A DNA stretch of 63,065 nucleotides, the filler included, from Folioceros fuciformis (Eukaryota): the NCBI GenBank assembly GCA_049999805.1. It is 16 parts of 16 records of this genome, joined end to end, with 100 filler letters (N's around TTAATTAATTAA, not from the genome) between each part and the next. Parts side by side here need not be neighbours in the genome. Positions count along the whole stretch, not along the records: positions 34,205 to 40,603 come from JBNGIO010001814.1; 15 more parts are not named here. One strand, given 5' to 3'. Made by a program: the position numbers and the translations under genes. This document shows positions 1-63,065 of the stretch, one piece after another. The first letter of the stretch is position 1; each line of letters opens with the position of its first letter. The notes beneath the pieces are model-generated. The model was not told the DNA's origin. It ran no database searches and worked only from the letters and a program-made list of their open reading frames with translations.

Positions 1-326
1 GCGCCGACGGGTGCCAGTCGCGGCCGACGGACCCCAGTCCCACGGACAAGTGAGGCTACGAAGCCGCATCACGGGGTATCGTCGCCTGTGAGAGTCGCTA
101 ACGCCGGGCACTGGATTGCAAGTGTCGGAGCATCGACGTCGAGGGCAAAGACGAGAGCAAGTTGGGATCCTGGCCACGAGGTGGAATCGGATTTCAACGG
201 AGGATTTAGGCTCAGCGTGTCATCCTAAATTGTGAACAGAAGAATCGGAACCAGGGTAACAAAATCTACAATACATTTTGGCAGTTTCTAACTAGCATTT
301 TGCTTGATTTGCATCGATTTTGAAAC

Positions 327-2821
327 ATGGCGTCCTTAGAAAACGTCATGTTCAATATCGAGAAGTTAGATGGTACTAACTTCCCGTTCTGGAAAGAACA
401 AGTGTACAATGTTTTAGTATAGAAGAAGCAGATCAAGCTTATAAAGTTGCTAGGAGTGAAACCCGTTAGCATGACTCAAGATGAGTGGCAGGACCTAGAT
501 GAGCTTGCTAGGTCTACCATCATGCTAACATTGTCAAAGTCGGTCTACTTCAACGTGAAAGACAAGACCACAAGCTACGAGCTATGGCAGAAGTTGTGTG
601 ACCTGTATGAGAAGCAAAGTGCAGCTTCTCAGGTGTACTGGTTGAAACAGCTAGTGGACTTGAAGATGAAGGAAGGGACAAGGATGTCCGATCATCTGAA
701 TGAGTTCAATACCATTTTCAGCCAGCTATCATCTCAAGGTATCTCGTTCCCAGATTCCGTGAGAGCTATGTTTCTATTGATCACATTACTAGAGAGTTGG
801 GACACCTTTCGTACAGCTCAGAGTAATTCCGCTCCTGCCAGTGGTCTTACTGTTGTAAATGTAGAAGGTAATCTGCTAGAGGAGGTGAACAGGAAGAATA
901 TGGAACCTTCAAAAAGTTCCAATGCCCTCATGGTGAGAGGAAGGTCCACGTCAAAGGGGAAGTGCAAGGAGCGAAGTCGTTCCCGTAGTAAGTCTCATAG
1001 TCGTAACAATGTTGAGTGTTACCATTGTCACAAGAAGGGACACATTAGAAGGGACTGCGAGAAGTTCAAGAAGGACAAAGGCAAGGAGAAGGAGCAAAGC
1101 GACAACAAGGAAAGTCTGAGTGTCAAGCGTGACGAGGTGAACTCTGTTGATGATGGAGATGTTCTTACCTCTTCTTCCTTCGATTCTGCACAACTGACAG
1201 CTGTGGAGAGTCACTTATTCTCTAATTGGATAATTGACTCTGGAGCATCTTTCCATGTTACTCCGCATAGGGAGTGGTTTAGCACTTATGATGTGACTAG
1301 GAAAGGATGTGTTCGGCTTGGAAATAACTACGCATGCGAGATTTCAGGCGTTGGTGATGTGCAACTGAAGTTCGACAATGGATCTTCATTCAAACTGAAG
1401 GGTGTTAGGCATGTTCTGAAGTTGACCAAAAGCATGATTAGCGCAATGCAGTTGGATGATGCTGGCTACCACTGTTGGTTTGGAGATCGTTCTTGGAAGA
1501 TCTCCAAAGGTTCTCTTGTGTTAGCTCATGGATCAAAGTGTGGCACTTTGTACTCAATTCGGGTAACCACTATCAAGGATCATGAGATTTGTGTAACGGA
1601 ACAGCCAAGTGTTTCCTTGTGGCATAGTCGGTTAGGACATATGTCTCAAAAAGGAATGAAGATACTATCTCGTTTTGGTTACGTCCCTACTTTTGACTTC
1701 TCCGATTTCTTCGTGTCTAAGCACTGTTTGTATGGGAAACAAACGAAGTCATCACATGGAGCAAGAGGTAAACACAAAAGTAAACCTCTTGAGTTGGTTC
1801 ACAGTGACGTTTGTGGACCTGTATCGTTAGGCGGTGCATCTTACTTTGTCACTTTCATTGATGACTTCTCACGCAAGGTGTGGGTTTATCCTTTGAGGAA
1901 AAAGGATGATGTTCTGACAGTGTTTCAGAAATTCGTCACCCTTGTGGAGAATAAGTCTGGCCTCCGGCTGAAGTGTCTGACGACAGACAATGGGGGAGAG
2001 TATGTCTCGAAGGCTTTCCAGTCATTCTGTGATTCCAAGGGAATCAAGAGAGAATTAACTGCGCTGTATACTCCTCCCCAGAATGGTGTGGCTGAACGGA
2101 TGAACAGGACCATCCAGGAGAGGATGCGTAGTTTGTTGTCAAACTCTGGATTGCCTAGTGGATTTTGGGTAGAAGCAGTGGTTATTGCAGTGCATCTTAT
2201 TAACAGATCTCCTAATAGGGCTGTGAATGAACAGGTTCCAAAGGAGATGTGGTCTGGAAACAAGCCATCATACAAGCATCTACAAGTGTTTGGTTGCAAG
2301 GCATACTACCATGTTTCGAAGGAGTTTCGGGACAAGTTGGCTCCTAAGTCAAGAAAATGTATTTTTCTTGGCTATGGTGAATCTGGTGAGATGGGATGCC
2401 GTCTATGAGATCCAGAGGCCAGCAGGATGGTTCGCAGCAATGACGTGTTCTTCAATGAGACCAAGATGCACAAGAAGCCTACTCCAACTGTGGAGGTGCA
2501 ACGGGTGGTCTTTCAAGAAGATGGATTTGACCGTCCCGCATAGGTTGAACGTCGTGATGTGCAGGAACAAGTTCCTCCACTTATACAAGAGGAGAGAGTG
2601 CAACCAGCTCCGGTCGAGGTGCCAGTGCTTCGTAGGTCAGAAAGGATCTCACGTCCTCCTAACAGGTATGTTGCATCTCTTGATTATGTCATGCTGACGG
2701 ATTGTGGGGAGCCCTCTTGTTACCAAGAGGCCATGTCAATGACTGACAAGGACAAGTGGGAGAAGGTGATGCAGTCGCAGATGGATTCACTCCACAAGAA
2801 CCAAACTTGGGAGTTGGTTCG
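327..2821 (+). mobile_element. Ty1/copia gag-pol, decayed and interrupted at the start of RT
   Basis: ATG 327 MASLENVMFNIEKLDGTNFPFWK; zinc knuckle CYHCHKKGHIRRDC; protease WIIDSGASFH; GAG-pre-integrase LWHSRLGH; integrase VHSDVCGP, TDNGGEY, QNGVAERMNRT; RT start KNQTWELV. In-frame stops at 420, 2406 and ~2541. Confidence 0.96.
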
Positions 2822-3025
2822 TGTTCACATATTAAAATGTATTCTACACGCACATCCAGGAAGAATAGAATTGAAAAAGAAAGGATAGTATCTGGGTCTT
2901 ACCCGAGTCTCTAAATAGCACAAGTAGTTATAACTATCAACTTAACCTAACTACCTGAGGTTCTAACCCTAAGCACAGTAGCAATGTAAGTTAACCACTA
3001 ATTAACTACTCAACACTCCCACTCA
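2822..3025 (-). mobile_element. Short (~194 bp) 3' LTR plus polypurine tract of a second element nested in the copia
   Basis: Minus strand reads TGAGTGGGAG then TGTTGAG...TGTGAACA; copia homology stops exactly at 2821. Confidence 0.7.
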
Positions 3026-3598
3026 TTGCGAAGTGCTTAGGTACTCTATCAATGTTTATTAATCGAACTGAAATTAATTGTTCACCAGCGCAGTATGAAC
3101 ACGAGGAGTTGCAAACCAGTACTTCAACTCCCACTCACGCATGTCAGCATCAAATCCTTGGCTTAAAATCTCAGCTCAGGAATACAAGACGCCATCTTCT
3201 GTTTCAGGTTCCAAGAGCTCGACGAGATGGATCCGTCTGGAGCTGCGCTAGGGTCTTCGAGACAGCCAGTTGTGGCACCAGCTTCGAGATCAGTCCGAGT
3301 CCGCCTGTTGTAGAGAAGTTTGAGGTCCTTGGACATGTTGCTATTGCTATGGTGGCGGCTCATGCTATTCCTCCAACAGCTGTTCCTGTCGAAGACGGTG
3401 TTCCTGCACAAGCTGCCACACACTACCGTCCAAACGCTGCACCTCTTCGCCTTCGTCACGCCAGCGCTTCAAGTGGGCTGAGACAGGTTAAGCGCGAGGC
3501 TACACCCTCCAATGCTCACTCGATGAAGAAACTCCGACAGATGGAGAAGCGAGAAGCTCTCCTCACTCAAGAAATCTCAGCTCTTCGAAGACAACTTC

Positions 3599-3698
3599 NN
3601 NNNNNNNNNNNNNNNNNNNNNNNNNNNNNNNNNNNNNNNNNNTTAATTAATTAANNNNNNNNNNNNNNNNNNNNNNNNNNNNNNNNNNNNNNNNNNNN
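3599..3698. other. Artificial contig spacer (first of 15; others start at 8132, 12648, 18253, 20856, 23628, 27186, 28703, 32417, 34105, 40604, 42656, 45095, 49809, 56753)
   Basis: Identical 100-nt blocks of N44-TTAATTAATTAA-N44; the core has stop codons in all six frames; flanks are unrelated. Confidence 0.98.
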
Positions 3699-3989
3699 AT
3701 TGGGAGCATGGGATCGGGAGGAATCATAGGGGGGAGGGGGCCGGATAAGCTCGGGGTGGGGATTGGGAGGGGTTTGCGGTGTTGGTGCTAGTGGGAGGGA
3801 ACAGACTGCAGTGAGCCGACTCATTGGCTGGGAGCAGGGCACGTTAGTGGGATGGATCATGAAGGAGACATGGTTGGAAGCGTAGCTAGGCAGGATGGGT
3901 CAAGGGCTAGCTATTCGGCGAGATGGGTCATGGGCTACCTGCTGGGCAAGATGGCGATGAATCAGCAGCAGGTTGGTGTAGGGTTAGCA

Positions 3990-4284
3990 CTAATGTGTTT
4001 ATTGTAAGATTAGTGTCTAGTTAAGTACCATTAGTTTAGGTTAGCTTAAGCTAATATGTAGGAAGCTTCTTGCGTAGCTTCCTGTGCGCTTTTTGTGAAG
4101 CTTCCTAGGGAGCTCTTCTAGAGGGTATAAATACCTCCTTGAGCTCCCTTGCATATAGAGACTCTGTGTGAGAGTGTGATATCTCTTTCTCCTCTCCTCC
4201 TTGCCTCCTCCTCTCCTCCTTCACCATGCAACTCCTCTAGCGATCCTTTAGTTGGGTTGGAAGTAGCCTGGGAACGGGCGTGCA
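3990..4284 (+). repeat. LTR-like segment with TATA box and CT-rich leader
   Basis: GGGTATAAATA at ~4123 followed by a CT-rich tract; termini not firmly defined. Confidence 0.4.
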
Positions 4285-4938
4285 ATGCGGTCCAAATAGG
4301 GAGCCCGCGAGGCAGAATGGGCAGTGAGTTGCAGGAGGATGGGAGCTTGCCGGGATGAGAAGGGAGAAGAAGGACGGGGACAGAGAAGGAAAATCAGAGG
4401 GCGAAGAAGGGGAAATCTGGTGCCATCGTTCATGTAGCCTGACATGGCCTCTCCTCCTCTAGATTGTGCTTTGCTGATCCTTGCATCTCGGTCCCGATTT
4501 CTAGTTGGCTCTTGATCTCCTAATTTGCCCGGGGGCCTTGTCCATGCTTCGATTTGGCAACCCTGGCCCCGATCCACCAACAGCTTGGCCTTGATCCTGC
4601 ACTTAGTCCAGCTTGACCATCTTGCCGATTTGGTTTCTTCCCATTGCGTCGAGGTGCTGTTGCCCAGCTTGTCTCGGTCTCGATCTAGATCACCAACCAG
4701 TAGCCTTGTAGCAACGACCTTCTGAAAATAGCCGCTCATCTTGCCACGACTTCTAGCAGTAATGATGCTCCTCTCACGACGTCCCCACTCCACTAGTATC
4801 TCTTTTTTTCCGAGGAAAAAAGGTCGGATTATGACAGCTTCCTCTATTTAAAGGATATAAGATGTGAAGACCCCACTAGCATCTCAGCCCCCAACTCACC
4901 ATAACTTGAGTTCTAGATCTCCAACCTAGGCCGCCGTC

Positions 4939-5943
4939 ATGTTGGTTGCTATCTTTGACATTGTTCTCACAATAATGTGCTCTAGCCGTTGCTTCCACAA
5001 TGGACACATGTACCAGACACAGTTGGCCCCTATCACATCCAGTTTCCAGCTCCTAGGCAATCCCTTGTTCAAACACCTAGGTTTGCTAGTGCTGCCCAAC
5101 TTGGCTAAAGGGGAGGAGCCGGAACTTTGGGTAGCGTGCTCAGAGATGTTGGATCCTGGCTTCTTAGGTAGGGCCAAAAAGCTTGCCTGTTATGTGCATT
5201 GTGCAGTTGTACCATTGCAACCACAGTGGATGTGCAACGTCATAACAATGTGTTTTGACACTCTAAGGGAAGGGATGTATTGATGTCAAAGTTTGATGTC
5301 ATGATAGTACTGAAGGTGCCCCAATTTGGCCAAGCGTTTCAACGCCTTACGAATCTGAGACATCCATGTAGGAGGAGGCACAACACCACAAGTGGATGTG
5401 GGGATTTACGTCAAGGAACTTACCCCTCTGTGGGATGACAAACGTTATCTCCTATGGACAGGTCCAGACTACGTGTTGCAATCAACGCTTACCACGCCCT
5501 CTCTAACAACAAGACATGTGATCATATTCAAGCAACCAATGGATAATGGCAATTTCTGTTCCTTCAAATCACGTTTCCGCTTCACCTACAACAAGGTGGA
5601 GTGCTTTATAAGCTATACGGACTTCAAATGTAATGAGGAAAGTCCCCACCAGCTTTTTGAGGCAAGGAAAATGATTGTGGATGCTTGTGTTACGCTAGCA
5701 AGAGGATTGTTGTTTGGCTTGCTCATGGGTAGATCACATGCTTTCTTGTTTAGCGCCCAAAGCATAATAGACGCAATCAACATAGAGGTGCTTGAGAGGG
5801 GGTGGCTACATCACCCAAGAACAAAACTAGGAGTGTGATTTCATGTCACAGACTTCATGGGGAGCGAAAGGTATGTCTCTAATGTGATGGCCTACATGAT
5901 GCATCCTAACCCGAACATTGTTGTTGATCTTTGGAAAAGGTGA
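4939..5943 (+). pseudogene. Decayed unidentified reading frame, probably transposon accessory
   Basis: ORFs 4939-5283 and 5392-5838 are in the same frame and continue to 5943 through stops; globular-looking composition; no recognised motif. Confidence 0.3.
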
Positions 5944-8312
5944 GGGAGTGGGAACAGAAACTCATAGCACATGCCATTTGTTGATTGTAAATGGTCATGA
6001 TCTAACACAAGCAAGGAGGTTACATTGTATTGAGAAGGAGCTGTTGTTAGTACAAAACTGGCGGACGACTGTACGATGGAGAAGAGGGGGAAAATCAAGT
6101 AAGGGACAACGTGCAGGAGTCCGATGCGAGCCAGGTAGGGTGTAGCTAGAGGGAAGGAGTGGAGATGGAGCAGGAGGGGACGGTGAGAAGGAAAGGGTGG
6201 GTCTGTCCACTTGGGCGGCGGCAGTCGAGGGTTGTACACTAGGCGGCAACCCCATTGTGCTCTGGAGAAAAGGGGGTGGATTTGATGGAGTGCATAGAAG
6301 ACCGAGGAGGCAGGGTGCGGAGGAAACGATGGCAGTGTTCTGGTCCTTATCGTGTGCGGTCTGTTGATGGGGTGATCGTCATAGTTGATGCTGAACAGGT
6401 TGGCCGGGTACACTCCCCAAGCGTCATGTATCTTTGTCGCTCCTAGAGGTAGACGGACAAACGTTTGGTGGGATGTTGTGAGGGGTAGGAACCACTCTGA
6501 TGGGTCACTTGAGGAGGGAGATGGGAGCTCAAGCGCAAAGGAGGGCAAGAGGCTAAATGCAAGGCAGGGGATCAACACAGAAGAGTGTACTCTGGGCGGA
6601 AAGCAAGGTCTGAAGCTCCTTTCGTCTATCATAGAAAGGGTTTTATACAAAAACAAAACCTTATGTCCGGACAGCCGACATAAATGAAAAAGATCCTATG
6701 ATCTACTCTAACGTCCTTATAGTCCGATTTTGTCAAGAGGTAGCTATCAACTGACACCTTGCCTTATTGGGAAGGTGGGGGGTAGGAGAGGTGGGGTTGG
6801 CGGAGGCCACCATTGGAGTGGATTTTACGGGTGAGGTGGGACCAGGGGGAGATTCCACTCCACCAATTGAAAAAGGCAACTCGGTGGAACTGGCCTACAG
6901 CAAGCGGACCAAGAGCTGAGTTCCAGCTTCTGGGGAGGAAGGTCCTCGAGTTGGAGCCTTCGAGGTGCTAGGTGTGGTACGCATGTCCGAGGGAGGTGCC
7001 GAAGTAGTTGCGCCCACCACAGCCTCCGTGGTGTCGCTTAGAACCTGAAGGACTTCACTATGGAAGAAGGTGTGACTGTCATCGAGTTATTCGATGACGT
7101 CCACCAATATCCAACGGAATGTCTAGTACTCCGGTCGCCACTTGGCTTTAGGTAAGTCAGCGTGCTGCCGACGTGAGGTATCTCCAAAGCTCCCCTAGAG
7201 CCACCAAGGTGACTGTATTTGATTCTCGTAGCTGGAGGTTGGAGATGGCCTTTGCTTGTGCCCTAAGGAGCGCTACCTTAGTGTGGTCGTCCCACGATTC
7301 GTGGTCCGGCAGTTGGGCCTATAGTGCTTTCGTCTCGGCCTGCAGACTATTGTCATGTCCCACTAGTGCCTTGCGATCTTCATCCCACGCTTGTCCATGG
7401 CTGTGCATATCTTTGCGCGTGCACACGAGTTTTGCCTTTAGGGCCCAAACCTCGTGTTGGGATGCCTTCTCCTCAACCTTGCATTGCTCAGAGTTTTCCC
7501 CTCGTAGCTTCTTCACCTACCGGATTGCCTTAGCTACCTTGTGTGTGAAGTCTTTCTCCCCACCCAGTGCACGGTGCTATTCTTTCCCATAACGGTCCTA
7601 GTCTGCCGTGTGCTGCTCGGAGGCTTCCTAGCCGTCCGGCTCTCGCTTCCTCCATGTTTGCTGCTCCTTCATATGGATACTTTCTATGGTGGCCTATGGA
7701 CTAGGAGTACTCCGCCTCCGCTTCTTTGCGCTGCTGCTTGCTCCACGACTTGGCTCTTCAGCTCCTCGAGCTCCTACATGCACTCGTCACGTCCTCTCGA
7801 AGTTTATTGAACTCCTCTTGGAGTTGGGTAGTGTGTCCTACCGCTCGTTCCTTTAAGGCAGATACCTGAGTTGCTAACTCAATCATGCATCTCCGAAGGG
7901 CGATGTTCTCGCCTTCCCTTGCGGCCACCTAGACAAAGGACTAGGCAAGGCCTTCGGTCACAAACATGACAATCCCTTGTGCCTCTTGTGTTTGTTGGGG
8001 AGCGTGATGCAACCCACACTCATGCATATATAGTCCTAGTTAGGTTTACGTTAGGGCAACTCAAACAGTTAATTAGTTTAGGTCATGGCCGCGTGTGCGC
8101 GCGCATGAAGATAGGAACGGTTGATAGTTATNNNNNNNNNNNNNNNNNNNNNNNNNNNNNNNNNNNNNNNNNNNNTTAATTAATTAANNNNNNNNNNNNN
8201 NNNNNNNNNNNNNNNNNNNNNNNNNNNNNNNGAATGGACACTTTGGGAAAGCGCAAAAGAAAGAGGATTAGAGCAAACCAAATAGCAAATCTAGATAGCT
8301 ATGTCAATAAGG

Positions 8313-9575
8313 CTAAGTTATGTAATCGCCAATCGCCTTGAAGTAAGAGAGAAGTTTTTCCCTGAGTTTGGGAACACTAAGAAGTTGGCGGATATCGTAG
8401 TAAGAGCCTTGAAACATCTGGATCCAAGTGTTGCGAGTGGCCATGCACTGGCCAAGGATGTGGTGACGAGTTTCTTTTGAAGACCTGCATTTCCGACAAA
8501 AAGGATCCTCTGCAATGTTGAATCTCCTAAAGTAAGCCCCAATAGCCATATGCCCAGTCCGAAGCTGGGTGAGAAATGATGAGAGCTTACGGTCATGGAG
8601 ACCAAGGCGTTGTAGCACCGAGGCCGAAGGGCCACCAAGCACCACCCTCTTAAGTGCAGAAGCCTTAGTTGAGGAAACCCACCGTAAACGCCACTCCTGT
8701 AGACTTGCAGCATGAATTTGCTGGCGAGCTCTGGACACTGATAGGATCCGGTCTTCGCGGGAAATGGGAAGAAGAGTGGCAGCCTTGGCGGTTACATCTG
8801 CATGCTCATTACCAACAATATTGTGATGGCCCGGAATCCAGTGGAGATTAAGGGAAACCTCCGGATGAGCAACCGAGAAGGCATGGAGAGATGTCCTAGC
8901 TTGAAGAGATATGGCTTGGGCTGGGCGAGCCGAAGTGTCCGTTAAAGACATGATAGCTGCTTGATTATCAAGGAAAATTGTAATTGATGAAATCATGGGG
9001 ATGGAAGCAAAGAGGGTGGGCAGGCATGAAATTGCTTTGACCATAGAGAGGAGTTCTACCTCATAAACCCCCGTAGTATGTTTCTAAACCAAAAGATAAT
9101 TGATGGACAATATCCCCATTGAAGTAGAAAATAACCATGCCCCTGGCATGACCATCCAGAAGAGAACCATCAGTGTAAATGGCAAGGGCATCAGGAGTCA
9201 AAAGATGTAGGGAATGTGAGGCAATAGCAGAAGTGGGAGATTGTAAAATTACGATGGTTGTGGGTGAAGAAAGAGGAGAGGCCCAAGGAGGCACGTGTCG
9301 AGGAAAAATAGTCTCAATGGCAGTGGAGGTGGGCAGTCCTAAAGTGGAGTACAGAGTACTAGGGGAAAGGAGTGTGAGGCGACTGCAGATAGCATTATGG
9401 TAGCGTTTTTTGTAGTTAGTCGTAGGAAGAAAGACTTGATGGATGGGGTGAGAGGGAGGGCAGGAGACGTTGCGGAAGAGAGAACGGAGAGAATGGCGTT
9501 GGAGGCGCAACTCCGTGGGCAGAAGAAAAGCTTCAAATTCCAGGGCATCAGTGGAGGTAGTTCACAAAACTTGTG
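8313..9575 (-). mobile_element. 5'-truncated non-LTR retrotransposon with RNase H and C-terminal CCHC finger (Tad/I-group-like)
   Basis: TTSTDALEFEAFLLP, IYTDGS, IFLDNQAAI, LHWIPGHHNIVGNEHADVTAK, LTQLRTGH, CRKC..ETRHHILGQC; frameshift near 9060. Confidence 0.9.
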
Positions 9576-11960
9576 CAATCTTCACGTAATGTTTGAGCAA
9601 ATAAAACTTGGCATATTGGGCGACCTCCTGCCTTACATAACCTTCTACAATATTGTCCTTAGGTTTGCTCCGTTGCCTTATAGTTTGTTTTGTGTTGCCC
9701 AAAACACTTTCCACTAGATACATCCACCTGACGCAAACGGGTCATAAAACCACAACTTTGTCAACAAGGTGAAGTACCAGGTGAGTGGATATGTTAAACA
9801 GCTTAGGTGGGAGCTTGCTTTCCAACTCACACATTACCTTTATGCAATCCTGTTGCATAGTGATGACCTCATCTGCCGGGATTCTGAGCTGGCATATCCA
9901 CCTATACAAATAGCTCAGGCTAGCTATAGATTTGTACATAGTAGGTTGTATGCTGCCCTGTAATACAAGGGGGAGATAAATCTCCAGAAATCAATGTCAA
10001 TCATGGGTTTGCAAACTATCCACCTTGCCCCCTACGAATTTCGCAGCGATGTTCGATGCGCTCCCTGTGGGCAATCAAATGGTCCTTAGGTCGATCAACT
10101 CTTTCTCCAAATGTAGCGCAGAAAGGACATAAGGAGCTGGAATGAACTCGTCCTTATTAGGGCCATGCGGCCAAAGCTCTCGCTTTCCACCGAATGCCTC
10201 CATATCCATCCAAGACCTAATGTCATCTCTTTCACCCATCAGCATATGCTAGATTGTTTTGGCATTGTTCTTCTCCATGTGCATTACATCCTTTCGGCCC
10301 CACTTCACCATACATTTTGAATATGGCAAGAACATGAACCACAATGACATTCAGCGGGACCCGAACTTTCCCTTGCTTCTTAAGTCTACTCGCGACGCAT
10401 TTGCTTATGCTTCCATATCTGCTACAATGTTATCAAACATCAATGGCCGTGGTCACAGTTGTTGTTATGCCTCACCATTGTACCTCTCCTTGTCCACCCA
10501 ATGCATGGGGTGGGTGGGAGGCAACCACCAATGAGAGTCGAGGTGCACTTCCTTCTATAGAAACTGATACCAATGCAAGCCAAGGTCCTCCCAACACTTG
10601 AAGCATGCTCAGGAACCTTTTACTTGGAAACCTGATAATGTGCCTAGTCCAAGGTAATCTACTATCGTGTGCAAAATGGCAAGTCTCAGCCGAAAGTGCT
10701 ACTATAGATTGTCCACATCCTCAAAAAATTCTTCCATGGGAATTCCTTCCCACAAGTTTCGCAACTCTTCTAATAGTGGCTCAACGTAGACTTCGAAGTT
10801 GGGCACAAGGTGGGGCCCAGAGACAATAACCGGCATAATGATGTACCCTGATTTTGTAGCAAGCCATGCAGGCAAATTATGGACAAATAGCAGGACATGC
10901 CTGTTGGATGTTGTTGAAGCTTTATGGCCAAAGGGGTTGAAATTGTTTGTAGTGAGAGCAAATTGTATGTTGCGCGGCCTGGCCCCAAAATCATCCACCT
11001 AGTCCAGCACATGCCACGCAGGTGTATCTACCATTATCCCGATGGAGCCATCTGCGCTACGCATTGCTTGGAATGAAGACAATAGCCTTGCATTTGCCAG
11101 ACAACGACACATTCGTGTCAATCTATCCTTAAAGAGGGAAATCCCACAACCCTTTCCTTGGGACTTGTTAAGTACCTTGTGATTGTCCACCACCTTGCAT
11201 AGAGCGATTCACATTGCACTTACTTGACATTGAATCCATTGCATACACCCCTCTGAAAAGAAGACATTCATTGACACATGCGTGAATTTTCTCAAATGTT
11301 GCCCCAAACATATATAATATTTTCTTCACTTTTGCCATGAACTTTGGCAATGCATTGCCTGGGGGCAAAAATTGCAGGGCTGAAACCTCCATCACCATTA
11401 TTAGCCCAACGTTAGAGAATCCAAACCTCGCTTTGGAGGGAGAGAAGCAAAAATGTCGTGGCTAAACGACTATGCGCAGTTTTGCATGTTAAATGAATAG
11501 CAAACAATGGTGCTTCACCATCAACATGCCCAGTGGCTTCATCTTCCACATCTCGTCTTTGTCCTGCTATCTTGCCCAAGATTTCCTTTGCGCACACATC
11601 AATCGGGGGTGTGGGGGGCGGGTGAAAATTTTCCACATTAGGCATATCCCTACCTACCATGGCATTTGGGAAAGGGGAGGGTGGGCAGCTAGCTACTTTG
11701 ACATCAGCTTTGCATGGGTCGCTTGTGAGACCATGTGATGGACCACGTTTGGTCTTAGGCTGCTTGCCTAGACACTATACGTACAACAACCACATGTCAC
11801 TTGTCATCATAGAGTGCAGGGACCCGAAACAAACAAGGTAAGCAGAAAGCATGCTACCCAACCTGTACCTTGCTGTCCATCTCATGGTACTATTCTTGAA
11901 TGGTGTTCTCGCACCGCTGCTGCGAAACATGAGTAGGGATGCACACGATTCTCCCCTCCC
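9576..11960 (-). mobile_element. CACTA/En-Spm TnpD-type transposase pseudogene
   Basis: KIHACVNECLLFRG, RNIQFALTTNNFNPFG, HNLPAWL, YVEPLLEELRNLWEG (Transposase_21-like), DVMHMEKN, MCELESKLPPKLFNISTHLVLHLV, IVEGYVRQE; many stops and frameshifts; interrupted by the LINE at ~9575. Confidence 0.92.
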
Positions 11961-12747
11961 ATCGTGAGTAAGGGCACACCTTGTATGTGGTCCCCCAATC
12001 CTGCTAAAGGTGTGGCTTTGTTTGTCGTGATACAGGTACCTAAGCACACCAGCACCTCCTATAGCTAAGTTAACAATGCCTCTGAGGATTGTGTGAACAC
12101 TCTTGGAGGTTTGATGCCAAGTGGAACAATGTGCTCGCTGATGGTTGATAACGACGTGCTCGCTAATGGTTGTCTGAGTGGGGTCTATGACAACCACATC
12201 CACTATAGGGTGGAGGTCTCTTCATGTTAGTAGGAGCAATGGCAAAGGAAACAAAAAAGGACTGAAGAAGAAGTGGTCAATGGCTGAAACCAAGCTTAAA
12301 AAACACTAGCTTGTTCAGCAGAAATGACTCTTACCTTGTAGGCCTCCCATGGCTACCAAAAACTGTTTCGGAGGCATTGGGACAGCTCTCAAATTGTCGA
12401 CCAGGGGAGGTAAGACAGATTTATATTTTCTAGAATTACCTCCCCCCAAAAAAGCAAAAAAATAGGAAAAAGGGGGGAAAAAAGGGAAATGGGAATAAGG
12501 GGAATGACACAGGACGGGATGGGACAGGGAGGAAGATGGAAATGGGAGCAAAATGGGGTGAGGGTAGGTAGATAGGTGGGACCGGATGAGACGGGGTGTC
12601 GGCGGGAGACGGTTGGGCGGTGGTAAGGTGAATGGGTACATAAGGAGNNNNNNNNNNNNNNNNNNNNNNNNNNNNNNNNNNNNNNNNNNNNTTAATTAAT
12701 TAANNNNNNNNNNNNNNNNNNNNNNNNNNNNNNNNNNNNNNNNNNNN

Positions 12748-15700
12748 CGCAAGTCGGAAAGGCTTCAAAGATTGTCCCTTGAGCTCAAAGCTAAGGACCA
12801 TCTAGCGTGGCCCAAGTTCTGGGGCTGGATGCCCAAGCCTTCTGCGATCCGGAATCTCTCAAGCAAGTCCCGCTAAATGGGTATCGACACTCTGAAGAAC
12901 TACGAGAGGGGGTCTCACTTGCGAATCATTTCCTGGAATGTTAGGGGTTTTTTTTTTTTGTCGAAGACGGCGTTGAAGTGTAGAAGACTAAAGAATCTGC
13001 TAGAAGAGGAAGTCACATGGGATGTGGTGTGCTTGCAAGAGCATAAATTATCTCTTGAGCACATCCAGAAAGTGAAGATCTTTCTTCTTGGTAGAACAGA
13101 ATGAGCAGCAGCTAGAGCAAAGGATACAAGAGGTGGACAAATCCCTTCTCAACGAGTTTCGGCGATCAACGGAGGTGTGTCCATTGCATTTCACTCAGAA
13201 CAAACTCATAACATCCTGGAATCGGGGCAAGATGAGAATGGGAGGTTTGTGTGGCTGGTGCTACAAGCTCCTCAAGGTCCGGTTGGAATCTGCAATATTT
13301 ACGCGCATAATGTTGCCATTGACAAGAATATCCTTTGGTGTAGGCTGGGAGAGCAGCTTGATGAGCAGATCCCATGGATGCTGGCTGGCGACTTCAACTT
13401 TGTTGAATGCTGTGAGGACATTCGAGGGGATAGCCTAGTTGATGTCCGGGCGGTGCCTCTGTCTTGGCAGGAGCTGAGAGACACGATCTTGGCTGTGCAA
13501 GACCCTTGGGTGGCCCTCCTGGCACATCGCTAACCACAGTCCTTGTTGTTTAGCTGGTCCAACCAACAACAACAGAATTTGGGAGCGCGTAGGTTGGACA
13601 GGTTTTATTTACATCAGGGTGGTCGGCCTTCGTACAATCGTACAGTATTCTTGCTGGTACGATCCTTTCCGACCACCACCTCATTAGCTTGCACTTGACG
13701 CTTGCTCCTGAGTCTGATCGCCCAAGGAGGCGTATGCAAACACATCCTTATTGAAGGAAAAAGGTGTCTTCGAAGATATCAAAAACATTTGGTAGGGAGT
13801 TGAACGGGGGGAAGAAAATGCGGCGGTCAAATTGATGTGTGCTAACAATGAGGCGACTAGGTATTTGAGGAGGCGAGGGGTTCAACGAGCAAGAGAACAA
13901 CGCCAGTAAGAATGTTTTTTGAGGGAGGAATTGTGCTGATTACAAAGGAGCTGCAAGGGCCGGGACTTCACAAGTACGGAAGAGGTCTGGAAAACAGAGG
14001 TGCAGTGCGCTTTGGCCAAGTTGGAAGAAGACAGGGCCAGAGGTTGGTTTAAGCGGACCAAAGTTAAGTGGGTGAAGGAGGGGGATGGCCCCTCTAAATT
14101 CTTCGATAAGGTGGCCTCTAACCAACACAGGACGCAAATCCTTGCCCTCCCAGACGCGCGTGGCATGGTGCAAGAGTTGCTCGAAGGGTTAAAAACTCTT
14201 ATTACCCTCTTTTGGTTGCATTTTCTCCAATGTTGGGAAAGTGGCAGGGTGGGAACGGCTTTGGTCTTGTTCATATGGCGCGCTTTCCGCTGAAGTGTCT
14301 GAGGACCAGCATAGGGCTCTAGATAAGCCGATAACTGCTGATAAGGTGTTTCAGGCCTTGAAGGGGATGCCGAGGTATAAATCCCCGGGGCACGATGGTA
14401 TCCCTCCCGAGTTCCTGCTCTGGGGTTGGGAATTTATGCAACCGTTGTTCATGCAAGCGGTTACTATGTTTTGGGAGGACGGTAGCATGGGGAGCTGGTT
14501 CAATATGGGGGTTATCTCCCTGCTCCCTAAGGAAGACGCCAGTTTATCAATCTCCAATTTGCGCCCGATTACCTTGCTCACTACCACGTATAAGGTGATT
14601 GCTAAGGTACAAGCTAACCGAATTACACCATTTCTTGATGATTGGATTGAGAAAGAGCAGCAAGGGTTCATTCAAAATAGGTGCATCCTAGATAACCTCC
14701 TACTCTTGAGGGAAGCTAAGTACAACGCTCAGGTACAAAAGAAAGCCACCATTTTCATTTCCCTTGACTTTTACAAGGCTTATGATTCTATTGAGTGGCA
14801 TTTCCTATGGCGATGCCTGTGTAGCTTCGGGTTTGGGAATAATTTCTGCAGATGGATAGCCATTTTGTGTGAAGACGCAGGAGCCAAGGTGGCTGTTAAT
14901 GGGTCTTTTACGAAGCGCTTTGGCATCTCTCGGTCGGTACGTCAGGGCTGCTCCCTTGCTCCATTCTTAATTATTATCGTCACTGACTTCTTTCTTAGAG
15001 CAGTCAAGCAAGACCTGGCAGTGGTGGCTATTCGGAACCCAGATGGAATGCAGCTAAGGGTCTCTGCATTTGCAGATGACACTCTCCTCTTTTCCTCGGT
15101 AGAGGAGGCCTCATTGAAAGCGTTGCTTCGACAGGTCAAGGTCTTTGGTGAGCTATTGGGCTGCAAGGTGAACTGGAGCAACACGCGCATGATGTGTCTT
15201 CACATGGAGGGGGAGCCTCCTCAATGTTTTAATCACATTAGGCAAGTGGCTCTGGGTTCCACCCACAAGTATTTGGAGCTTCCTTTCCAAGAGGGGGATG
15301 AGAATGGAGAGATTGGGAAATACGTCTGCCTTAGGTTCATTCACAAAGCGGCTAGTCTACAGTTGCTAGAGCTCAATCTGGCAGGTAGGCTGGTGATGAT
15401 TAATCATATCCTTATTGCCTCTCTATGGTACTATTTGTTTTTGTGGGCCCCTTCTAAGATAGAGGTGAAGTGCTTACAACAGGTGCTGACCTCTTTCCTG
15501 TGGAAGCGTTCGGGGGATAGTATGGTTGGGTGCTCTAAAGAGGTTTGGCAGCATATTATTCAGGTGCGTGGACTGGGGGGTCTCGGGGTTGGACCCGATT
15601 GCCAAGATGAAAGTTTTGCATGCTCAATGGGTTGTCAGGGCAACTGATCCGGCATACTATCCTTGGAAGAGTCTTCTAACGCAGCATTTGGACTGCACCC

Positions 15701-17072
15701 AAGCTGTTCCCAGGGGAAGGAGATCTATAGACAATATTCTGGCTGACAAACTGTCACTCGATATTGCAGGATGCTCCCCACTCTTCAAGTCCATCTGGAG
15801 CAGTTACTTGGAGGTTAAACGATATATTATTCCGGGTAACTTTTCTCATGCGGATGATGTTCTTGGTATTCCTTTGCAGGGATTCTTGGGGTTGTGGGTT
15901 CAAGAGTTCAGGTCAAGGGTATATTGGTCACAAATTTTTGGGTTGGCTTGTCGTAAAGGCATTGTCCAGCTTGATCATTTATGGAATAGATTAGAGTCCC
16001 GTTGGAAGGAGGTAGAGGAGGTCAAAGGGGAATTTGGCCTAGGGGCCTGGCACGTCAGACTCATTTTTTTGTGGATGCTCGAGGGGCTAGAGGAAAAGGT
16101 GCAACAGATCGTAAGGCAACAACCTACCATAGGCGATGAAGGGTGGTATGCATATTCCATGGATAGTAGGGGAGTTGACTCAGAGGAGGAGGATGATCAA
16201 GAGGAAGCATTAGATTTAGATAGGGTGGTCTGGCTTGCGAGAGCTGATGACAAAGAGACATTGAAGTCGTTCAAGGTCATGTCGCAGGACGGTTTTTTGG
16301 AAGATCAGGGCAAAGATGACAGGGAAGCCTGAGGAGGGGAACTGCGGGCTATCACCGTCCTCTGTAAGTCCATTCGGGATGGGTGATGGTGCATTCCAGG
16401 CGAACGCCCAATTGGGCCACAAACCTCCGATAAAGCAAAGGTTCAGTGCTGGTTCCGTCTGGGTGAAAATTGGGCTCTAACCTTCAGACCATATCTCTAC
16501 AAGTGGCCCAAGCGTCCAGGGTGCAAGAAGGCTATGTCTTGATCTTTTTTCAACTTCCCAATGGCGGATTTGTTCCTTTGGTTGGTGCGAGCGCAGAAAA
16601 TCAAAGAAAGACAACCAATGGCTCCCCGTCTTCAGTTAGCTAGACGGCGACAAAGGGAAGCTATCAAGCTTCTATGGAAGTCCGCAGGAATCCCCCCCAA
16701 GGTCAGGTCTATGGTTTGGTATTTTTTTCAAGTGTGTTTGCCTAATGCGGATCGTTGGGATGGGCTTTTAGTTGCAACGGGGGAGGAATTGTATCGACTG
16801 TGCACCGTTGGGGCCTCGAACAAGAGTCAACACATGTTCTTTTACTATAGCTTTGCTCAAGAGATATGGAGGGAGGTAGGTAGGTGGCTTCGATTGATTT
16901 TTCCTGGTGTTAACCTCAGGATCACGACACAGTCAGCCTTATTTGGGCTGGATGCAACCTCGGGAAAACCTCTCCTTAAAACACAATGGTGGGGCTTACT
17001 GTGGTCTTCTTGCCTTTTTTATCTCTGGGTCAACTGGTCCTTGGTGGTCTATGGAGGATAGGAGTCAACTTC
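12748..17072 (+). mobile_element. L1-clade LINE (end of ORF1 plus decayed ORF2: APE endonuclease, RT, zf-RVT)
   Basis: IISWNVRG, VCLQEHK, NIYAHN, LAGDFN, SDHH, KSPGHDGIPPEF, LRPITLL, SLDFYKAYD, SVRQGCSLAP, AFADDT, GGLG, QHMFFYYSFAQEIW; multiple frameshifts. Confidence 0.95.
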
Positions 17073-18252
17073 TGTTAGAAAAGGGCTATGCCCTAATTAC
17101 TTTAATACTCGAACACTTATGCTAGTTAGGGTTTTACATATTTAGATACAAAACGCTACCCTAGCTATACGGGCAGAAGGCCAACGGCCAACTGCTAGGT
17201 AACGGCTAACTGCTGTACCGATCTCCTGTTCACGCGACCACAAAGGCCGACGGACACAACATAATTCATAATCTTTTCTCTCACGCACGTCTCGCTCCTG
17301 TTCGGCCGATCCTAGTCCATGTCTTAATATGGTATTAGAGCTATGGATCCCGACATTGTGGATCCTAGCTTTGGGCGCATTGCTCATTTGCTTACGTTGA
17401 TGAATCCTGATCTTGCATATATGGTCGCACAAGAGGACAAACCTGCGATTACCTCCCCCATAAGAAAGAAAGTGCGAGTCTTGAGGAAGCGCAGCACCAG
17501 ACAGTAATCTCTGAAGTGCACCAATGCCTTAGAGAAGGTGCCAAGGTTCCCATTGGCACGCTCCAGGGTCCTCACACGGTAGGGGATATTGTCATACACC
17601 ACAACATAGGATCCAGTTACCGAGTCTCCTATCTTCTATCAGAGAGTTGAAGATATCTGTTACGCAAGCACATCAAGCAATTGCTAATTTGTCCCACCAG
17701 GTCTCGAATCTGCGCAAAGACCAGCAGTCAGTCAACACTCAAATTGTCAAACTTCTTCTCTTGCATAAATTGGGAGAAAGCAATTTGGTCAAGCCCACGT
17801 TTGAGCCAGCAGCTGTTGACTCATCAAAAGAAAGCTTGCTGGAGCGGTATGTGGAAGCGACCGCCGAATGTTTCCTAGAGGGCGTTGAGGCAAGTCACAA
17901 GAGCCCACATGGAGCGAACCTGTAAAAGACCTTCGAGCTAGGAGGAAGGCCCGTTCAGTCTCACCGACGCGGAAGCCATACAAAGTCATGGCGAATCCTC
18001 CACCACCTACAACAACGGTGACAAACATAAGGTTAGATTTCAAGGACCGAGATCGGTTCGACGGCTCCGGCTACGATGTCTGGATGCAGCGTGTGAAGAT
18101 TCTTTTCCAACTTGAGGACCTGTGGGATGTGGCTTCTGGCACAACTACCAAGCCTGTTGCCGCAACGTCAGCCCCCGATGTCATCGCCAAGTGGGAGAAG
18201 ACCGACCTGCGTGCACGAGCTTTGCTTTAGTCCGCGCTGGACAGCTCAAAGA
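17073..18252 (+). mobile_element. Ty1/copia 5' end: LTR 17073-17329, iMet-type PBS 17330-17341, long leader, gag from 17988
   Basis: TGTTAG start, TGGTATTAGAGC PBS, gag N-terminus FKDRDRFDGSGYDVWMQRVKILFQLEDLW; inserted in the L1 3' end. Confidence 0.88.
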
Positions 18253-18352
18253 NNNNNNNNNNNNNNNNNNNNNNNNNNNNNNNNNNNNNNNNNNNNTTAA
18301 TTAATTAANNNNNNNNNNNNNNNNNNNNNNNNNNNNNNNNNNNNNNNNNNNN

Positions 18353-19459
18353 CGCTCTAGTGCTTAGGTGTCCCAGTTGTTTACAGCGTGCACAGAAGAA
18401 TGACTGTGGGTTAGGCTTACGAGGGGGTGCTAGTGTAGGGTGGTGTGATCGAGGCTTCCCTCGACCTGCATGACTAAGTGAGCGTGCAAGAGCCTCTCCT
18501 ATGTCTGATAGGAAATGTGATGTAGGATCCCCGTCTTGCTCTGTTGCATGGCGCCTCCTACAATTGCCTCGATGCGGCATGGTGGCAAAGTTTCATGTGG
18601 GCAGAATTGCTCGGGTTCTCAGAAAAACGCAACAACGCCCACAGCTGCCATCTCACACGTCCTCCAATCTGGTCGCCGAGGCAAGCGCACACGAGTTTGC
18701 AGGCGCGTGCCTGTCAAATCACATGCGCGCTCAACGGATTGCTAGCGTGCATGCTAGGACAGCTGTAAAACCCTTGGCGCCGCCGCGCTAATCTGCAGAC
18801 ACCGCCGTTGGATCTGCAGGTGTGCAACCGGGGCGCGCTCATGGATTTGGCTGCGCACACACCAGGCGACCATTTGATTATGTCCACACGCTTAGATCTA
18901 TGGGCAATCCAGCGGAACATGCACCCCTTCGTTGCTGGCGCCTCTTAAAAACGGGCTCGCGGCGCCAAAAACGGGCGCACGTGTGTGGGTCTGGCGCGCG
19001 TGCATGTGTCCGTGCACAGCATGGCTAGGCAGGTTTGGATCTGGCCATGCTACATCCGGATTTGAGTGTGTGGGTGCACGATCTCGTGAGAGCCTGGCTC
19101 TGATACCAAAGAGAAATCTTTGAAAGGAGAGAGAAAAAGCATTTCATTAGATGCACGGGCACCTTATGTACACCCGGCAGTTAGGGTTTCAAGTCTTTGG
19201 ATGTATTGTTTGTAGTTATTTACGTATGGTTTTATTTACAGGTCTATTATATATATGCTGCTGCTAGACTAGACTATTTGTATTTGAATCGTTCTAGCAC
19301 CTAGTCTTAATGATCATGCATTCTTTGTTCATCCCTTATGATATAGTTACCCATTTTCCTGTCCCAAGTTTAATACTCGTGCGACTTATTGTCTCTAAGT
19401 GCCATGGTATTTCTCTACCGCCAGAATATTATAAAATATAATAAATATTCTCTATAACA
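18353..19459 (-). mobile_element. LTR retrotransposon 5' end (LTR ~19109-19459, PBS 19097-19108, decayed gag knuckle)
   Basis: Perfect TGGTATCAGAGC on the minus strand; TGTTATAG LTR start; CARCKQLGHLST knuckle-like motif at the contig edge. Confidence 0.75.
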
Positions 19460-19688
19460 AAGTATTTCTTAGCTAGGTAGTTACTAAAAGATTAACATGA
19501 GCCTTAAGTAATAAATAGAGCCTACCGATTCGGAGAGAGTGTAGGCTTGTCTGAAATTGTACGGGACGCACACTAGGCCTGCATGCGTGCTGCAGCATAA
19601 ACGTCCCTTATTGTGTAGTGTGGGAGTCTTTATTCCCTCTAGAACGGCCAATTTCTTTTGCCAAGGAAGGTTTGTACACACGATTTTT

Positions 19689-20780
19689 TCAAAAGCAGTC
19701 AGGTGTCATCCCGATCGCATGACGGACCTTGACTCGTAAGACAGATCTTGATCGATGTGTCCATTCAGTTGAGGTCGCTGCCATGGACACTGGAGGTCGG
19801 TGCGAGGGACTAGAGACAAACTTGTCAGCCTTATTCGATAAGATAGTCTTGTCACCATTGTTATTCGAGCATAGCTGTGTCCACCCGTCCCACATCCTGG
19901 ACACAACAACCCCGTCGCGGTCGTAACCACCGAGCTGCAGCGAGCTGAAAAGAAATTCTCCTCACACAATTTCCACATGAACGACGTGCACAATGTACAA
20001 ATGTGCATTTCCCGGGGATCGGAGGCAGACATCGTCGGACTCTCGGGACGGTGGGCATCGTTTTCTAGTCCCGGTTTCATACTGTGATGTCACCAGCAGA
20101 GCCGGCCAGCACCAGTCAAGACTGAACAGAATCTTGGACCTGGTTGAATTCAACTCAAAGTCAAGGGATTTCCAACAGACTCTGGTCCAGCACGCCAACT
20201 GGCACAGCACTTTGCGGCAACACTGAATCGACCTGCTTGCTTTTTTGTACATTTTGTCACATCTGCGCACGGTCACTCTTCCCGACACATGGCAGCAAAG
20301 CGGTGTCGTCCAGGTATGCGTTCACATACATAAGTTGCTCAATGACCCGTACATCGCCTTGCACGGATGCTCGTTCTTGTAGGGTGCCACGCATGCCCAC
20401 CGGTAACCAGTTTTCGCGCTCTGGTATTCAGCCAGATCGCACTCCAACACGTCAACGGTGACGAGCTCTGTTACAGTAGCATTGTACTGCCAACACGAGA
20501 ATCTCATGTCCGCCATGCTTTGCGCACCAGGTCCTAAACCTCGGACCCACTGTATAAAGCCTCCTGAACCCGGCTTGGCACCGGCACTAGTGAGATCGTT
20601 CATTCTGAGCGATTCCGCGAGCCCAATCCAGCTGTGCTGCAGCCCATCACAATGCCTTTGGGAGAGGCCAATCTGTTCGGCCTCCACCAGTTCGATAACC
20701 AAACCGGCTTTTTCTCCCAAGCTGTCTTTGCACAGGTATGGAAACCCCGGGGAAGGGGATGATCATCCTGGATCCAGATG
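19689..20780 (-). other. Possible spliced host gene fragment of unknown product
   Basis: Non-repetitive ~50% GC sequence with an AG/GT-bounded open segment 20486-20330 (YNATVTELVTVDVLECDLAEYQSAKTGYRWACVAPY); no family recognised. Confidence 0.3.
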
Positions 20781-21200
20781 CTGAATCATTTGGAACAAAT
20801 TTGAACCCGTGAGGGTGAGGAATGTTTGTGGCAGGGGGTGGGATACGCGCTGCTGNNNNNNNNNNNNNNNNNNNNNNNNNNNNNNNNNNNNNNNNNNNNT
20901 TAATTAATTAANNNNNNNNNNNNNNNNNNNNNNNNNNNNNNNNNNNNNNNNNNNNATACTACATAGCTGCTAACCTAATTCTAGCTTGCCAGGTTAAAAT
21001 AATCATCAATCCTTGATCGATGTCGAGTTGCTTTCATCCAATGACTAGCAATATGTTTTTGTAACTGAGAATGCAACTTCAAAGCATCAAGAGTGTTATG
21101 TGGCATCTCTTCCAAAAACATCTTCGCTATCCTCATAGCATTATCTACAGCATCCTTTGTCGTACGCGTTCTTGGCGCAAACCTCTTTCCTTTGTTGCTT

Positions 21201-21580
21201 TGTTAGGGTAGCATGCTTGCGCGACGGATTGGGCGGCATTGTTCCTCCACGTCAAAGAGAATGGGTAAGGAACATGTACAAAATATATCACAGCAAGACA
21301 ACAACTTACAACACCATAAGATTTGTTAGGGTAGCATGCTCGCGCGACGGATTGGGCGGCATTGTTCCTACACGTCAAAGAGAATGGGTAAGGAACACAT
21401 ACAAAATATCACACAGCAAGACAACAACTTACAACACCATAAGATTTGTTAGGGTAGTATGCTTAGGGTAGTATGCTTGCACGACGGATTGGGCGGCATT
21501 GTTCCTACACCTTAAAGAAAATGGGTAAGGAATACATACAAAATATCTCACAGCAAGACAACAATTACAACACCATAAGA
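21201..21580. repeat. Tandem repeat, 123-bp unit x ~3
   Basis: Units start TGTTAGGGTAG at 21201, 21324 and 21447 and are near-identical over their full length. Confidence 0.95.
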
Positions 21581-21663
21581 CAACTTGTACAATGAAACAA
21601 CTTATGTACTAAGAACAATGCTTTGATCACAAAGCATAGTGTACAAAACTACTACATATATAA

Positions 21664-21835
21664 GCCCAATCTCAACGATTGTCTATGTTTTATGATATAA
21701 TCTAGATAGCCTTGAACTTGACATAATCTCAATAACTCATTATTTAATGGCCCAATCTCGATGACTATCTATGTTTTATGATATAATCTAAATAGCCTTT
21801 AACTTAACATAGTTTCAATAACTCATTATTTAATC
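21664..21835. repeat. Tandem duplication, ~86-bp unit x 2
   Basis: GCCCAATCTC...AATAACTCATTATTTAAT occurs twice. Confidence 0.9.
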
Positions 21836-21929
21836 TCGATAAGATAATTTCTTTTATTTTTTATTTTTTTTAAATATGTATTTTTCCTTTTACAGAGGTG
21901 TATTTACATTGAATGTTTGTGAGACATGT

Positions 21930-22072
21930 TCCATTTACAAATTAGAGGATTTCCCATACAAATTAGAGGATTTCCCATTTACATGTAGCACATTCAAGGA
22001 AGTAAGCCCGGCTTTCCATTTAAAGGGGTTCCATTTATAGGGGTCCCAATCAATTAGAGGGGTTTTACTGTA
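21930..22072. mobile_element. Terminus of a Tc1/mariner (pogo-like) DNA transposon with subterminal repeats
   Basis: Ends ...CAATTAGAGGGGTTTTACTG|TA (reverse TA|CAGTAAAACCCCTCTAATTG); internal AATTAGAGG and CCATTTA repeats; other end not in the contig. Confidence 0.65.
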
Positions 22073-24018
22073 GTTCGTTAGTATTACATAAGAGTTCGGT
22101 AGTATTACATAAGAGCTCGGACGTAGATTATCGGCTGTCTCCGGATTGGGACAACAGGTCTCTGATTGATGTCAGTCATGAGGCTGTAAATGGACTCTCA
22201 TGCATGAGAAGACATAGTTGACAGAGGATGGTTTGAAATGCCAGTGCGACATGTTCGACTCTTTTCATTTGATTAGTATCTTGGTAAGGCTAAAAGATAA
22301 AATTCTGGACACTAAAAGATAAAATTCTGAGCAGGTGTCCAGAACATACTGTTGTTGAAAGCTCAAGCAACATCTAGTTGACAAGGTCAAACAAGCTCGA
22401 AGCTTGGTTTTTGTCCAGGCAATAGGATGTCGTGGCCAAGAAGAAAGTGACGTATCTACATTGATAAAATGGATGATAGTGAAGCCCTGTACCAAACGGG
22501 AAGAGTGAAGAACAAGCAAGAGGCGGGGTGATCTTTGGCTTCATCATGGCCGACAATATGGTGAGCATAACAACAAACGTGTTATGTAATTGATGAGGTC
22601 ACAAGCTAAGTGGAAGGACCAACAGCGGGAACAACAAGAACAATATCATATCATATTACTAGGAAACAAGCCCCACAGACTCGGGAGGAGTTGGGGGCGG
22701 GTAGCGTGACGAAGCGTTATTCCCAGAAAGTGCTCTTTTTAGTAGTCTAGGAAGATTGTGCATCATTGTGTTGCATCCACTTCTTGGCGTGTTTGGTCGA
22801 GTGGAATAGAATCAAGCCGCTCGTTGAATGTACTGAGGAACCATACACGTCCCTTTTGTTTCTTGTTCCTGCTCTTGTCGTCTTCGGGTCCAAAGTGAAA
22901 GCGTACTACACTTGCAAGTCGAAGCTTTGTCTTCGCTTGCTCATCGAATCGTGAGACACAAATTGTCTTCTTCGTAGGAAAGTCCGAAAGCTTGGCTGGC
23001 CGCCAAGTAGGCTGAATGCCCCCACTCAATCTCTGATTGCTTGGATCCATCAGTAGGGCTTTGCGCTATCGCAAGGGATGACAAAATTCTTCTCCGCGTC
23101 TCATATGAAATTGCCGAACTGGCAAGAAAGCTTCAGATTGAGAATTGCGATTTTACTCTCCCCATGACGCAAAACAATGGCCAAGCTAAACGACGAGGCC
23201 TTACCGGCTACGGTCTTGATCATCCGACCTGCTTGAATGTGCTGTGATTCTCACCACTGAGTCATGGCTAATGCCTTCGACGTTATAGCAGCTCCCCTTG
23301 CTTTGTCCATTCCACGAATCCGCTCCATCAGCTTGAAAAGTTTGTTACGTTCAAGCCCACGCTAAAGCTCCTAAAAGCTCACATTTTGGTGTGTTCAAAC
23401 TACTGTGAGACCGGCATTGCTTCCCATGAACAGGAATCTGAGAGCTCTGCTTTGGAATATGCTTCAAGGCTGTGGTGCGGGCAAGGAGGGAACTAAAAGG
23501 TAAGTGGATGCCAGCACCTAAACAATGCAATGGAATAGAAAAGGCCTAGCCCTACAGTTCCGATTGATTAATGAGATTCTACTGGTCATACTTGTCTCTC
23601 TTAGGAAGACAAGCACTGACGCTTACTNNNNNNNNNNNNNNNNNNNNNNNNNNNNNNNNNNNNNNNNNNNNTTAATTAATTAANNNNNNNNNNNNNNNNN
23701 NNNNNNNNNNNNNNNNNNNNNNNNNNNGGCACATAGAAAGATAGAAAAGAATATTTTGTTTTAAAGAGATGAAAATCCCATCCACCCAAACAAGAGAAGG
23801 AAAGAACTATGGAGAGCTAAAAGTCAAAGGAGATACGAATACAAGTCACGTAAGTCCGGACAAACGTTTTATGCCATTAGGCATGCACTAGTACTCAACC
23901 TGTAAATCTCTTTTGCCAAATTGCTTTGTAACGCTATCAAAATGCATTGTAGAAAGAAGCTAGCACCAAAAAAAAGAAAGACCCCATCTTGTGATTGCAA
24001 TAAATGTTTGCACAATCC

Positions 24019-24230
24019 TTAATAAATCTTGAGAAGTCCTTGTCCATGAGCTCCTTGATAGATCTTGAGAAGTCCTTGTCTATGGGCTCCATGATAGATC
24101 TTGAGAAGTCCTTGTCCATGGACTCCTTGATAGATCTTGAGAAGTCCTTGTCCATGGGCTCCATGATAGATCTTGAGAAGTTCTTGTCCATGAACTCTTT
24201 GATAGATCTTGACAAGTCCTTGCCCATAGA
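24019..24230. repeat. 36-bp minisatellite x ~6, with one inverted copy at 24324-24351
   Basis: GATAGATCTTGAGAAGTCCTTGTCCATG... repeats; the inverted copy reads TATGGGCAAGGACTTTTCAAGGTTTATC. Confidence 0.93.
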
Positions 24231-24925
24231 TAGAAGGATAAAAAAACAAGAAGGATAAAAGTGTCATTCTACGAAAGTATTCTCCTCTGCAAGAGGAACA
24301 TTTGCTCTTGAGACTCATGGGACTATGGGCAAGGACTTTTCAAGGTTTATCGGAATCATAGAAATGGTGTTCTCCTTCTTTCCTCTATGGTGGCCTTCTT
24401 TTGATAACAAGCCTATTTTTTCTATGGTGGGCTTCTTTGGCACCGATGGTAAGTAGACCTTTTGTTATTCCACATCATGACATTTTGAGAGTAGTAGGTA
24501 GGTATTGAGAATGATATTCGAAGGGGCTAGTACCTTTTTGGCCTTTCGCCATGCTCAAGTTGTTCCTCCAATCTTTAGAGTAGATGAGACTTTTCATTTT
24601 TTTTCCAATAATAAAAATTACACATAGTTATATCATAAGAACATATCTATGAACCTTGCTTGTAGTGCATTCTTCATCCCTTAAGTTCTCTATCTTAGAG
24701 TCTAGTGTATATGTGACAACCACAACTGCAACATAAATGTGCTTTGTTACACAATGTATAAGAATGCTCTCTATAAGGAAAAACTATAGAACAATAATGA
24801 ATAGGTAGATCTCCATATTGTCTTTGCATTTGATTCTGTATTTAAAATATATTTTAAATAATAATATGAAGACTTTATTAAATAAAAGAGATGCAAAACC
24901 CGTCTATCCAAACTCATGAGGGCCC

Positions 24926-25038
24926 ACCTATTGGCCAAAAACAAAAGAGGCTTAGTCCTTACGATTGTTAATAACAAAAATTACCTACTGGCCAAGAACA
25001 AGGGGGCCTAGTCCTTACTAGTGTTAATAACAAAACTT
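24926..25038. repeat. Tandem duplication, ~57-bp unit x 2
   Basis: CCTAYTGGCCAARAACAA...GTCCTTAC...GTTAATAACAAAA occurs twice. Confidence 0.85.
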
Positions 25039-25132
25039 ATGTACTATAATGTCATAATTTGAGTTGAGGAAAACCTATCTACAATTGATACAATAATGTT
25101 TCAAGATTTGATTTGCTATGAGAAAAGGTCAC

Positions 25133-25221
25133 ATTGTGATATGAAATGAGAAAAGACATTATTTCACATCACAATATTTTGGGAGTAGTGTTGTGAAGCT
25201 TTTCAACACTACTCCCAAAAT
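25133..25221. repeat. Two abutting inverted repeats (hairpins)
   Basis: Arms 25133-25147/25161-25175 (14 of 15 complementary) and 25176-25193/25204-25221 (18 of 18). Confidence 0.9.
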
Positions 25222-25388
25222 TATTAATGTATGACTGTATTAAGACATGACTCTTTGTCTTTCAACAACTATCTAAACTTTAATATGTATACATACATCT
25301 ATACTTGTATTTGTATGTATATGGGTGGCCAGCCCTATATTGACATAGGCATATATTCTTGCAAGTGTTTAGACACACACGATGTCAT

Positions 25389-25660
25389 CCCTTGGGTGCT
25401 TCCTCTCCGTCATGCACACCAAGGCTATTGGTATCTTTGCACTCTTTAGTGGCTCAATTCACACAAGATCAACAAAGAGAGCAAAGCTTTGTTTATCCCT
25501 TCTCCCTCGATATGAGTGGGTGATCACAGGTCATAACACATGATGCCTCCCCTTGGGTGCTTCCTCTCCGTTGTGCACAACAAGGCTATTCGTCATCTTT
25601 CTACTCTTTAGTCTTTAGTGGCTCACTTCATACGATATCGGCAAAGGGAGCAGAGCTTTG
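25389..25660. repeat. Diverged direct repeat (~105 bp, ~160-bp period)
   Basis: CCCTTGGGTGCTTCCTCTCCGT...GCTTTG at ~25389 and ~25550. Confidence 0.85.
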
Positions 25661-27285
25661 TCTTAATACGGTCATACATTTGAGGGTCATCACTTGACAA
25701 GTTTTGTGATGTGGGTTCAATTCCATTATGTATCACCTCATTGCAATCTTTACATGAGTGTTGAAGCGTGCTAATGCAAATTTATGATACAAAGGCTTTG
25801 ATTCAGTTGTTCGGATTTGCGAGTTTGGATTTGTAGCCGGGAGTGTAGAGTTGAGCTCGAGAAAATTGGTTGCCTGCTTTCATCTTTCCTTATCTATGGA
25901 GTAATAGGATTTTTTTCATCTCTTTTTTTAATAATAATAAAAATCATATAAAATTTATAGAATAGTATATGGTAAAAAATGTGATAAGTCTAAACAGACA
26001 AATTAATAAATATAGAAGAATCCTTGCCCATGGCTCGATATGCCATAATGACTATTTTAAGAATTATTACGTAATTTTATATTTATTTTTAAAGATGCTT
26101 TGTGAAACCCATATTATATTTGTCTATTTAAAGTTCTAATAAGACTATTGAAAGCTTGAACTAAATGTCTCTTTATAGAGCACTCATAATAGCAGGTTGA
26201 AGTGTAAGAAATGCTTGACTTTCCTCAAATTGCAACCATGTGTGAATTGACGTTAGATCTTCTTATCTACAAATCAATTACTTTATTCGTATTTTTCTTA
26301 GTTTCAAGTTATAGAAGTGTAAGGCAAGTAAATTGTAGAAATGTGTTTATTTATTTAGTTGTAAAAAACAAGCTGTAAATTATGCATGACAACAATATCA
26401 TCTTTCACAATCCACAAACCTTTTTGAAAAATAAATTTCATTATCTTATAGTTTAAATATATATTATCATATTAGACTGGTATTTTATGATATCAAATAA
26501 ATTTTATAACAACATATAAAATTAAAAAAATAATTATATAAACTTTAAATCATTACTAAAGAGAAAAACGAAAGTTGTCGGTTGATATAAAAAGGCTAAA
26601 TTAAAGTTTGTTTGGGGACTTTCTTATTGTTATAGATGATTTAAATACGTAAAAAAAAGAGTTTTCAAACTCATACTTACAAGTTAATGCTTAGGAAAGC
26701 CACTTCTTCTTAATAACTTGGCCCCCAACATCATAAAATCAGTGGTCCATTTTAACTTTCACGTTCGTCATGGCCAAGGAAATAGTAATGCATCAACTTG
26801 AAAATATCTTTTCAGATATTTTTATGAGAAGAAAATATTCTTTAGTCCCAATGTTTTAGAAAAAAGCTAGCTGATGTATTGTATATAATCTTAATATATT
26901 TTATTATTTTTATTTTTTAAGTACTCTCATTTATATGTATGAAAAAATAAATATTAAAATTATTTTTACAAGGGAAAATAATGCATCATAATAATATCAT
27001 AAATGAAACTAGGCCCAAAATTGGATAGGATGACAGCTAATGTGGTAGCCGCCCTCGTCAACATGTGGTAGCTGCCGTCTTACTCCAGCCCAGACTCTCA
27101 AATTATTTACCATCGAATTGTTCGAGTGCAAACGTTTGATACGGACGTAGTGCCCTGACAAGGATATGGGTTCATGGGATAGACCNNNNNNNNNNNNNNN
27201 NNNNNNNNNNNNNNNNNNNNNNNNNNNNNTTAATTAATTAANNNNNNNNNNNNNNNNNNNNNNNNNNNNNNNNNNNNNNNNNNNN

Positions 27286-28532
27286 CCGAAGGCAGGCCCC
27301 AATGACACTGTGGAGGGGTGCTGAATTGGGCAATGCAAAGTGAGGGCTGGTGCCTAGGGAGGAATACGGGCCATGGTAGCGACGTGTGCAATCGGAGGGG
27401 GGAATCGTATGCATCGGAGAGAAGCGTCTTCAACCACGGCTCTAGGCAACGTGCAGTGCAGGGGTACTTTCTGGGTCTAGAGAATGAGCAGCGGTGGAAG
27501 TGTCTGGCCGAGCGGCCGGTGTGGAGTACCAGGTGCCCTTGCAGAAAGGGGAAAGACGGTGGAGAGGGTGTGCCTCATCTACTACTAGAAGATGGTTCCA
27601 GGCAAGAGTGTTGTCACTTTGATACACTCAAAATCACCAAGTGGGCTGCCAGGAGAATGAGTGCAGACGAGGCTGGGGGATACCACCCCAACCAGAGGAC
27701 ATAGGTGGCATTCGGCTTGCCATCCGCAAGCAGCACGCCTGGTCGTTTGAAGGTAGAAAGCCCTTAGTACAGGCGTGCTCCTAGTGGGTGGGAAGCCCAG
27801 TGATGGTTATGTGGGCAGAGATGGTGGGTTGTTGCAGATGGTGGGTTGTCGCTTCCGATGCCAAGCCTACAAGGTGCTCATTCAAGGGCACTAGAGGGGT
27901 AGTTTTTCCGGGTCAGGGGTCCTTTTTCCGGGTCAGGGGTCTTGGCCAATAGAGTGGAGGGAGGGACCTGAGGGCGAAGGGGGTTGATTGTTGGTAGGGG
28001 CAACTAGTGTCCAAGAGGTAGCGGGCAATTAGGGTTAGGATGAGGTTAGCATTAGGCTTGGTTTAGGTGGGGTTAGGATTAGGTCATAATTAGGGTTAGG
28101 TTAGAGTTAGGTTTAGGTCAAAGTTAGGGGCGGCTTAGGTTAGAATTAGGGATAGGATTAGGTCGGAGAGAAAGACTATTGGCAGCGGACTGAGGCTAAC
28201 CCTAGTAGACAGAGATGGGGGTCCTGGGCCAGGGTAGTATAAGGGGCCAGACCTGCTATTGAGGAGGGGCGGTCTACGGTGTGATGTCCCCGGACCTTGT
28301 GTGCAAAACTCTTGGCTTAGGGCGCTAAGCCGGTTGAGACCGAACCGAGGTCCTGATTTCCCTTGCCACTAGGGGGACGTGGAGGTCCCAAGACTGTCAA
28401 GATCCGTGAGGCCGGATCCGCAAGGGCTGAATGATTCGCAGGCTAGCTGAAGTGAAGGAACAGGATCGTGAGTTGGAGGGCTATCCAGTCCTAGTATCCA
28501 CACTATGCTTGAAGGCTGCAAGGAGTGAAGCC
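27286..28532 (+). mobile_element. Large LTR-like repeat (family B) with TTAGG(G)-rich tract upstream of TATA
   Basis: Homologous to 50100-50590 (AGTATAAG...CATTGAGGAGGGG...CCTTGTGTGCA...CCACTAG...GGCTATCCAG...AAGGCTGCAAG); abuts an unrelated ORF fragment at 28533. Confidence 0.7.
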
Positions 28533-28702
28533 ATTCTCTATGTGGAAGGAGCCCAAGTTCTGAAGTTGTTTTTGTATGTACGTATGAGCACAGGAGGGAC
28601 GCGGGGCTACGGCCTGCAACTGAAGACTCGCAGGAGCATCTACTACTATCGCTGGCGGGTATGGGGGCTGCCTCATTGCTATTCCGAGGCAGTCCTAGAG
28701 GA
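28533..28702 (+). CDS. Fragment of the Athila-like LTR-associated ORF (aromatic domain)
   Basis: LYVEGAQVLKLFLYVRMSTGGTRGYGLQLKTRRSIYYYRWRVWGLPHCYSEAVLE aligns without gaps to the 39550-40602 protein. Confidence 0.8.
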
Positions 28703-28802
28703 NNNNNNNNNNNNNNNNNNNNNNNNNNNNNNNNNNNNNNNNNNNNTTAATTAATTAANNNNNNNNNNNNNNNNNNNNNNNNNNNNNNNNNNNNNNNNNN
28801 NN

Positions 28803-29098
28803 TATTTAATCATTTAATATTATATACCTTTAATTAATATTAAACTAATCACCCAACCCTATGGCCTGGTACCGAACCTAAACCTTCCCAGGTCTGGGAC
28901 CAAACCTATACCCACTCTTATAACCAAACCAACTATTTCCTGGTCAATTAACCCAATTAGCACAAAGAAAAATAGGAAAAATGACCAGAAAATCAAGGAA
29001 AATTAGGGAAAATAAGTTGAAAAAGAAAACCAAACCATACCACTATTAACCCTTTTTCAACCAAAACAAACTACTACCCCAAACTTTGGAGGTTCACA
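28803..29098. repeat. LTR terminus, young high-copy family A
   Basis: Near-identical to 32517-32887 and 57057-57431; all end GGAGGTTCACA with different flanks. Confidence 0.9.
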
Positions 29099-29714
29099 TG
29101 TGCATCGAAGGTGGTTAGTGGAGTGGATGACTTGAGGTACTCTCGCTTGTACCACTTGGCCATAGCTCCACGCAGAACTCCGTAGAACAGCCAAACATGT
29201 TGCACGTCTCCTGCTTCCTAGTTGGCAATGGTCAGCTGCTCAAAATGCTGACAAAGTCGTCGGGATCCTCATACCCTTTCTTCTCCTCATACAGTGGGTA
29301 AGACTGCTTAGTGGTTACAGCTACTGGAGTAGTCATAGCGACTGTGGCAAGGTTCACAACGGCTGTAGTAGCAAATGCAACTACCACGCTGGGACTGACT
29401 TCTACACCCACAAAATTTGTCTGGACTGAAGTTGAGCAAGGCAATTTGGAATGGAGATCAACCAGCGGGCTTGGATCGGGGTACCTGGGCCCAGATACCT
29501 CCTCCCCACACGAGAGTTGCAGATTTGATTCAAGTGAAATTTGGCCTTCAGTTCCAGGCTGGCTCCTTGTCCCTCTTCCTTGTCCAACAAATGTGTTCCC
29601 CCGCTGCGACCTTCTGGCGACCCTCTGTAATCTCTCCGCCGCCTGACATTGCCGTCTTAGCAACAGTGTTTCTACACAATTAGGCTCAGAGTCGCTGGCC
29701 TTCACCCGAGGCAT
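29099..29714 (-). mobile_element. Athila-like Ty3/gypsy gag N-terminus (frameshifted, interrupted by family A)
   Basis: ATG 29714; YPLYEEKKGYEDPDDFVS then, in another frame, LFYGVLRGAMAKWY (Retrotrans_gag-like); 27-bp x3 repeat at 29732-29810 in the leader. Confidence 0.8.
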
Positions 29715-29844
29715 CCATCAACCTATCACTACCTAGACTCTCTATTCAGGCTACTCTATCTAGACACTCTATTCAGGATACTTTATCTAGACTCTATATT
29801 TAGGTAGTAGTTACTCCTACCTACGTTCTTGACAGCAGTACATT

Positions 29845-29861
29845 TCCCGGCAACGACACCA
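29845..29861 (-). promoter_or_regulatory. tRNA-Asp-type primer binding site (Athila-like)
   Basis: Minus strand LTR end TCCACA-TTT-TGGTGTCGTTGCCGGGA, versus the Athila-type TGGCGCCGTTGCCGGG. Confidence 0.85.
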
Positions 29862-29864
29862 AAA

Positions 29865-31680
29865 TGTGGAGGAAAATGTTTTGTTCGAGTCCACACAAAC
29901 CCTTTATGTCATTGTAGCCGTGGGAGCCGATCCCAAGGGAATGATTTGTGCCAAGTAACACATGTTTCTTCTACTACTGGCTCTTACTTAGGTCGGACCT
30001 TATCCCCTACCACTTTTACTACGTGCCAGCTTCCTACTACTACCCCCCAGTTAGCCTAGCTATCGTGGACCCTACTCTACGTCCCTGGTTCCTGCTCTAT
30101 GACCGGGATTGGGGTTTCCACAACCACTAGCACCTCTATGATCGATTGAGGTTTCCACAATCTGTAGCGGATTCCGCTACTGTGGTGGGTCCCACCCCAA
30201 GCCCTAACTAACACATGTCGACGCGGGTACCATCACGGGTTTCTGCCCGGAACCCCCTAAGTCGCGGGTTGGGGTTTATTGATCACTCCTCACACCCACA
30301 AATACACACTTAGACAACCCGGTTCCACGAGGCAACCACACCTTGCACTTCACACCCACATGGCGCTTCCAGCACACACCAAATCTCCCACGTACAGGTA
30401 CTCCTCACAACTCGCTCCCAAACATCTCCAACTCACAGCAGCGTCCGCGATTCCCCAGTGGTTTCTCAGTGATTCTTCACACCACAGACTCTTAACAGCG
30501 TTCCACAGTGTCCAAGAATTCCCCAGCAATCTCGTCTCAACCTTAACATTCTTCTCAAACACTCAGTCTCATAGCACACCCGTTCGCGGCCAACAATTTG
30601 GGAAATAAGGGAAGGAGAGACACTCCCTCCACTCCGCGGTCGGCAGATTTGTCTCCCTCAACTTAGCCACAGGCATGACTCACTCGTTCTCGTCTCACTC
30701 GCTTCTTCTCTCTTCTCCTTGTTACATGGTCACGTCTCAAACACTCACTCACTCTAACACCAAGTTCATGTTGCAGCCAACAGTTGGGAAATAAGGGAAG
30801 GAGGAATTCTCCCTCCACTCCGCGCAGTGGGCGGGTTCGTTTCCCTCCCTCAACTGCAATGCACAGTTAGTCTTCACCTCTACTCACTTCTCACCACTGT
30901 ATTTGAAAAGCACTTGAAGAGTCAGGGAATAAGGGAAGCGGGCACCCCTTCTTCCACTTTGCTCATGGGCGGATTCGTCCCTCTCACCTCAACCGCAAAC
31001 CACAGTTCGTCGATCTAGGGAATAAGGGAAGGATCGTTCTCCCTCCACTCCGCGCAGTGGGCGGATTCGTGCCCCTTCACTCCTACTGCGACACACAACG
31101 CGGATTACGGGGGATAGGAGAAGGTTGCCTTTCACTCGATGAGAAGCTCCACCGATTCGTCCCCGATACCACCCATCATGGAGTAGAGATATCGCCCACG
31201 CCTTCTCTTAGTAACGCCGCACGCACTTGCCTTCCCGGATCTCCCTATCCGGTAGCAGCTTTCGCCAAGCTTCCACAGGTTGGGATGTCAATTTCTCACT
31301 GCTTCGGTGAGGCGCCAACAGGCTTCTTGTACACGATGGCAGGTCTGCAGCCACCATTAATTCTAGTCTGCGGATAGGCTGGCGCTCTTAATTATGAGTG
31401 GCATTAGATCCAAGAAAGTATCTTCTCCAGATCCTACAGTATACTATTCTAAGATGCAATAACTATGGCCTATCTTATCGCCGCGATTGCCTCCTGTCCG
31501 GTCGTCGCGCTCCTCTTGCCTGCCAACCTTGAGCCCTCCTCCCTCGCCTTTTGTCAGACAAATCCTCCCACAGGATTTCTACCTCACCACTGCTGCTTGA
31601 CCTTTCCAGTGACGGCATGGGTGGGCCCCATCGAGGGGTGCTCCTTCCTCCCTCCATTCGCTTGTTGTTGAGGACCATCA
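29865..31680 (-). mobile_element. Athila-like long LTR adjacent to the PBS, including the C-terminus of an accessory ORF (31475-31680)
   Basis: Colinear homology with 38287-39770 at the terminus, the repeated motifs, the TATA region (GCTCTTAA on +) and EVEILWEDL...RRGRRA. Confidence 0.8.
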
Positions 31681-32416
31681 CGAGCTCAAGAGGGAAGGAG
31701 GCCGAAGCCTGGAGGCAGCTGGCGGAGTCCAAGACGGCGTGACAGCTCCTAGAGGAGAAGCAGTAGGTCCTGAGTGAGGACAAGGCACAGGTGGAGGAAG
31801 AGGCGCACCATGCGAAGGTAGAGATACAAACACTGAAGGAGCAACAGGGGAGACTCCTAGCTCAGGTGAGGGAAGCCCATGAGACTAATCTGGAAATGCA
31901 AAAGGAAATGGCTAAGGAGCAGGAGATGGCCGCGATGGAACAAGTTCAGAAGCTGGCCGACAGGTACAAACGGGAGCGGGACGAGGCCAGGGAGCGAGTA
32001 AAGGGGAAGGGCAAGGCTGGGCAAAGTAGCCGAATGGCGACGCCGGTAGCCAACGGGGCTACTAGTAGTCGAGTCCCAGTGCCGGTAGCTGACGGGGCTA
32101 CCAGTAGTCGAGTGGCCACGCCGGTAGCCGAAGGGGCTACCAGTAATCTTGTGACACCTGAGGTAGCCGAAGGAGCTACCGGTAGAGGAGGGACGACGCC
32201 GATAGCCGACGCCCCGACCTTGGTTGTCGAAGAAGTGCTGGCAAAGGTGCCTGTGCCCAGGCGCTCCAGGAGGGTCACTCGCGCCAGGCGGACTGAGCCG
32301 GGGAAGTAGCAGCAGCTGGAGGGATGGAGGACCCTCAAGTACCCTAGGAGAGCAGGGGACAAGGCAGCCCAAGGTAGCCCAAGGGAGGAAGGGGTAAGCA
32401 CCTTCTTTATGACAGA
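31681..32416 (+). pseudogene. Inverted N-terminal part of the LTR-associated ORF (coiled coil plus 13-aa repeats)
   Basis: AHETNLEMQKEMAK...QKLADRYKRERDEARERVKGK, PVADGATSSRV repeats, PRRSRRVTR, EEGVST; matches 39550-40602; a few in-frame stops. Confidence 0.85.
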
Positions 32417-32516
32417 NNNNNNNNNNNNNNNNNNNNNNNNNNNNNNNNNNNNNNNNNNNNTTAATTAATTAANNNNNNNNNNNNNNNNNNNNNNNNNNNN
32501 NNNNNNNNNNNNNNNN

Positions 32517-32887
32517 GACATACCCAGATACCCGTTCCTATGTTCAAACCATTATTTTATTATTATTTTATTTTATTATTATTATTTTATTATTTAATCA
32601 TTTAATAATTATATATCTTTAATTAATAGTAAACTAATCACCCAACCCTATGGCCTGGTACCAAACCTAAACCTTCCCAGGTCTGGGACCAAACCTATAC
32701 CCACTCTTATAACCAAACCAACTATTTCCTGGTCAATTAACCTAATTAGCACAAAGAAAAATAGGAAAAATGACCAGAAAATCAAGGAAAATTAGGAAAA
32801 ATAAGTAGAAAAATAAAACCAAACCATACCACTATTGACCCTTTTTCAACCAAAACAAACTACTACCCCAAACTTTGGAGGTTCACA
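32517..32887. repeat. LTR terminus, family A
   Basis: Near-identical to the copies at 28803 and 57057. Confidence 0.9.
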
Positions 32888-33064
32888 CGGAGGTAGGGCA
32901 GGTAGTCCGTCACAGTCTCGTCCCAAATTGTTGCAGATTGGTCCGAATTCAGAAGGCGTTCGGACAGGTTTGCCTCACAGCCATGGGCATGAGGGCATGG
33001 ATCCTGCACCATACTATCACATCGAACCCACCCACAGCAATGGGCCAAACCCCGTAAGGAAACG

Positions 33065-34104
33065 TTGCTAGTGACCCTGCGGACTGGTGCCACAACACCT
33101 CCAGCTGATCCTACAAGGCAGAAACACCCCTGCCAAAGACAGGTGGTGGGTGACCAGAACACCAGGCAAGACAACTCAAACCACCAACAGTTAGAGGAGA
33201 GGACTAGCCGCTTGGAGGCGACTTGCTGGGAAGTCACAAAGACCCTCAACGGCCAAGATCGAAAAGTGTGTGCCATTGTCGAAAGATTGAGCCGAGTTGA
33301 GTCCTGCTGGGAGGAAGGACAAACATGTCTAGAGCACCAATTGATCGGTCTCCTACAGATGCTAGAGCAACCCGACTCTGGACCCAACGCCAATACCCAT
33401 CCCGGCGAGGCAGAGGCACACCACTCAACCTTGTCATCACAACCCGACTACTAACTGGAGTTTCCACCCAAAAAAACCGTCCTGCCTACGCCCATCACAA
33501 CCTGTGAACATAGGGACAAGGAGAAAACAACCTTAGTGGGATAGGCAGTACCTATGCAAACAATGGAAGATGACCAAACACTACGGAAGTTGGTGGTTGA
33601 ACTCTTGCCTGGAGAAGGTGAGAATAAAGACATCCGAGCCCTAGTCCGTAGGTTGCAACTTCTACGTTACGAGCAAAAGCGATCACGTGAAATGGTAAGG
33701 CATATTAAGATCATCTAGAATCACACGTAAATGATGCGATGTTCTGACCCCAAGTATACTTGGATAAGGAGCTACAGCACAAGATTAGAACCACCACATT
33801 CAACAGGAGCGAGAAGTACGCATAAGCAATTCATGAGTGGCTGGACAAGATGGACAAATACGTGTGTGCGTGACGAAGAAGGATGACCAGCAAAAAATCC
33901 AATTTTGTGTAATATCCTTGGAGGGATATGCGTATCAATGGTGGCGGTTGCGGGAGAAACAAGTCAAGTTAGGTATGGAGACCCCCATCCTCAATTGGTC
34001 ATTCTTTCAGCAAATCTTCTTGGAACACTTCCTACCAGTTAACCACAGGAGGGAACTCTACCACCAGTTTTGGAAGATTCACCAACAAGGTACAACACAA
34101 GAAT
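33065..34104 (+). mobile_element. Decayed Ty3/gypsy gag
   Basis: LEGYAYQWW...ILNWSFFQQIFLEHFLP...ELYHQFWKIHQQG (Retrotrans_gag-like), preceded by a coiled-coil-like segment. Confidence 0.8.
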
Positions 34105-34399
34105 NNNNNNNNNNNNNNNNNNNNNNNNNNNNNNNNNNNNNNNNNNNNTTAATTAATTAANNNNNNNNNNNNNNNNNNNNNNNNNNNNNNNNNNNNNNNN
34201 NNNNGTATACGGTCCGTATACGTATACCCCCTATATTTTATAAGGTTTATATCTATTAGATACGTATTTAATACGTACTGATATGTATACCGTATACGTA
34301 TCCTCATATTTCTTTTCTTTTTATTTTCCTAATTTCCCCTTTTCTATTTTCATCCCTATTTTTCTGGATTTAATTCCAGAAATTCCAATTCAACTCCGT

Positions 34400-35769
34400 T
34401 TCACCTGCTTTCTTTTCCTCTTAGTTCAGGGCCTCCCCCAGCACCCCAGGGTTAGTCTTCCATGGCCGAGGAACCATTTCGGCTGGAAGCTGATCCCGCT
34501 AAATAAGCTACCGTTTTCAGGCAGGTTCCAGCTGTCGATCCCACTCCTTCCCACCTCTTCTCTATCTTTCCCACTTCTCATACTCCTTCCCTGGAGGCTG
34601 GCTTAGCCACCAAGGGTGAACAGTTGCAGGGGAAGACTCAGCGGGCGACCATCCAGCAAGGAAGAGGCGGCGTCCGCAGATCTTTGAAGATCAGACATCC
34701 TCCGAAGTCTCTGGATAGTCTAAGAGGTGGTAGATCCTTGTGGTGGTAGGGCCAGGAGCTCATTGGTGGCAGGTTGTGCTAGAAGTCTAAATAAGTGGCT
34801 GGTGACAGCCGGCTAGGCTATTAAAATAATATTTGTCAAGTTAGAGAGAGGTGAAGTCAGAGAGAGAGAGAGGCTCCTATAAGATCAGGTGAGCCTATAG
34901 GAGGAGGGAGTCATTCACTTTGGGAGTCAGTCTATCCCTTCGTGAGCTCTTGGAGGTCCTCTCTTCATGAGCTCTTGTGGTCTATCCCTGCTTGGTTTAG
35001 GACCTGCAGTGTGTTGCCGGCTGTGCAACGTCTGGTAGGATCGCAAGCCGTGTGTTGCCGGCTGTACAGTGTCTGGTAGGATCGCGGGCAGCGTGTTTCC
35101 GGTTGTATAGTGTCTGGTCGGATCACAAGGTGTAATGACCAGGGTGTAGGGGCTTGCCCCTAGCTCTTGATTGTAAAGGATGTGTCTTTCTCTCGACCTG
35201 TCCACTCTTGTTCCTTGCTTGGACAAGTGCTGTAGGCCGTCCATGTCTCATGGTGTCTGGTAAGGTTGTGGGGAGGAGATATCCAAGAGGGGAGTGTGTT
35301 CCCTTCTTTCTTTTCTTGAGGGTTAGTCTAGTGACTCTTGCCGGGTAGGAGGAGTTAGCAGGGAAGTGTAGAAGGTAGTGGTGTCGTTGCTGGTAGTTGC
35401 TGGTGTTGGTGCCGGAGTGAGAGAGTGAGTGAAGTGTGTGAGGGAAGTCGCAGATCTGAGAGGTTAGAGTCGTTGTAGTGACTGGAGTGAGTTTGTGGGC
35501 ACCGAGAGAGGTGCAGCTGACCGCCGGACAGCGAGGCCTGTTCTACGCCTGATCGGAGCTGGAGGGGAGCCCTCGAATCCATCATCGAGTCGATCAAGTC
35601 CGACCCTCCATTCACAGCAGCAAGGAACCCCATCGCTCCTTCGTGGGAACGAAACCCAATGTCTCAACGACAGTGGGATAAGTGTGGCCACTAAAGGTGG
35701 AACCCGTTGGCAATCAGTGCCCGGGGTTTTGCCTCCACACTCCACGCGCTGGTCTGGTGGGTGGTGACA
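34400..35769 (+). mobile_element. LTR-like segment containing a 41-bp x3 tandem repeat (35006-35128)
   Basis: CCTATAAG TATA-like site at ~34876; repeat units at 35006, 35047 and 35088; ends GTGGTGACA at 35769; left boundary uncertain. Confidence 0.5.
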
Positions 35770-36899
35770 TAGGCTAGGAGCTCTAGTCAATTGGCCTGCC
35801 CCGTTGGCACACTCAATACCCAATTCCATCTTCATGGTCATCCTTTGCACTGTTGTTGCTGACGATTTGCCTCTCCGCTTGCTGAGTTGAGAGGTAATCA
35901 CTCATGATGTCTTCTTCCCATAGATTCTCATCAACACGGACTGGTGTTGTTGGATCTATAGGCTCTGATTCCAAAGATGCAACAATCCAAATCTGTAGAC
36001 GTTGCTTAGTGAGACTCTTCACAACCTTTCTCGCCCTCCCATTGATGTTCATTCCTTATAAGGCCTTGGATGGGTTCAGTCCAAGAGGCTTGAGACTGCT
36101 GTTGGGAGGTTGTTACAATTGTGCTCTTGCTGAACACAACTAGCCATCCTAATTGTACCCTTAACACCTAATTACCCATAGTCTATTTACCATCTGCCCT
36201 AGTTTACCTAGTGTGTCTAGTCACGGTGCCTATTTGGCACTTATCCTCTCTGCAATGACTAGGATGGTGAGTGGAGGAGTTAGGGGTACCTCTACTGAAA
36301 GTTGGTTGGTGTAGAACAAGACTTCATTCGGGTTGCGAGGTCAGCCAAGCCATGGCTATGGCATAGGGCCTCTTTCATGTGGAGGCCATGTTGTGATTGC
36401 TGGGTGTAGGCATAAGCGTTTGCATGTTTGGCTTTAGCAAGAGGGATCACAACAACCATTTATACTTGAGAGGACTAGAGCTGGCAAGCGATATGGATGG
36501 ATGTCATTGCTCATAAAGGGAGACGATAATTAGAAGGATGCCAAGGGGACTTAGCTTCATGCAGGGCACATAGAGGTCTGTAATCAATACAACACCCGAG
36601 TTTCCGTCTATTGGAAAATCAAGTTCGGTGCACATGTCGGCAGATCTTGGGAGAAGAGAATTCGACTACCAACACCAAATGAGGGAAAAGGATGGAGGAG
36701 ACGTCGATGAGGAGGTCGCGTCTGATGAAGAAAGTGGCAATGTTTAGCATCTATGTCAATGTAGATTGTTTGGCAATGTCATCCATACCATTGAAACAGG
36801 GCCAACATCCATTACATCAGCCAAGCATCATGCCAATGGAGCCAAGAATAACAGCTCCTTCATCTTGAAAATGCAAGGTGACACCTTGAAGGCGGCCAG

Positions 36900-38286
36900 C
36901 TCTTTGACAAAATGAAGATATGTATCAAATCGGCACATTCGTGCAAAGAAATTGTGCGTACCATGCTTGATTCAAAGGACATAGGAGTCCCATTGCTATC
37001 ACAAAGGCTACTTGTTAAGGATTGGTAAGAAATTCATAGAGCAATTGAGGTATCAATTTTCTGACATTGGGCGGGGAGTAACAGGAGCTTTTTTTGCAAG
37101 GCTTGCTGGAGGAAAAGGTTGGCTCGGATGCACTACTCAATGTTTCCATTTATCTGTTAGGAGAGGATAAATTCTCGCGTTGTGTGAAAAGTTTTCGGAA
37201 GGTGTTTTGCATAGGCTGGGAAAGGTACTAGGACTTAAAGAAATGGGTGCTACTCAATGTGCCATGGTCTTTGGAGTTGAACAAATAGACTTGATCAAAA
37301 GAAGACCATGTCTTGGAGTGCATTTCTTGGATGTATCACTTCTTCAAGTTGACCTTCGAGAGGCTACCCAATGCATCTCTATACCACCTTACCGATTCGT
37401 ACACCAAGGGAGAGATCTTTTTGGAGTACAAGCAAGAAGTATGCAATGAAGGTCTCACCAACGTCTCCCATTCCCACTTTTGTGCTCTCTCGAAATGTAC
37501 TTCCCAAAAGTGAAAATTCCAAAGAGCAATAGATTCTCCAACTGCGTTGAATGTGAAACTTTGAAGTATGTGATTGAGAATGCAAGTGACCGCCTACAAT
37601 AAGGTAAGCCTCCCGCCTCACTTTGTTAATAAGAAATTGGAGGCCTAACACGCTTAAGGCACCTACTAGAGGCCAGTCGCACCCTTAGGTGCGTCAACGT
37701 GCCTTGGTGCACCATCTAGCCCGCCAATGAGGACTGGCAAGTACTTGGGCAACCCAGCTGCCCTAGCAAGCCAGATGTGTTGGCGATGCCACTAGCACAC
37801 GGATTGGCATAGCAAAAGTCCCATATGCGCCCGGTAGGGATAGGTGTTTTTGGGATGCTGCAAATATGGACACAAAAAAGCCTGACTCTCTTGCATCTTG
37901 TTTGCTGCAAGAGTCTTATGAAGCCAAGTTGTCTTGAGTGCCCATCAAGAATAGATTTAAGAGGACAGAGCAAAGCTAGGGAAGCATCGATGCAAATGTG
38001 AAGGCAAGCCAAGTCAATATATTGGAATGACAATATATGGAATGGACTAGAGCAAAATGGAACTATCAAACTTCACAAGACCTCCAAAGGATGTTGCTAA
38101 GGGGCTCATCTGCGTTCATCTTATGGGCTACCTTGTCTACAACACTAGAATGTGGACAAAAGTTTTCCTCAACTTCCCGAACATCTGAAATGACGCAAAA
38201 TTAACAATTCATATCATATAGGATGTCATTTCTAACTACAAAGGGGTATTGCCCAAGACTTTTTATCCACAGCTGGACAACAATGC
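36900..38286 (+). mobile_element. Sola-like (DUF7869-type) DDD transposase pseudogene, interrupted by the Athila-like LTR
   Basis: YHLTDSYTKGEIFLEY...VSHSHFCAL, FPKVKIPKSNRFSNCVEC, MTIYGMD*SK, VHLMGYLV, NDAKLTIHII, LPKTFYPQLDNNA ending at 38286. Confidence 0.7.
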
Positions 38287-40603
38287 TGTGGGGTTAAAAT
38301 ATGGTACCCGGGGGTACCGCGAGGTCCACACAAGCCCTCTATGTCGTTGTAGCTCTGGGATTCGATCCCAAGGGAATGATTCGTGTTAAACTACACAGGT
38401 TAGCTTCTAAAGTCAATTAGCACCTAAACTCGACTGACCCACGCACACACCTCCAGTGCTCAGTCCTTACCCAGCCCCCTTACTTCTCCCACCAGACGAC
38501 TCTCCTAGCACCCAGTCACACCAGGGGGACTACCTCCCCCTGGACTACTCTTGGTGGGCCACCGGACTACCCTCCATTCCCCAATGGACTACTACCGTCG
38601 TCTTTCGGGCTACCACTCGTGGGCCCCACTCTCTCTCTCTCTTTGTCTCTCTAGGATTTTCTCTCTCCGAGTCATCCCTACCCGGCTGTTTTCTCGCGCT
38701 TTCCCTTTTGCGCTTTCCTTCCTTGGTTCTCCACAAAATCGCCTCTCACCCTCAGGATCAAACGCACACACATATGAACAGCAACAATCTGCCGATCGCC
38801 TTCCACCCGTGTGATTTCACACTCTAGGTACACCCTCTGCAGTCTCAAATCAACTTCCTCACAGTCTCTCCAGTCTCATCGCGGCTAGTCACTCATACAC
38901 ACCACGTCTCGTTACACATTACTCACCTCGCTTCCAGGGTTTCTCCGGCTTCGTTCTCCACTCACCAGTTTTCGATATACGTTCTCCTTGTCTCTGGTTA
39001 CTCGCTTCTCCTCTTTCTCACACACGCGCACCCTCGCGCTTCTTTTTTATCCAATCCTCCGTCTTCTTTCTCAGCAATGCCCCTCCTGGGCTTCCATGAA
39101 CATTGAGGAATGGTGAGGTACCGGAGCTAAGGGAAGAGGGACCTCTTCCACTCCGAACTCGCGGATTCGGCTCCGACACCCACACCACCCACGTGACCAC
39201 TCCGAGGATAGCTGGGGAGCTTCTCTCCCACTCGGCGAGGCTCCTCCTCCCGATTCGTCCCCTGACCTGATCACGGAGCGCCCACCACCTACACCCGCAC
39301 CCCAGGTTGCTACGTGCGCTCGCTTGCCTGGACCTCCTATCCAGCAACGGCCATCGCTAGGTTCCTGCAAGGTCGACTACTCGGCTGGTGTTTTGCTCCT
39401 TCCTTAGGCCTTCAAACCGGCCTCTTGTACACGGTGATGGCAGTTTTTCCGCCATAAAGTCTGTCAGGCAAGGGGGCTGCGCTCTTAAATTCTGAGCGAC
39501 TTGGGTCCAAATAAAGCACGCTAAAAAAAACTATTCTAGCCTGCATTTACTATCGCCCTGTCCTGCGCCACTGGCGGCTTCCTCCTGGCCTTCGCACGTC
39601 ACCCCTCGCTGCTCCTCCTCTCGCTCTTCTGCCCCTCCGTTGATCCGGCAGGTCCTCCCAGAGGATCTCCACATCATTGCTGCTGTTGCTGGGCCTGGCT
39701 GGCGGTGCAGGTGGGTCCCGCCGCTGTGGTCCACCACCCCTCCTCCTTCTCTGGTTGCTGAGGACAGCCACAGGCCCCCGTTCTACCCAGCGTTGGGCCT
39801 CCTCTTCCGTCAGTTCCTCCAGAATTGCCTCCGCATAGTAGTGGGGCAGTCCTGTCACCCACCATCTGTAGTGGTAGAGTCCCAGGCGCGTCCTCAACTG
39901 CAGCACGTAGCCCCGCGTCCCTCCTGTGCCCATACGTACATACAAAAACAGCTTCAAAACCCTGGCCCCTTCTACATATAGTACTGGCACATAGGAGGCC
40001 TCCTCCTCATACTGCAGCACAATCCGACCTTCTGTCATCATAGAGGTGCTTACCCCGTCCTCCCTTGGGCTACCTCGGGTTGCCTGCTCCCCCTCCTGCT
40101 GGGGTACCTGAAGGTTCTCTGCCTGCCCAGCTGGTGTCTCCTCCGGTTCTGTTCTCCTGGTACGGGTCACCCTCCTAGAGCGCCTAGGGGCAGGCGCCCC
40201 TATTGCTTCCTCCTTTTCAAGGGTTGGTTCTTCAGCTATCCTGGGCCTTGCTGGGCCACCGGTAGCCCCATCGACTACCCGACTACTGGTAGTCCCGTGG
40301 ACTACCGGACTATCGGTAGCCCCGTCGGCTACCCGACTACTGGTAGTCCCGTGGACTACCGGACTACCGGTAGCCCCCTCGACTACCGTTCCCCTGGTTC
40401 GGCTACCGGTAGCCCCGTCGGCTACCGGGGTCGTCGTTTGACTTGGGCGCCCAGCCTTGCTCTTCCCCTTCACTCTCTCTCTGGCCTCATCCCGCTCCTG
40501 CTTGTATCTGTCAGCTAACTTCTGAGCCTGCTCCACAGCGGCTATCTCCATCTCTTGTGCCTTGGCCATTTCCTGTTGCAACTCCAGGTTAGTCTCGTGA
40601 GCC
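38287..40603 (-). mobile_element. Athila-like 3' or solo LTR with accessory ORF
   Basis: Terminus homologous to 29865 but flanked by the Sola-like target instead of a PBS; TATA-like ATTTAAGAGC at ~39490 on the minus strand. Confidence 0.8.
39550..40602 (-). CDS. Uninterrupted accessory ORF (>=350 aa, open at the contig edge): coiled coil, VADGAT repeats, aromatic domain, Arg-rich tail
   Basis: Open frame with homologues at 28533-28702, 31475-31680 and 31681-32416. Confidence 0.85.
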   Translation of the reverse strand, partial: AHETNLELQQEMAKAQEMEIAAVEQAQKLADRYKQERDEARERVKGKSKAGRPSQTTTPVADGATGSRTRGTVVEGATGSPVVHGTTSSRVADGATDSPVVHGTTSSRVVDGATGGPARPRIAEEPTLEKEEAIGAPAPRRSRRVTRTRRTEPEETPAGQAENLQVPQQEGEQATRGSPREDGVSTSMMTEGRIVLQYEEEASYVPVLYVEGARVLKLFLYVRMGTGGTRGYVLQLRTRLGLYHYRWWVTGLPHYYAEAILEELTEEEAQRWVERGPVAVLSNQRRRRGGGPQRRDPPAPPARPSNSSNDVEILWEDLPDQRRGRRARGGAARGDVRRPGGSRQWRRTGR

Positions 40604-41213
40604 NNNNNNNNNNNNNNNNNNNNNNNNNNNNNNNNNNNNNNNNNNNNTTAATTAATTAANNNNNNNNNNNNNNNNNNNNNNNNNNNNNNNNNNNNNNNNN
40701 NNNAGTAAAGAGCTTACCTTGTACGTCCTTTGCTTTTGTGAATCCAGCTCTTTGGATTGATACGTTAGTTAATTTCAATAAATTTCTTAAGAAGTGCATC
40801 TTTCGTATAAGCTAGAAGAATATTCCTCGACATAAAACTAATGGAATTTGACTGCATGCTTTGTGATGGATAACATCCATCCAAGTCTGGCACGAAACTA
40901 CCGAGAGCTGCAAAGGGGAAAAGCTAGGATGGTACGCAGAGAGTTTGTGCGCCCTCCAACATTGACTCACAGTCATCAGGTTGGCCAAGTAACGACTACG
41001 GGCCAAAGGCGTGTGGCCACGAGAGGGGAAGGAAATGTGGAGTCCAACATTTCATTGTGATGCACACCTTTCACCGACTGAAGACGTGGTTGGTGGTCCT
41101 TCAAAGACCAGGACTCGTCTACGACTTGTTGACGCTCCTGATCCTTCTTGAGAAGCTGAAGGAAGCTATAAAGGACCGTGAGAGCTTCTACAGCGTGAAG
41201 TGTGAAGCTCACA

Positions 41214-41845
41214 ATGACGACGGCGTCCATGTCTTGGTTCAAGATGAACGGAAGAGTCCGCAGCTTGGCAGCATCATCTCTGGCACTGGCATTTGTTGTG
41301 TGTGCGCTACTCGGAGCAGCAGAAGCTCAGTCGGAGAGTAATGTGTACACCACTTACAACTTGTACAACGCAGCCGGGAACAACTGGTCGCTCAATGGCC
41401 TCTACTGCGCGACTGTGGACAGCGGCCAGTCGCTGGCCTGGAGGCAGCAGTACCTATGGACTGCCTACTGCGCCCCTGCTGTTCCCATGGATCTCAGCGT
41501 CTGCGGCCGCTGCATCTTGGTCGGTGTCCTATCCACTCTTGCGGGATTCGCAACTTTGAATGCTCAATTAGGTCGTCCAAGATGAAATCCATAAACGCAG
41601 TGTCGACGTCAAGGAATGGAACGCTGAACGAAGTGTCCAGATTGAAACAGAGTACTCATGACGCTGCGTTGTGATCGCAGGTGACAAACCCAGGCACAGG
41701 AGCCAGTGTGGTTGTGAGGATTGTGGACAAGTGTGCCAACGGGGGCTTAGATCTGGACCAGCCCGCCTTCAATGCCATCGACACGAACGGGGCCGGCTAC
41801 AACGCGGGCCACTTGTTCACCAGTTACACTTTTGTGAATTGCTGA
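41214..41845 (+). CDS. PR4: Barwin-domain pathogenesis-related protein 4 (class II, secreted); exons 41214-41519 and 41681-41845
   Basis: TATAAA at 41167; signal peptide ending [58 protein letters not shown] intron; the start may be ATG 41229 or 41244. Confidence 0.96.
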
Positions 41846-43334
41846 ATTGCACCTGTTGCCATGCCGACACTGCCTTGGCTGTAGTCTAAGAGATGTGCAA
41901 AATGTAAAGCCTCACAACAATGATGTGAATTTGAGGGTTTCTGTTTCTCAAGTGTCTCCCCCACCCTGTCACACGGACCTTCGAAGGTCGCCCTAGGGGT
42001 TTGGTCTGTTGCATAAAGTTTACAGCAAAATGCCAGACTCCGCATCAAACTCGTCGATACCGTTCGTCCACCACCAGGCCATCAACTGTCAGTGAGCCAT
42101 GGAGACATTCCCAAATCTTGAGTCTCCAGGTCCGCCGAATGGTTGCTTTTCGATCGCACGGATTGATCGCCCCGTTTTCGTGTGGCTGGTTGGAAATTTC
42201 CGGTATTTCTAGGTTTGAAGCCCAAAATGTACATCCCATCACTTGAAATATCGAGCTCCTGAAATGGAATCCATTCTTATCCTGTTACGGCCGTAACATG
42301 GACTACATATATACGTATGTGCGCCCGTCCGAGAGAAAGGAATATGTACGTCGCAGTGATTCGCTACTGCGCTATATACGTACATACATATTTTGATGGT
42401 CCTGTTATTGAAAACCTAGCTGAGGTCGAAATTTGTGCCTCCGCAGCTAGGGATCCAAGTCACGGTGTCCGTTGTGCGTCGTGAACAGAGACGTTCTCGA
42501 CTCCCGCTACTCTCCGCTGGCTGTTCAATCGAGCGGCACGCCCTGGTGCTGCTAGGTTTGAACTCTGCATTCGTCTTCTGAGTTAGCAGTCGCGGGGCCC
42601 GGTTCCGGACGGCGAGCGGCTTGATTGTGAGCAGCCCCAATCCACGCGATGGCGCNNNNNNNNNNNNNNNNNNNNNNNNNNNNNNNNNNNNNNNNNNNNT
42701 TAATTAATTAANNNNNNNNNNNNNNNNNNNNNNNNNNNNNNNNNNNNNNNNNNNNCTTAGGCAAACCTAGTCTCTTTTTGTAGCCTTGCTCTTGGCCATA
42801 GGTCAAGGACAAATTAAGGCTAGGATTGTTGCTCCTGGGCCGAAGGCCGAGGAGATCGCAGGCAGGCGGAAGCTTAGTGACCTAGCTTGGTAGACAGGCT
42901 AGGTAGGCATGCAGCTATGCGGCTGCTGCGCGACATCTTCCTTCCTGATCGCCTCTTGCACTGAATGGGCATCTAGCATCCTTCCCTTGGTGGCTTTTCC
43001 TTCAGGTTCATGCTTAAGGAACAAGGTCTTTTAAGTGGTAGTATTGGAGTTCCGGGTCGGATTTTGTCTTGGCTGGTCAAGTATGTACCTCTCTCTTCCT
43101 TCCACCTCGGCTCTTGAGTTTCATGTTCGTTCGCATTCATTTCATTCGCTTTTCTCCTAGAATCGTGCATACGTTGGAATGTTCTCCATTCGTGTCCTAT
43201 GCGGATTTTAGATCTCCTTCTGCAGCAAGAAATGGATCTGAGCTGGATCAGATCAGATGTATCATTTTGTTAGCTGCACTCCAATCTAGGCCAACTGTTC
43301 TCACAAGATCTATCACATCGGCCTCCCAAGCAAT

Positions 43335-44164
43335 TGTAGAGGCATTGGACAGCGAAAGAATTGGTAGTATTGCAGGCTAAAAAAAAGGAATGACATGGAC
43401 AAATATCAAGTTGGAGGGAGCAAAGAGTGGACCAAAACAGAAGCCCAGCGATGGACAACTATTGCAACCTAATGCCTCAATCAAGGTGTCACCCGGACTG
43501 TTGCCAAATGCCAAAACAAGTGGGAGGCTCTCTTCACAGATTACAAAAAAATCAGCAACTTCCATAAGACCATTCCGAGTAGGAAGGACGGATATTGAGC
43601 GAAGGATTCCAAAACCAGAGCAAGCTATGGTCTACATGCCAATTTCTTTCAAATTATATATGATCATGTCGATTCTTGGTGTGGTGAGAGTCGTGTTGTC
43701 AATCCAAAAGGGCTTTTTTTTATTCATCTAGCATTAATTCATAGAGTACTGCAAACCACGAGGAATTTGAGTTGTTCGGCATGCTAGTTTACATGGAACT
43801 GTTGTTTTGGTTGGAACTGGTGTACCGAATGAAATAGACACAACAAATGCAGATTATGATGTGGAAAATAACGATACCGGTACTTCTCTTGTGAAAGAGG
43901 CCTTTTCTAAGAAGAGGAAAAAGGCCTCCAAAAGTGTTCAAGGGTTACTCCCCATTTTGCAGCAGAACAATGAGGTGTTGGTTGAATCAATGCAGGAGAG
44001 ACATAATGAGACTATTCAGTGAGATGAAGAGAGATAGTGAGATGCTAGAGTTGAAAATTAAGAAGCTAGAAAAGTCTAAAAAACTAACAAGTTACAATAA
44101 TGCTATGGGTAGTATAAGAGATAGCTTGAGATTCTTGGAAGAATCCATACTTAAAGCAACATAG
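43335..44164 (+). pseudogene. Trihelix/Myb-SANT-like DNA-binding protein pseudogene (possibly PIF/Harbinger-derived)
   Basis: HWTAKELVVLQAK, then after a frameshift RWTTIAT*CLNQGVTRTVAKCQNKWEALFTDYKKI...GY*...LHANF..IYDHVDSW; downstream KKRKK and coiled-coil segment. Confidence 0.75.
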
Positions 44165-44957
44165 AGAGTCCCTAGCTGATCTTAGGATACTTGCCAAGGA
44201 GGGTACCTCCTCAACACCAAGAACAAAAGATTCCAAAATACCAGCATCACGAATGAGAAAATGGGAAACCAAAATAGGAGTCGAAAAAGCCCGACTCCCA
44301 AGAAATGCCGTTGATGCCAATATCTTCATTGCCAATGAACCAATGTCTCCAAACAAGATAGGAAGAGACACCTATTGCCTTGCAAGATCCCTAGAGTCAC
44401 ACTCAAAAGTACCACGACTGATTATATCATCAAAAACTTACATAATCCTATTGTCAAAGTTCCTCAAGCTTGCTAGGAATGTCAAAGAGGGAATGCCGTT
44501 TAGAGAAGGTGCTTTGGACGATGTGCGGGAGAGAATCTTGAAAGCTATGTGGGTCCCCTAAATTAGCAAGGTCATCCGCATGGGCTAGGTCCTCCTCCAC
44601 GGCCGTATCCATAAAGCTTTTGACAAAGGTTGAAGGCCCCACCAAGACCCTCAAAACTTAAAGGCCTTGTGAGGAAGCAACTTTGCCCCTTCGGAAGGCC
44701 AGAGAAGGCAATTCTACTGAAATGGACCAAACCTTGCACTTAGAAATCTTCACCTTTAGACCAATGTGAGCTAACTCTGAGGAAAAAAGCTCGAAAGCTT
44801 CCCTTGTGCAATCACCTGACCCCAAAATATGAGCATCATTTGCCACATAAGGATATAAGCAATCATAAATTGATGAGGTAGTAACAAAAAGGTCCTTGAA
44901 GTGAGCCATTGCAAAGAGGCCCCCAAATGCGACCAATTTATAGCCTCTAGGAGTCAT
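44165..44957 (-). mobile_element. CRE-like non-LTR retrotransposon RT fragment
   Basis: GGLFAMAHF, YVANDAHILG (decayed ADD motif), ELAHIGLKVKISKCKVWS, LVGPSTFVKSF, SLPILFGDIGSL...ASTAFLGS. Confidence 0.7.
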
Positions 44958-45194
44958 TTAGGGTTTAGGGCACAATCACTCCTATCTTGAGTTTTCCTTC
45001 TTCTATTTTCTTTTTATAGTTTTTGTTTATCAGCCAACACCCGATTCACACTTCTTCCACACTCAAGGGGAGAAGGTCTCACCCCATGCAATGCNNNNNN
45101 NNNNNNNNNNNNNNNNNNNNNNNNNNNNNNNNNNNNNNTTAATTAATTAANNNNNNNNNNNNNNNNNNNNNNNNNNNNNNNNNNNNNNNNNNNN

Positions 45195-48100
45195 CCCTCG
45201 TTGCTGGTGTCCAAGCTCCTGCTCAGCGGCGTCGCTGTGGAACATTGGCTCGAAGACGTTAAACTAGGCTTAAGGTATGCGGAAGGAGTCGTGAATTGCG
45301 AAACGTATATTTTGAAAGGAAGAAAGCTTAAGCTTGCCTGTGGTGATGAGTGCGGACTTGACGGCCGCGACGCTCCAGGTCGGGTGGAGGGCCATCAGCA
45401 ACGCTGCAGCTCCGGCGGCGTGTGGGCACGACATGGAGGTTCCCGAGATGATATTGAAGTCGGAGAACACTGCATCATAGGATCCGACGCCGTATTGGAT
45501 GGGGACCGATGCCGCCCAGGCTGCCAGGATGTTCACCCCTGGTGCAGTTATGTCCGGCTGCCAAATCCATCAGATAGTACTATCAGCAGCAGCAGATGCC
45601 ACTCTTCAAGGCTGCTCTTTTGCGGATTCCATCCATGGTTAGCTGCCTTCTTCATGCGGGATCGAGCGTACTCACCTTAAGGACTTGAGGTGTGCTGTAG
45701 GAAGGACCGCGGGAAGAGAACCCTATAACCTGAGGCGCAGGCCTGTAGCTATCGTCGGTCGTCTTGAGGATCACCGCCGTAGGGTTTCTGCATGTACAAT
45801 GTGCACGTAGGAGCCATGAGGTGCACGTCAAGACGCCACTCCAAGGAGTTGAACCTGACCAAAAATACTCTACCGTGTGGAAGTGATGTAGGAGGAGATG
45901 AGCCGAGCATCGTCGCTGGTCACACAACTTGAGGGAAACGGGGTAGGAAATGCGACTCCCTCCGCAATATCGAGGAAAGTGCCTCCAAGAATCACTCCTG
46001 CCGCACCGCTAAGAACCGCATAATCCAAATAGTACCAATGGTACTGCTCGCAGAACACAATTTTGTCCTTCACTTTCTCAGGGTCAAGACCATGTACCGC
46101 GCAGCTTCTGCCATTCATGATCCATCAGACAACGTGCATCGTGTGAGGGGTTTGTGATGGAATGTTTGAAATCTTGCAACCGAGAGCAGCAGGTTCTCGA
46201 TCGATGTCGATTGTACCGTGAAACTTCGACGTTCACATCGTCGAAGCCGGCGGTTCGTCCACTCACTAACGGGTATGACCTCCTCTTGGGATTGATGACG
46301 TTGATGCTGACACCCTGCAGACAAATTCACGAAACAAAGATCACGAGCCGCTGATACTCGCTCGGGTTTGCCCTGCAGCTAGAGCAGATGAGGTTGTAAG
46401 ATTGACAGATAGACTACCTTCACCACGGAGCCGTCTCCGAGATGGACTGCCGTAACAAAGTCCCGCTTGATGGTGCTGGCAGCAACAGTGAGGAGCCAAG
46501 GCGCGGTGTTGGTCACCAATCCAGGGTAGGGGCCGGAGTTTCCAGCAGAAGCGGATACCAAAATGTTTCTGGTAAGGGCATGGAAAGATCCGATCGTAAT
46601 TGAGTCCGTCAACAAGTCTTGAAATGGGTCGCCTCCTAGCGATACTGAGATAATGTCCACCCGGTCCGCAACTGCCTCATCGAATCCCGCCAAGATGTCA
46701 GCGTCATAGCAACCAACGAAGCCACACACTTTGTACATCGCGACATGGGCATGTGGAGCTCCTCCCACGGCAGTTCCTGCGCCGAATGGAAAACGCCATT
46801 GCAATCAGGCAGGGAAGGATGTACGATTCCAGTATGCTTAAATCGCAGCGAATGTGCTTTCCAGCGAAGTGAGCATACTCACCTTTTGCTACGCCGTGAA
46901 GACTGGCATTGGCCACTGGGCTGCCTGCTGCAGTAGAGGCGGTGTGGGTACCATGCCCTACCGCATCTCGAGGCGACATCACTAGTTCTGGAGCCAGAGT
47001 GTGGTCACCTCCGTTTGCCTCCATCTGGTACGCTGTTAAGAACACCTTGGCTCCGATCAGCTTTCTGCACACCCAGCGTCGCAGGCACACTCCCATCGTC
47101 AACATTGGTGACCTCAGCTGTTTGAGAGAGGTGGATGGCTAGAGATGACATACCACCATTCGGGGTGTGTCGCTTACTTGTTGCAACTGGAAACAGGGAA
47201 GTCGTCTGCAGATTGACAGCTGCCTTTCCATTTGGCTGGAATGGGTGCGAGGGGAACGCTCTCGTCACTGAAGCTTGCAGACTCAGGCCAGATTCCTGCA
47301 GGCCAACACTTCGTCAATGGAGCCGGCCCGACAGCACGATACCCATCCATGTGACAACACAAGGTTGAAGTGGTGCAGAGTGCTTAAAAGTTCCAGGATT
47401 GAAGGACATGCCCGAATCAAGAAGTCCGATGATGACTCCATCACCATATCTTGATGCCGGCCACAGGCCTGAATTTAAGTTGAGCCCCAAATACGTCCAG
47501 CTCTTGGTGGTAGCCAGTTGTCGGATCCCACTTTCAAACACCGAGACCACGTCGGGGTGATCTGGGCACAAACATTCGACATCACGGAGCTTGAGTGCGA
47601 TTGCCCGATTCTTCAAGAACAATGTGAGACAAGAAAATCTATGCTCCAACATCTGCAAATGTCGCACTAGTCAACGTCGAGTGGAACATACTCTTGAGGA
47701 CAGCCGCCTGCTGCTCGGATAGTGTGGCAGCAAATCCACTGAAAGACTTCACGTAGTGGTACACAACGGACTGTCGGACGGCAGCCTTGCTGCTTGAACG
47801 TATACATGTCAGCTTCGCTTAGATGGTGAATGTTTCATCAGGATAAACATAAGCACATGAACAGGGAAACTCAAAACCGCAACCATAAACTACCTCGGCA
47901 AGACGGTTTGCAAAATCGACCGGTGATGTGCAACTGTGCGTTCATGAGCACCACCATGGATGGCGGCGCCAAGGTAAACAATGTATATCTACGAACGGGA
48001 CAAGGTTACTTTTCACAGTCTGTAAAAGTTTGGACTCTCCAATCCTCTGCAAAGGACTCGCAGTTTGTGCAGTAGCAAGTCTCTACCTTTACTGCGGGCT

Positions 48101-48245
48101 TTGCCCCTGGAGCGGCCAACTTCGTATCCGAACTGGGAGTATGAAAGGTAGCAGAGGCCAGAGAAGCCATGACCAAAAGCAACAAGCCCAGAGACGAAGC
48201 CGTCAGACCGAGTCTCCACATCATGTTCGACGCCATTGTCTGCAT
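45195..48245 (-). CDS. SBT: Subtilisin-like serine protease (S8A), multi-exon, 3' end cut by the contig edge
   Basis: Signal peptide; I9 prodomain IYIVYLG and [14 protein letters not shown]; catalytic [42 protein letters not shown] domain; [20 protein letters not shown]; splice sites fit. Confidence 0.96.
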
Positions 48246-49908
48246 GCCATGAGCCAATTGCTCTGTCAGAAGTAAGTGAAACAACCTTGGCATGCTGGGT
48301 AGCCTTTAGCAGTTTCAAGTATTATGCTGTGCTCTGTCTCTGCAGCTAGAGTCGTAAGAACTTACTTGGGAGTTACTGCTTGCTCCGACTAGGCAAGATG
48401 CAAAAACTTGGCCGGTGATAGCTATTGATCTGTGGCCCTAGGGAGGCCAATCTTAAAGCACAGGCAGGGAGACATGAAGACGTGAACATCGATGTCCCTG
48501 TAGCGCATTCGAACATCAAGAAACATGCCTCGGCGGTACAAGATCCCACAAAGATTTTCAAATCTCACACGCAGCCACAAAGATTAGCCAGAAACGAGGA
48601 CAAACAGAAGCCTCGGAGACGTGTGCCCCTGCTGAAGTTCATGGGCCGTCAGCATGGCCATCCGACGGTACACCATGGAGTTCGATTTCAGAGGTACACT
48701 AGTGTAGTCATGATCATGAAGATCAGGAATGTCGGCAAGGTGTGTCTGTTGTACAGCCACTTGGCGGCTCCCACGACACGTTCCGTCCTGGATTCTAACG
48801 ATCTTGTGGTGTGTGGTAAATATCCCGCCGCACCTCTGGGAAATGCTCCGTTTCAATGTGTCACACGATGTGCACACGGTGTCTGTCACCTTCCGCCATC
48901 TCAAACGAATAGCGCTGCTGGATGCAGACTACCATGTTTGCTTTTGTCACGCCGGTTCTGTCCTCACTCGAAGCTTCATTCCGACACATCCTGTGCAACA
49001 CTCGTGTGTAGTCTCATGGGTTGTCTTTCACGGAGTAGCTTTTGGGTCACGATACTTAACAATATAGTGTTTGAATTGTGTCACCCTGTCACGCTTAAAT
49101 TTCGTCATGAGCATTGCTTATTCGCTGAAGAGCGAATCCACCGTCGTCTTTTTCCATCACTCGGTGCATGTCTCCTCTTGACCTCTCACGAATTGCTAAG
49201 GGCAAGAACTCCCAGGTTTACCAAAATTAGACCTGCAACTAGGAACGAATATGAAAGGATCTTTGGCCGCACGTTTCATGTCTCACTAACTTATTCCCGT
49301 TGAGAAGACACAAACCGTTCCACAAACCTCGTTCCTTGACATCAATTTCCTCCACAAGTCTGCACAGGAACAGTTGAATGGAGAAGTCGGTTCCGGCTAC
49401 ATTTTCCAAGCTATTTAAAGACCTTAGCTGGAAGCATGCCAGAGGCAAAATTTCTTTTCTGTGAGGGTGACTTTGCTAATCGCTGTGATTAACAACTCCA
49501 GTTGTTACAAACTCTTACCTCTGCTCGGCTTTTCAGTCTCCGAGATCCATTACTCGCTATGCAGCTGCCCTGAAACTCTCAGCGAAAAGTCCAGATAGAA
49601 TTAAGAACTTGAGTGTTCGTATAATATGGTACACGACGAAATACTGCTTACTTAAAGCGAGTACATTCATCAGAATAGTTGGGGCTTGTAACGAGTGTCC
49701 CGGCAGACACACTGGTTAGCAGTTAGAATCAGCGCAACTAACTTAAAAATCTTCATCCACTCTGAAGACATGATTCGTCGTTCCATTCAAACCATTCATC
49801 ACAGAGGCNNNNNNNNNNNNNNNNNNNNNNNNNNNNNNNNNNNNNNNNNNNNTTAATTAATTAANNNNNNNNNNNNNNNNNNNNNNNNNNNNNNNNNNNN
49901 NNNNNNNN

Positions 49909-50785
49909 TATATATATATATATTAATCATAACCTTAATCACTCTTACCACTAATTAGTACAAACTCAATAAGCTGGATTAGCACTAATTAATATCAATG
50001 TTAATCATGCTTAACAGAGGCCCTAAAGGAGTTACAGGATGATTTGAGAAAGGAGAGGGGAGTTTTGAGATTCACTGAAGATTTTGGTAGGGGGTAACCA
50101 AGTAGTGTCAAAGGGGCAGCGAGCAACTCCTCTTAGGTCGGAGTTAGGGTTAGGATTAGGTCAGAGTTAGGTTTAGGGTTTTGGCGAGTGGAGGGATTTG
50201 TCTGAGCATGGGAGGCATGCTGACCTGATTAGGCAGTGACAGGGGGTTCCTGGCCAAGAGAGTATAAGCGGCCGGGTCTGTCATTGAGGAGGGGGTAGTC
50301 TTATGGTGTGATTCCCCTTGTCCCTTGTGTGCAGGCTGCCGGATTAGGGTGCTGATTCGATGTGAGGGTGCACCTTGGGCTTGATACCCCTTACCACTAG
50401 AGGGGTGTGGTGGATCCCTAAACTATAGATGATTTGTGTGGCCAGATCCGTAGTGGCTGATCTTTTTGTATGCTAGCTGAGGTGCCTTGACGTTCCTAAG
50501 TGGGTTTCCAAGATAAGGGTTGCAGGGCCATGAGCTAAGGAGGCTATCCAGCCTGAGACCTCACACCTTTGCGTTCAAGGCTGCAAGAGGGTGTGTTGTT
50601 CCTAAGTGAGGAGTGGTGGGCCAAAATAATACCTAGTTTAGAGGGTGTTTTGCTAGGATAACGTGTCGATCTTGAGAGCTAAAGGTGACTGTTGCATTAC
50701 AATTGTTGTCGAGTTCAGTGGGCTGAAAGAGCTCGAGGATAGGAGAGGCTAAAGTGCAGGGCTATGAATGTCTTTAGGGGTCACA
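49909..50785 (+). mobile_element. LTR-like repeat family B, second copy
   Basis: Homology to 28030-28520; TTAGG(G) tract 50143-50180; ends GGGGTCACA. Confidence 0.7.
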
Positions 50786-51427
50786 TTTCAAGGACAAATG
50801 TGTTGATTTATTTGCAATATCATTAGCAAAAAGGTTGAGTGTCTAGGTATAGGTGTTCTAGGGGTTTATTTGAGGAGCTAGAGTCATGGAAAAGAATTTT
50901 TTTTGTATGGTATGAAAGGTGGGAGGTGGTGTAGCTTGAGGGGACAACAACTTGGTTGAGGTGAGAGCGTAGTGAGGATTGCCATGTCGAGAGGGTACGT
51001 GGCAAGTTGGTGTTAGCATGTTGTTCGAAGAAGTTTGTTCAGGAGAGTCAATTGTGTCTCTTCATTTTTGAGCGACAGAGTGAGGGAGACAGTACAATGG
51101 AGCGACATGATAGCATTTTTTGAATTTTGTCCATTTGAGCAAGTTGTGTGTAGGATTTCGTACCGATGGAGGATTATAAGGGCTGGGAGGTGTTGAGATG
51201 TCATAGTGCGGCGGTGTAATAGTGCGGCGGAAGGTTGAGAGCGTGGCTATGATACCATGATACGATGTGCTGAGCATAGAAAAGCATAAGCAAGAGCAGA
51301 AACACTAACAATAATAATTACAAACAAAATTGTATGTCTTATAAAGCATTGTTACTAACCCAACTGGTATGGCTTACTTAACCCAAGTGAGGTTAACTAA
51401 CTAGGATTAGGAATACTAACCCTAACA
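50786..51427 (-). mobile_element. 5' end of a copia-type element: 170-bp LTR (51258-51427), PBS 51246-51257, leader
   Basis: Minus strand TGTTAGGG...CGTATCA followed directly by TGGTATCATAGC. Confidence 0.75.
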
Positions 51428-51479
51428 TTCCCGATTGAGCAGTCTACAGGCAGCTTGGCCCAATAAGCCAAAAGGCTTT

Positions 51480-51640
51480 CTCGAGACCTCCAAACACCAC
51501 CAGACTGCGCAAGCCAGTGATGTTACCGGGAATGGAGTCATTGAACGCATTCCTCTCCACATTGAACATGGTGAGGCTCCCTAAAGCTCCAATCTCCCCC
51601 AAAATCCCCAGCACGCTCAGATCCCAAGAGAAGGATCTGG
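51480..51640 (-). pseudogene. Plant-specific leucine-rich-repeat fragment (LRR-RLK/RLP-like)
   Basis: GILGEIGALGSLTMFNVERNAFNDSIPGNITGLRSLVVF fits the IPxxLGxLxxLxxLxLxxNxFxGxIP consensus. Confidence 0.65.
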
Positions 51641-53879
51641 GACGCGTTCTCTCGGACTTCCACCGTGACAAGGAGGGAGTCCACATGCTCCGAGGCAGTG
51701 ACCTGAAAAGGACTGCGTTTGCCAACGGCATCGCCGGTAGCGGCAACTCCTGTTGTGGCTGTTGCTGCCAAAATCGTGCACCCGGACACAACACCTGGAG
51801 GCGTCGCTGCAACGCCTCTGTCCTAAAAACGGGGCCCTAGGACCCGGATCGAAGCTGAGATTGATTCCTTGTCTAGCATGGACGGCACCCTCATTAGCCA
51901 GCGGCCATTGGCCCGGTGTGGAATACAGGCCGCTCAGCTGCAAGTCATGTGCTTGCAGCCACTCCGGCACATTCGACCCGAGGTATAGGCTGGCGGAATT
52001 TCCCCCTTCCTGAAAGTCGGTGGCCAGCACGGAGGAGGAGAAGACCAAGTCCCCTCCCCTGCACACCACTTGTTGAAAACGACTTTCGCTGAAGCTCGGT
52101 ATCGATCGATGGAGAAGCTGAGTGCTATGCGCTCAGGCTCACACGACGACATTTTGCAAGCTTCCTCTGGCTTGACCACGGCGGGCTCCTCCTCCCAGAT
52201 ATTCCACGGCAATTCGATGGTGACTTATAGACCCCCTGTCCGAATCGCTAAGAGCCTGCAGCAGTAGTCAGAACATTCCCGGTTTCTCCCCACGCTGCCA
52301 TACCCATGACAATCCCGACGGCCCAATTCGCAAGAGTAGTACAAGCAACAGCGCCGCCACTCTTGGCACAAGAAACAGCGGTCACAAATTTGGGGGAAAC
52401 CAATGGAGTTAAGGTGGCAGGCGGTAGCTGGGGCGTTCCAGGCCCAGGATTTCCCTTCACCTCGGAAACAAGGGGGCCTGGCCACGCTTAGCACTTCCAC
52501 ATTTGGTGACTTGAAGTCCACAGAATCACACGACCTGGTATCCAGATACTTTAGCAACATCATGCCGCAAGGAGGATCCAAGCATCCTGCCGTCATCGGA
52601 CAACCCCCCGTGCACCAGATCCTAAGTTCCTTCCGGCCCCTGCAACCACGCAAACCTCTGTCATTCAGCAGGTCTCTAGACCAGCTGATCAAAGTGCCTC
52701 CATCCGGTCTTTGAGTCACAACCGACACCACTACCTATACCATGGATTTGACAAGATCTCCAGTCCGGCTCGTGACCAACCTGTTGGTGTTGGTCAAGGG
52801 TAGACGCCTGATTCCCACCGAAAGCCCCAGCAAGTTCACGAAGCCGGAGGAGTGGTGCCGGTTCCAAGTCCGCAAACAGCACCACAGGCAGCGGCCTAAC
52901 CACCCCGTAGTCCCGCTGTAGCAGGTCCACCACCACCACGTCAAAGCCGTGGCCATGGAAATTACGTACACCCTGGGAGAATCCTTAGGGAGCTCAGCCA
53001 CTATCCGAATGATGTCCACCTCGTCCTCAATTAGTACTCTTGGCTCAAATTTTGGTGCTAGCTGTTAGCAACAGCCCCAATTCATCCCCTCCAGACGAGT
53101 GAACCAAGTTGTAGGAAGCTTTTCGTTGCTTCCCAAAAGCAGGGTGTGACTCCCTTAGCCGTGGCCCAGCCAGATCTTCACCTTGGGCCCCTTAGAGTCA
53201 ACAAGGAGAAGCCAGAGAGTTGGCACGAAACCACTATCTTCCTCCCTGCAAAATTCAGCCGATAGAGCGTCCATGAGTACTACAATGACTCCTCTCTCTC
53301 GTGATGAACAACTTGTTCTTGTCGCTATCCTTGGCCAGTGCAGATTGGCCCGTTCTTAAGCTAGAACTATAGCATGAATTCCTGCAGCCCATGTCCTGAT
53401 GTGCGACCGTTGGACAACTGCGTGTCGAGCACCCTGCACGGGCCCCGCGTCTGATCCCTCTCCTAGCTCAAAGACTTCGTCATCGTGAGCATCACAATCC
53501 TGCTCAGCAGAATGGTTGCTCGGAGGATTGGAACCTAACGCGCCGGCTGCGAACACTGTGACACGGAGTTGGAAGTGAGAGAACTGGGAAGACTCGTTGC
53601 CGCCAGTCAAGATGCCTCCGTTTTATGCCTTGGTTCTCCGAACCTAGAGCATGAGCGATGCATGCTAACACGTACCCAGGACCCAACACCTTGTGCCGAC
53701 CCGACCGTATGAGGCTTACGGAGTATAATTTCTAAAGAGCATAGAGTAGGAGTAAAACATGTTAATGCAGATGTTGTCTAAGGAATCCGCTAGAGTACCA
53801 AGATGCAACAAATGTTAGGTAGGATTTTGAAAAGGATGAAGAGTTTGAATGTAACTTGGTGGTATGTAGGTAGACACTT

Positions 53880-55088
53880 GCGGAATCAATGTCTTCTTCG
53901 ACAATTGTAGATATTTGAGAAGATAAGAACACGATGGAGAGGGTGATGACATATAGGAGAAGGAAATATTGACTTTGAAAGAGAATAATAGAGTAACAAA
54001 ATGAACAATAAACAGAAGATCTATAGATTGATGATAAGTTGGTATTTGTAGAAAACATGAAGCTAATGCATAGACCGGAGGAGAGGATAAATTTGACAAA
54101 AATTAATGTGGAATTGGGTTATTTTGGTACAAAAAGAATGTTAAGTTTGCTAATGATCAATTATTACTGGAAAGGAATATGTACTTGGTGGAGAAGGTAG
54201 TATCCACATATGAAATATGTAATAGGGTTAAAGCAAATTTTTCGGGCAAAACTTCTAAGCTCCACCTGTTGCCTATCAAAGAAATGTTTTACAGATGGAG
54301 TCTAGATTTAGCTGGGGAATTACCAATTACTCAAAGTGAATTTAAATGTGTGTTGGTAATGATGGAATATTTTTCAAAGCGGATAGTTTTGGTTTCTTTA
54401 AGGGAAAAGAAGGCTGGTGATATTAGGGAGGCAATTCTCAGTCATGTGTTGAGTGTATTTGGAGCTTGAGCAAAAGTTTTGATAGACCAAGGTATAGAAG
54501 TTATGAGAAAATTTGATGAACTTTTGAATGGATACCTCGTTGATCATAAGGTTGCTTCTAGAAACCACCTAGAAGCTAATGGTCTAGTAGAAAGGATGAT
54601 ATAGACATGTAAGAAGGCTCTGAGAAAATATTGCCAAGTGATGGATAAAAATGAATGGGATAGGATGTTAACCTTTCTTGCGATGGGTTATAGGATGAGC
54701 AAATAGGCATCTTTGGAAAAGTTTTCACCATACATTTTATTGTTTGAGCGGAGGCCACAATTGTCTAGAATGAAGAATAAAGTAAATACTATTGTGGAGT
54801 TGGATGATAGTCAAACATAGAGCGGAATAATTTAAGAGGATCATGTCCATGACAATGAATAAGTTTTTGATAGCTCAACATAGAGATGAGTTGAGATATA
54901 GGAAAACAAGGAGTGAGCAATTTAGGTCTAAAGTAAGGAAGTTTGATGTGGGTGATTATGTGTACTTGCAAAGGAAGACAATGACAACAATTGATACAAG
55001 TGCAAGCAGGATAATCTTAAGGGCAAAGAGTGTGAAGCCGAATGGAGTCTTGGAGTTAGAGGGAAGGGATGGTACAACTTGTTTAAAA
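53880..55088 (+). mobile_element. Decayed Ty3/gypsy integrase (non-chromovirus; resembles moss/algal Phygy-type elements)
   Basis: ELGYFGTKR...YYWKG, FYRWSLDLAGELP, VMMEYFSK, IDQG, ANGLVERM, AQHRDELRY, FDVGDYVYL, GVLELEGRDG. Confidence 0.85.
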
Positions 55089-56752
55089 TGTGATGACCCT
55101 ATAATGTATATATTTTGTTCCACTCATATCAAGACTCATATCAGGGGAGAAGGGATAGGCAAGTTGTTTCCTTCGCCGATCTCGAGTGAAGTAATCCATC
55201 AAAGAGTGGAAAGATGACTAGGAGACTTGGTGTAAGCCCCAAAAATAATGTTGGAGGAGCACTCCGATAAACCATCAAACCTTTGAACGGAGATGCAAGC
55301 AGTGGTCATCGTTTGTTTATTTCTTTGACAAGTAATGGTTTTTTAGCAAGTGTAGGTCTTTTTCCAAGTCGATGGCATGCCGGACCTACGGAGGCCACCT
55401 CGCAAGCAGACTAACGCATTTTATGATCGGCTTCAGGTCCGATGTACGTGTCGTTATTGAGTTAAGCGAGAGTAACTACCTCTAGATGGTTGCAATCGTG
55501 CCAGAGCTGGTGGCGTAAGATTTTACGCTGACAATTACGCTCTGAGCGTCCCTCCCCTCGTCTAATCTTCTTGACTCAACTTTATTTTAATGCTTTCCCC
55601 CTTCTCTGTCTTCTCGCCCTCCTTGCCCACGTCTACTCCTCTCCCGCGATTGAGACACACAAGAATCATCACCCTTCTTCCCTATCTATGCTTTCCCTCC
55701 CACTCCACCACCACTCTTCCATATGGCACTAGGTTAGTTCCTCGTGGCAGGCAGCATATGGTGGATCAATGAAGACCAAATACAAATGCGGGCATACCCA
55801 ACTTTTGTGCCCTGGATAGTGGCTACTAGCGACCTAATGGAGGAGTGGGAGTTGGGGATCTTCTAATTGCCCTGGGGCATCTAGTCCACAATGGCAGTTT
55901 GGGAATTTGGTCAAACACTTTGGCATTGCGCTCGGGGGAAACGTGAGTCCTCTAAGATCCGAGACAAACCCCCTCCTTTAAACGACCCAAATGATGAGGG
56001 AAGTTTATCAGCGACCAGCAACGGAGCGGGGGGTCTGTACCTTAATTCCCAATGGAACAAAGCCTAGGAGAAGGAGGCTGCCAAAGCGTTCCCAACAGAA
56101 GGGTCCTTTAAAACCAATAATGGGTGGTTGATCCACAATATTGACGACCTGTGGATCTGAGGAGTGGCACGCCTCATTATGAATTGGTTGCTTGTCACTA
56201 AGACAAACCATGTGGCAGACGAAATTCTAATGCTTCTTTATGTGTTGGCCCAAGGAACACCAATGGAATAGGGCAAGATGGTGGCACATCGAATCCAATC
56301 TGATATTAGAAAGCATCGGTAGGATAGACCCCCCGCCCTAGGCTTATCGCCATTCCTATTCCATACCTGGGGACATCACAAGGTCCTTAGAGACTTAGAA
56401 AGAGAAACCATTGCCAGGCTGCCTTCTATTCTAGCACCACCTCCCACTGCTACTCTGATGACGGCTCCCAGGACGAAGGCTGTTGTTCCCGCAACCCAAC
56501 CTCATGCCCTGTCGACTGCCCCGATGCCCCTTCCCGTATCGGACAGCTGGGAGGCTAGCCGAGAGGCTAAGCCAGAGTCCCCTCCGATGACACCCTCTTG
56601 TGCCCCTAGTTCTCTCTCTAGCCCTCCTTCGGCCAAGAAGCAGAAGGCAACCACTCCCCCGACCAAGGTGGCTTCCCCACCCAAGTGACAAAGTAACAGC
56701 CAGTTGCCATGACGACTAAGCGAATTGCGTTGCAAGCGCCCCACCCCCAACC
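55089..56752 (+). mobile_element. Nested retroelement segment with a decayed accessory (env-slot-like) ORF
   Basis: TGTGATGACCC start interrupts the integrase; GWLIH...VARLIMNWLLVTKTNHVADEILMLLYVLAQGTPME*G...LGLSPFLFH then a Pro/Ser-rich tract. Confidence 0.55.
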
Positions 56753-56852
56753 NNNNNNNNNNNNNNNNNNNNNNNNNNNNNNNNNNNNNNNNNNNNTTAA
56801 TTAATTAANNNNNNNNNNNNNNNNNNNNNNNNNNNNNNNNNNNNNNNNNNNN

Positions 56853-57431
56853 AAGGTGGGAAGGGAGATGAGAGGGAAGGGGAAGAAGAAGGAGGGGGGC
56901 AAGAAGGGAATGGAGGAGCAAGGAAGAAAGGAAGAGAGGGGGAAAAGGGATGGGGACGGCCGCAACCCTTGCCTCTAGCTCTAGCTAGGGCATGGCCTCC
57001 ATGGCCGTTCATGCCAGCCAAGCAATCAGCCAGCCTATCGTCAGACCCTGACCCCTGACACTGACATGCCCAGATACCCGTTCCTATGTTCAAACCATTA
57101 TTATATTATTTTTATTATTTAATATTATTATATTATTATTTAATCATTAATATTATATATCTTTAATTAATATTAAACTAATCACCCAACCCTATGGCCT
57201 GGTGCCGAACCTAAACCTTCCCAGGTCTGGGACCAAACCTATACCCACTCTTATAACCAAGCTAACTATTTCCTGGTCAATTAACCTAATTAGCACAAAG
57301 AAAAATAGGAAAAATGACCAGAAAATCAAGGAAAATTAGGGAAAATAAGTTGAAAAAGAAAACCAAACCATACCACTATTAACCCTTTTTCAACCAAAAC
57401 AAACTACTACCCCAAACTTTGGAGGTTCACA
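56853..57431. repeat. LTR terminus, family A, inserted in copia RT
   Basis: Near-identical to the 28803 and 32517 copies; copia RT resumes at 57432. Confidence 0.9.
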
Positions 57432-60400
57432 CCAGGGCTTTCAAGATACTGAGAAAGTACGCTTGTGGCGTAGGTAACATCATGTCATGTTGTGTTGGCT
57501 GCATAGATAAATTTGCCAATGCCCTTCCTATAAGGAACTGACCTCATTTCATCTTTCTCGCTTTGTATTTCAGGGCTCATGGACTCGCTAAATTTCAGTC
57601 CACAAGGTAATGGGGTAGCTGCTGGTTTTGCTTCCTTCAAGCCAAGCTGTTCAGCACATTCTAACAAGTAGCGAGGGTGAGTAAGAGATATAGATCTATT
57701 TTTCCTATCCCTTTGAATAAGAACCCCCAGACGGCTTTGTAGAGCTCCAAGGTTCGTCATTTCAAACTTGGTAGCTAACAGGTTGTTAATTTTGGTGATG
57801 AATGTGGGGCTATTGGAGGACAAGATCAAATCATCCTTGTATACTGCCAGATAGCAAACCACATCACCGGATCTGTAAACGTACAAGTTGCTATCTGAAA
57901 CACACTTCACGAAACCTAAGGATCGCAGCTCTTCATCTAGGACAACATTCCATTCAAGAGCTGACTGCTTCAGCCCATGCAAGGTTTTTATAAGGCGTAA
58001 GACGTAATCCTCTTTGCCCTTAACTTTGTATCCTAGTGGTTGCTGCATATAGATTTCGGTGTCGAGTTTGCTATGCAAAAACGCTGTCTTTACATCAAAC
58101 ATGTCTAACTCGTAGTCCTAATGTGTTGCCAAGGCACAAATTGTGCGGAAAGTGGCCAGCTTCATGACAGGAGCATGTCTCAAAGTAATCAAGACCAGGC
58201 ACTTGTGAAAAACCATGAGCTACGAGTCGTGCTTTGTACCTGTCAAACGTTCCATCTGCCTTCACCTTTAATTTAAACACCCACTTGCATGATACCACCT
58301 TTCATCCAGGAGGTAACTTAGAAAGTTCCCATATCCCATTTTTGATCAATGAATCATAATCTAATTGTATAGCCTCTTTCCATTAAGTAGCATCGGGACG
58401 GCTAAGAGCTTCTTCATAGGATTGAGGTTCAATTTGATCCAAAGAAGTGGTTGCATTAGCTGTTGGTTTTCAGAAGTCTTGTGACTGGTAGTAATCTGGT
58501 GCCCGTCGATCTCTTGCATGATAACGGCGCTCAAATGGTGGAGGCTATCCAGGTTCAGGTGGTAAAGGCTGAAGTGTAAGTTCACCTTCTGCATCACTAT
58601 CTAAAGGATCAGCATAGTCAACAGCTGTATCCTCATCAGAATCTGGAACTGAAATGGGATTGGGTAAAAGGTTAGGTGGTGGATTAGGTTCTGCAGCATT
58701 TAGAGGAGGTTGATGTTGCAAGTTAGCAAAGTGTTGTGCATCATCCTACTCCTACTCATTAGGTAGTTGTTCTTCCCCCCCTACAGGAGCAACCTCCTCG
58801 GGTATAATATAAGGGAAAATAGTGACGGCGGGCAGGGTAGAGAAGTCAAGTTCCTCTTCTGTGGGAACAGCTCCCACTAGCTGCCAAGTGCGACCTTCAT
58901 CAAACGCCACGCTGCGTGCATAGACCACCTTGTTTTGAGGTACGTCATAAAGTTTATAAGCCTTGATACCTTCAGTATATCCTATCATGAGGTATTTCTT
59001 GGCTTTAGCAGCTAATTTGGATCTCTGGGCCTTAGGGATGAAAACATATGCAACACAGCCGAAAGTCCAAAGATGTAGGATAGCTGGCTTTCTGCCATAG
59101 AAAGCTTTGTAAGGGGTCTGTCTGACCACAATCGTTGTAGGCAGTCTGTTATGGAGAAACACAGCTGTCATGAGGGCTTCAGCCCAGTATGATAGAGGCA
59201 ATGAGGCTTGATGAAGCATAGAGGAAGCCATCTCCTGCAAGGTCACGTTCAAGCGCTCAGCAACACCGTTTTGCTACGGTGTATAAACAACAATAAGTTG
59301 TCTCCCAATGCCTTCATCCTTGCAATAGGCTTGAAATTCGTTTGATGGGAATTCACCACCATTGTTTGAACGTAGAGTCTTTAGCTGTACGCCTGACCAT
59401 CTCTCTACAAGTTTCATATAGTCTTTAAACAGAGAGAAACACTCATGTTTAGCTTTCAAAATGTAAGCCATGGACAAATCTCGTTTTGTCATCTATAAAT
59501 GTGAGGAAATATCTACCTCCTCCTATGGAAGGCTGCGAAAGTGGCCCACATATATCAGTGTGCACAAGTTCAAGAACGACACAAGCCCTGCGAGGAGCCT
59601 TGTTCTTGAAAGCTGCCTTATGGCGTTTAGACAACAAACAAGCCTCACATGAGGGTAAGGGTGGGAAATTGCCAATTTTCCTGTCACCAAATAGGTCACT
59701 AACAGCTAGTTTCTGTAACTTGGCGCTGTGAGGATGACCTAATCTAGTATGCCATAACATAGCCTTCACTTTCTACTTTGCAAATATCTCAGAAGACTTG
59801 GAAGCTAAATGGGCTATGGTAGTGCTAATGTGAGTGTGCAACCGAAACAGGTCAATGTCTAACGAGCCATAGGCTAGAATCTTTCAATGATCAAAAGCAT
59901 CTAGGATTCTACATTCTGTTGGAGTGAATAGCATATGTGTGCTGTTATCCAAATTGAGTCTCCTAACAAAAATGAGGTTCCTAGTCATTTCAGGCACGTT
60001 ATACACATCTGTGAGTGAGAGTGTAATGCCTGAAGGGACAAGAAGCTATACTGTGCCAATGCCTGGGCACACAAGCCTACTATTGTCACCTAGGTAAACA
60101 AAACTATCTTGAACTAACCTATATGTGACAAATGCATTTCTATCGAAACAGATGTGCGCTGTGGCACCTATATCAAGGAACCACTCCAGTATGGGTTTGC
60201 CTTGAGTATTCATCGATAGACAAGTTGGATTAATAAAAGGGTGAGTAAACTCCCTAGTCCGCACCGTGAGCACAAAAGGCAAGCCTTGTTTTGTCACAAT
60301 AACATGTGTCTAAGAAGTGGAGTTGCCCTCCTTGCGAGGTACTATGGATTGCTTCTTTCGACACTCATTCTCCCAATGGCCTGGAATTTGGCACCAGTGG

Positions 60401-62689
60401 CACTTTCTAGCCTTCTTGGGTTTCTTATGTGTAGAAGCTCTATGTGAGCTACTAGCACTTGAGGTATTCTGTTTACCTTTGAAGTTGGGCTTTTTGCCCT
60501 TTACTTTGTTGTGAGTGTACAAAGCTTGCTGTTTACAAGGACGTTTAAATTGTCCTCTTGTAGCCTCTTCCTGAAGAAGGGCTCCCACAAATTCTACAAA
60601 TGTGGTTTTGGGGAGATCAACACCTACAGCCTTAGCTATCTTACGACCTTGTAGCTGCAAAGTGTTGAAGGAGGTCACGAAATGTAACCAAGATTCTGGG
60701 AGGGACATCATGAAGTGTAGGATAAGTGCTGAGTCCTTTACACTTTCCTGTGTTACACTTTCGAATTTAGAGACAAGAGTTCTATAAACGGCTAAATGTC
60801 TATTGATAGATTCTCCTTCTTTCGTTTTCAAATTTTGTATATTGCAAAGAGCTGCCATTTGAGTTGTGTCATCCGTTCCTGCATACAGATCCTGGAGCCG
60901 CGACCAGATCTTAGGTGAGGTATCACATCTAGAGGTCTGTCTCAACATATCAGTTGTCAGCTCACTCCGAATCAGGTATTGTGCAACTCCATCCTTAACT
61001 GTCCAGGCATCCTGTGCCTTCTTTTCAATAGTACATGGAGTAGATGTAGTGGCAAGGAACTTTTCTTTCCCGTTTGCCCATGCCCACAATTGTTTATTTT
61101 GTAAGGCTCCTCGCATTCTAATGACCCAGATATCATAATCTGCCCCCCCAAATCTATCCTTCTCCCTAAATCCCTCTCCCGCTAAATTAGCATTAGTGTC
61201 ACCCATGTTTGATACTGTTGTTAGTCCTCCTCACAGTGAGGATATTATGGATGAACAACTAATCTTCCTGTCTGACCTATCCAATGCAGATCAACAGGAA
61301 TAAGGATTCGGGAATAATTTAGAATGCAACTGGCACATCAAGAGTAAGCAGCAGACCACAGCCTACTTATCACAAAGGTAAGATGGGTTCAGACTCCTGA
61401 TCAGCTCTACGTAGGTTGACCATCTGCCTGTCTACCTGTTCCCTTCTGTTCTGATTCTTAATCTCCCAACGATTAAATGCATAGGTTAAGCACGATGGAC
61501 ACGAATTTGGGTGATCAAAAGTATGATGCCTTTTAGCCTTAGATGCATGCTTACATGCCGTACCCCTAATGGCAGGATTAGCAAGAAGAGCAGGCTTCAA
61601 CAAAGCAAGCAACTTGAAATCTAAGTGCCCAATCCGCTCCAGCAAAACTCGAAAATCTTTAGTGACAGCAACAAGCTTCTAACTAATGTTTTCAAAATGT
61701 CTATCTACATATGCTAATGTGCTTCTAACCTGGAATTTAACTGTGATACGCTTGTGTGTGGTGCAACATTTGTGGTAAGAAATCCCCTAGGATTACATTT
61801 ACTATCAAAAGCTCGCTGCATGCGCACTTCTGGGAGATTGTGAGGATTCCTCAGTGGAGGGGCAAATGCCAGATGTTGATGTTCTGGAAAGAGGGCTTCA
61901 ATTTGAGTAGTGAATGACTCCCTCACTTCAAGCGCTAGAATTGGTTGATTGCGAGTGCATGCAGCCCATTCCGTGACTTGCTGATGGAGCTGCTTGGCAG
62001 TGACCCGTCTTGTTGCATTTGCTTGCGCACCTTGTCCCCTTCGGTGATTTCATGGTTCTTCAAAGGGGATCAGCCATTTTGGGCCTGGTTGCCCGTCCTG
62101 AGGATCAGCCATTCATCTGGCCAGAATTCTTGTGTTTTGGAAAATTTCAAGATTCATTTTGTAATTTCTATATGATTTCATAAAGATATTTGCCACTTCT
62201 GGCAGTCGTTCTAGCATGCCTCGTGTCACATTGCTTTGTAGCAATCCGGCAACACATGCACTAGAATGGGCTCCTAGAAATGCAAAATTTCTGAATACAA
62301 ATCAACAAAGATAAACTACAAAAAACATGTTCTTGTTTTCTTATTAGAAACTATTTTCTAATCAAGAAACAAAACACATAAAATATATATACATAATTTA
62401 ATGTGCATTCTCATGAATGCAATCTGCACCTGTCATGGCTCTAATACCATAACAAAATATAAGAATAGTACATATCAATTACATGTTTAGTAATTACATT
62501 GTCATATGTTCATAAGAATATGAAGTATCTAAAATAGCTTGGAAACTAGACTTAATCTAATTGTGAAAAGGCATGACCTTTGGGCTAAAGACGTAACCCT
62601 AGCGAACGGGTAAGTGGCCACACATTCAAATATATATGTATACACACTAAATATGTAGATATACCCAAACCCTAAATAATGAATCAACA
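57432..62689 (-). mobile_element. Ty1/copia element: LTR 62450-62689, PBS 62438-62449, 1.2-kb leader, gag 61206-60310, decayed PR/INT/RT
   Basis: TGGTATTAGAGC; CHWCQIPGHWENEC; WFLDIGATAH; LWHTRLGH; VHTDICGP; CKWVFKLK...YKARLVAHG; DVKTAFLH; LHGLKQS; LAVYKDDL. Confidence 0.96.
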
Positions 62690-63065
62690 TACTATCTTCC
62701 TTTACCCAGCTCATCAGCAGCTTGGATCTAAGGGAGGGATGGGACAAAGAGATTGAGAAGGAAGAGGGAAAAAGGCGGGGAAGAAGAATGTGGAAGAAGG
62801 GAGGAAGGAAAGGAGAGGAATGGGGATAGGAGCGGCCGTAGTCATGCCCTAGCTAGGGCACGGCTCTTACGGCCGTTTAGTCAATAATGCAATTGTCATG
62901 CAACCTTATCAGCTAGCAAGACCACTTAACATATTCCCGCTCCTAGGTTCGAACAATTATTCCATTATTTAATATTATTCAATATTTAGTACTATGTATC
63001 TTTAATCAATATTAAATCAATCACCGAACCTAAATTCAAACTTTCCCAACCCTATGGTCCGGTAC
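62690..63065. repeat. Diverged relative of LTR family A (target of the copia insertion)
   Basis: Purine tract, CGGCCG...TAGCTAGGGCA...GGCCGTT, AT-rich block and CCCAACCCTATGG colinear with 56870-57200. Confidence 0.7.

Follow-up and report, generated by a model that had tools for sequence, protein, structure and literature searches.

Why should a short unit that can be drawn as a three-way junction recur several times within the same small interval, and is its fold maintained, or is the repetition simply a matter of tandem duplication? The question is raised by the window analysed here, that is, the whole stretch of 63,065 bases, in which the initial annotation had described seven copies of such a unit. 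All seven were recovered where they had been placed and with the stems that had been assigned to them. The window is made up of 16 separate pieces (1.5–6.9 kb) with 15 identical artificial linkers between them (N44-TTAATTAATTAA-N44), and one locus is excluded; copies c1 to c5 lie on one piece, contig A, and copies c6 and c7 on another, contig B (Table 1).

Contigs A and B are collinear, diverged relatives that are only patchily similar. In both, an 87-nt block is followed by the arrays and then by a collinear stretch of ~60–65% similarity; the similarity is 81% over 86 nt and thereafter ~60–65%, up to ~31690 in contig A and ~39765 in contig B. A global alignment of the non-coding stretches between array and open reading frame (ORF) gives 31–41 matches per 60 columns. 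The 87-nt block is covered by contigs from the organism's own sequencing runs far above the level of its flanks (52 contigs in run X1). Its tRNA-like look is unsupported, as neither an ARAGORN tRNA nor an Rfam match was found for it.

Table 1. Features of contigs A and B and neighbouring linkers, in window coordinates.
Feature	Position	Strand	Remarks
c1, type I	30600..30657	-	77.2 bits; three-way junction is the minimum-energy fold on -
c2, type I	30786..30845	-	84.3 bits; three-way junction is the minimum-energy fold on both strands
c3, type I, diverged stems	30924..30982	-	68.5 bits; junction 1.1 (+) / 2.4 (-) kcal/mol above minimum-energy fold
c4, type I	31017..31076	-	71.9 bits; junction 0 (+) / 1.3 (-) kcal/mol above minimum-energy fold
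c5, type II, ORF-proximal in contig A	31108..31165	-	21 bits, E 7.6e-4; junction 0.8 (-) / 6.0 (+) kcal/mol above minimum
c6, type I, contig B	39122..39175	-	67.2 bits; best single-copy z: -2.67 (+), -2.56 (-)
c7, type II, contig B, ORF-proximal	39203..39264	-	12.6 bits, E 0.28; junction 0.2-0.6 kcal/mol above minimum
Artificial linker N44-TTAATTAATTAA-N44, left end of contig A	28703..28802	.	
Further linkers of the same kind	32417-32516, 34105-34204, 40604-40703		
Contig A (five copies, c1-c5)	28803-32416		
Contig B (two copies, c6-c7)	34205-40603		
87-nt block	29887..29973	.	match at 38324-38409 (81%); 627-713 nt beyond array
Non-coding stretch between ORF stop and array	31166..31474	-	blocks conserved versus 39265-39549
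ORF, contig B	39550..40602	-	350 codons, cut by contig end; stop 286 nt from c7
Same ORF, C-terminal part, contig A	31475..31861	-	35/78 identical to residues 257-334 of contig B protein, E 2e-16; stop 310 nt from c5
Same ORF, N-terminal part, contig A	31875..32306	+	inverted relative to C-terminal part; 93/158 identical, E 9e-39

The copies share one architecture and fall into two subtypes, type I (c1–c4 and c6) and type II (c5 and c7), which are old; in both contigs, the type II copy is the right-most on the plus strand and the closest to the ORF. From one start to the next, the copies are 186, 138, 93 and 91 nt apart in contig A and 82 nt apart in contig B, with a period of ~82–93 nt where the array is intact, and at the head-to-tail joints present in contigs from the organism's own sequencing runs the next unit follows 29–34 letters after the previous one. 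Given these spacings and the head-to-tail joints in other genomic copies, the arrangement is therefore a degenerate tandem array, whose copy number varies (five in contig A versus two in contig B). The spacers, which had been described as unrelated, are not entirely so: they are much less alike than the units (mean column identity 42% versus 67%), and those after c2–c4 have a short stretch in common. A coding repeat, considered on the grounds that the spacings of c1–c4 are multiples of 3, was rejected: the unit lengths of 54–62 nt differ by non-multiples of 3, indels in the loops break the frame and stops occur in all frames across the array. In run X1, 932 of 1,277,711 records match the 2.6 kb around the array at ≥80% likeness, 441 of them being <90% alike, and the family is multi-copy and diverged, with copies that may number in the hundreds. 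No sequencing run recorded as RNA contains the stretch. Five partly fitting contigs were seen in run X4, a run whose RNA type is only guessed; they have no bearing on transcription or strand.

The variation in the stems was reported to preserve pairing, and this held when it was counted. The count covered the 19 pairs of the annotated structure (126 cells) against 500 shuffles and slid controls, and all of its values refer to seven related sequences of one genome, in which c1, c2 and c4 are near-identical in their stems and from which the structure itself was derived. Changes on both sides of a pair were found for 9 of the 19 pairs on each strand, compared with 3.4 ± 1.4 in shuffles (0/500 reach 9) and 1–4 in slid controls on the plus strand, and with 3.3 ± 1.4 (0/500) and 0–2, respectively, on the minus strand. 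Overall, 85.7% of the 126 cells are paired in the plus alignment versus 78.3% in shuffles, and 89.7% versus 81.8% in the minus alignment. Covariation, on which the proposal had been made to depend, thus stands out against every control run here, with n=7 and a structure taken from the same sequences.

One of the helices, stem A, sets an all-purine arm opposite an all-pyrimidine arm, so that chance pairing is easy, and a comparison with all other column pairs was used as the control for such arms. Pairs that are both compensated and at least 70% paired make up 8 of the 19 structure pairs in the minus alignment versus 66 of 1875 other column pairs (Fisher 2e-7), a ~12-fold enrichment of compensated pairs; the corresponding figures for the plus alignment are 7/19 and 76/1927, with helices that are less clean. 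Among stacked runs of at least five pairs in the minus alignment, only the three proposed helices carry compensations. Most of the compensated changes are borne by c6, a copy with three perfect stems, and some are double transversions: the outer stem of c6, the arms of which are ~50 nt apart, has gone from G-C to C-G and from A-U to C-G, and stem B has gone from C-G to G-C in both c5 and c7. The asymmetry of G-U versus A-C is mixed between helices. While the stems change, the bases of the junction are conserved, as the initial annotation had stated and as the seven-copy alignment bears out: along the minus strand they read CGAA / GU / CU(U)A, equivalent to UAAG / AC / UUCG on the plus strand, and the loops are free in both sequence and length. 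Paired changes together with a fixed junction are what selection on a fold would leave in the sequence, whether the fold is one of RNA or of single-stranded cDNA.

The fold comes out more fully on one strand than on the other. With the alignments as its only input, RNAalifold arrives at the three-way junction for either strand, with 16 pairs and -13.6 kcal/mol on the minus strand versus 13 pairs and -8.1 kcal/mol on the plus strand. The earlier choice of the minus strand as the RNA strand agrees with its better pairing, its fuller RNAalifold fold and its lower single-copy z-scores. Measured against dinucleotide shuffles, the z-scores of c1 to c7 are -1.96, -1.93, -0.86, -1.76, +0.07, -2.56 and -0.02 on the minus strand and 0.25, -1.01, -0.05, 0.09, -1.18, -2.67 and 0.44 on the plus strand, most of them between 0 and -2, and the 641-nt array as a whole gives -1.1 (minus) and +1.1 (plus). 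Folding beyond dinucleotide-shuffled controls, also put forward in the initial annotation as a measure of its proposal, largely failed, both for the copies taken singly and for the array as a whole. On each strand, 6 of 7 copies have an end-closed three-way junction that comes within 2.5 kcal/mol of the optimum, versus 10–26 of 100 shuffles per copy. When ±150 nt of context are included, all three helices are retained by c1 only, and the pair probability of the outer stem is ≤0.06 in c2–c5 and c7 and 0.43 in c6. Thermodynamic support for the fold is weak.

The neighbourhood of the arrays bears on what their transcript could be. Both arrays follow, at a distance of 286–310 nt from its stop, a co-oriented minus-strand ORF, which is cut by the contig end in contig B and is present in two parts in contig A. 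Mismatches between the two contigs are distributed over the three codon positions as 27/142, 28/142 and 51/143 in the N-terminal part (19/20/36%) and as 40/113, 31/112 and 49/109 in the C-terminal part, an excess at the third position that is typical of coding sequence. Because the C- and N-terminal parts of the ORF are on opposite strands, contig A is either rearranged or chimeric, and the break lies near 31862–31874. The predicted product has an N-terminal helix (confident in the model), 9-residue repeats and an arginine-rich tail; it has no Pfam domain, no homolog among proteins of 192–613 aa and no atlas match, and its AlphaFold model, at a mean pLDDT of 46.8, is unusable. The position of the array thus described is 3'UTR-like on the better-folding strand, behind a real ORF.

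This position differs from the one first proposed, which was the 5' leader of a genomic RNA within the R/U5 region of an LTR, with the second array in a sister LTR. The array is downstream of the stop of the co-oriented ORF and a leader position is unsupported, the two arrays are on different contigs across artificial linkers, so that they are not two LTRs of one element, and neither an LTR pair nor a primer-binding site (PBS), polypurine tract (PPT) or retroelement protein was found in contig A or B. Self-comparison gave no second direct copy within either contig, and no terminal inverted repeat was found in the two. Inspection of the minus strand by eye for TG..CA, PBS and PPT brought up, as candidates, stretches rich in purines and the TGTGT with which the 87-nt block starts. 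None of them is both adjacent and convincing, and a site complementary to a tRNA was not recognised in this way either. The two contigs hold 70 ORFs of at least 60 aa; 47 of these were submitted to Pfam and returned no gag or pol domain, the 23 left out being located in the motif and in the flanking non-coding stretches. Domains of copia gag, integrase and reverse transcriptase (RT) and of LINE RT, RNase H and zf-RVT are confined to pieces other than A and B. Together with the number of short pieces, they suggest that the source is a plant-like eukaryote rich in repeats and with a fragmented assembly. The element is possibly an LTR retrotransposon.

How far the motif extends beyond the seven copies was addressed with patterns and with a covariance model. 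A pattern written for the unit's second half has four matches in the whole window versus 0.01 expected. The covariance model was built from c1–c4 and c6 with the annotated structure. With filters off, it reached E ≤ 10 at 21 places in the whole window: on the plus strand, the five training copies (E ≤ 6e-18) together with c5 and c7 (E values in Table 1); on the minus strand, four partial matches, all overlapping known copies; and ten matches elsewhere, with E of 1.7–9.4, which are regarded as noise. By this model there are no copies beyond the seven in the 63 kb. In metagenomes, the full motif is absent among the matches listed for a loose 15-base pattern (at least 116 loci). A 17-base pattern matched at least 120 bacterial and 33 viral loci, once each and with no eukaryotic locus among the matches listed, and these are taken as chance matches; a 22-base pattern gave no viral and three bacterial single matches. 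At gathering score, nothing in the whole window matches Rfam 15, and under permissive filters (E ≤ 10) both array regions and the 87-nt block gave unrelated sub-threshold matches only, while ARAGORN predicted no tRNA gene in the whole window. A literature search, which covered papers apart from their supplements, retrieved none on the motif or on a covarying three-way junction in a plant retroelement.

We tentatively hypothesize, at somewhat less than even chances, that a structured RNA module with a role in cis is repeated here, as a degenerate tandem array, in the transcript of a multi-copy element. The array would sit in a non-coding stretch just past the ORF of this element, which is unclassified, belongs to a plant-like genome and may be an LTR retrotransposon. 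On the ORF strand (minus), each unit would run from the outer stem through CGAA, a hairpin, GU, a second hairpin and CU(U)A back to the outer stem. As part of the element's own transcript, the array would act in cis, and its units may be repeated docking sites for a protein, with roles in packaging, nuclear export or stability and protection of the RNA. A candidate partner would be the arginine-rich tail of the upstream ORF product, and the repetition of units would give avidity. A bolder proposal, which we consider doubtful, is that the units, as three-way junctions built round a fixed CGAA/GU/CU(U)A core and present in multiple copies in a plant-type mobile element, form a class of small structured RNAs not described before. 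Such RNAs would be dedicated signals for protein docking, export, packaging or the blocking of exonucleases or, with lower probability, a new motif for self-cleavage. A pseudoknot between loop B and the downstream spacer (ACUGC) was considered as well and set aside, being found by eye in c2 and c4 only and without covariation.

The main rival is a neutral tandem repeat, in which an ancestral unit with chance inverted repeats was amplified by slippage during replication or reverse transcription, after the manner of the hypervariable arrays in Tat/Ogre 3'UTRs; it is possible, if on the unlikely side, and arrays of DNA sites, a ribozyme or a pol III relic are less likely still. In a neutral repeat the stems would be kept by inertia, and the compensations would come from the small sample, the purine/pyrimidine arms, the choice of alignment, quasi-palindrome correction or gene conversion between arms. 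Much of what is seen fits: the units are tandem and degenerate with a copy number of five versus two, most copies and the array fold no better than shuffles, the junction is unstable in context and forms in 10–26% of shuffles as well, and tandem arrays of this sort are common and hypervariable according to the available part of PMC7004042. However, neutrality does not readily account for compensated pairs that are enriched ~12-fold in the structure (8/19 versus 66/1875) and exceed 500 of 500 shuffles and every slid control, for double transversions in an outer stem with arms ~50 nt apart, for junction bases that are kept while loops are free, or for the same architecture in two old subtypes. 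If covariation fails in a deep alignment, the finding becomes that of an ordinary tandem repeat.

The remaining alternatives place the function, if any, elsewhere. LTR U3 regions and transposon subtermini often contain arrays of short, reiterated, conserved blocks with variable spacers, and the conserved blocks TAAGGGAAG, CCACTC and GATTCG could accordingly be read as protein sites rather than as junctions, either in a transcription-factor array (an LTR U3 enhancer) or as subterminal transposase or integrase sites. This we judge improbable: paired changes between distant arms are not predicted by it, the array is 3' of a co-oriented ORF, and neither an LTR pair nor a terminal inverted repeat is demonstrable. 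Three helices about a conserved junction, reiterated in a mobile-element transcript, also recall a small self-cleaving ribozyme on one transcript strand, new or degenerate and hammerhead-like, as in retrozymes and Penelope-like elements. Type II hammerheads have the junction order GAAA / H / CUGANGA, to which CGAA / GU / CUUA on the minus strand is, by eye, loosely similar, but the CUGANGA core is lacking, a G occupies the would-be cleavage site, no tertiary contacts are evident and no ribozyme family is matched at E ≤ 10 (Rfam 15, permissive filters), which leaves this explanation very improbable. Least probable of all is that the element captured a pol III gene (tRNA, 5S or SINE-type), as Cassandra captured 5S, and that the units are what is left of it. 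It would be suggested by the string GCGCAGTGG followed by GG(G/A)TTCG in c2 and c4, which resembles an A- and a B-box when compared by eye with the familiar box consensus. The A-box-like string is nevertheless only the variable loop of c2 and c4, with a different sequence in the remaining five, the "boxes" directly adjoin each other instead of being 30–60 nt apart, ARAGORN predicts no gene and no tRNA or 5S family of Rfam is matched at E ≤ 10.

The cis-acting RNA module that we favour has partial counterparts among known systems. It is similar to the hammerheads of retrozymes and Penelope-like elements in having three helices round a conserved junction within mobile-element repeats, but is without their catalytic core and has no Rfam hammerhead match at E ≤ 10. 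The exoribonuclease-resistant RNAs of flaviviruses and plant viruses are compact three-way-junction modules of ~60–70 nt that are often tandem-duplicated in the 3'UTR; the units described here are likewise compact, tandem three-way-junction modules, but have no Rfam match to these RNAs and, by eye, no covarying pseudoknot between loop B and spacer. Cassandra TRIM elements carry 5S RNA in their LTRs and so also place the sequence of a three-way-junction RNA within the repeats of a plant retroelement, although the present unit measures 60 nt versus 120 nt and has no 5S match.

A closer resemblance is offered by the Tat/Ogre Ty3-gypsy retrotransposons, whose 3'UTR contains tandem repeats that are hypervariable (Macas 2009 as cited in PMC7004042). 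As far as the available part of that article describes them, these arrays resemble the present one in being short and tandem, in their variable copy number and monomer length and in following the last ORF of a multi-copy, plant-type element. In contrast, the monomer core here keeps a three-way junction with compensated stems, and the term "secondary structure" does not occur in the available part of PMC7004042. Also, contigs A and B yielded neither a Tat/Ogre pol nor a PPT or LTR. The array is tandem and is located between the ORF and the element's 3' side, with the stop 286 nt away in contig B and 310 nt away in contig A, as in the Tat/Ogre type, and the tandem-repeat 3'UTR of Tat/Ogre elements is its closest anatomical analogue. 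If the proposed module is real, at least some "hypervariable" 3' tandem arrays of retroelements would be under structural selection and not junk.

With respect to function, cis-acting RNA structures for export, packaging and stability are known in retroviruses and a few animal retroelements. The IAP RTE, the musD MTE and the MPMV CTE are located 3' of the coding region, and some of them contain internally repeated binding sites. The first two are described as RNA transport elements in the available part of the review PMC12786077, according to which there are no direct studies of LTR-retrotransposon RNA export in plants. Like these three elements, the array is proposed to be a structured, cis-acting RNA in the element's own transcript; unlike them, it has no sequence or family relation to the group, whose members are animal and have known partners (NXF1, RBM15), and its function is a predicted one. 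A reiterated, covarying three-way junction in a high-copy element nevertheless represents a concrete and testable candidate for such a signal in plants, and the RNA transport elements of IAP and musD would, by analogy, be its closest functional analogues.

The substitution pattern of the orphan ORF, a minus-strand frame ending 286 nt (contig B, 34205-40603) or 310 nt (contig A, 28803-32416) from the array of three-way-junction motifs, is of the coding type, and searches of Pfam, of homologs and of the atlas all returned no match to it. Its layout comprises a long N-terminal helix, a C-terminal tail rich in arginine, and 9-residue repeats in tandem, seen in the DNA as 27-nt repeats at 40258-40388. 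The copy in contig A consists of two halves lying in opposite orientation, with the middle absent. An inverted match (77%) to the ORF middle (39815-39981) occupies the end of a third contig (28536-28702), which indicates that more copies of the family exist.

Contigs A and B also have in common an 87-nt block, which may represent a conserved terminus or an independent short repeat. Coverage of the contig A copy by contigs of the organism's runs lies far above that of its flanks, with 52 contigs from one of these sequencing runs, X1, at position 29926. No tRNA or Rfam match to the block was found. A T-arm-like GGGATTCGATCCC occurs inside it.

Features of the window by position
Feature	Coordinates	Remarks
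87-nt conserved block	29887-29973 (contig A); 38324-38409 (contig B)	81% between contigs
Orphan ORF	39550-40602 (-); 31475-31861 (-); 31875-32306 (+)	
Copia gag/integrase, LINE-type RT, copia RT/gag fragments	423-2408; 14193-15647; 57485-58117; 60310-61230	contigs other than A and B
Short tandem array, 41-nt x3	35006-35129 (contig B)	outside motif array
Short tandem array, 27-nt x2.8	29729-29804 (contig A)	outside motif array
~296-nt stretch	28803-29098; 32591-32887; 57137-57431	97-98% identical, three separate contigs

The 16 contigs that make up the window are connected at 15 sites within 3599-56852 (e.g. 28703-28802 and 32417-32516) by identical artificial linkers, each consisting of 44 N, TTAATTAATTAA and another 44 N; any inference across a linker, be it of LTR pairs or of synteny, is not valid. 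The ~296-nt stretch, located at or close to the contig start in two of its three contigs, is probably a young repeat where assembly broke. Repeat DNA makes up the entire window.

Follow-up and report, generated by a model that had tools for sequence, protein, structure and literature searches.

An accessory ORF that probably crosses into the U3 of the 3' LTR of an Athila-type retrotransposon in Folioceros fuciformis

Extra ORFs are common in plant LTR retrotransposons, and almost none of them has a known function. The accessory ORF nef of HIV and SIV extends over the polypurine tract into the U3 of the 3' LTR, and the sag ORF of MMTV lies entirely within U3. The Tat/TAR and Rev/RRE systems each consist of an Arg-rich peptide and a structured RNA target. 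In the excerpts of the literature used here, the stretch from integrase to the 3' LTR of Athila-group retrotransposons is described as substantial and as containing an ORF of its own, and the primer site of the group pairs with the 3' end of an Asp (or Asn) tRNA. The same kind of excerpts give LTRs of more than 1.2 kb for the Athila/Calypso group and of 1-2 kb for ATHILA, and the ATHILA primer-site motif is taken from an excerpt of the ATHILAfinder preprint.

This study was concerned with a window of 63,065 nucleotides from F. fuciformis, which is not a single chromosome stretch but a set of 16 contigs strung together, with a spacer N44-TTAATTAATTAA-N44 at each of the 15 joints. Two of the contigs, at 34205-40603 and 28803-32416, carry copies of one retrotransposon family, referred to here as copy A and copy B, respectively, and the element parts of both lie on the minus strand throughout. 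A third, partial copy of the core of the ORF discussed below (residues 206-262; 28530-28702, plus strand) is truncated at a contig end. The reading favored here has two parts, to which we jointly give a probability of about 0.6. The copy A region would be the 3' end of a Ty3/gypsy Athila-type retrotransposon (a non-chromovirus lineage of the OTA superclade), and a sense accessory ORF, in the usual slot after pol, would cross with its last 73 codons into U3 in a nef-like manner.

The element and its terminal repeats

The family is a high-copy plant retrotransposon. Contigs of four runs were mapped to 37900-40602 in the search for boundaries, and two runs of one sample placed 1133 and 1342 contigs on the copy A stretch. 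Summed contig depth, which is not a copy number, ranged from 10^2 to 10^4 on the element, against 27-72 in the flank. At the LTR end the depth stepped from 27-72 to 5495-9053, and this step and the loose contig ends at 38296 together fix the LTR 3' end, where 20-30 contigs have loose ends among those listed. The LTR of copy A terminates at 38287 with the letters ...CCCCACA, and the junction from flank to LTR (37900-38312) is matched by two public contigs with 0 differences. The conserved 3'-terminal block of the LTR (38296-38401, minus strand) has 81% identity to 29889-29973 of copy B, contains the deepest bins of the mapped stretch and is flanked on both sides by loose ends.

Based on collinearity with copy B and on the depth step, the most likely 3' LTR of copy A occupies 38287-39772 (minus strand), begins with TGTGG and ends with CCACA. 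The 5' LTR of copy B, delimited by its collinearity with copy A, occupies 29865-31680 (minus strand; TGATGG...CCTCCACA) and includes an ORF tail at 31680-31478 as well as five copies of a repeated motif at 30590-31165. Each LTR has a single AT-rich box, which lies at position 284 of the copy A LTR and at position 287 of that of copy B. This TATA-like box (ATTTAAGAG, 39482-39490 in copy A, minus strand) begins 59 nt past the ORF stop, in line with the interval of about 60 bp given by an earlier sequence-only reading of this DNA.

Reading on from the ORF tail, copy B has the LTR end at 29865, then the letters TTT, a primer binding site and finally a decayed gag. The primer binding site (TGGTGTCGTTGCCGGG; 29846-29861, minus strand) matches the ATHILA primer-site motif at 11 of 13 letters, and its first 16 letters match the Asp-tRNA primer site of FIDEL at 14 of 16, with both early differences being C>T. 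About 0.8 chance matches are expected in the whole window, and the one observed is 3 nt past the LTR end. No tRNA genes with which the primer site could be compared directly were found in the window. The putative gag remnant (29099-29717, minus strand) is interrupted at 29098, where an unrelated AT-rich repeat sets in; Pfam returned no family for its open frame at 29235-29717 (one frame), and the assignment draws on the reading of the sequence and on the position after the primer site.

The LTRs measure 1486 bp in copy A and 1816 bp in copy B, or about 1260 and 1590 bp if the start is placed at 39545 as discussed below, and the lengths from either start fit the Athila/Calypso ranges (>1.2 kb; 1-2 kb). 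No gypsy pol domain was found in the copy A or copy B contig, nor in the 20 longest ORFs of the window, so the lineage is assigned from two features, the primer site and the LTR size. The earlier proposal of an Athila-like retrotransposon with an extra coding ORF is supported.

The accessory ORF and its conservation

The accessory ORF (P0001) occupies 39550-40602 on the minus strand and consists of 350 codons and a TAG stop at 39552-39550. The frame is open from 40602 and has no visible start codon, and the contig ends at 40603; the ORF start, like the end of pol, lies past that point. An intact ORF of at least 350 residues had been proposed; the 350 open codons are present, but the N-terminus is truncated at 40603 and the ORF cannot be called intact.

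An AlphaFold2 model from single-sequence input had a mean pLDDT of 46.8, and its sole confident part was a helix at residues 2-47 (block pLDDT 93-97). This long, coiled-coil-like helix (residues 1-47; 40462-40602) is followed by a Gly/Ser/Thr/Pro-rich section (residues 48-125; 40228-40461) of tandem repeats in 27/54-nt units (TRF arrays at 40258-40428), in which G, S, T and P make up 51% of the residues. The repeats vary among copies, and a contig from a related organism has a 30-nt insertion in this section. The most conserved core of the ORF, by identity and dN/dS against the third copy, is at residues 196-276 (YVEGARVLKLFLYVRMGTGGTRGY...; 39775-40017). It shares 74% amino-acid identity with the third copy (28530-28700), and the summed contig depth within the ORF peaks there, at 4552-7629. 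Residues 277-350 (39553-39774) form an Arg-rich tail that is collinear with copy B and probably lies inside the LTR (U3); R and K account for 26% of its residues and its net charge is +12. Comparison of copies A and B defines a peptide motif in the tail, VEILWEDL[P/S]D[Q/K]RRGRRA (residues 311-327; 39622-39672). All of these parts are on the minus strand. Hydropathy in 19-residue windows reached a maximum of 1.21 in the visible 350 residues, with no transmembrane segment. From its N-terminal side, the visible protein is predicted to run from the coiled-coil helix through a linker of disordered repeats and a basic patch to the conserved core, for which no confident fold was obtained, and on to the basic tail.

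Judged from codon comparisons between copies, the accessory ORF is clearly a real coding sequence under protein-level selection. Against other copies the ORF had a dN/dS of 0.36 in a comparison of 173 codons and of 0.17 in one of 57, the latter being the core against the third copy; the sequence-only reading had named a ratio near 1 as evidence against itself, and the values obtained were 0.17-0.36. In the tail, where saturation of dS precludes a dN/dS over the whole length, VEILWEDLxDxRRGRRA shows silent changes in 12 codons and a residue change in 2 between copies A and B. The 16 nucleotide differences within the motif are distributed as 5, 0 and 11 over codon positions 1, 2 and 3, and its dN is 0.053. 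This codon-level comparison agrees with the earlier claim that the Arg-rich tail has been kept between diverged copies. Among the 34 best-supported family variants, 15 were synonymous and 19 were non-synonymous.

The accessory ORF has no detected homologue or family and no confident fold. Pfam gave 0 families at E<=1 and thus none belonging to the ATHILA ORF family; a clear match to an Athila env-like family, which had been named beforehand as a contrary outcome, was likewise absent at that threshold. A word-indexed search of proteins of similar lengths gave 0 matches, and a full HMMER scan of 1.84 billion representative proteins gave 4, all of them to low-complexity repeats at residues 68-123. 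Residues 48-125 are the sole part of the ORF that matches other proteins, and they do so through low complexity. The ESM Atlas gave no usable match for residues 185-350, PDB sequences gave a single chance-level match (E 0.83), and no accessory protein was found in the viral contigs searched. In addition, 23 metagenome-contig loci matched a 20-nt degenerate pattern of the tail; neither tblastn nor blastn showed any of them to be related, and all were regarded as chance matches.

Where the LTR begins

The alignment of copies A and B is collinear only from 39772 in copy A and 31680 in copy B, that is, from codon 277 on, and in 10-nt bins at this point the matches rise from 1-5 to 7-9. Copy A reads TGTGG here, which exactly mirrors the CCACA at the LTR end and occurs only 6 times in 2316 nt of the minus strand; against this start, copy B begins with TGATGG. 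A purine-rich run, GGGTAGAACGGGGG(CC), stands just before the TGTGG at 39772 and is a candidate polypurine tract. With this start, the DNA of the last 73 codons of the ORF would also serve as polypurine tract and as the initial 222 nt of U3, and the codons encoded in U3 would hold both the conserved peptide and the rest of the Arg-rich tail. Since reverse transcription places U3 at either end of the element, every 5' LTR and solo LTR would carry a dead copy of the tail, and the 5' LTR of copy B appears to match this expectation. The sequence-only reading had noted an ORF C-terminus (31475-31680) in a copy that continues into LTR, primer site and gag. That order stands, with only the last 73-74 codons collinear; the accompanying idea that the ORF acts as part of the LTR holds for the Arg-rich C-terminus in copy B and is not supported for the codons before 277.

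The start of the copy B LTR is abutted by an inverted ORF fragment of another copy (31682-32416, plus strand), which contains in-frame stops. The fragment begins about 65 codons before the position of residue 1 and reaches residue 190, has 55% identity to ORF residues 1-190 by tblastn, and has an upstream continuity that fits the loose-end letters at 40596-40599. Such an inverted N-terminal fragment would be expected from the insertion of one copy into another. An intra-element inversion or an assembly chimera would yield the same picture. As a counterpoint, the LTR start relies on one junction in a single short-read contig, that of copy B. Among the loose ends listed, no place within 38402-40602 has more than 4 contigs, so the pile of foreign flanks expected at 39772 was not seen, and the contigs mapped on 37900-40602 show no clear depth step there. 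Purine content was also considered as a guide to the polypurine tract, but 11 TG sites in 39450-39900 are preceded by at least 12 purines in 17 letters, including those at 39736, 39601 and 39545. Arg and Gly codons are rich in purines, so purine runs ahead of a TG arise often in this stretch, and this weakens the polypurine-tract argument.

It is unlikely, though several observations point that way, that the ORF is wholly internal and that the LTR begins past the stop, at about TG 39545, after the purine-rich GACAGGGCGATAGTAAA. At this site 13 of 17 letters are purines and are followed by TG, between the stop and the TATA-like box, which is where, by the sequence-only reading, a polypurine tract and LTR start would speak against it; a purine run and TG were found, with the choice of start still favoring 39772. 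Copy B reads TGCAT at the corresponding place, the lack of a pile at 39772 among the loose ends listed fits as well, and a 3222-nt contig of the related organism is alignable through the ORF as far as 39483, 67 nt past the stop. Under this explanation copy B would represent a tandem with a shared LTR, a recombinant, or a path that the assembler took from the internal 3' end through a collapsed LTR into the primer site and gag; in each case it would also be rearranged at codon 277. Short-read assemblies often collapse both LTRs of high-copy elements. However, a start at 39545 requires two independent oddities in copy B, which would have to be of shared-LTR or chimeric origin and also rearranged exactly at the TGTGG site of copy A. 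A break would fall on such a site by chance in about 3% of cases (11-nt window, 6 per 2316 nt), and TGCAG mirrors the CCACA end poorly.

A second alternative, which we consider quite improbable, is that the open frame belongs to pol, as an extension at the C-terminus of the polyprotein that is read as far as the LTR. No start codon is seen in the frame, which stays open up to the contig end, and in copy B the coiled-coil-like reading runs at least 65 codons further upstream, as such an extension would have it; but the 350 residues match neither integrase nor any Pfam family, and the excerpted Athila-group descriptions give a separate ORF and substantial sequence from integrase to the 3' LTR. 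Least credible is the placement of the whole ORF in U3, as the sequence-only reading had it, which would call for an arrangement like that of sag in MMTV, with an LTR exceeding 2.3 kb at each end of the element: the depth of the ORF core (4552-7629) is near that of the LTR terminal block (5495-9053) and no strong pile occurs anywhere within 38402-40602 among the loose ends listed, but summed contig depth is no copy number, the length tops the 1-2 kb cited for ATHILA, and the sole copy with primer site and gag loses collinearity at codon 277 and is inverted beyond it, leaving at least 276 codons upstream of the likely start at 39772.

The LTR motif and comparison with known systems

The repeated motif of the LTR is about 65 nt long. 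Copy A has two copies of it (A1, 39195-39265; A2, 39122-39190; minus strand) and copy B has five, and the repeated foldable motif reported earlier is thus present in both; its placement in the leader, downstream of the TATA-like box, as the sequence-only reading had it, is putative. A three-helix fold, derived from the same seven sequences that were used to score it, pairs 91% of cells, compared with 83% in shuffles and 51-67% when the pairing is slid. Seven pairs were changed on both sides, compared with 2.5 in shuffles, which suggests that compensatory changes keep the fold. When folded singly, the copies were not more stable than shuffles (z -1.9 to +0.6). The use of G-U pairs favors the sense strand. 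Rfam gave nothing reaching the gathering score over 28803-40603 and nothing at E<=1 over the copy B LTR. The motif could act in RNA as a signal or in DNA as an enhancer, and the genomic RNA would include it at least once.

The accessory protein may act on the nucleic acid of its own element, with the helix serving to oligomerize and the basic tail to bind RNA. We tentatively place it, at somewhat less than even odds, in a class of chaperones or of export or packaging helpers that would bind RNA through the tail. It is very unlikely that the U3-encoded tail of an oligomerizing accessory protein recognizes the three-helix LTR motif and either promotes RNA export, translation or packaging or shields the RNA from silencing. 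A tail and motif paired in this way would be a self-contained plant counterpart of Rev/RRE or Tat/TAR.

An ORF crossing into the terminal repeat, as is probable here, is unusual, though it is not a whole gene within the repeat, and a narrow word search of the literature found no plant LTR-retrotransposon ORF overlapping the 3' LTR. With such an overlap, the evolution of the protein would be tied to promoter and integration signals, and each LTR of a high-copy family would spread a dead copy of the tail. If the overlap is real, annotation pipelines which assume that ORFs end before the LTR would misplace element boundaries. If it is not, the ORF is an accessory gene of the ordinary kind, from a new family. 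A selected short peptide and a covarying LTR motif are two testable handles on an Athila-type accessory protein.

In comparison with the Athila group as described in the excerpts available, the element shares an Asp-tRNA-type primer site a few AT-rich nucleotides past the LTR end, LTRs that are 1.5-1.8 kb here and a high copy number. Its ORF, in the sense direction and abutting or entering the 3' LTR, is probably a further likeness. It differs in that its ORF probably enters U3, whereas theirs is described as lying between pol and the LTR. The ORF also differs from env-like proteins and the ATHILA ORF family in having no transmembrane segment in the visible 350 residues, from which the N-terminus is missing, and from the ATHILA ORF family in having no Pfam match at E<=1. 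The likeness to Tat/TAR and Rev/RRE consists of a selected Arg-rich C-terminal peptide and a repeated LTR motif with a sense-strand fold. In those systems the pairing of peptide and RNA is known, whereas here there are the two ingredients, the LTR motif is without an Rfam match and the repeats may be DNA enhancers. MMTV sag is similar in having coding sequence inside the LTR, but at most 73 of at least 350 codons would be in the LTR here, and the body of the ORF lies upstream of the LTR start. The nef gene of HIV and SIV has no sequence or fold relation to this ORF and belongs to another host kingdom, and the overlap here comes from one junction. If the LTR starts at 39772, the locus would nevertheless resemble nef, as the end of the ORF would coincide with the polypurine tract and with U3 over its initial 222 nt, and LTR copies would hold a non-functional ORF tail.

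Coding status and layout of the accessory ORF

The accessory ORF was compared in three copies of a retrotransposon: copy A (contig 34205-40603, minus strand), copy B (contig 28803-32416, minus strand) and a partial ORF core (28530-28702, plus strand) at the end of a third contig (27286-28702). The minus-strand frame of copy A runs uninterrupted for 350 codons from 40602, where the contig ends, until a TAG stop (39552-39550). The contig stops on the 5' side of the frame, so the start codon and N-terminus are out of view; the sequence-only reading had described an intact ORF of at least 350 residues, of which the open length stood and "intact" did not.

By its substitution pattern, the accessory ORF is a true gene with protein-level selection. 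The dN/dS check between copies gave 0.36 over 173 codons (copy A ORF against an N-terminal fragment in the copy B contig) and 0.17 over 57 codons (copy A ORF against the third copy's core), both away from 1, for paralogous copies whose divergence is partly decay after insertion. The Arg-rich tail said to be conserved between diverged copies was recovered as a 17-residue block, VEILWEDL[P/S]D[Q/K]RRGRRA, in which 14 codons differ between A and B, 12 silently and only 2 with a residue change (dN 0.053). By codon position, the 16 nucleotide differences number 5 (first), 0 (second) and 11 (third). With even hits per codon position, the lack of second-position changes has a probability of about 0.0015, which, with the low dN, indicates that the block is kept as a peptide and not just as a DNA motif. 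Contigs of four public runs (X1 and X2 are one sample) were aligned on 37900-40602; no RNA run was among the runs listed. Their 34 best-supported family variants (380 further variants stand stretch-wide) comprise 15 synonymous and 19 nonsynonymous changes, a mild silent-change excess. Run X4, from the same study and a differently labelled organism, has a 3222-nt contig with the ORF core and tail (39483-40073) at about 88% identity, the rest of its LTR being almost wholly unalignable to copy A. Thus, the ORF is kept across related species and the LTR not.

By composition, the visible protein comprises a coiled-coil-like helix (residues 1-47), Gly/Ser/Thr/Pro-rich tandem repeats (48-125), a region with the basic patch RRSRRVTRTRR (126-195), a conserved core (196-276) and a tail of 26% Arg+Lys and net charge +12 (277-350). 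At the DNA level the Gly/Ser/Thr repeats form a tandem array, with 27/54-nt units in A (40258-40428) and 39/78-nt units in B (32025-32211); unit number differs between copies, and 30 nt are inserted in the contig of the related organism. Searches with the protein found no Pfam family at E<=1 and no match among similar-length proteins, in the ESM Atlas or in PDB sequences; among 1.84 billion representative proteins, the matches were confined to low-complexity sequence (residues 68-123). A single-sequence AlphaFold2 model was poor (mean pLDDT 46.8) save for a helix at residues 2-47. The visible part has no transmembrane segment (maximum hydropathy 1.21) and is therefore not env-like; with the Pfam result, this speaks against a clear match to a described Athila env-like family, which the sequence-only reading had named as one of its counter-cases.

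Element type and LTR boundaries

On the minus strand copy B reads ORF tail (31680-31478), LTR, TTT, primer site and decayed gag, bearing out the claim that the ORF C-terminus sits in a copy whose LTR is followed by a primer site and gag. The LTR ends in ...CCTCCACA at 29865, and the primer site TGGTGTCGTTGCCGGG (29861-29846, minus strand) matches 11 of 13 letters of the ATHILA motif given in the ATHILAfinder preprint, both differences being C>T. About 0.8 matches of this quality to the ATHILA motif are expected by chance per whole window; that of copy B lies 3 nt from the LTR end. The site also matches 14 of the first 16 letters of the 19-letter Asp-tRNA site in the FIDEL paper, where the Athila/Calypso group is marked out by an Asp-tRNA primer site, an additional ORF and long LTRs (above 1.2 kb). 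The element, earlier called Athila-like, is classed as Athila-type from its primer site and LTR size, pol being absent from contigs A and B. The leader between primer site and gag has a 27-nt tandem repeat (2.8 copies, 85% matches, 29729-29804). The gag is cut at 29098 by a repeat, AT-rich and some 296 bp long, found in three contigs (28803-29098, 32591-32887, 57137-57431) at 97-98% identity, which looks like a young, unrelated mobile element.

Fifteen spacers, N44-TTAATTAATTAA-N44 (e.g. 40604-40703), split the 63,065-base window into 16 contigs of 1.4-6.8 kb, so order and distances between features on different contigs are meaningless. Other contigs indicate a plant source through copia pieces (423-2405, plus strand, gag, protease barrel and integrase domains within one open frame of 661 residues; 57488-61230, minus strand, gag, SH3-like and RVT_2 pieces), LINE-like fragments (14193-17058, plus strand, RVT_1 and zf-RVT; 8316-9083, minus strand, RNase H and zf-RVT) and, on the contig adjoining copy A in the window, a Barwin-domain ORF (41199-41582, plus strand, Pfam E 1.6e-17), likely a host defence-related gene. 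The low-copy flank of copy A has a 41-nt tandem repeat (3 copies, 81% matches, 35006-35129).

The copy A LTR ends at 38287 (...CCCCACA). Two contigs, from X1 and X2, show 0 differences over flank and LTR end (37900-38312). The flank has a summed depth of 27-72, and the last LTR bins reach 5495-9053. At 38296, 20-30 contigs continue into unlike sequence, and 1133 (X1) and 1342 (X2) contigs align to the stretch; together these figures indicate a high-copy family and a firm 3' LTR boundary. The AT-rich box ATTTAAGAG (39490-39482) starts 59 nt past the ORF stop, in agreement with the earlier estimate of about 60 bp. Each LTR has just this one TATA-like box, at position 284 of the A LTR and 287 of the B LTR.

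The ORF probably crosses into U3, with the LTR starting at 39772 (probability about 0.6). Followed backwards from the LTR end, copies A and B stay collinear as far as 39772 (A) and 31680 (B) and not beyond, ungapped 10-nt bins holding 1-5 matches upstream and 7-9 downstream. Beyond 31680 the copy B contig carries the N-terminal half of the ORF in reverse complement, with a coiled-coil-like frame with stops and then residues 1-190 at 55% identity on the plus strand. At loose ends at 40596-40599, about 30 letters of upstream sequence agree with this inverted fragment. Most simply, one copy would have inserted in opposite orientation into an older copy's ORF, so that the junction at 31680 would be the 5' end of the LTR. 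Copy A there has TGTGG, which mirrors the 3' end CCACA exactly, and copy B TGATGG; TGTGG occurs six times in 2316 nt of this strand, so that chance would place it within an 11-nt window about 3% of the time. The LTR lengths would be 1486 bp in A and 1816 bp in B, both inside the 1-2 kb range given for ATHILA. U3 would contain the stop and the 73 codons before it, with the purine-rich run just upstream of 39772 as the polypurine tract.

It is possible, if rather unlikely, that the LTR starts right after the stop codon and the ORF is wholly internal. A purine run then TG, looked for between stop and TATA-like box as a sign against the sequence-only reading, is present at 39545 directly past the stop; it is one of 11 such sites in the tail region, where an abundance of Arg and Gly codons makes them common. 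In the aligned contigs no clear depth step occurs at 39772, and among the loose ends listed for 38402-40602, with 404 further rows outside that list, no place has more than four contigs; against this stand the collinearity to 39772/31680 and the TGTGG mirror. The reading of an ORF crossing into U3 leans on a single junction, that of the short-read copy B contig, where an intra-element inversion or assembly chimera would give the same picture. Placing the whole ORF inside the LTR, as first claimed, is contradicted by copy B, which shares codons 277-350 only, and is very improbable.

The repeated LTR motif

Copy A has two units of a motif of about 65 nt (39122-39265) and copy B has five (30590-31165), so the repeated fold-back motifs reported earlier are present, with a shared three-helix RNAalifold consensus of 16 pairs. 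In the motif alignment 91% of cells are paired, against 83% in shuffles and 51-67% with the 3' partners slid, and both-sided changes occur in 7 pairs against 2.5 in shuffles, as scored on the same seven sequences that gave the structure. The presence of several G-U pairs points to the sense strand. Folded one at a time, the copies do not exceed their own shuffles in stability (z -1.9 to +0.6), and Rfam gave no match for the motif.

Proposed role and comparison with known systems

As read from the DNA, the analysis establishes that an Athila-type element has an accessory ORF under selection at its 3' end, that the tail of this ORF recurs in a 5' LTR and that the LTR contains a repeat with covarying pairs. 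The ORF would run through the polypurine tract into U3, whereby its tail would be copied into every LTR. The protein may oligomerise via its helix, bind nucleic acid via its basic tail and serve the element RNA as a chaperone, export or packaging helper, a functional class that we assign tentatively. Recognition of the 65-nt motif by the tail is speculative and quite improbable.

Athila-specific ORFs of unknown function are on record in the ATHILAfinder preprint; judged by the searches, the accessory protein is a new, unrelated protein in their slot. A narrow word search of article text found no description of ORF-LTR overlap in plant elements, a weak indication that such overlap is not in print. 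The nef gene overlaps U3, and the accessory ORF described here probably does likewise, in the manner of HIV-type nef.
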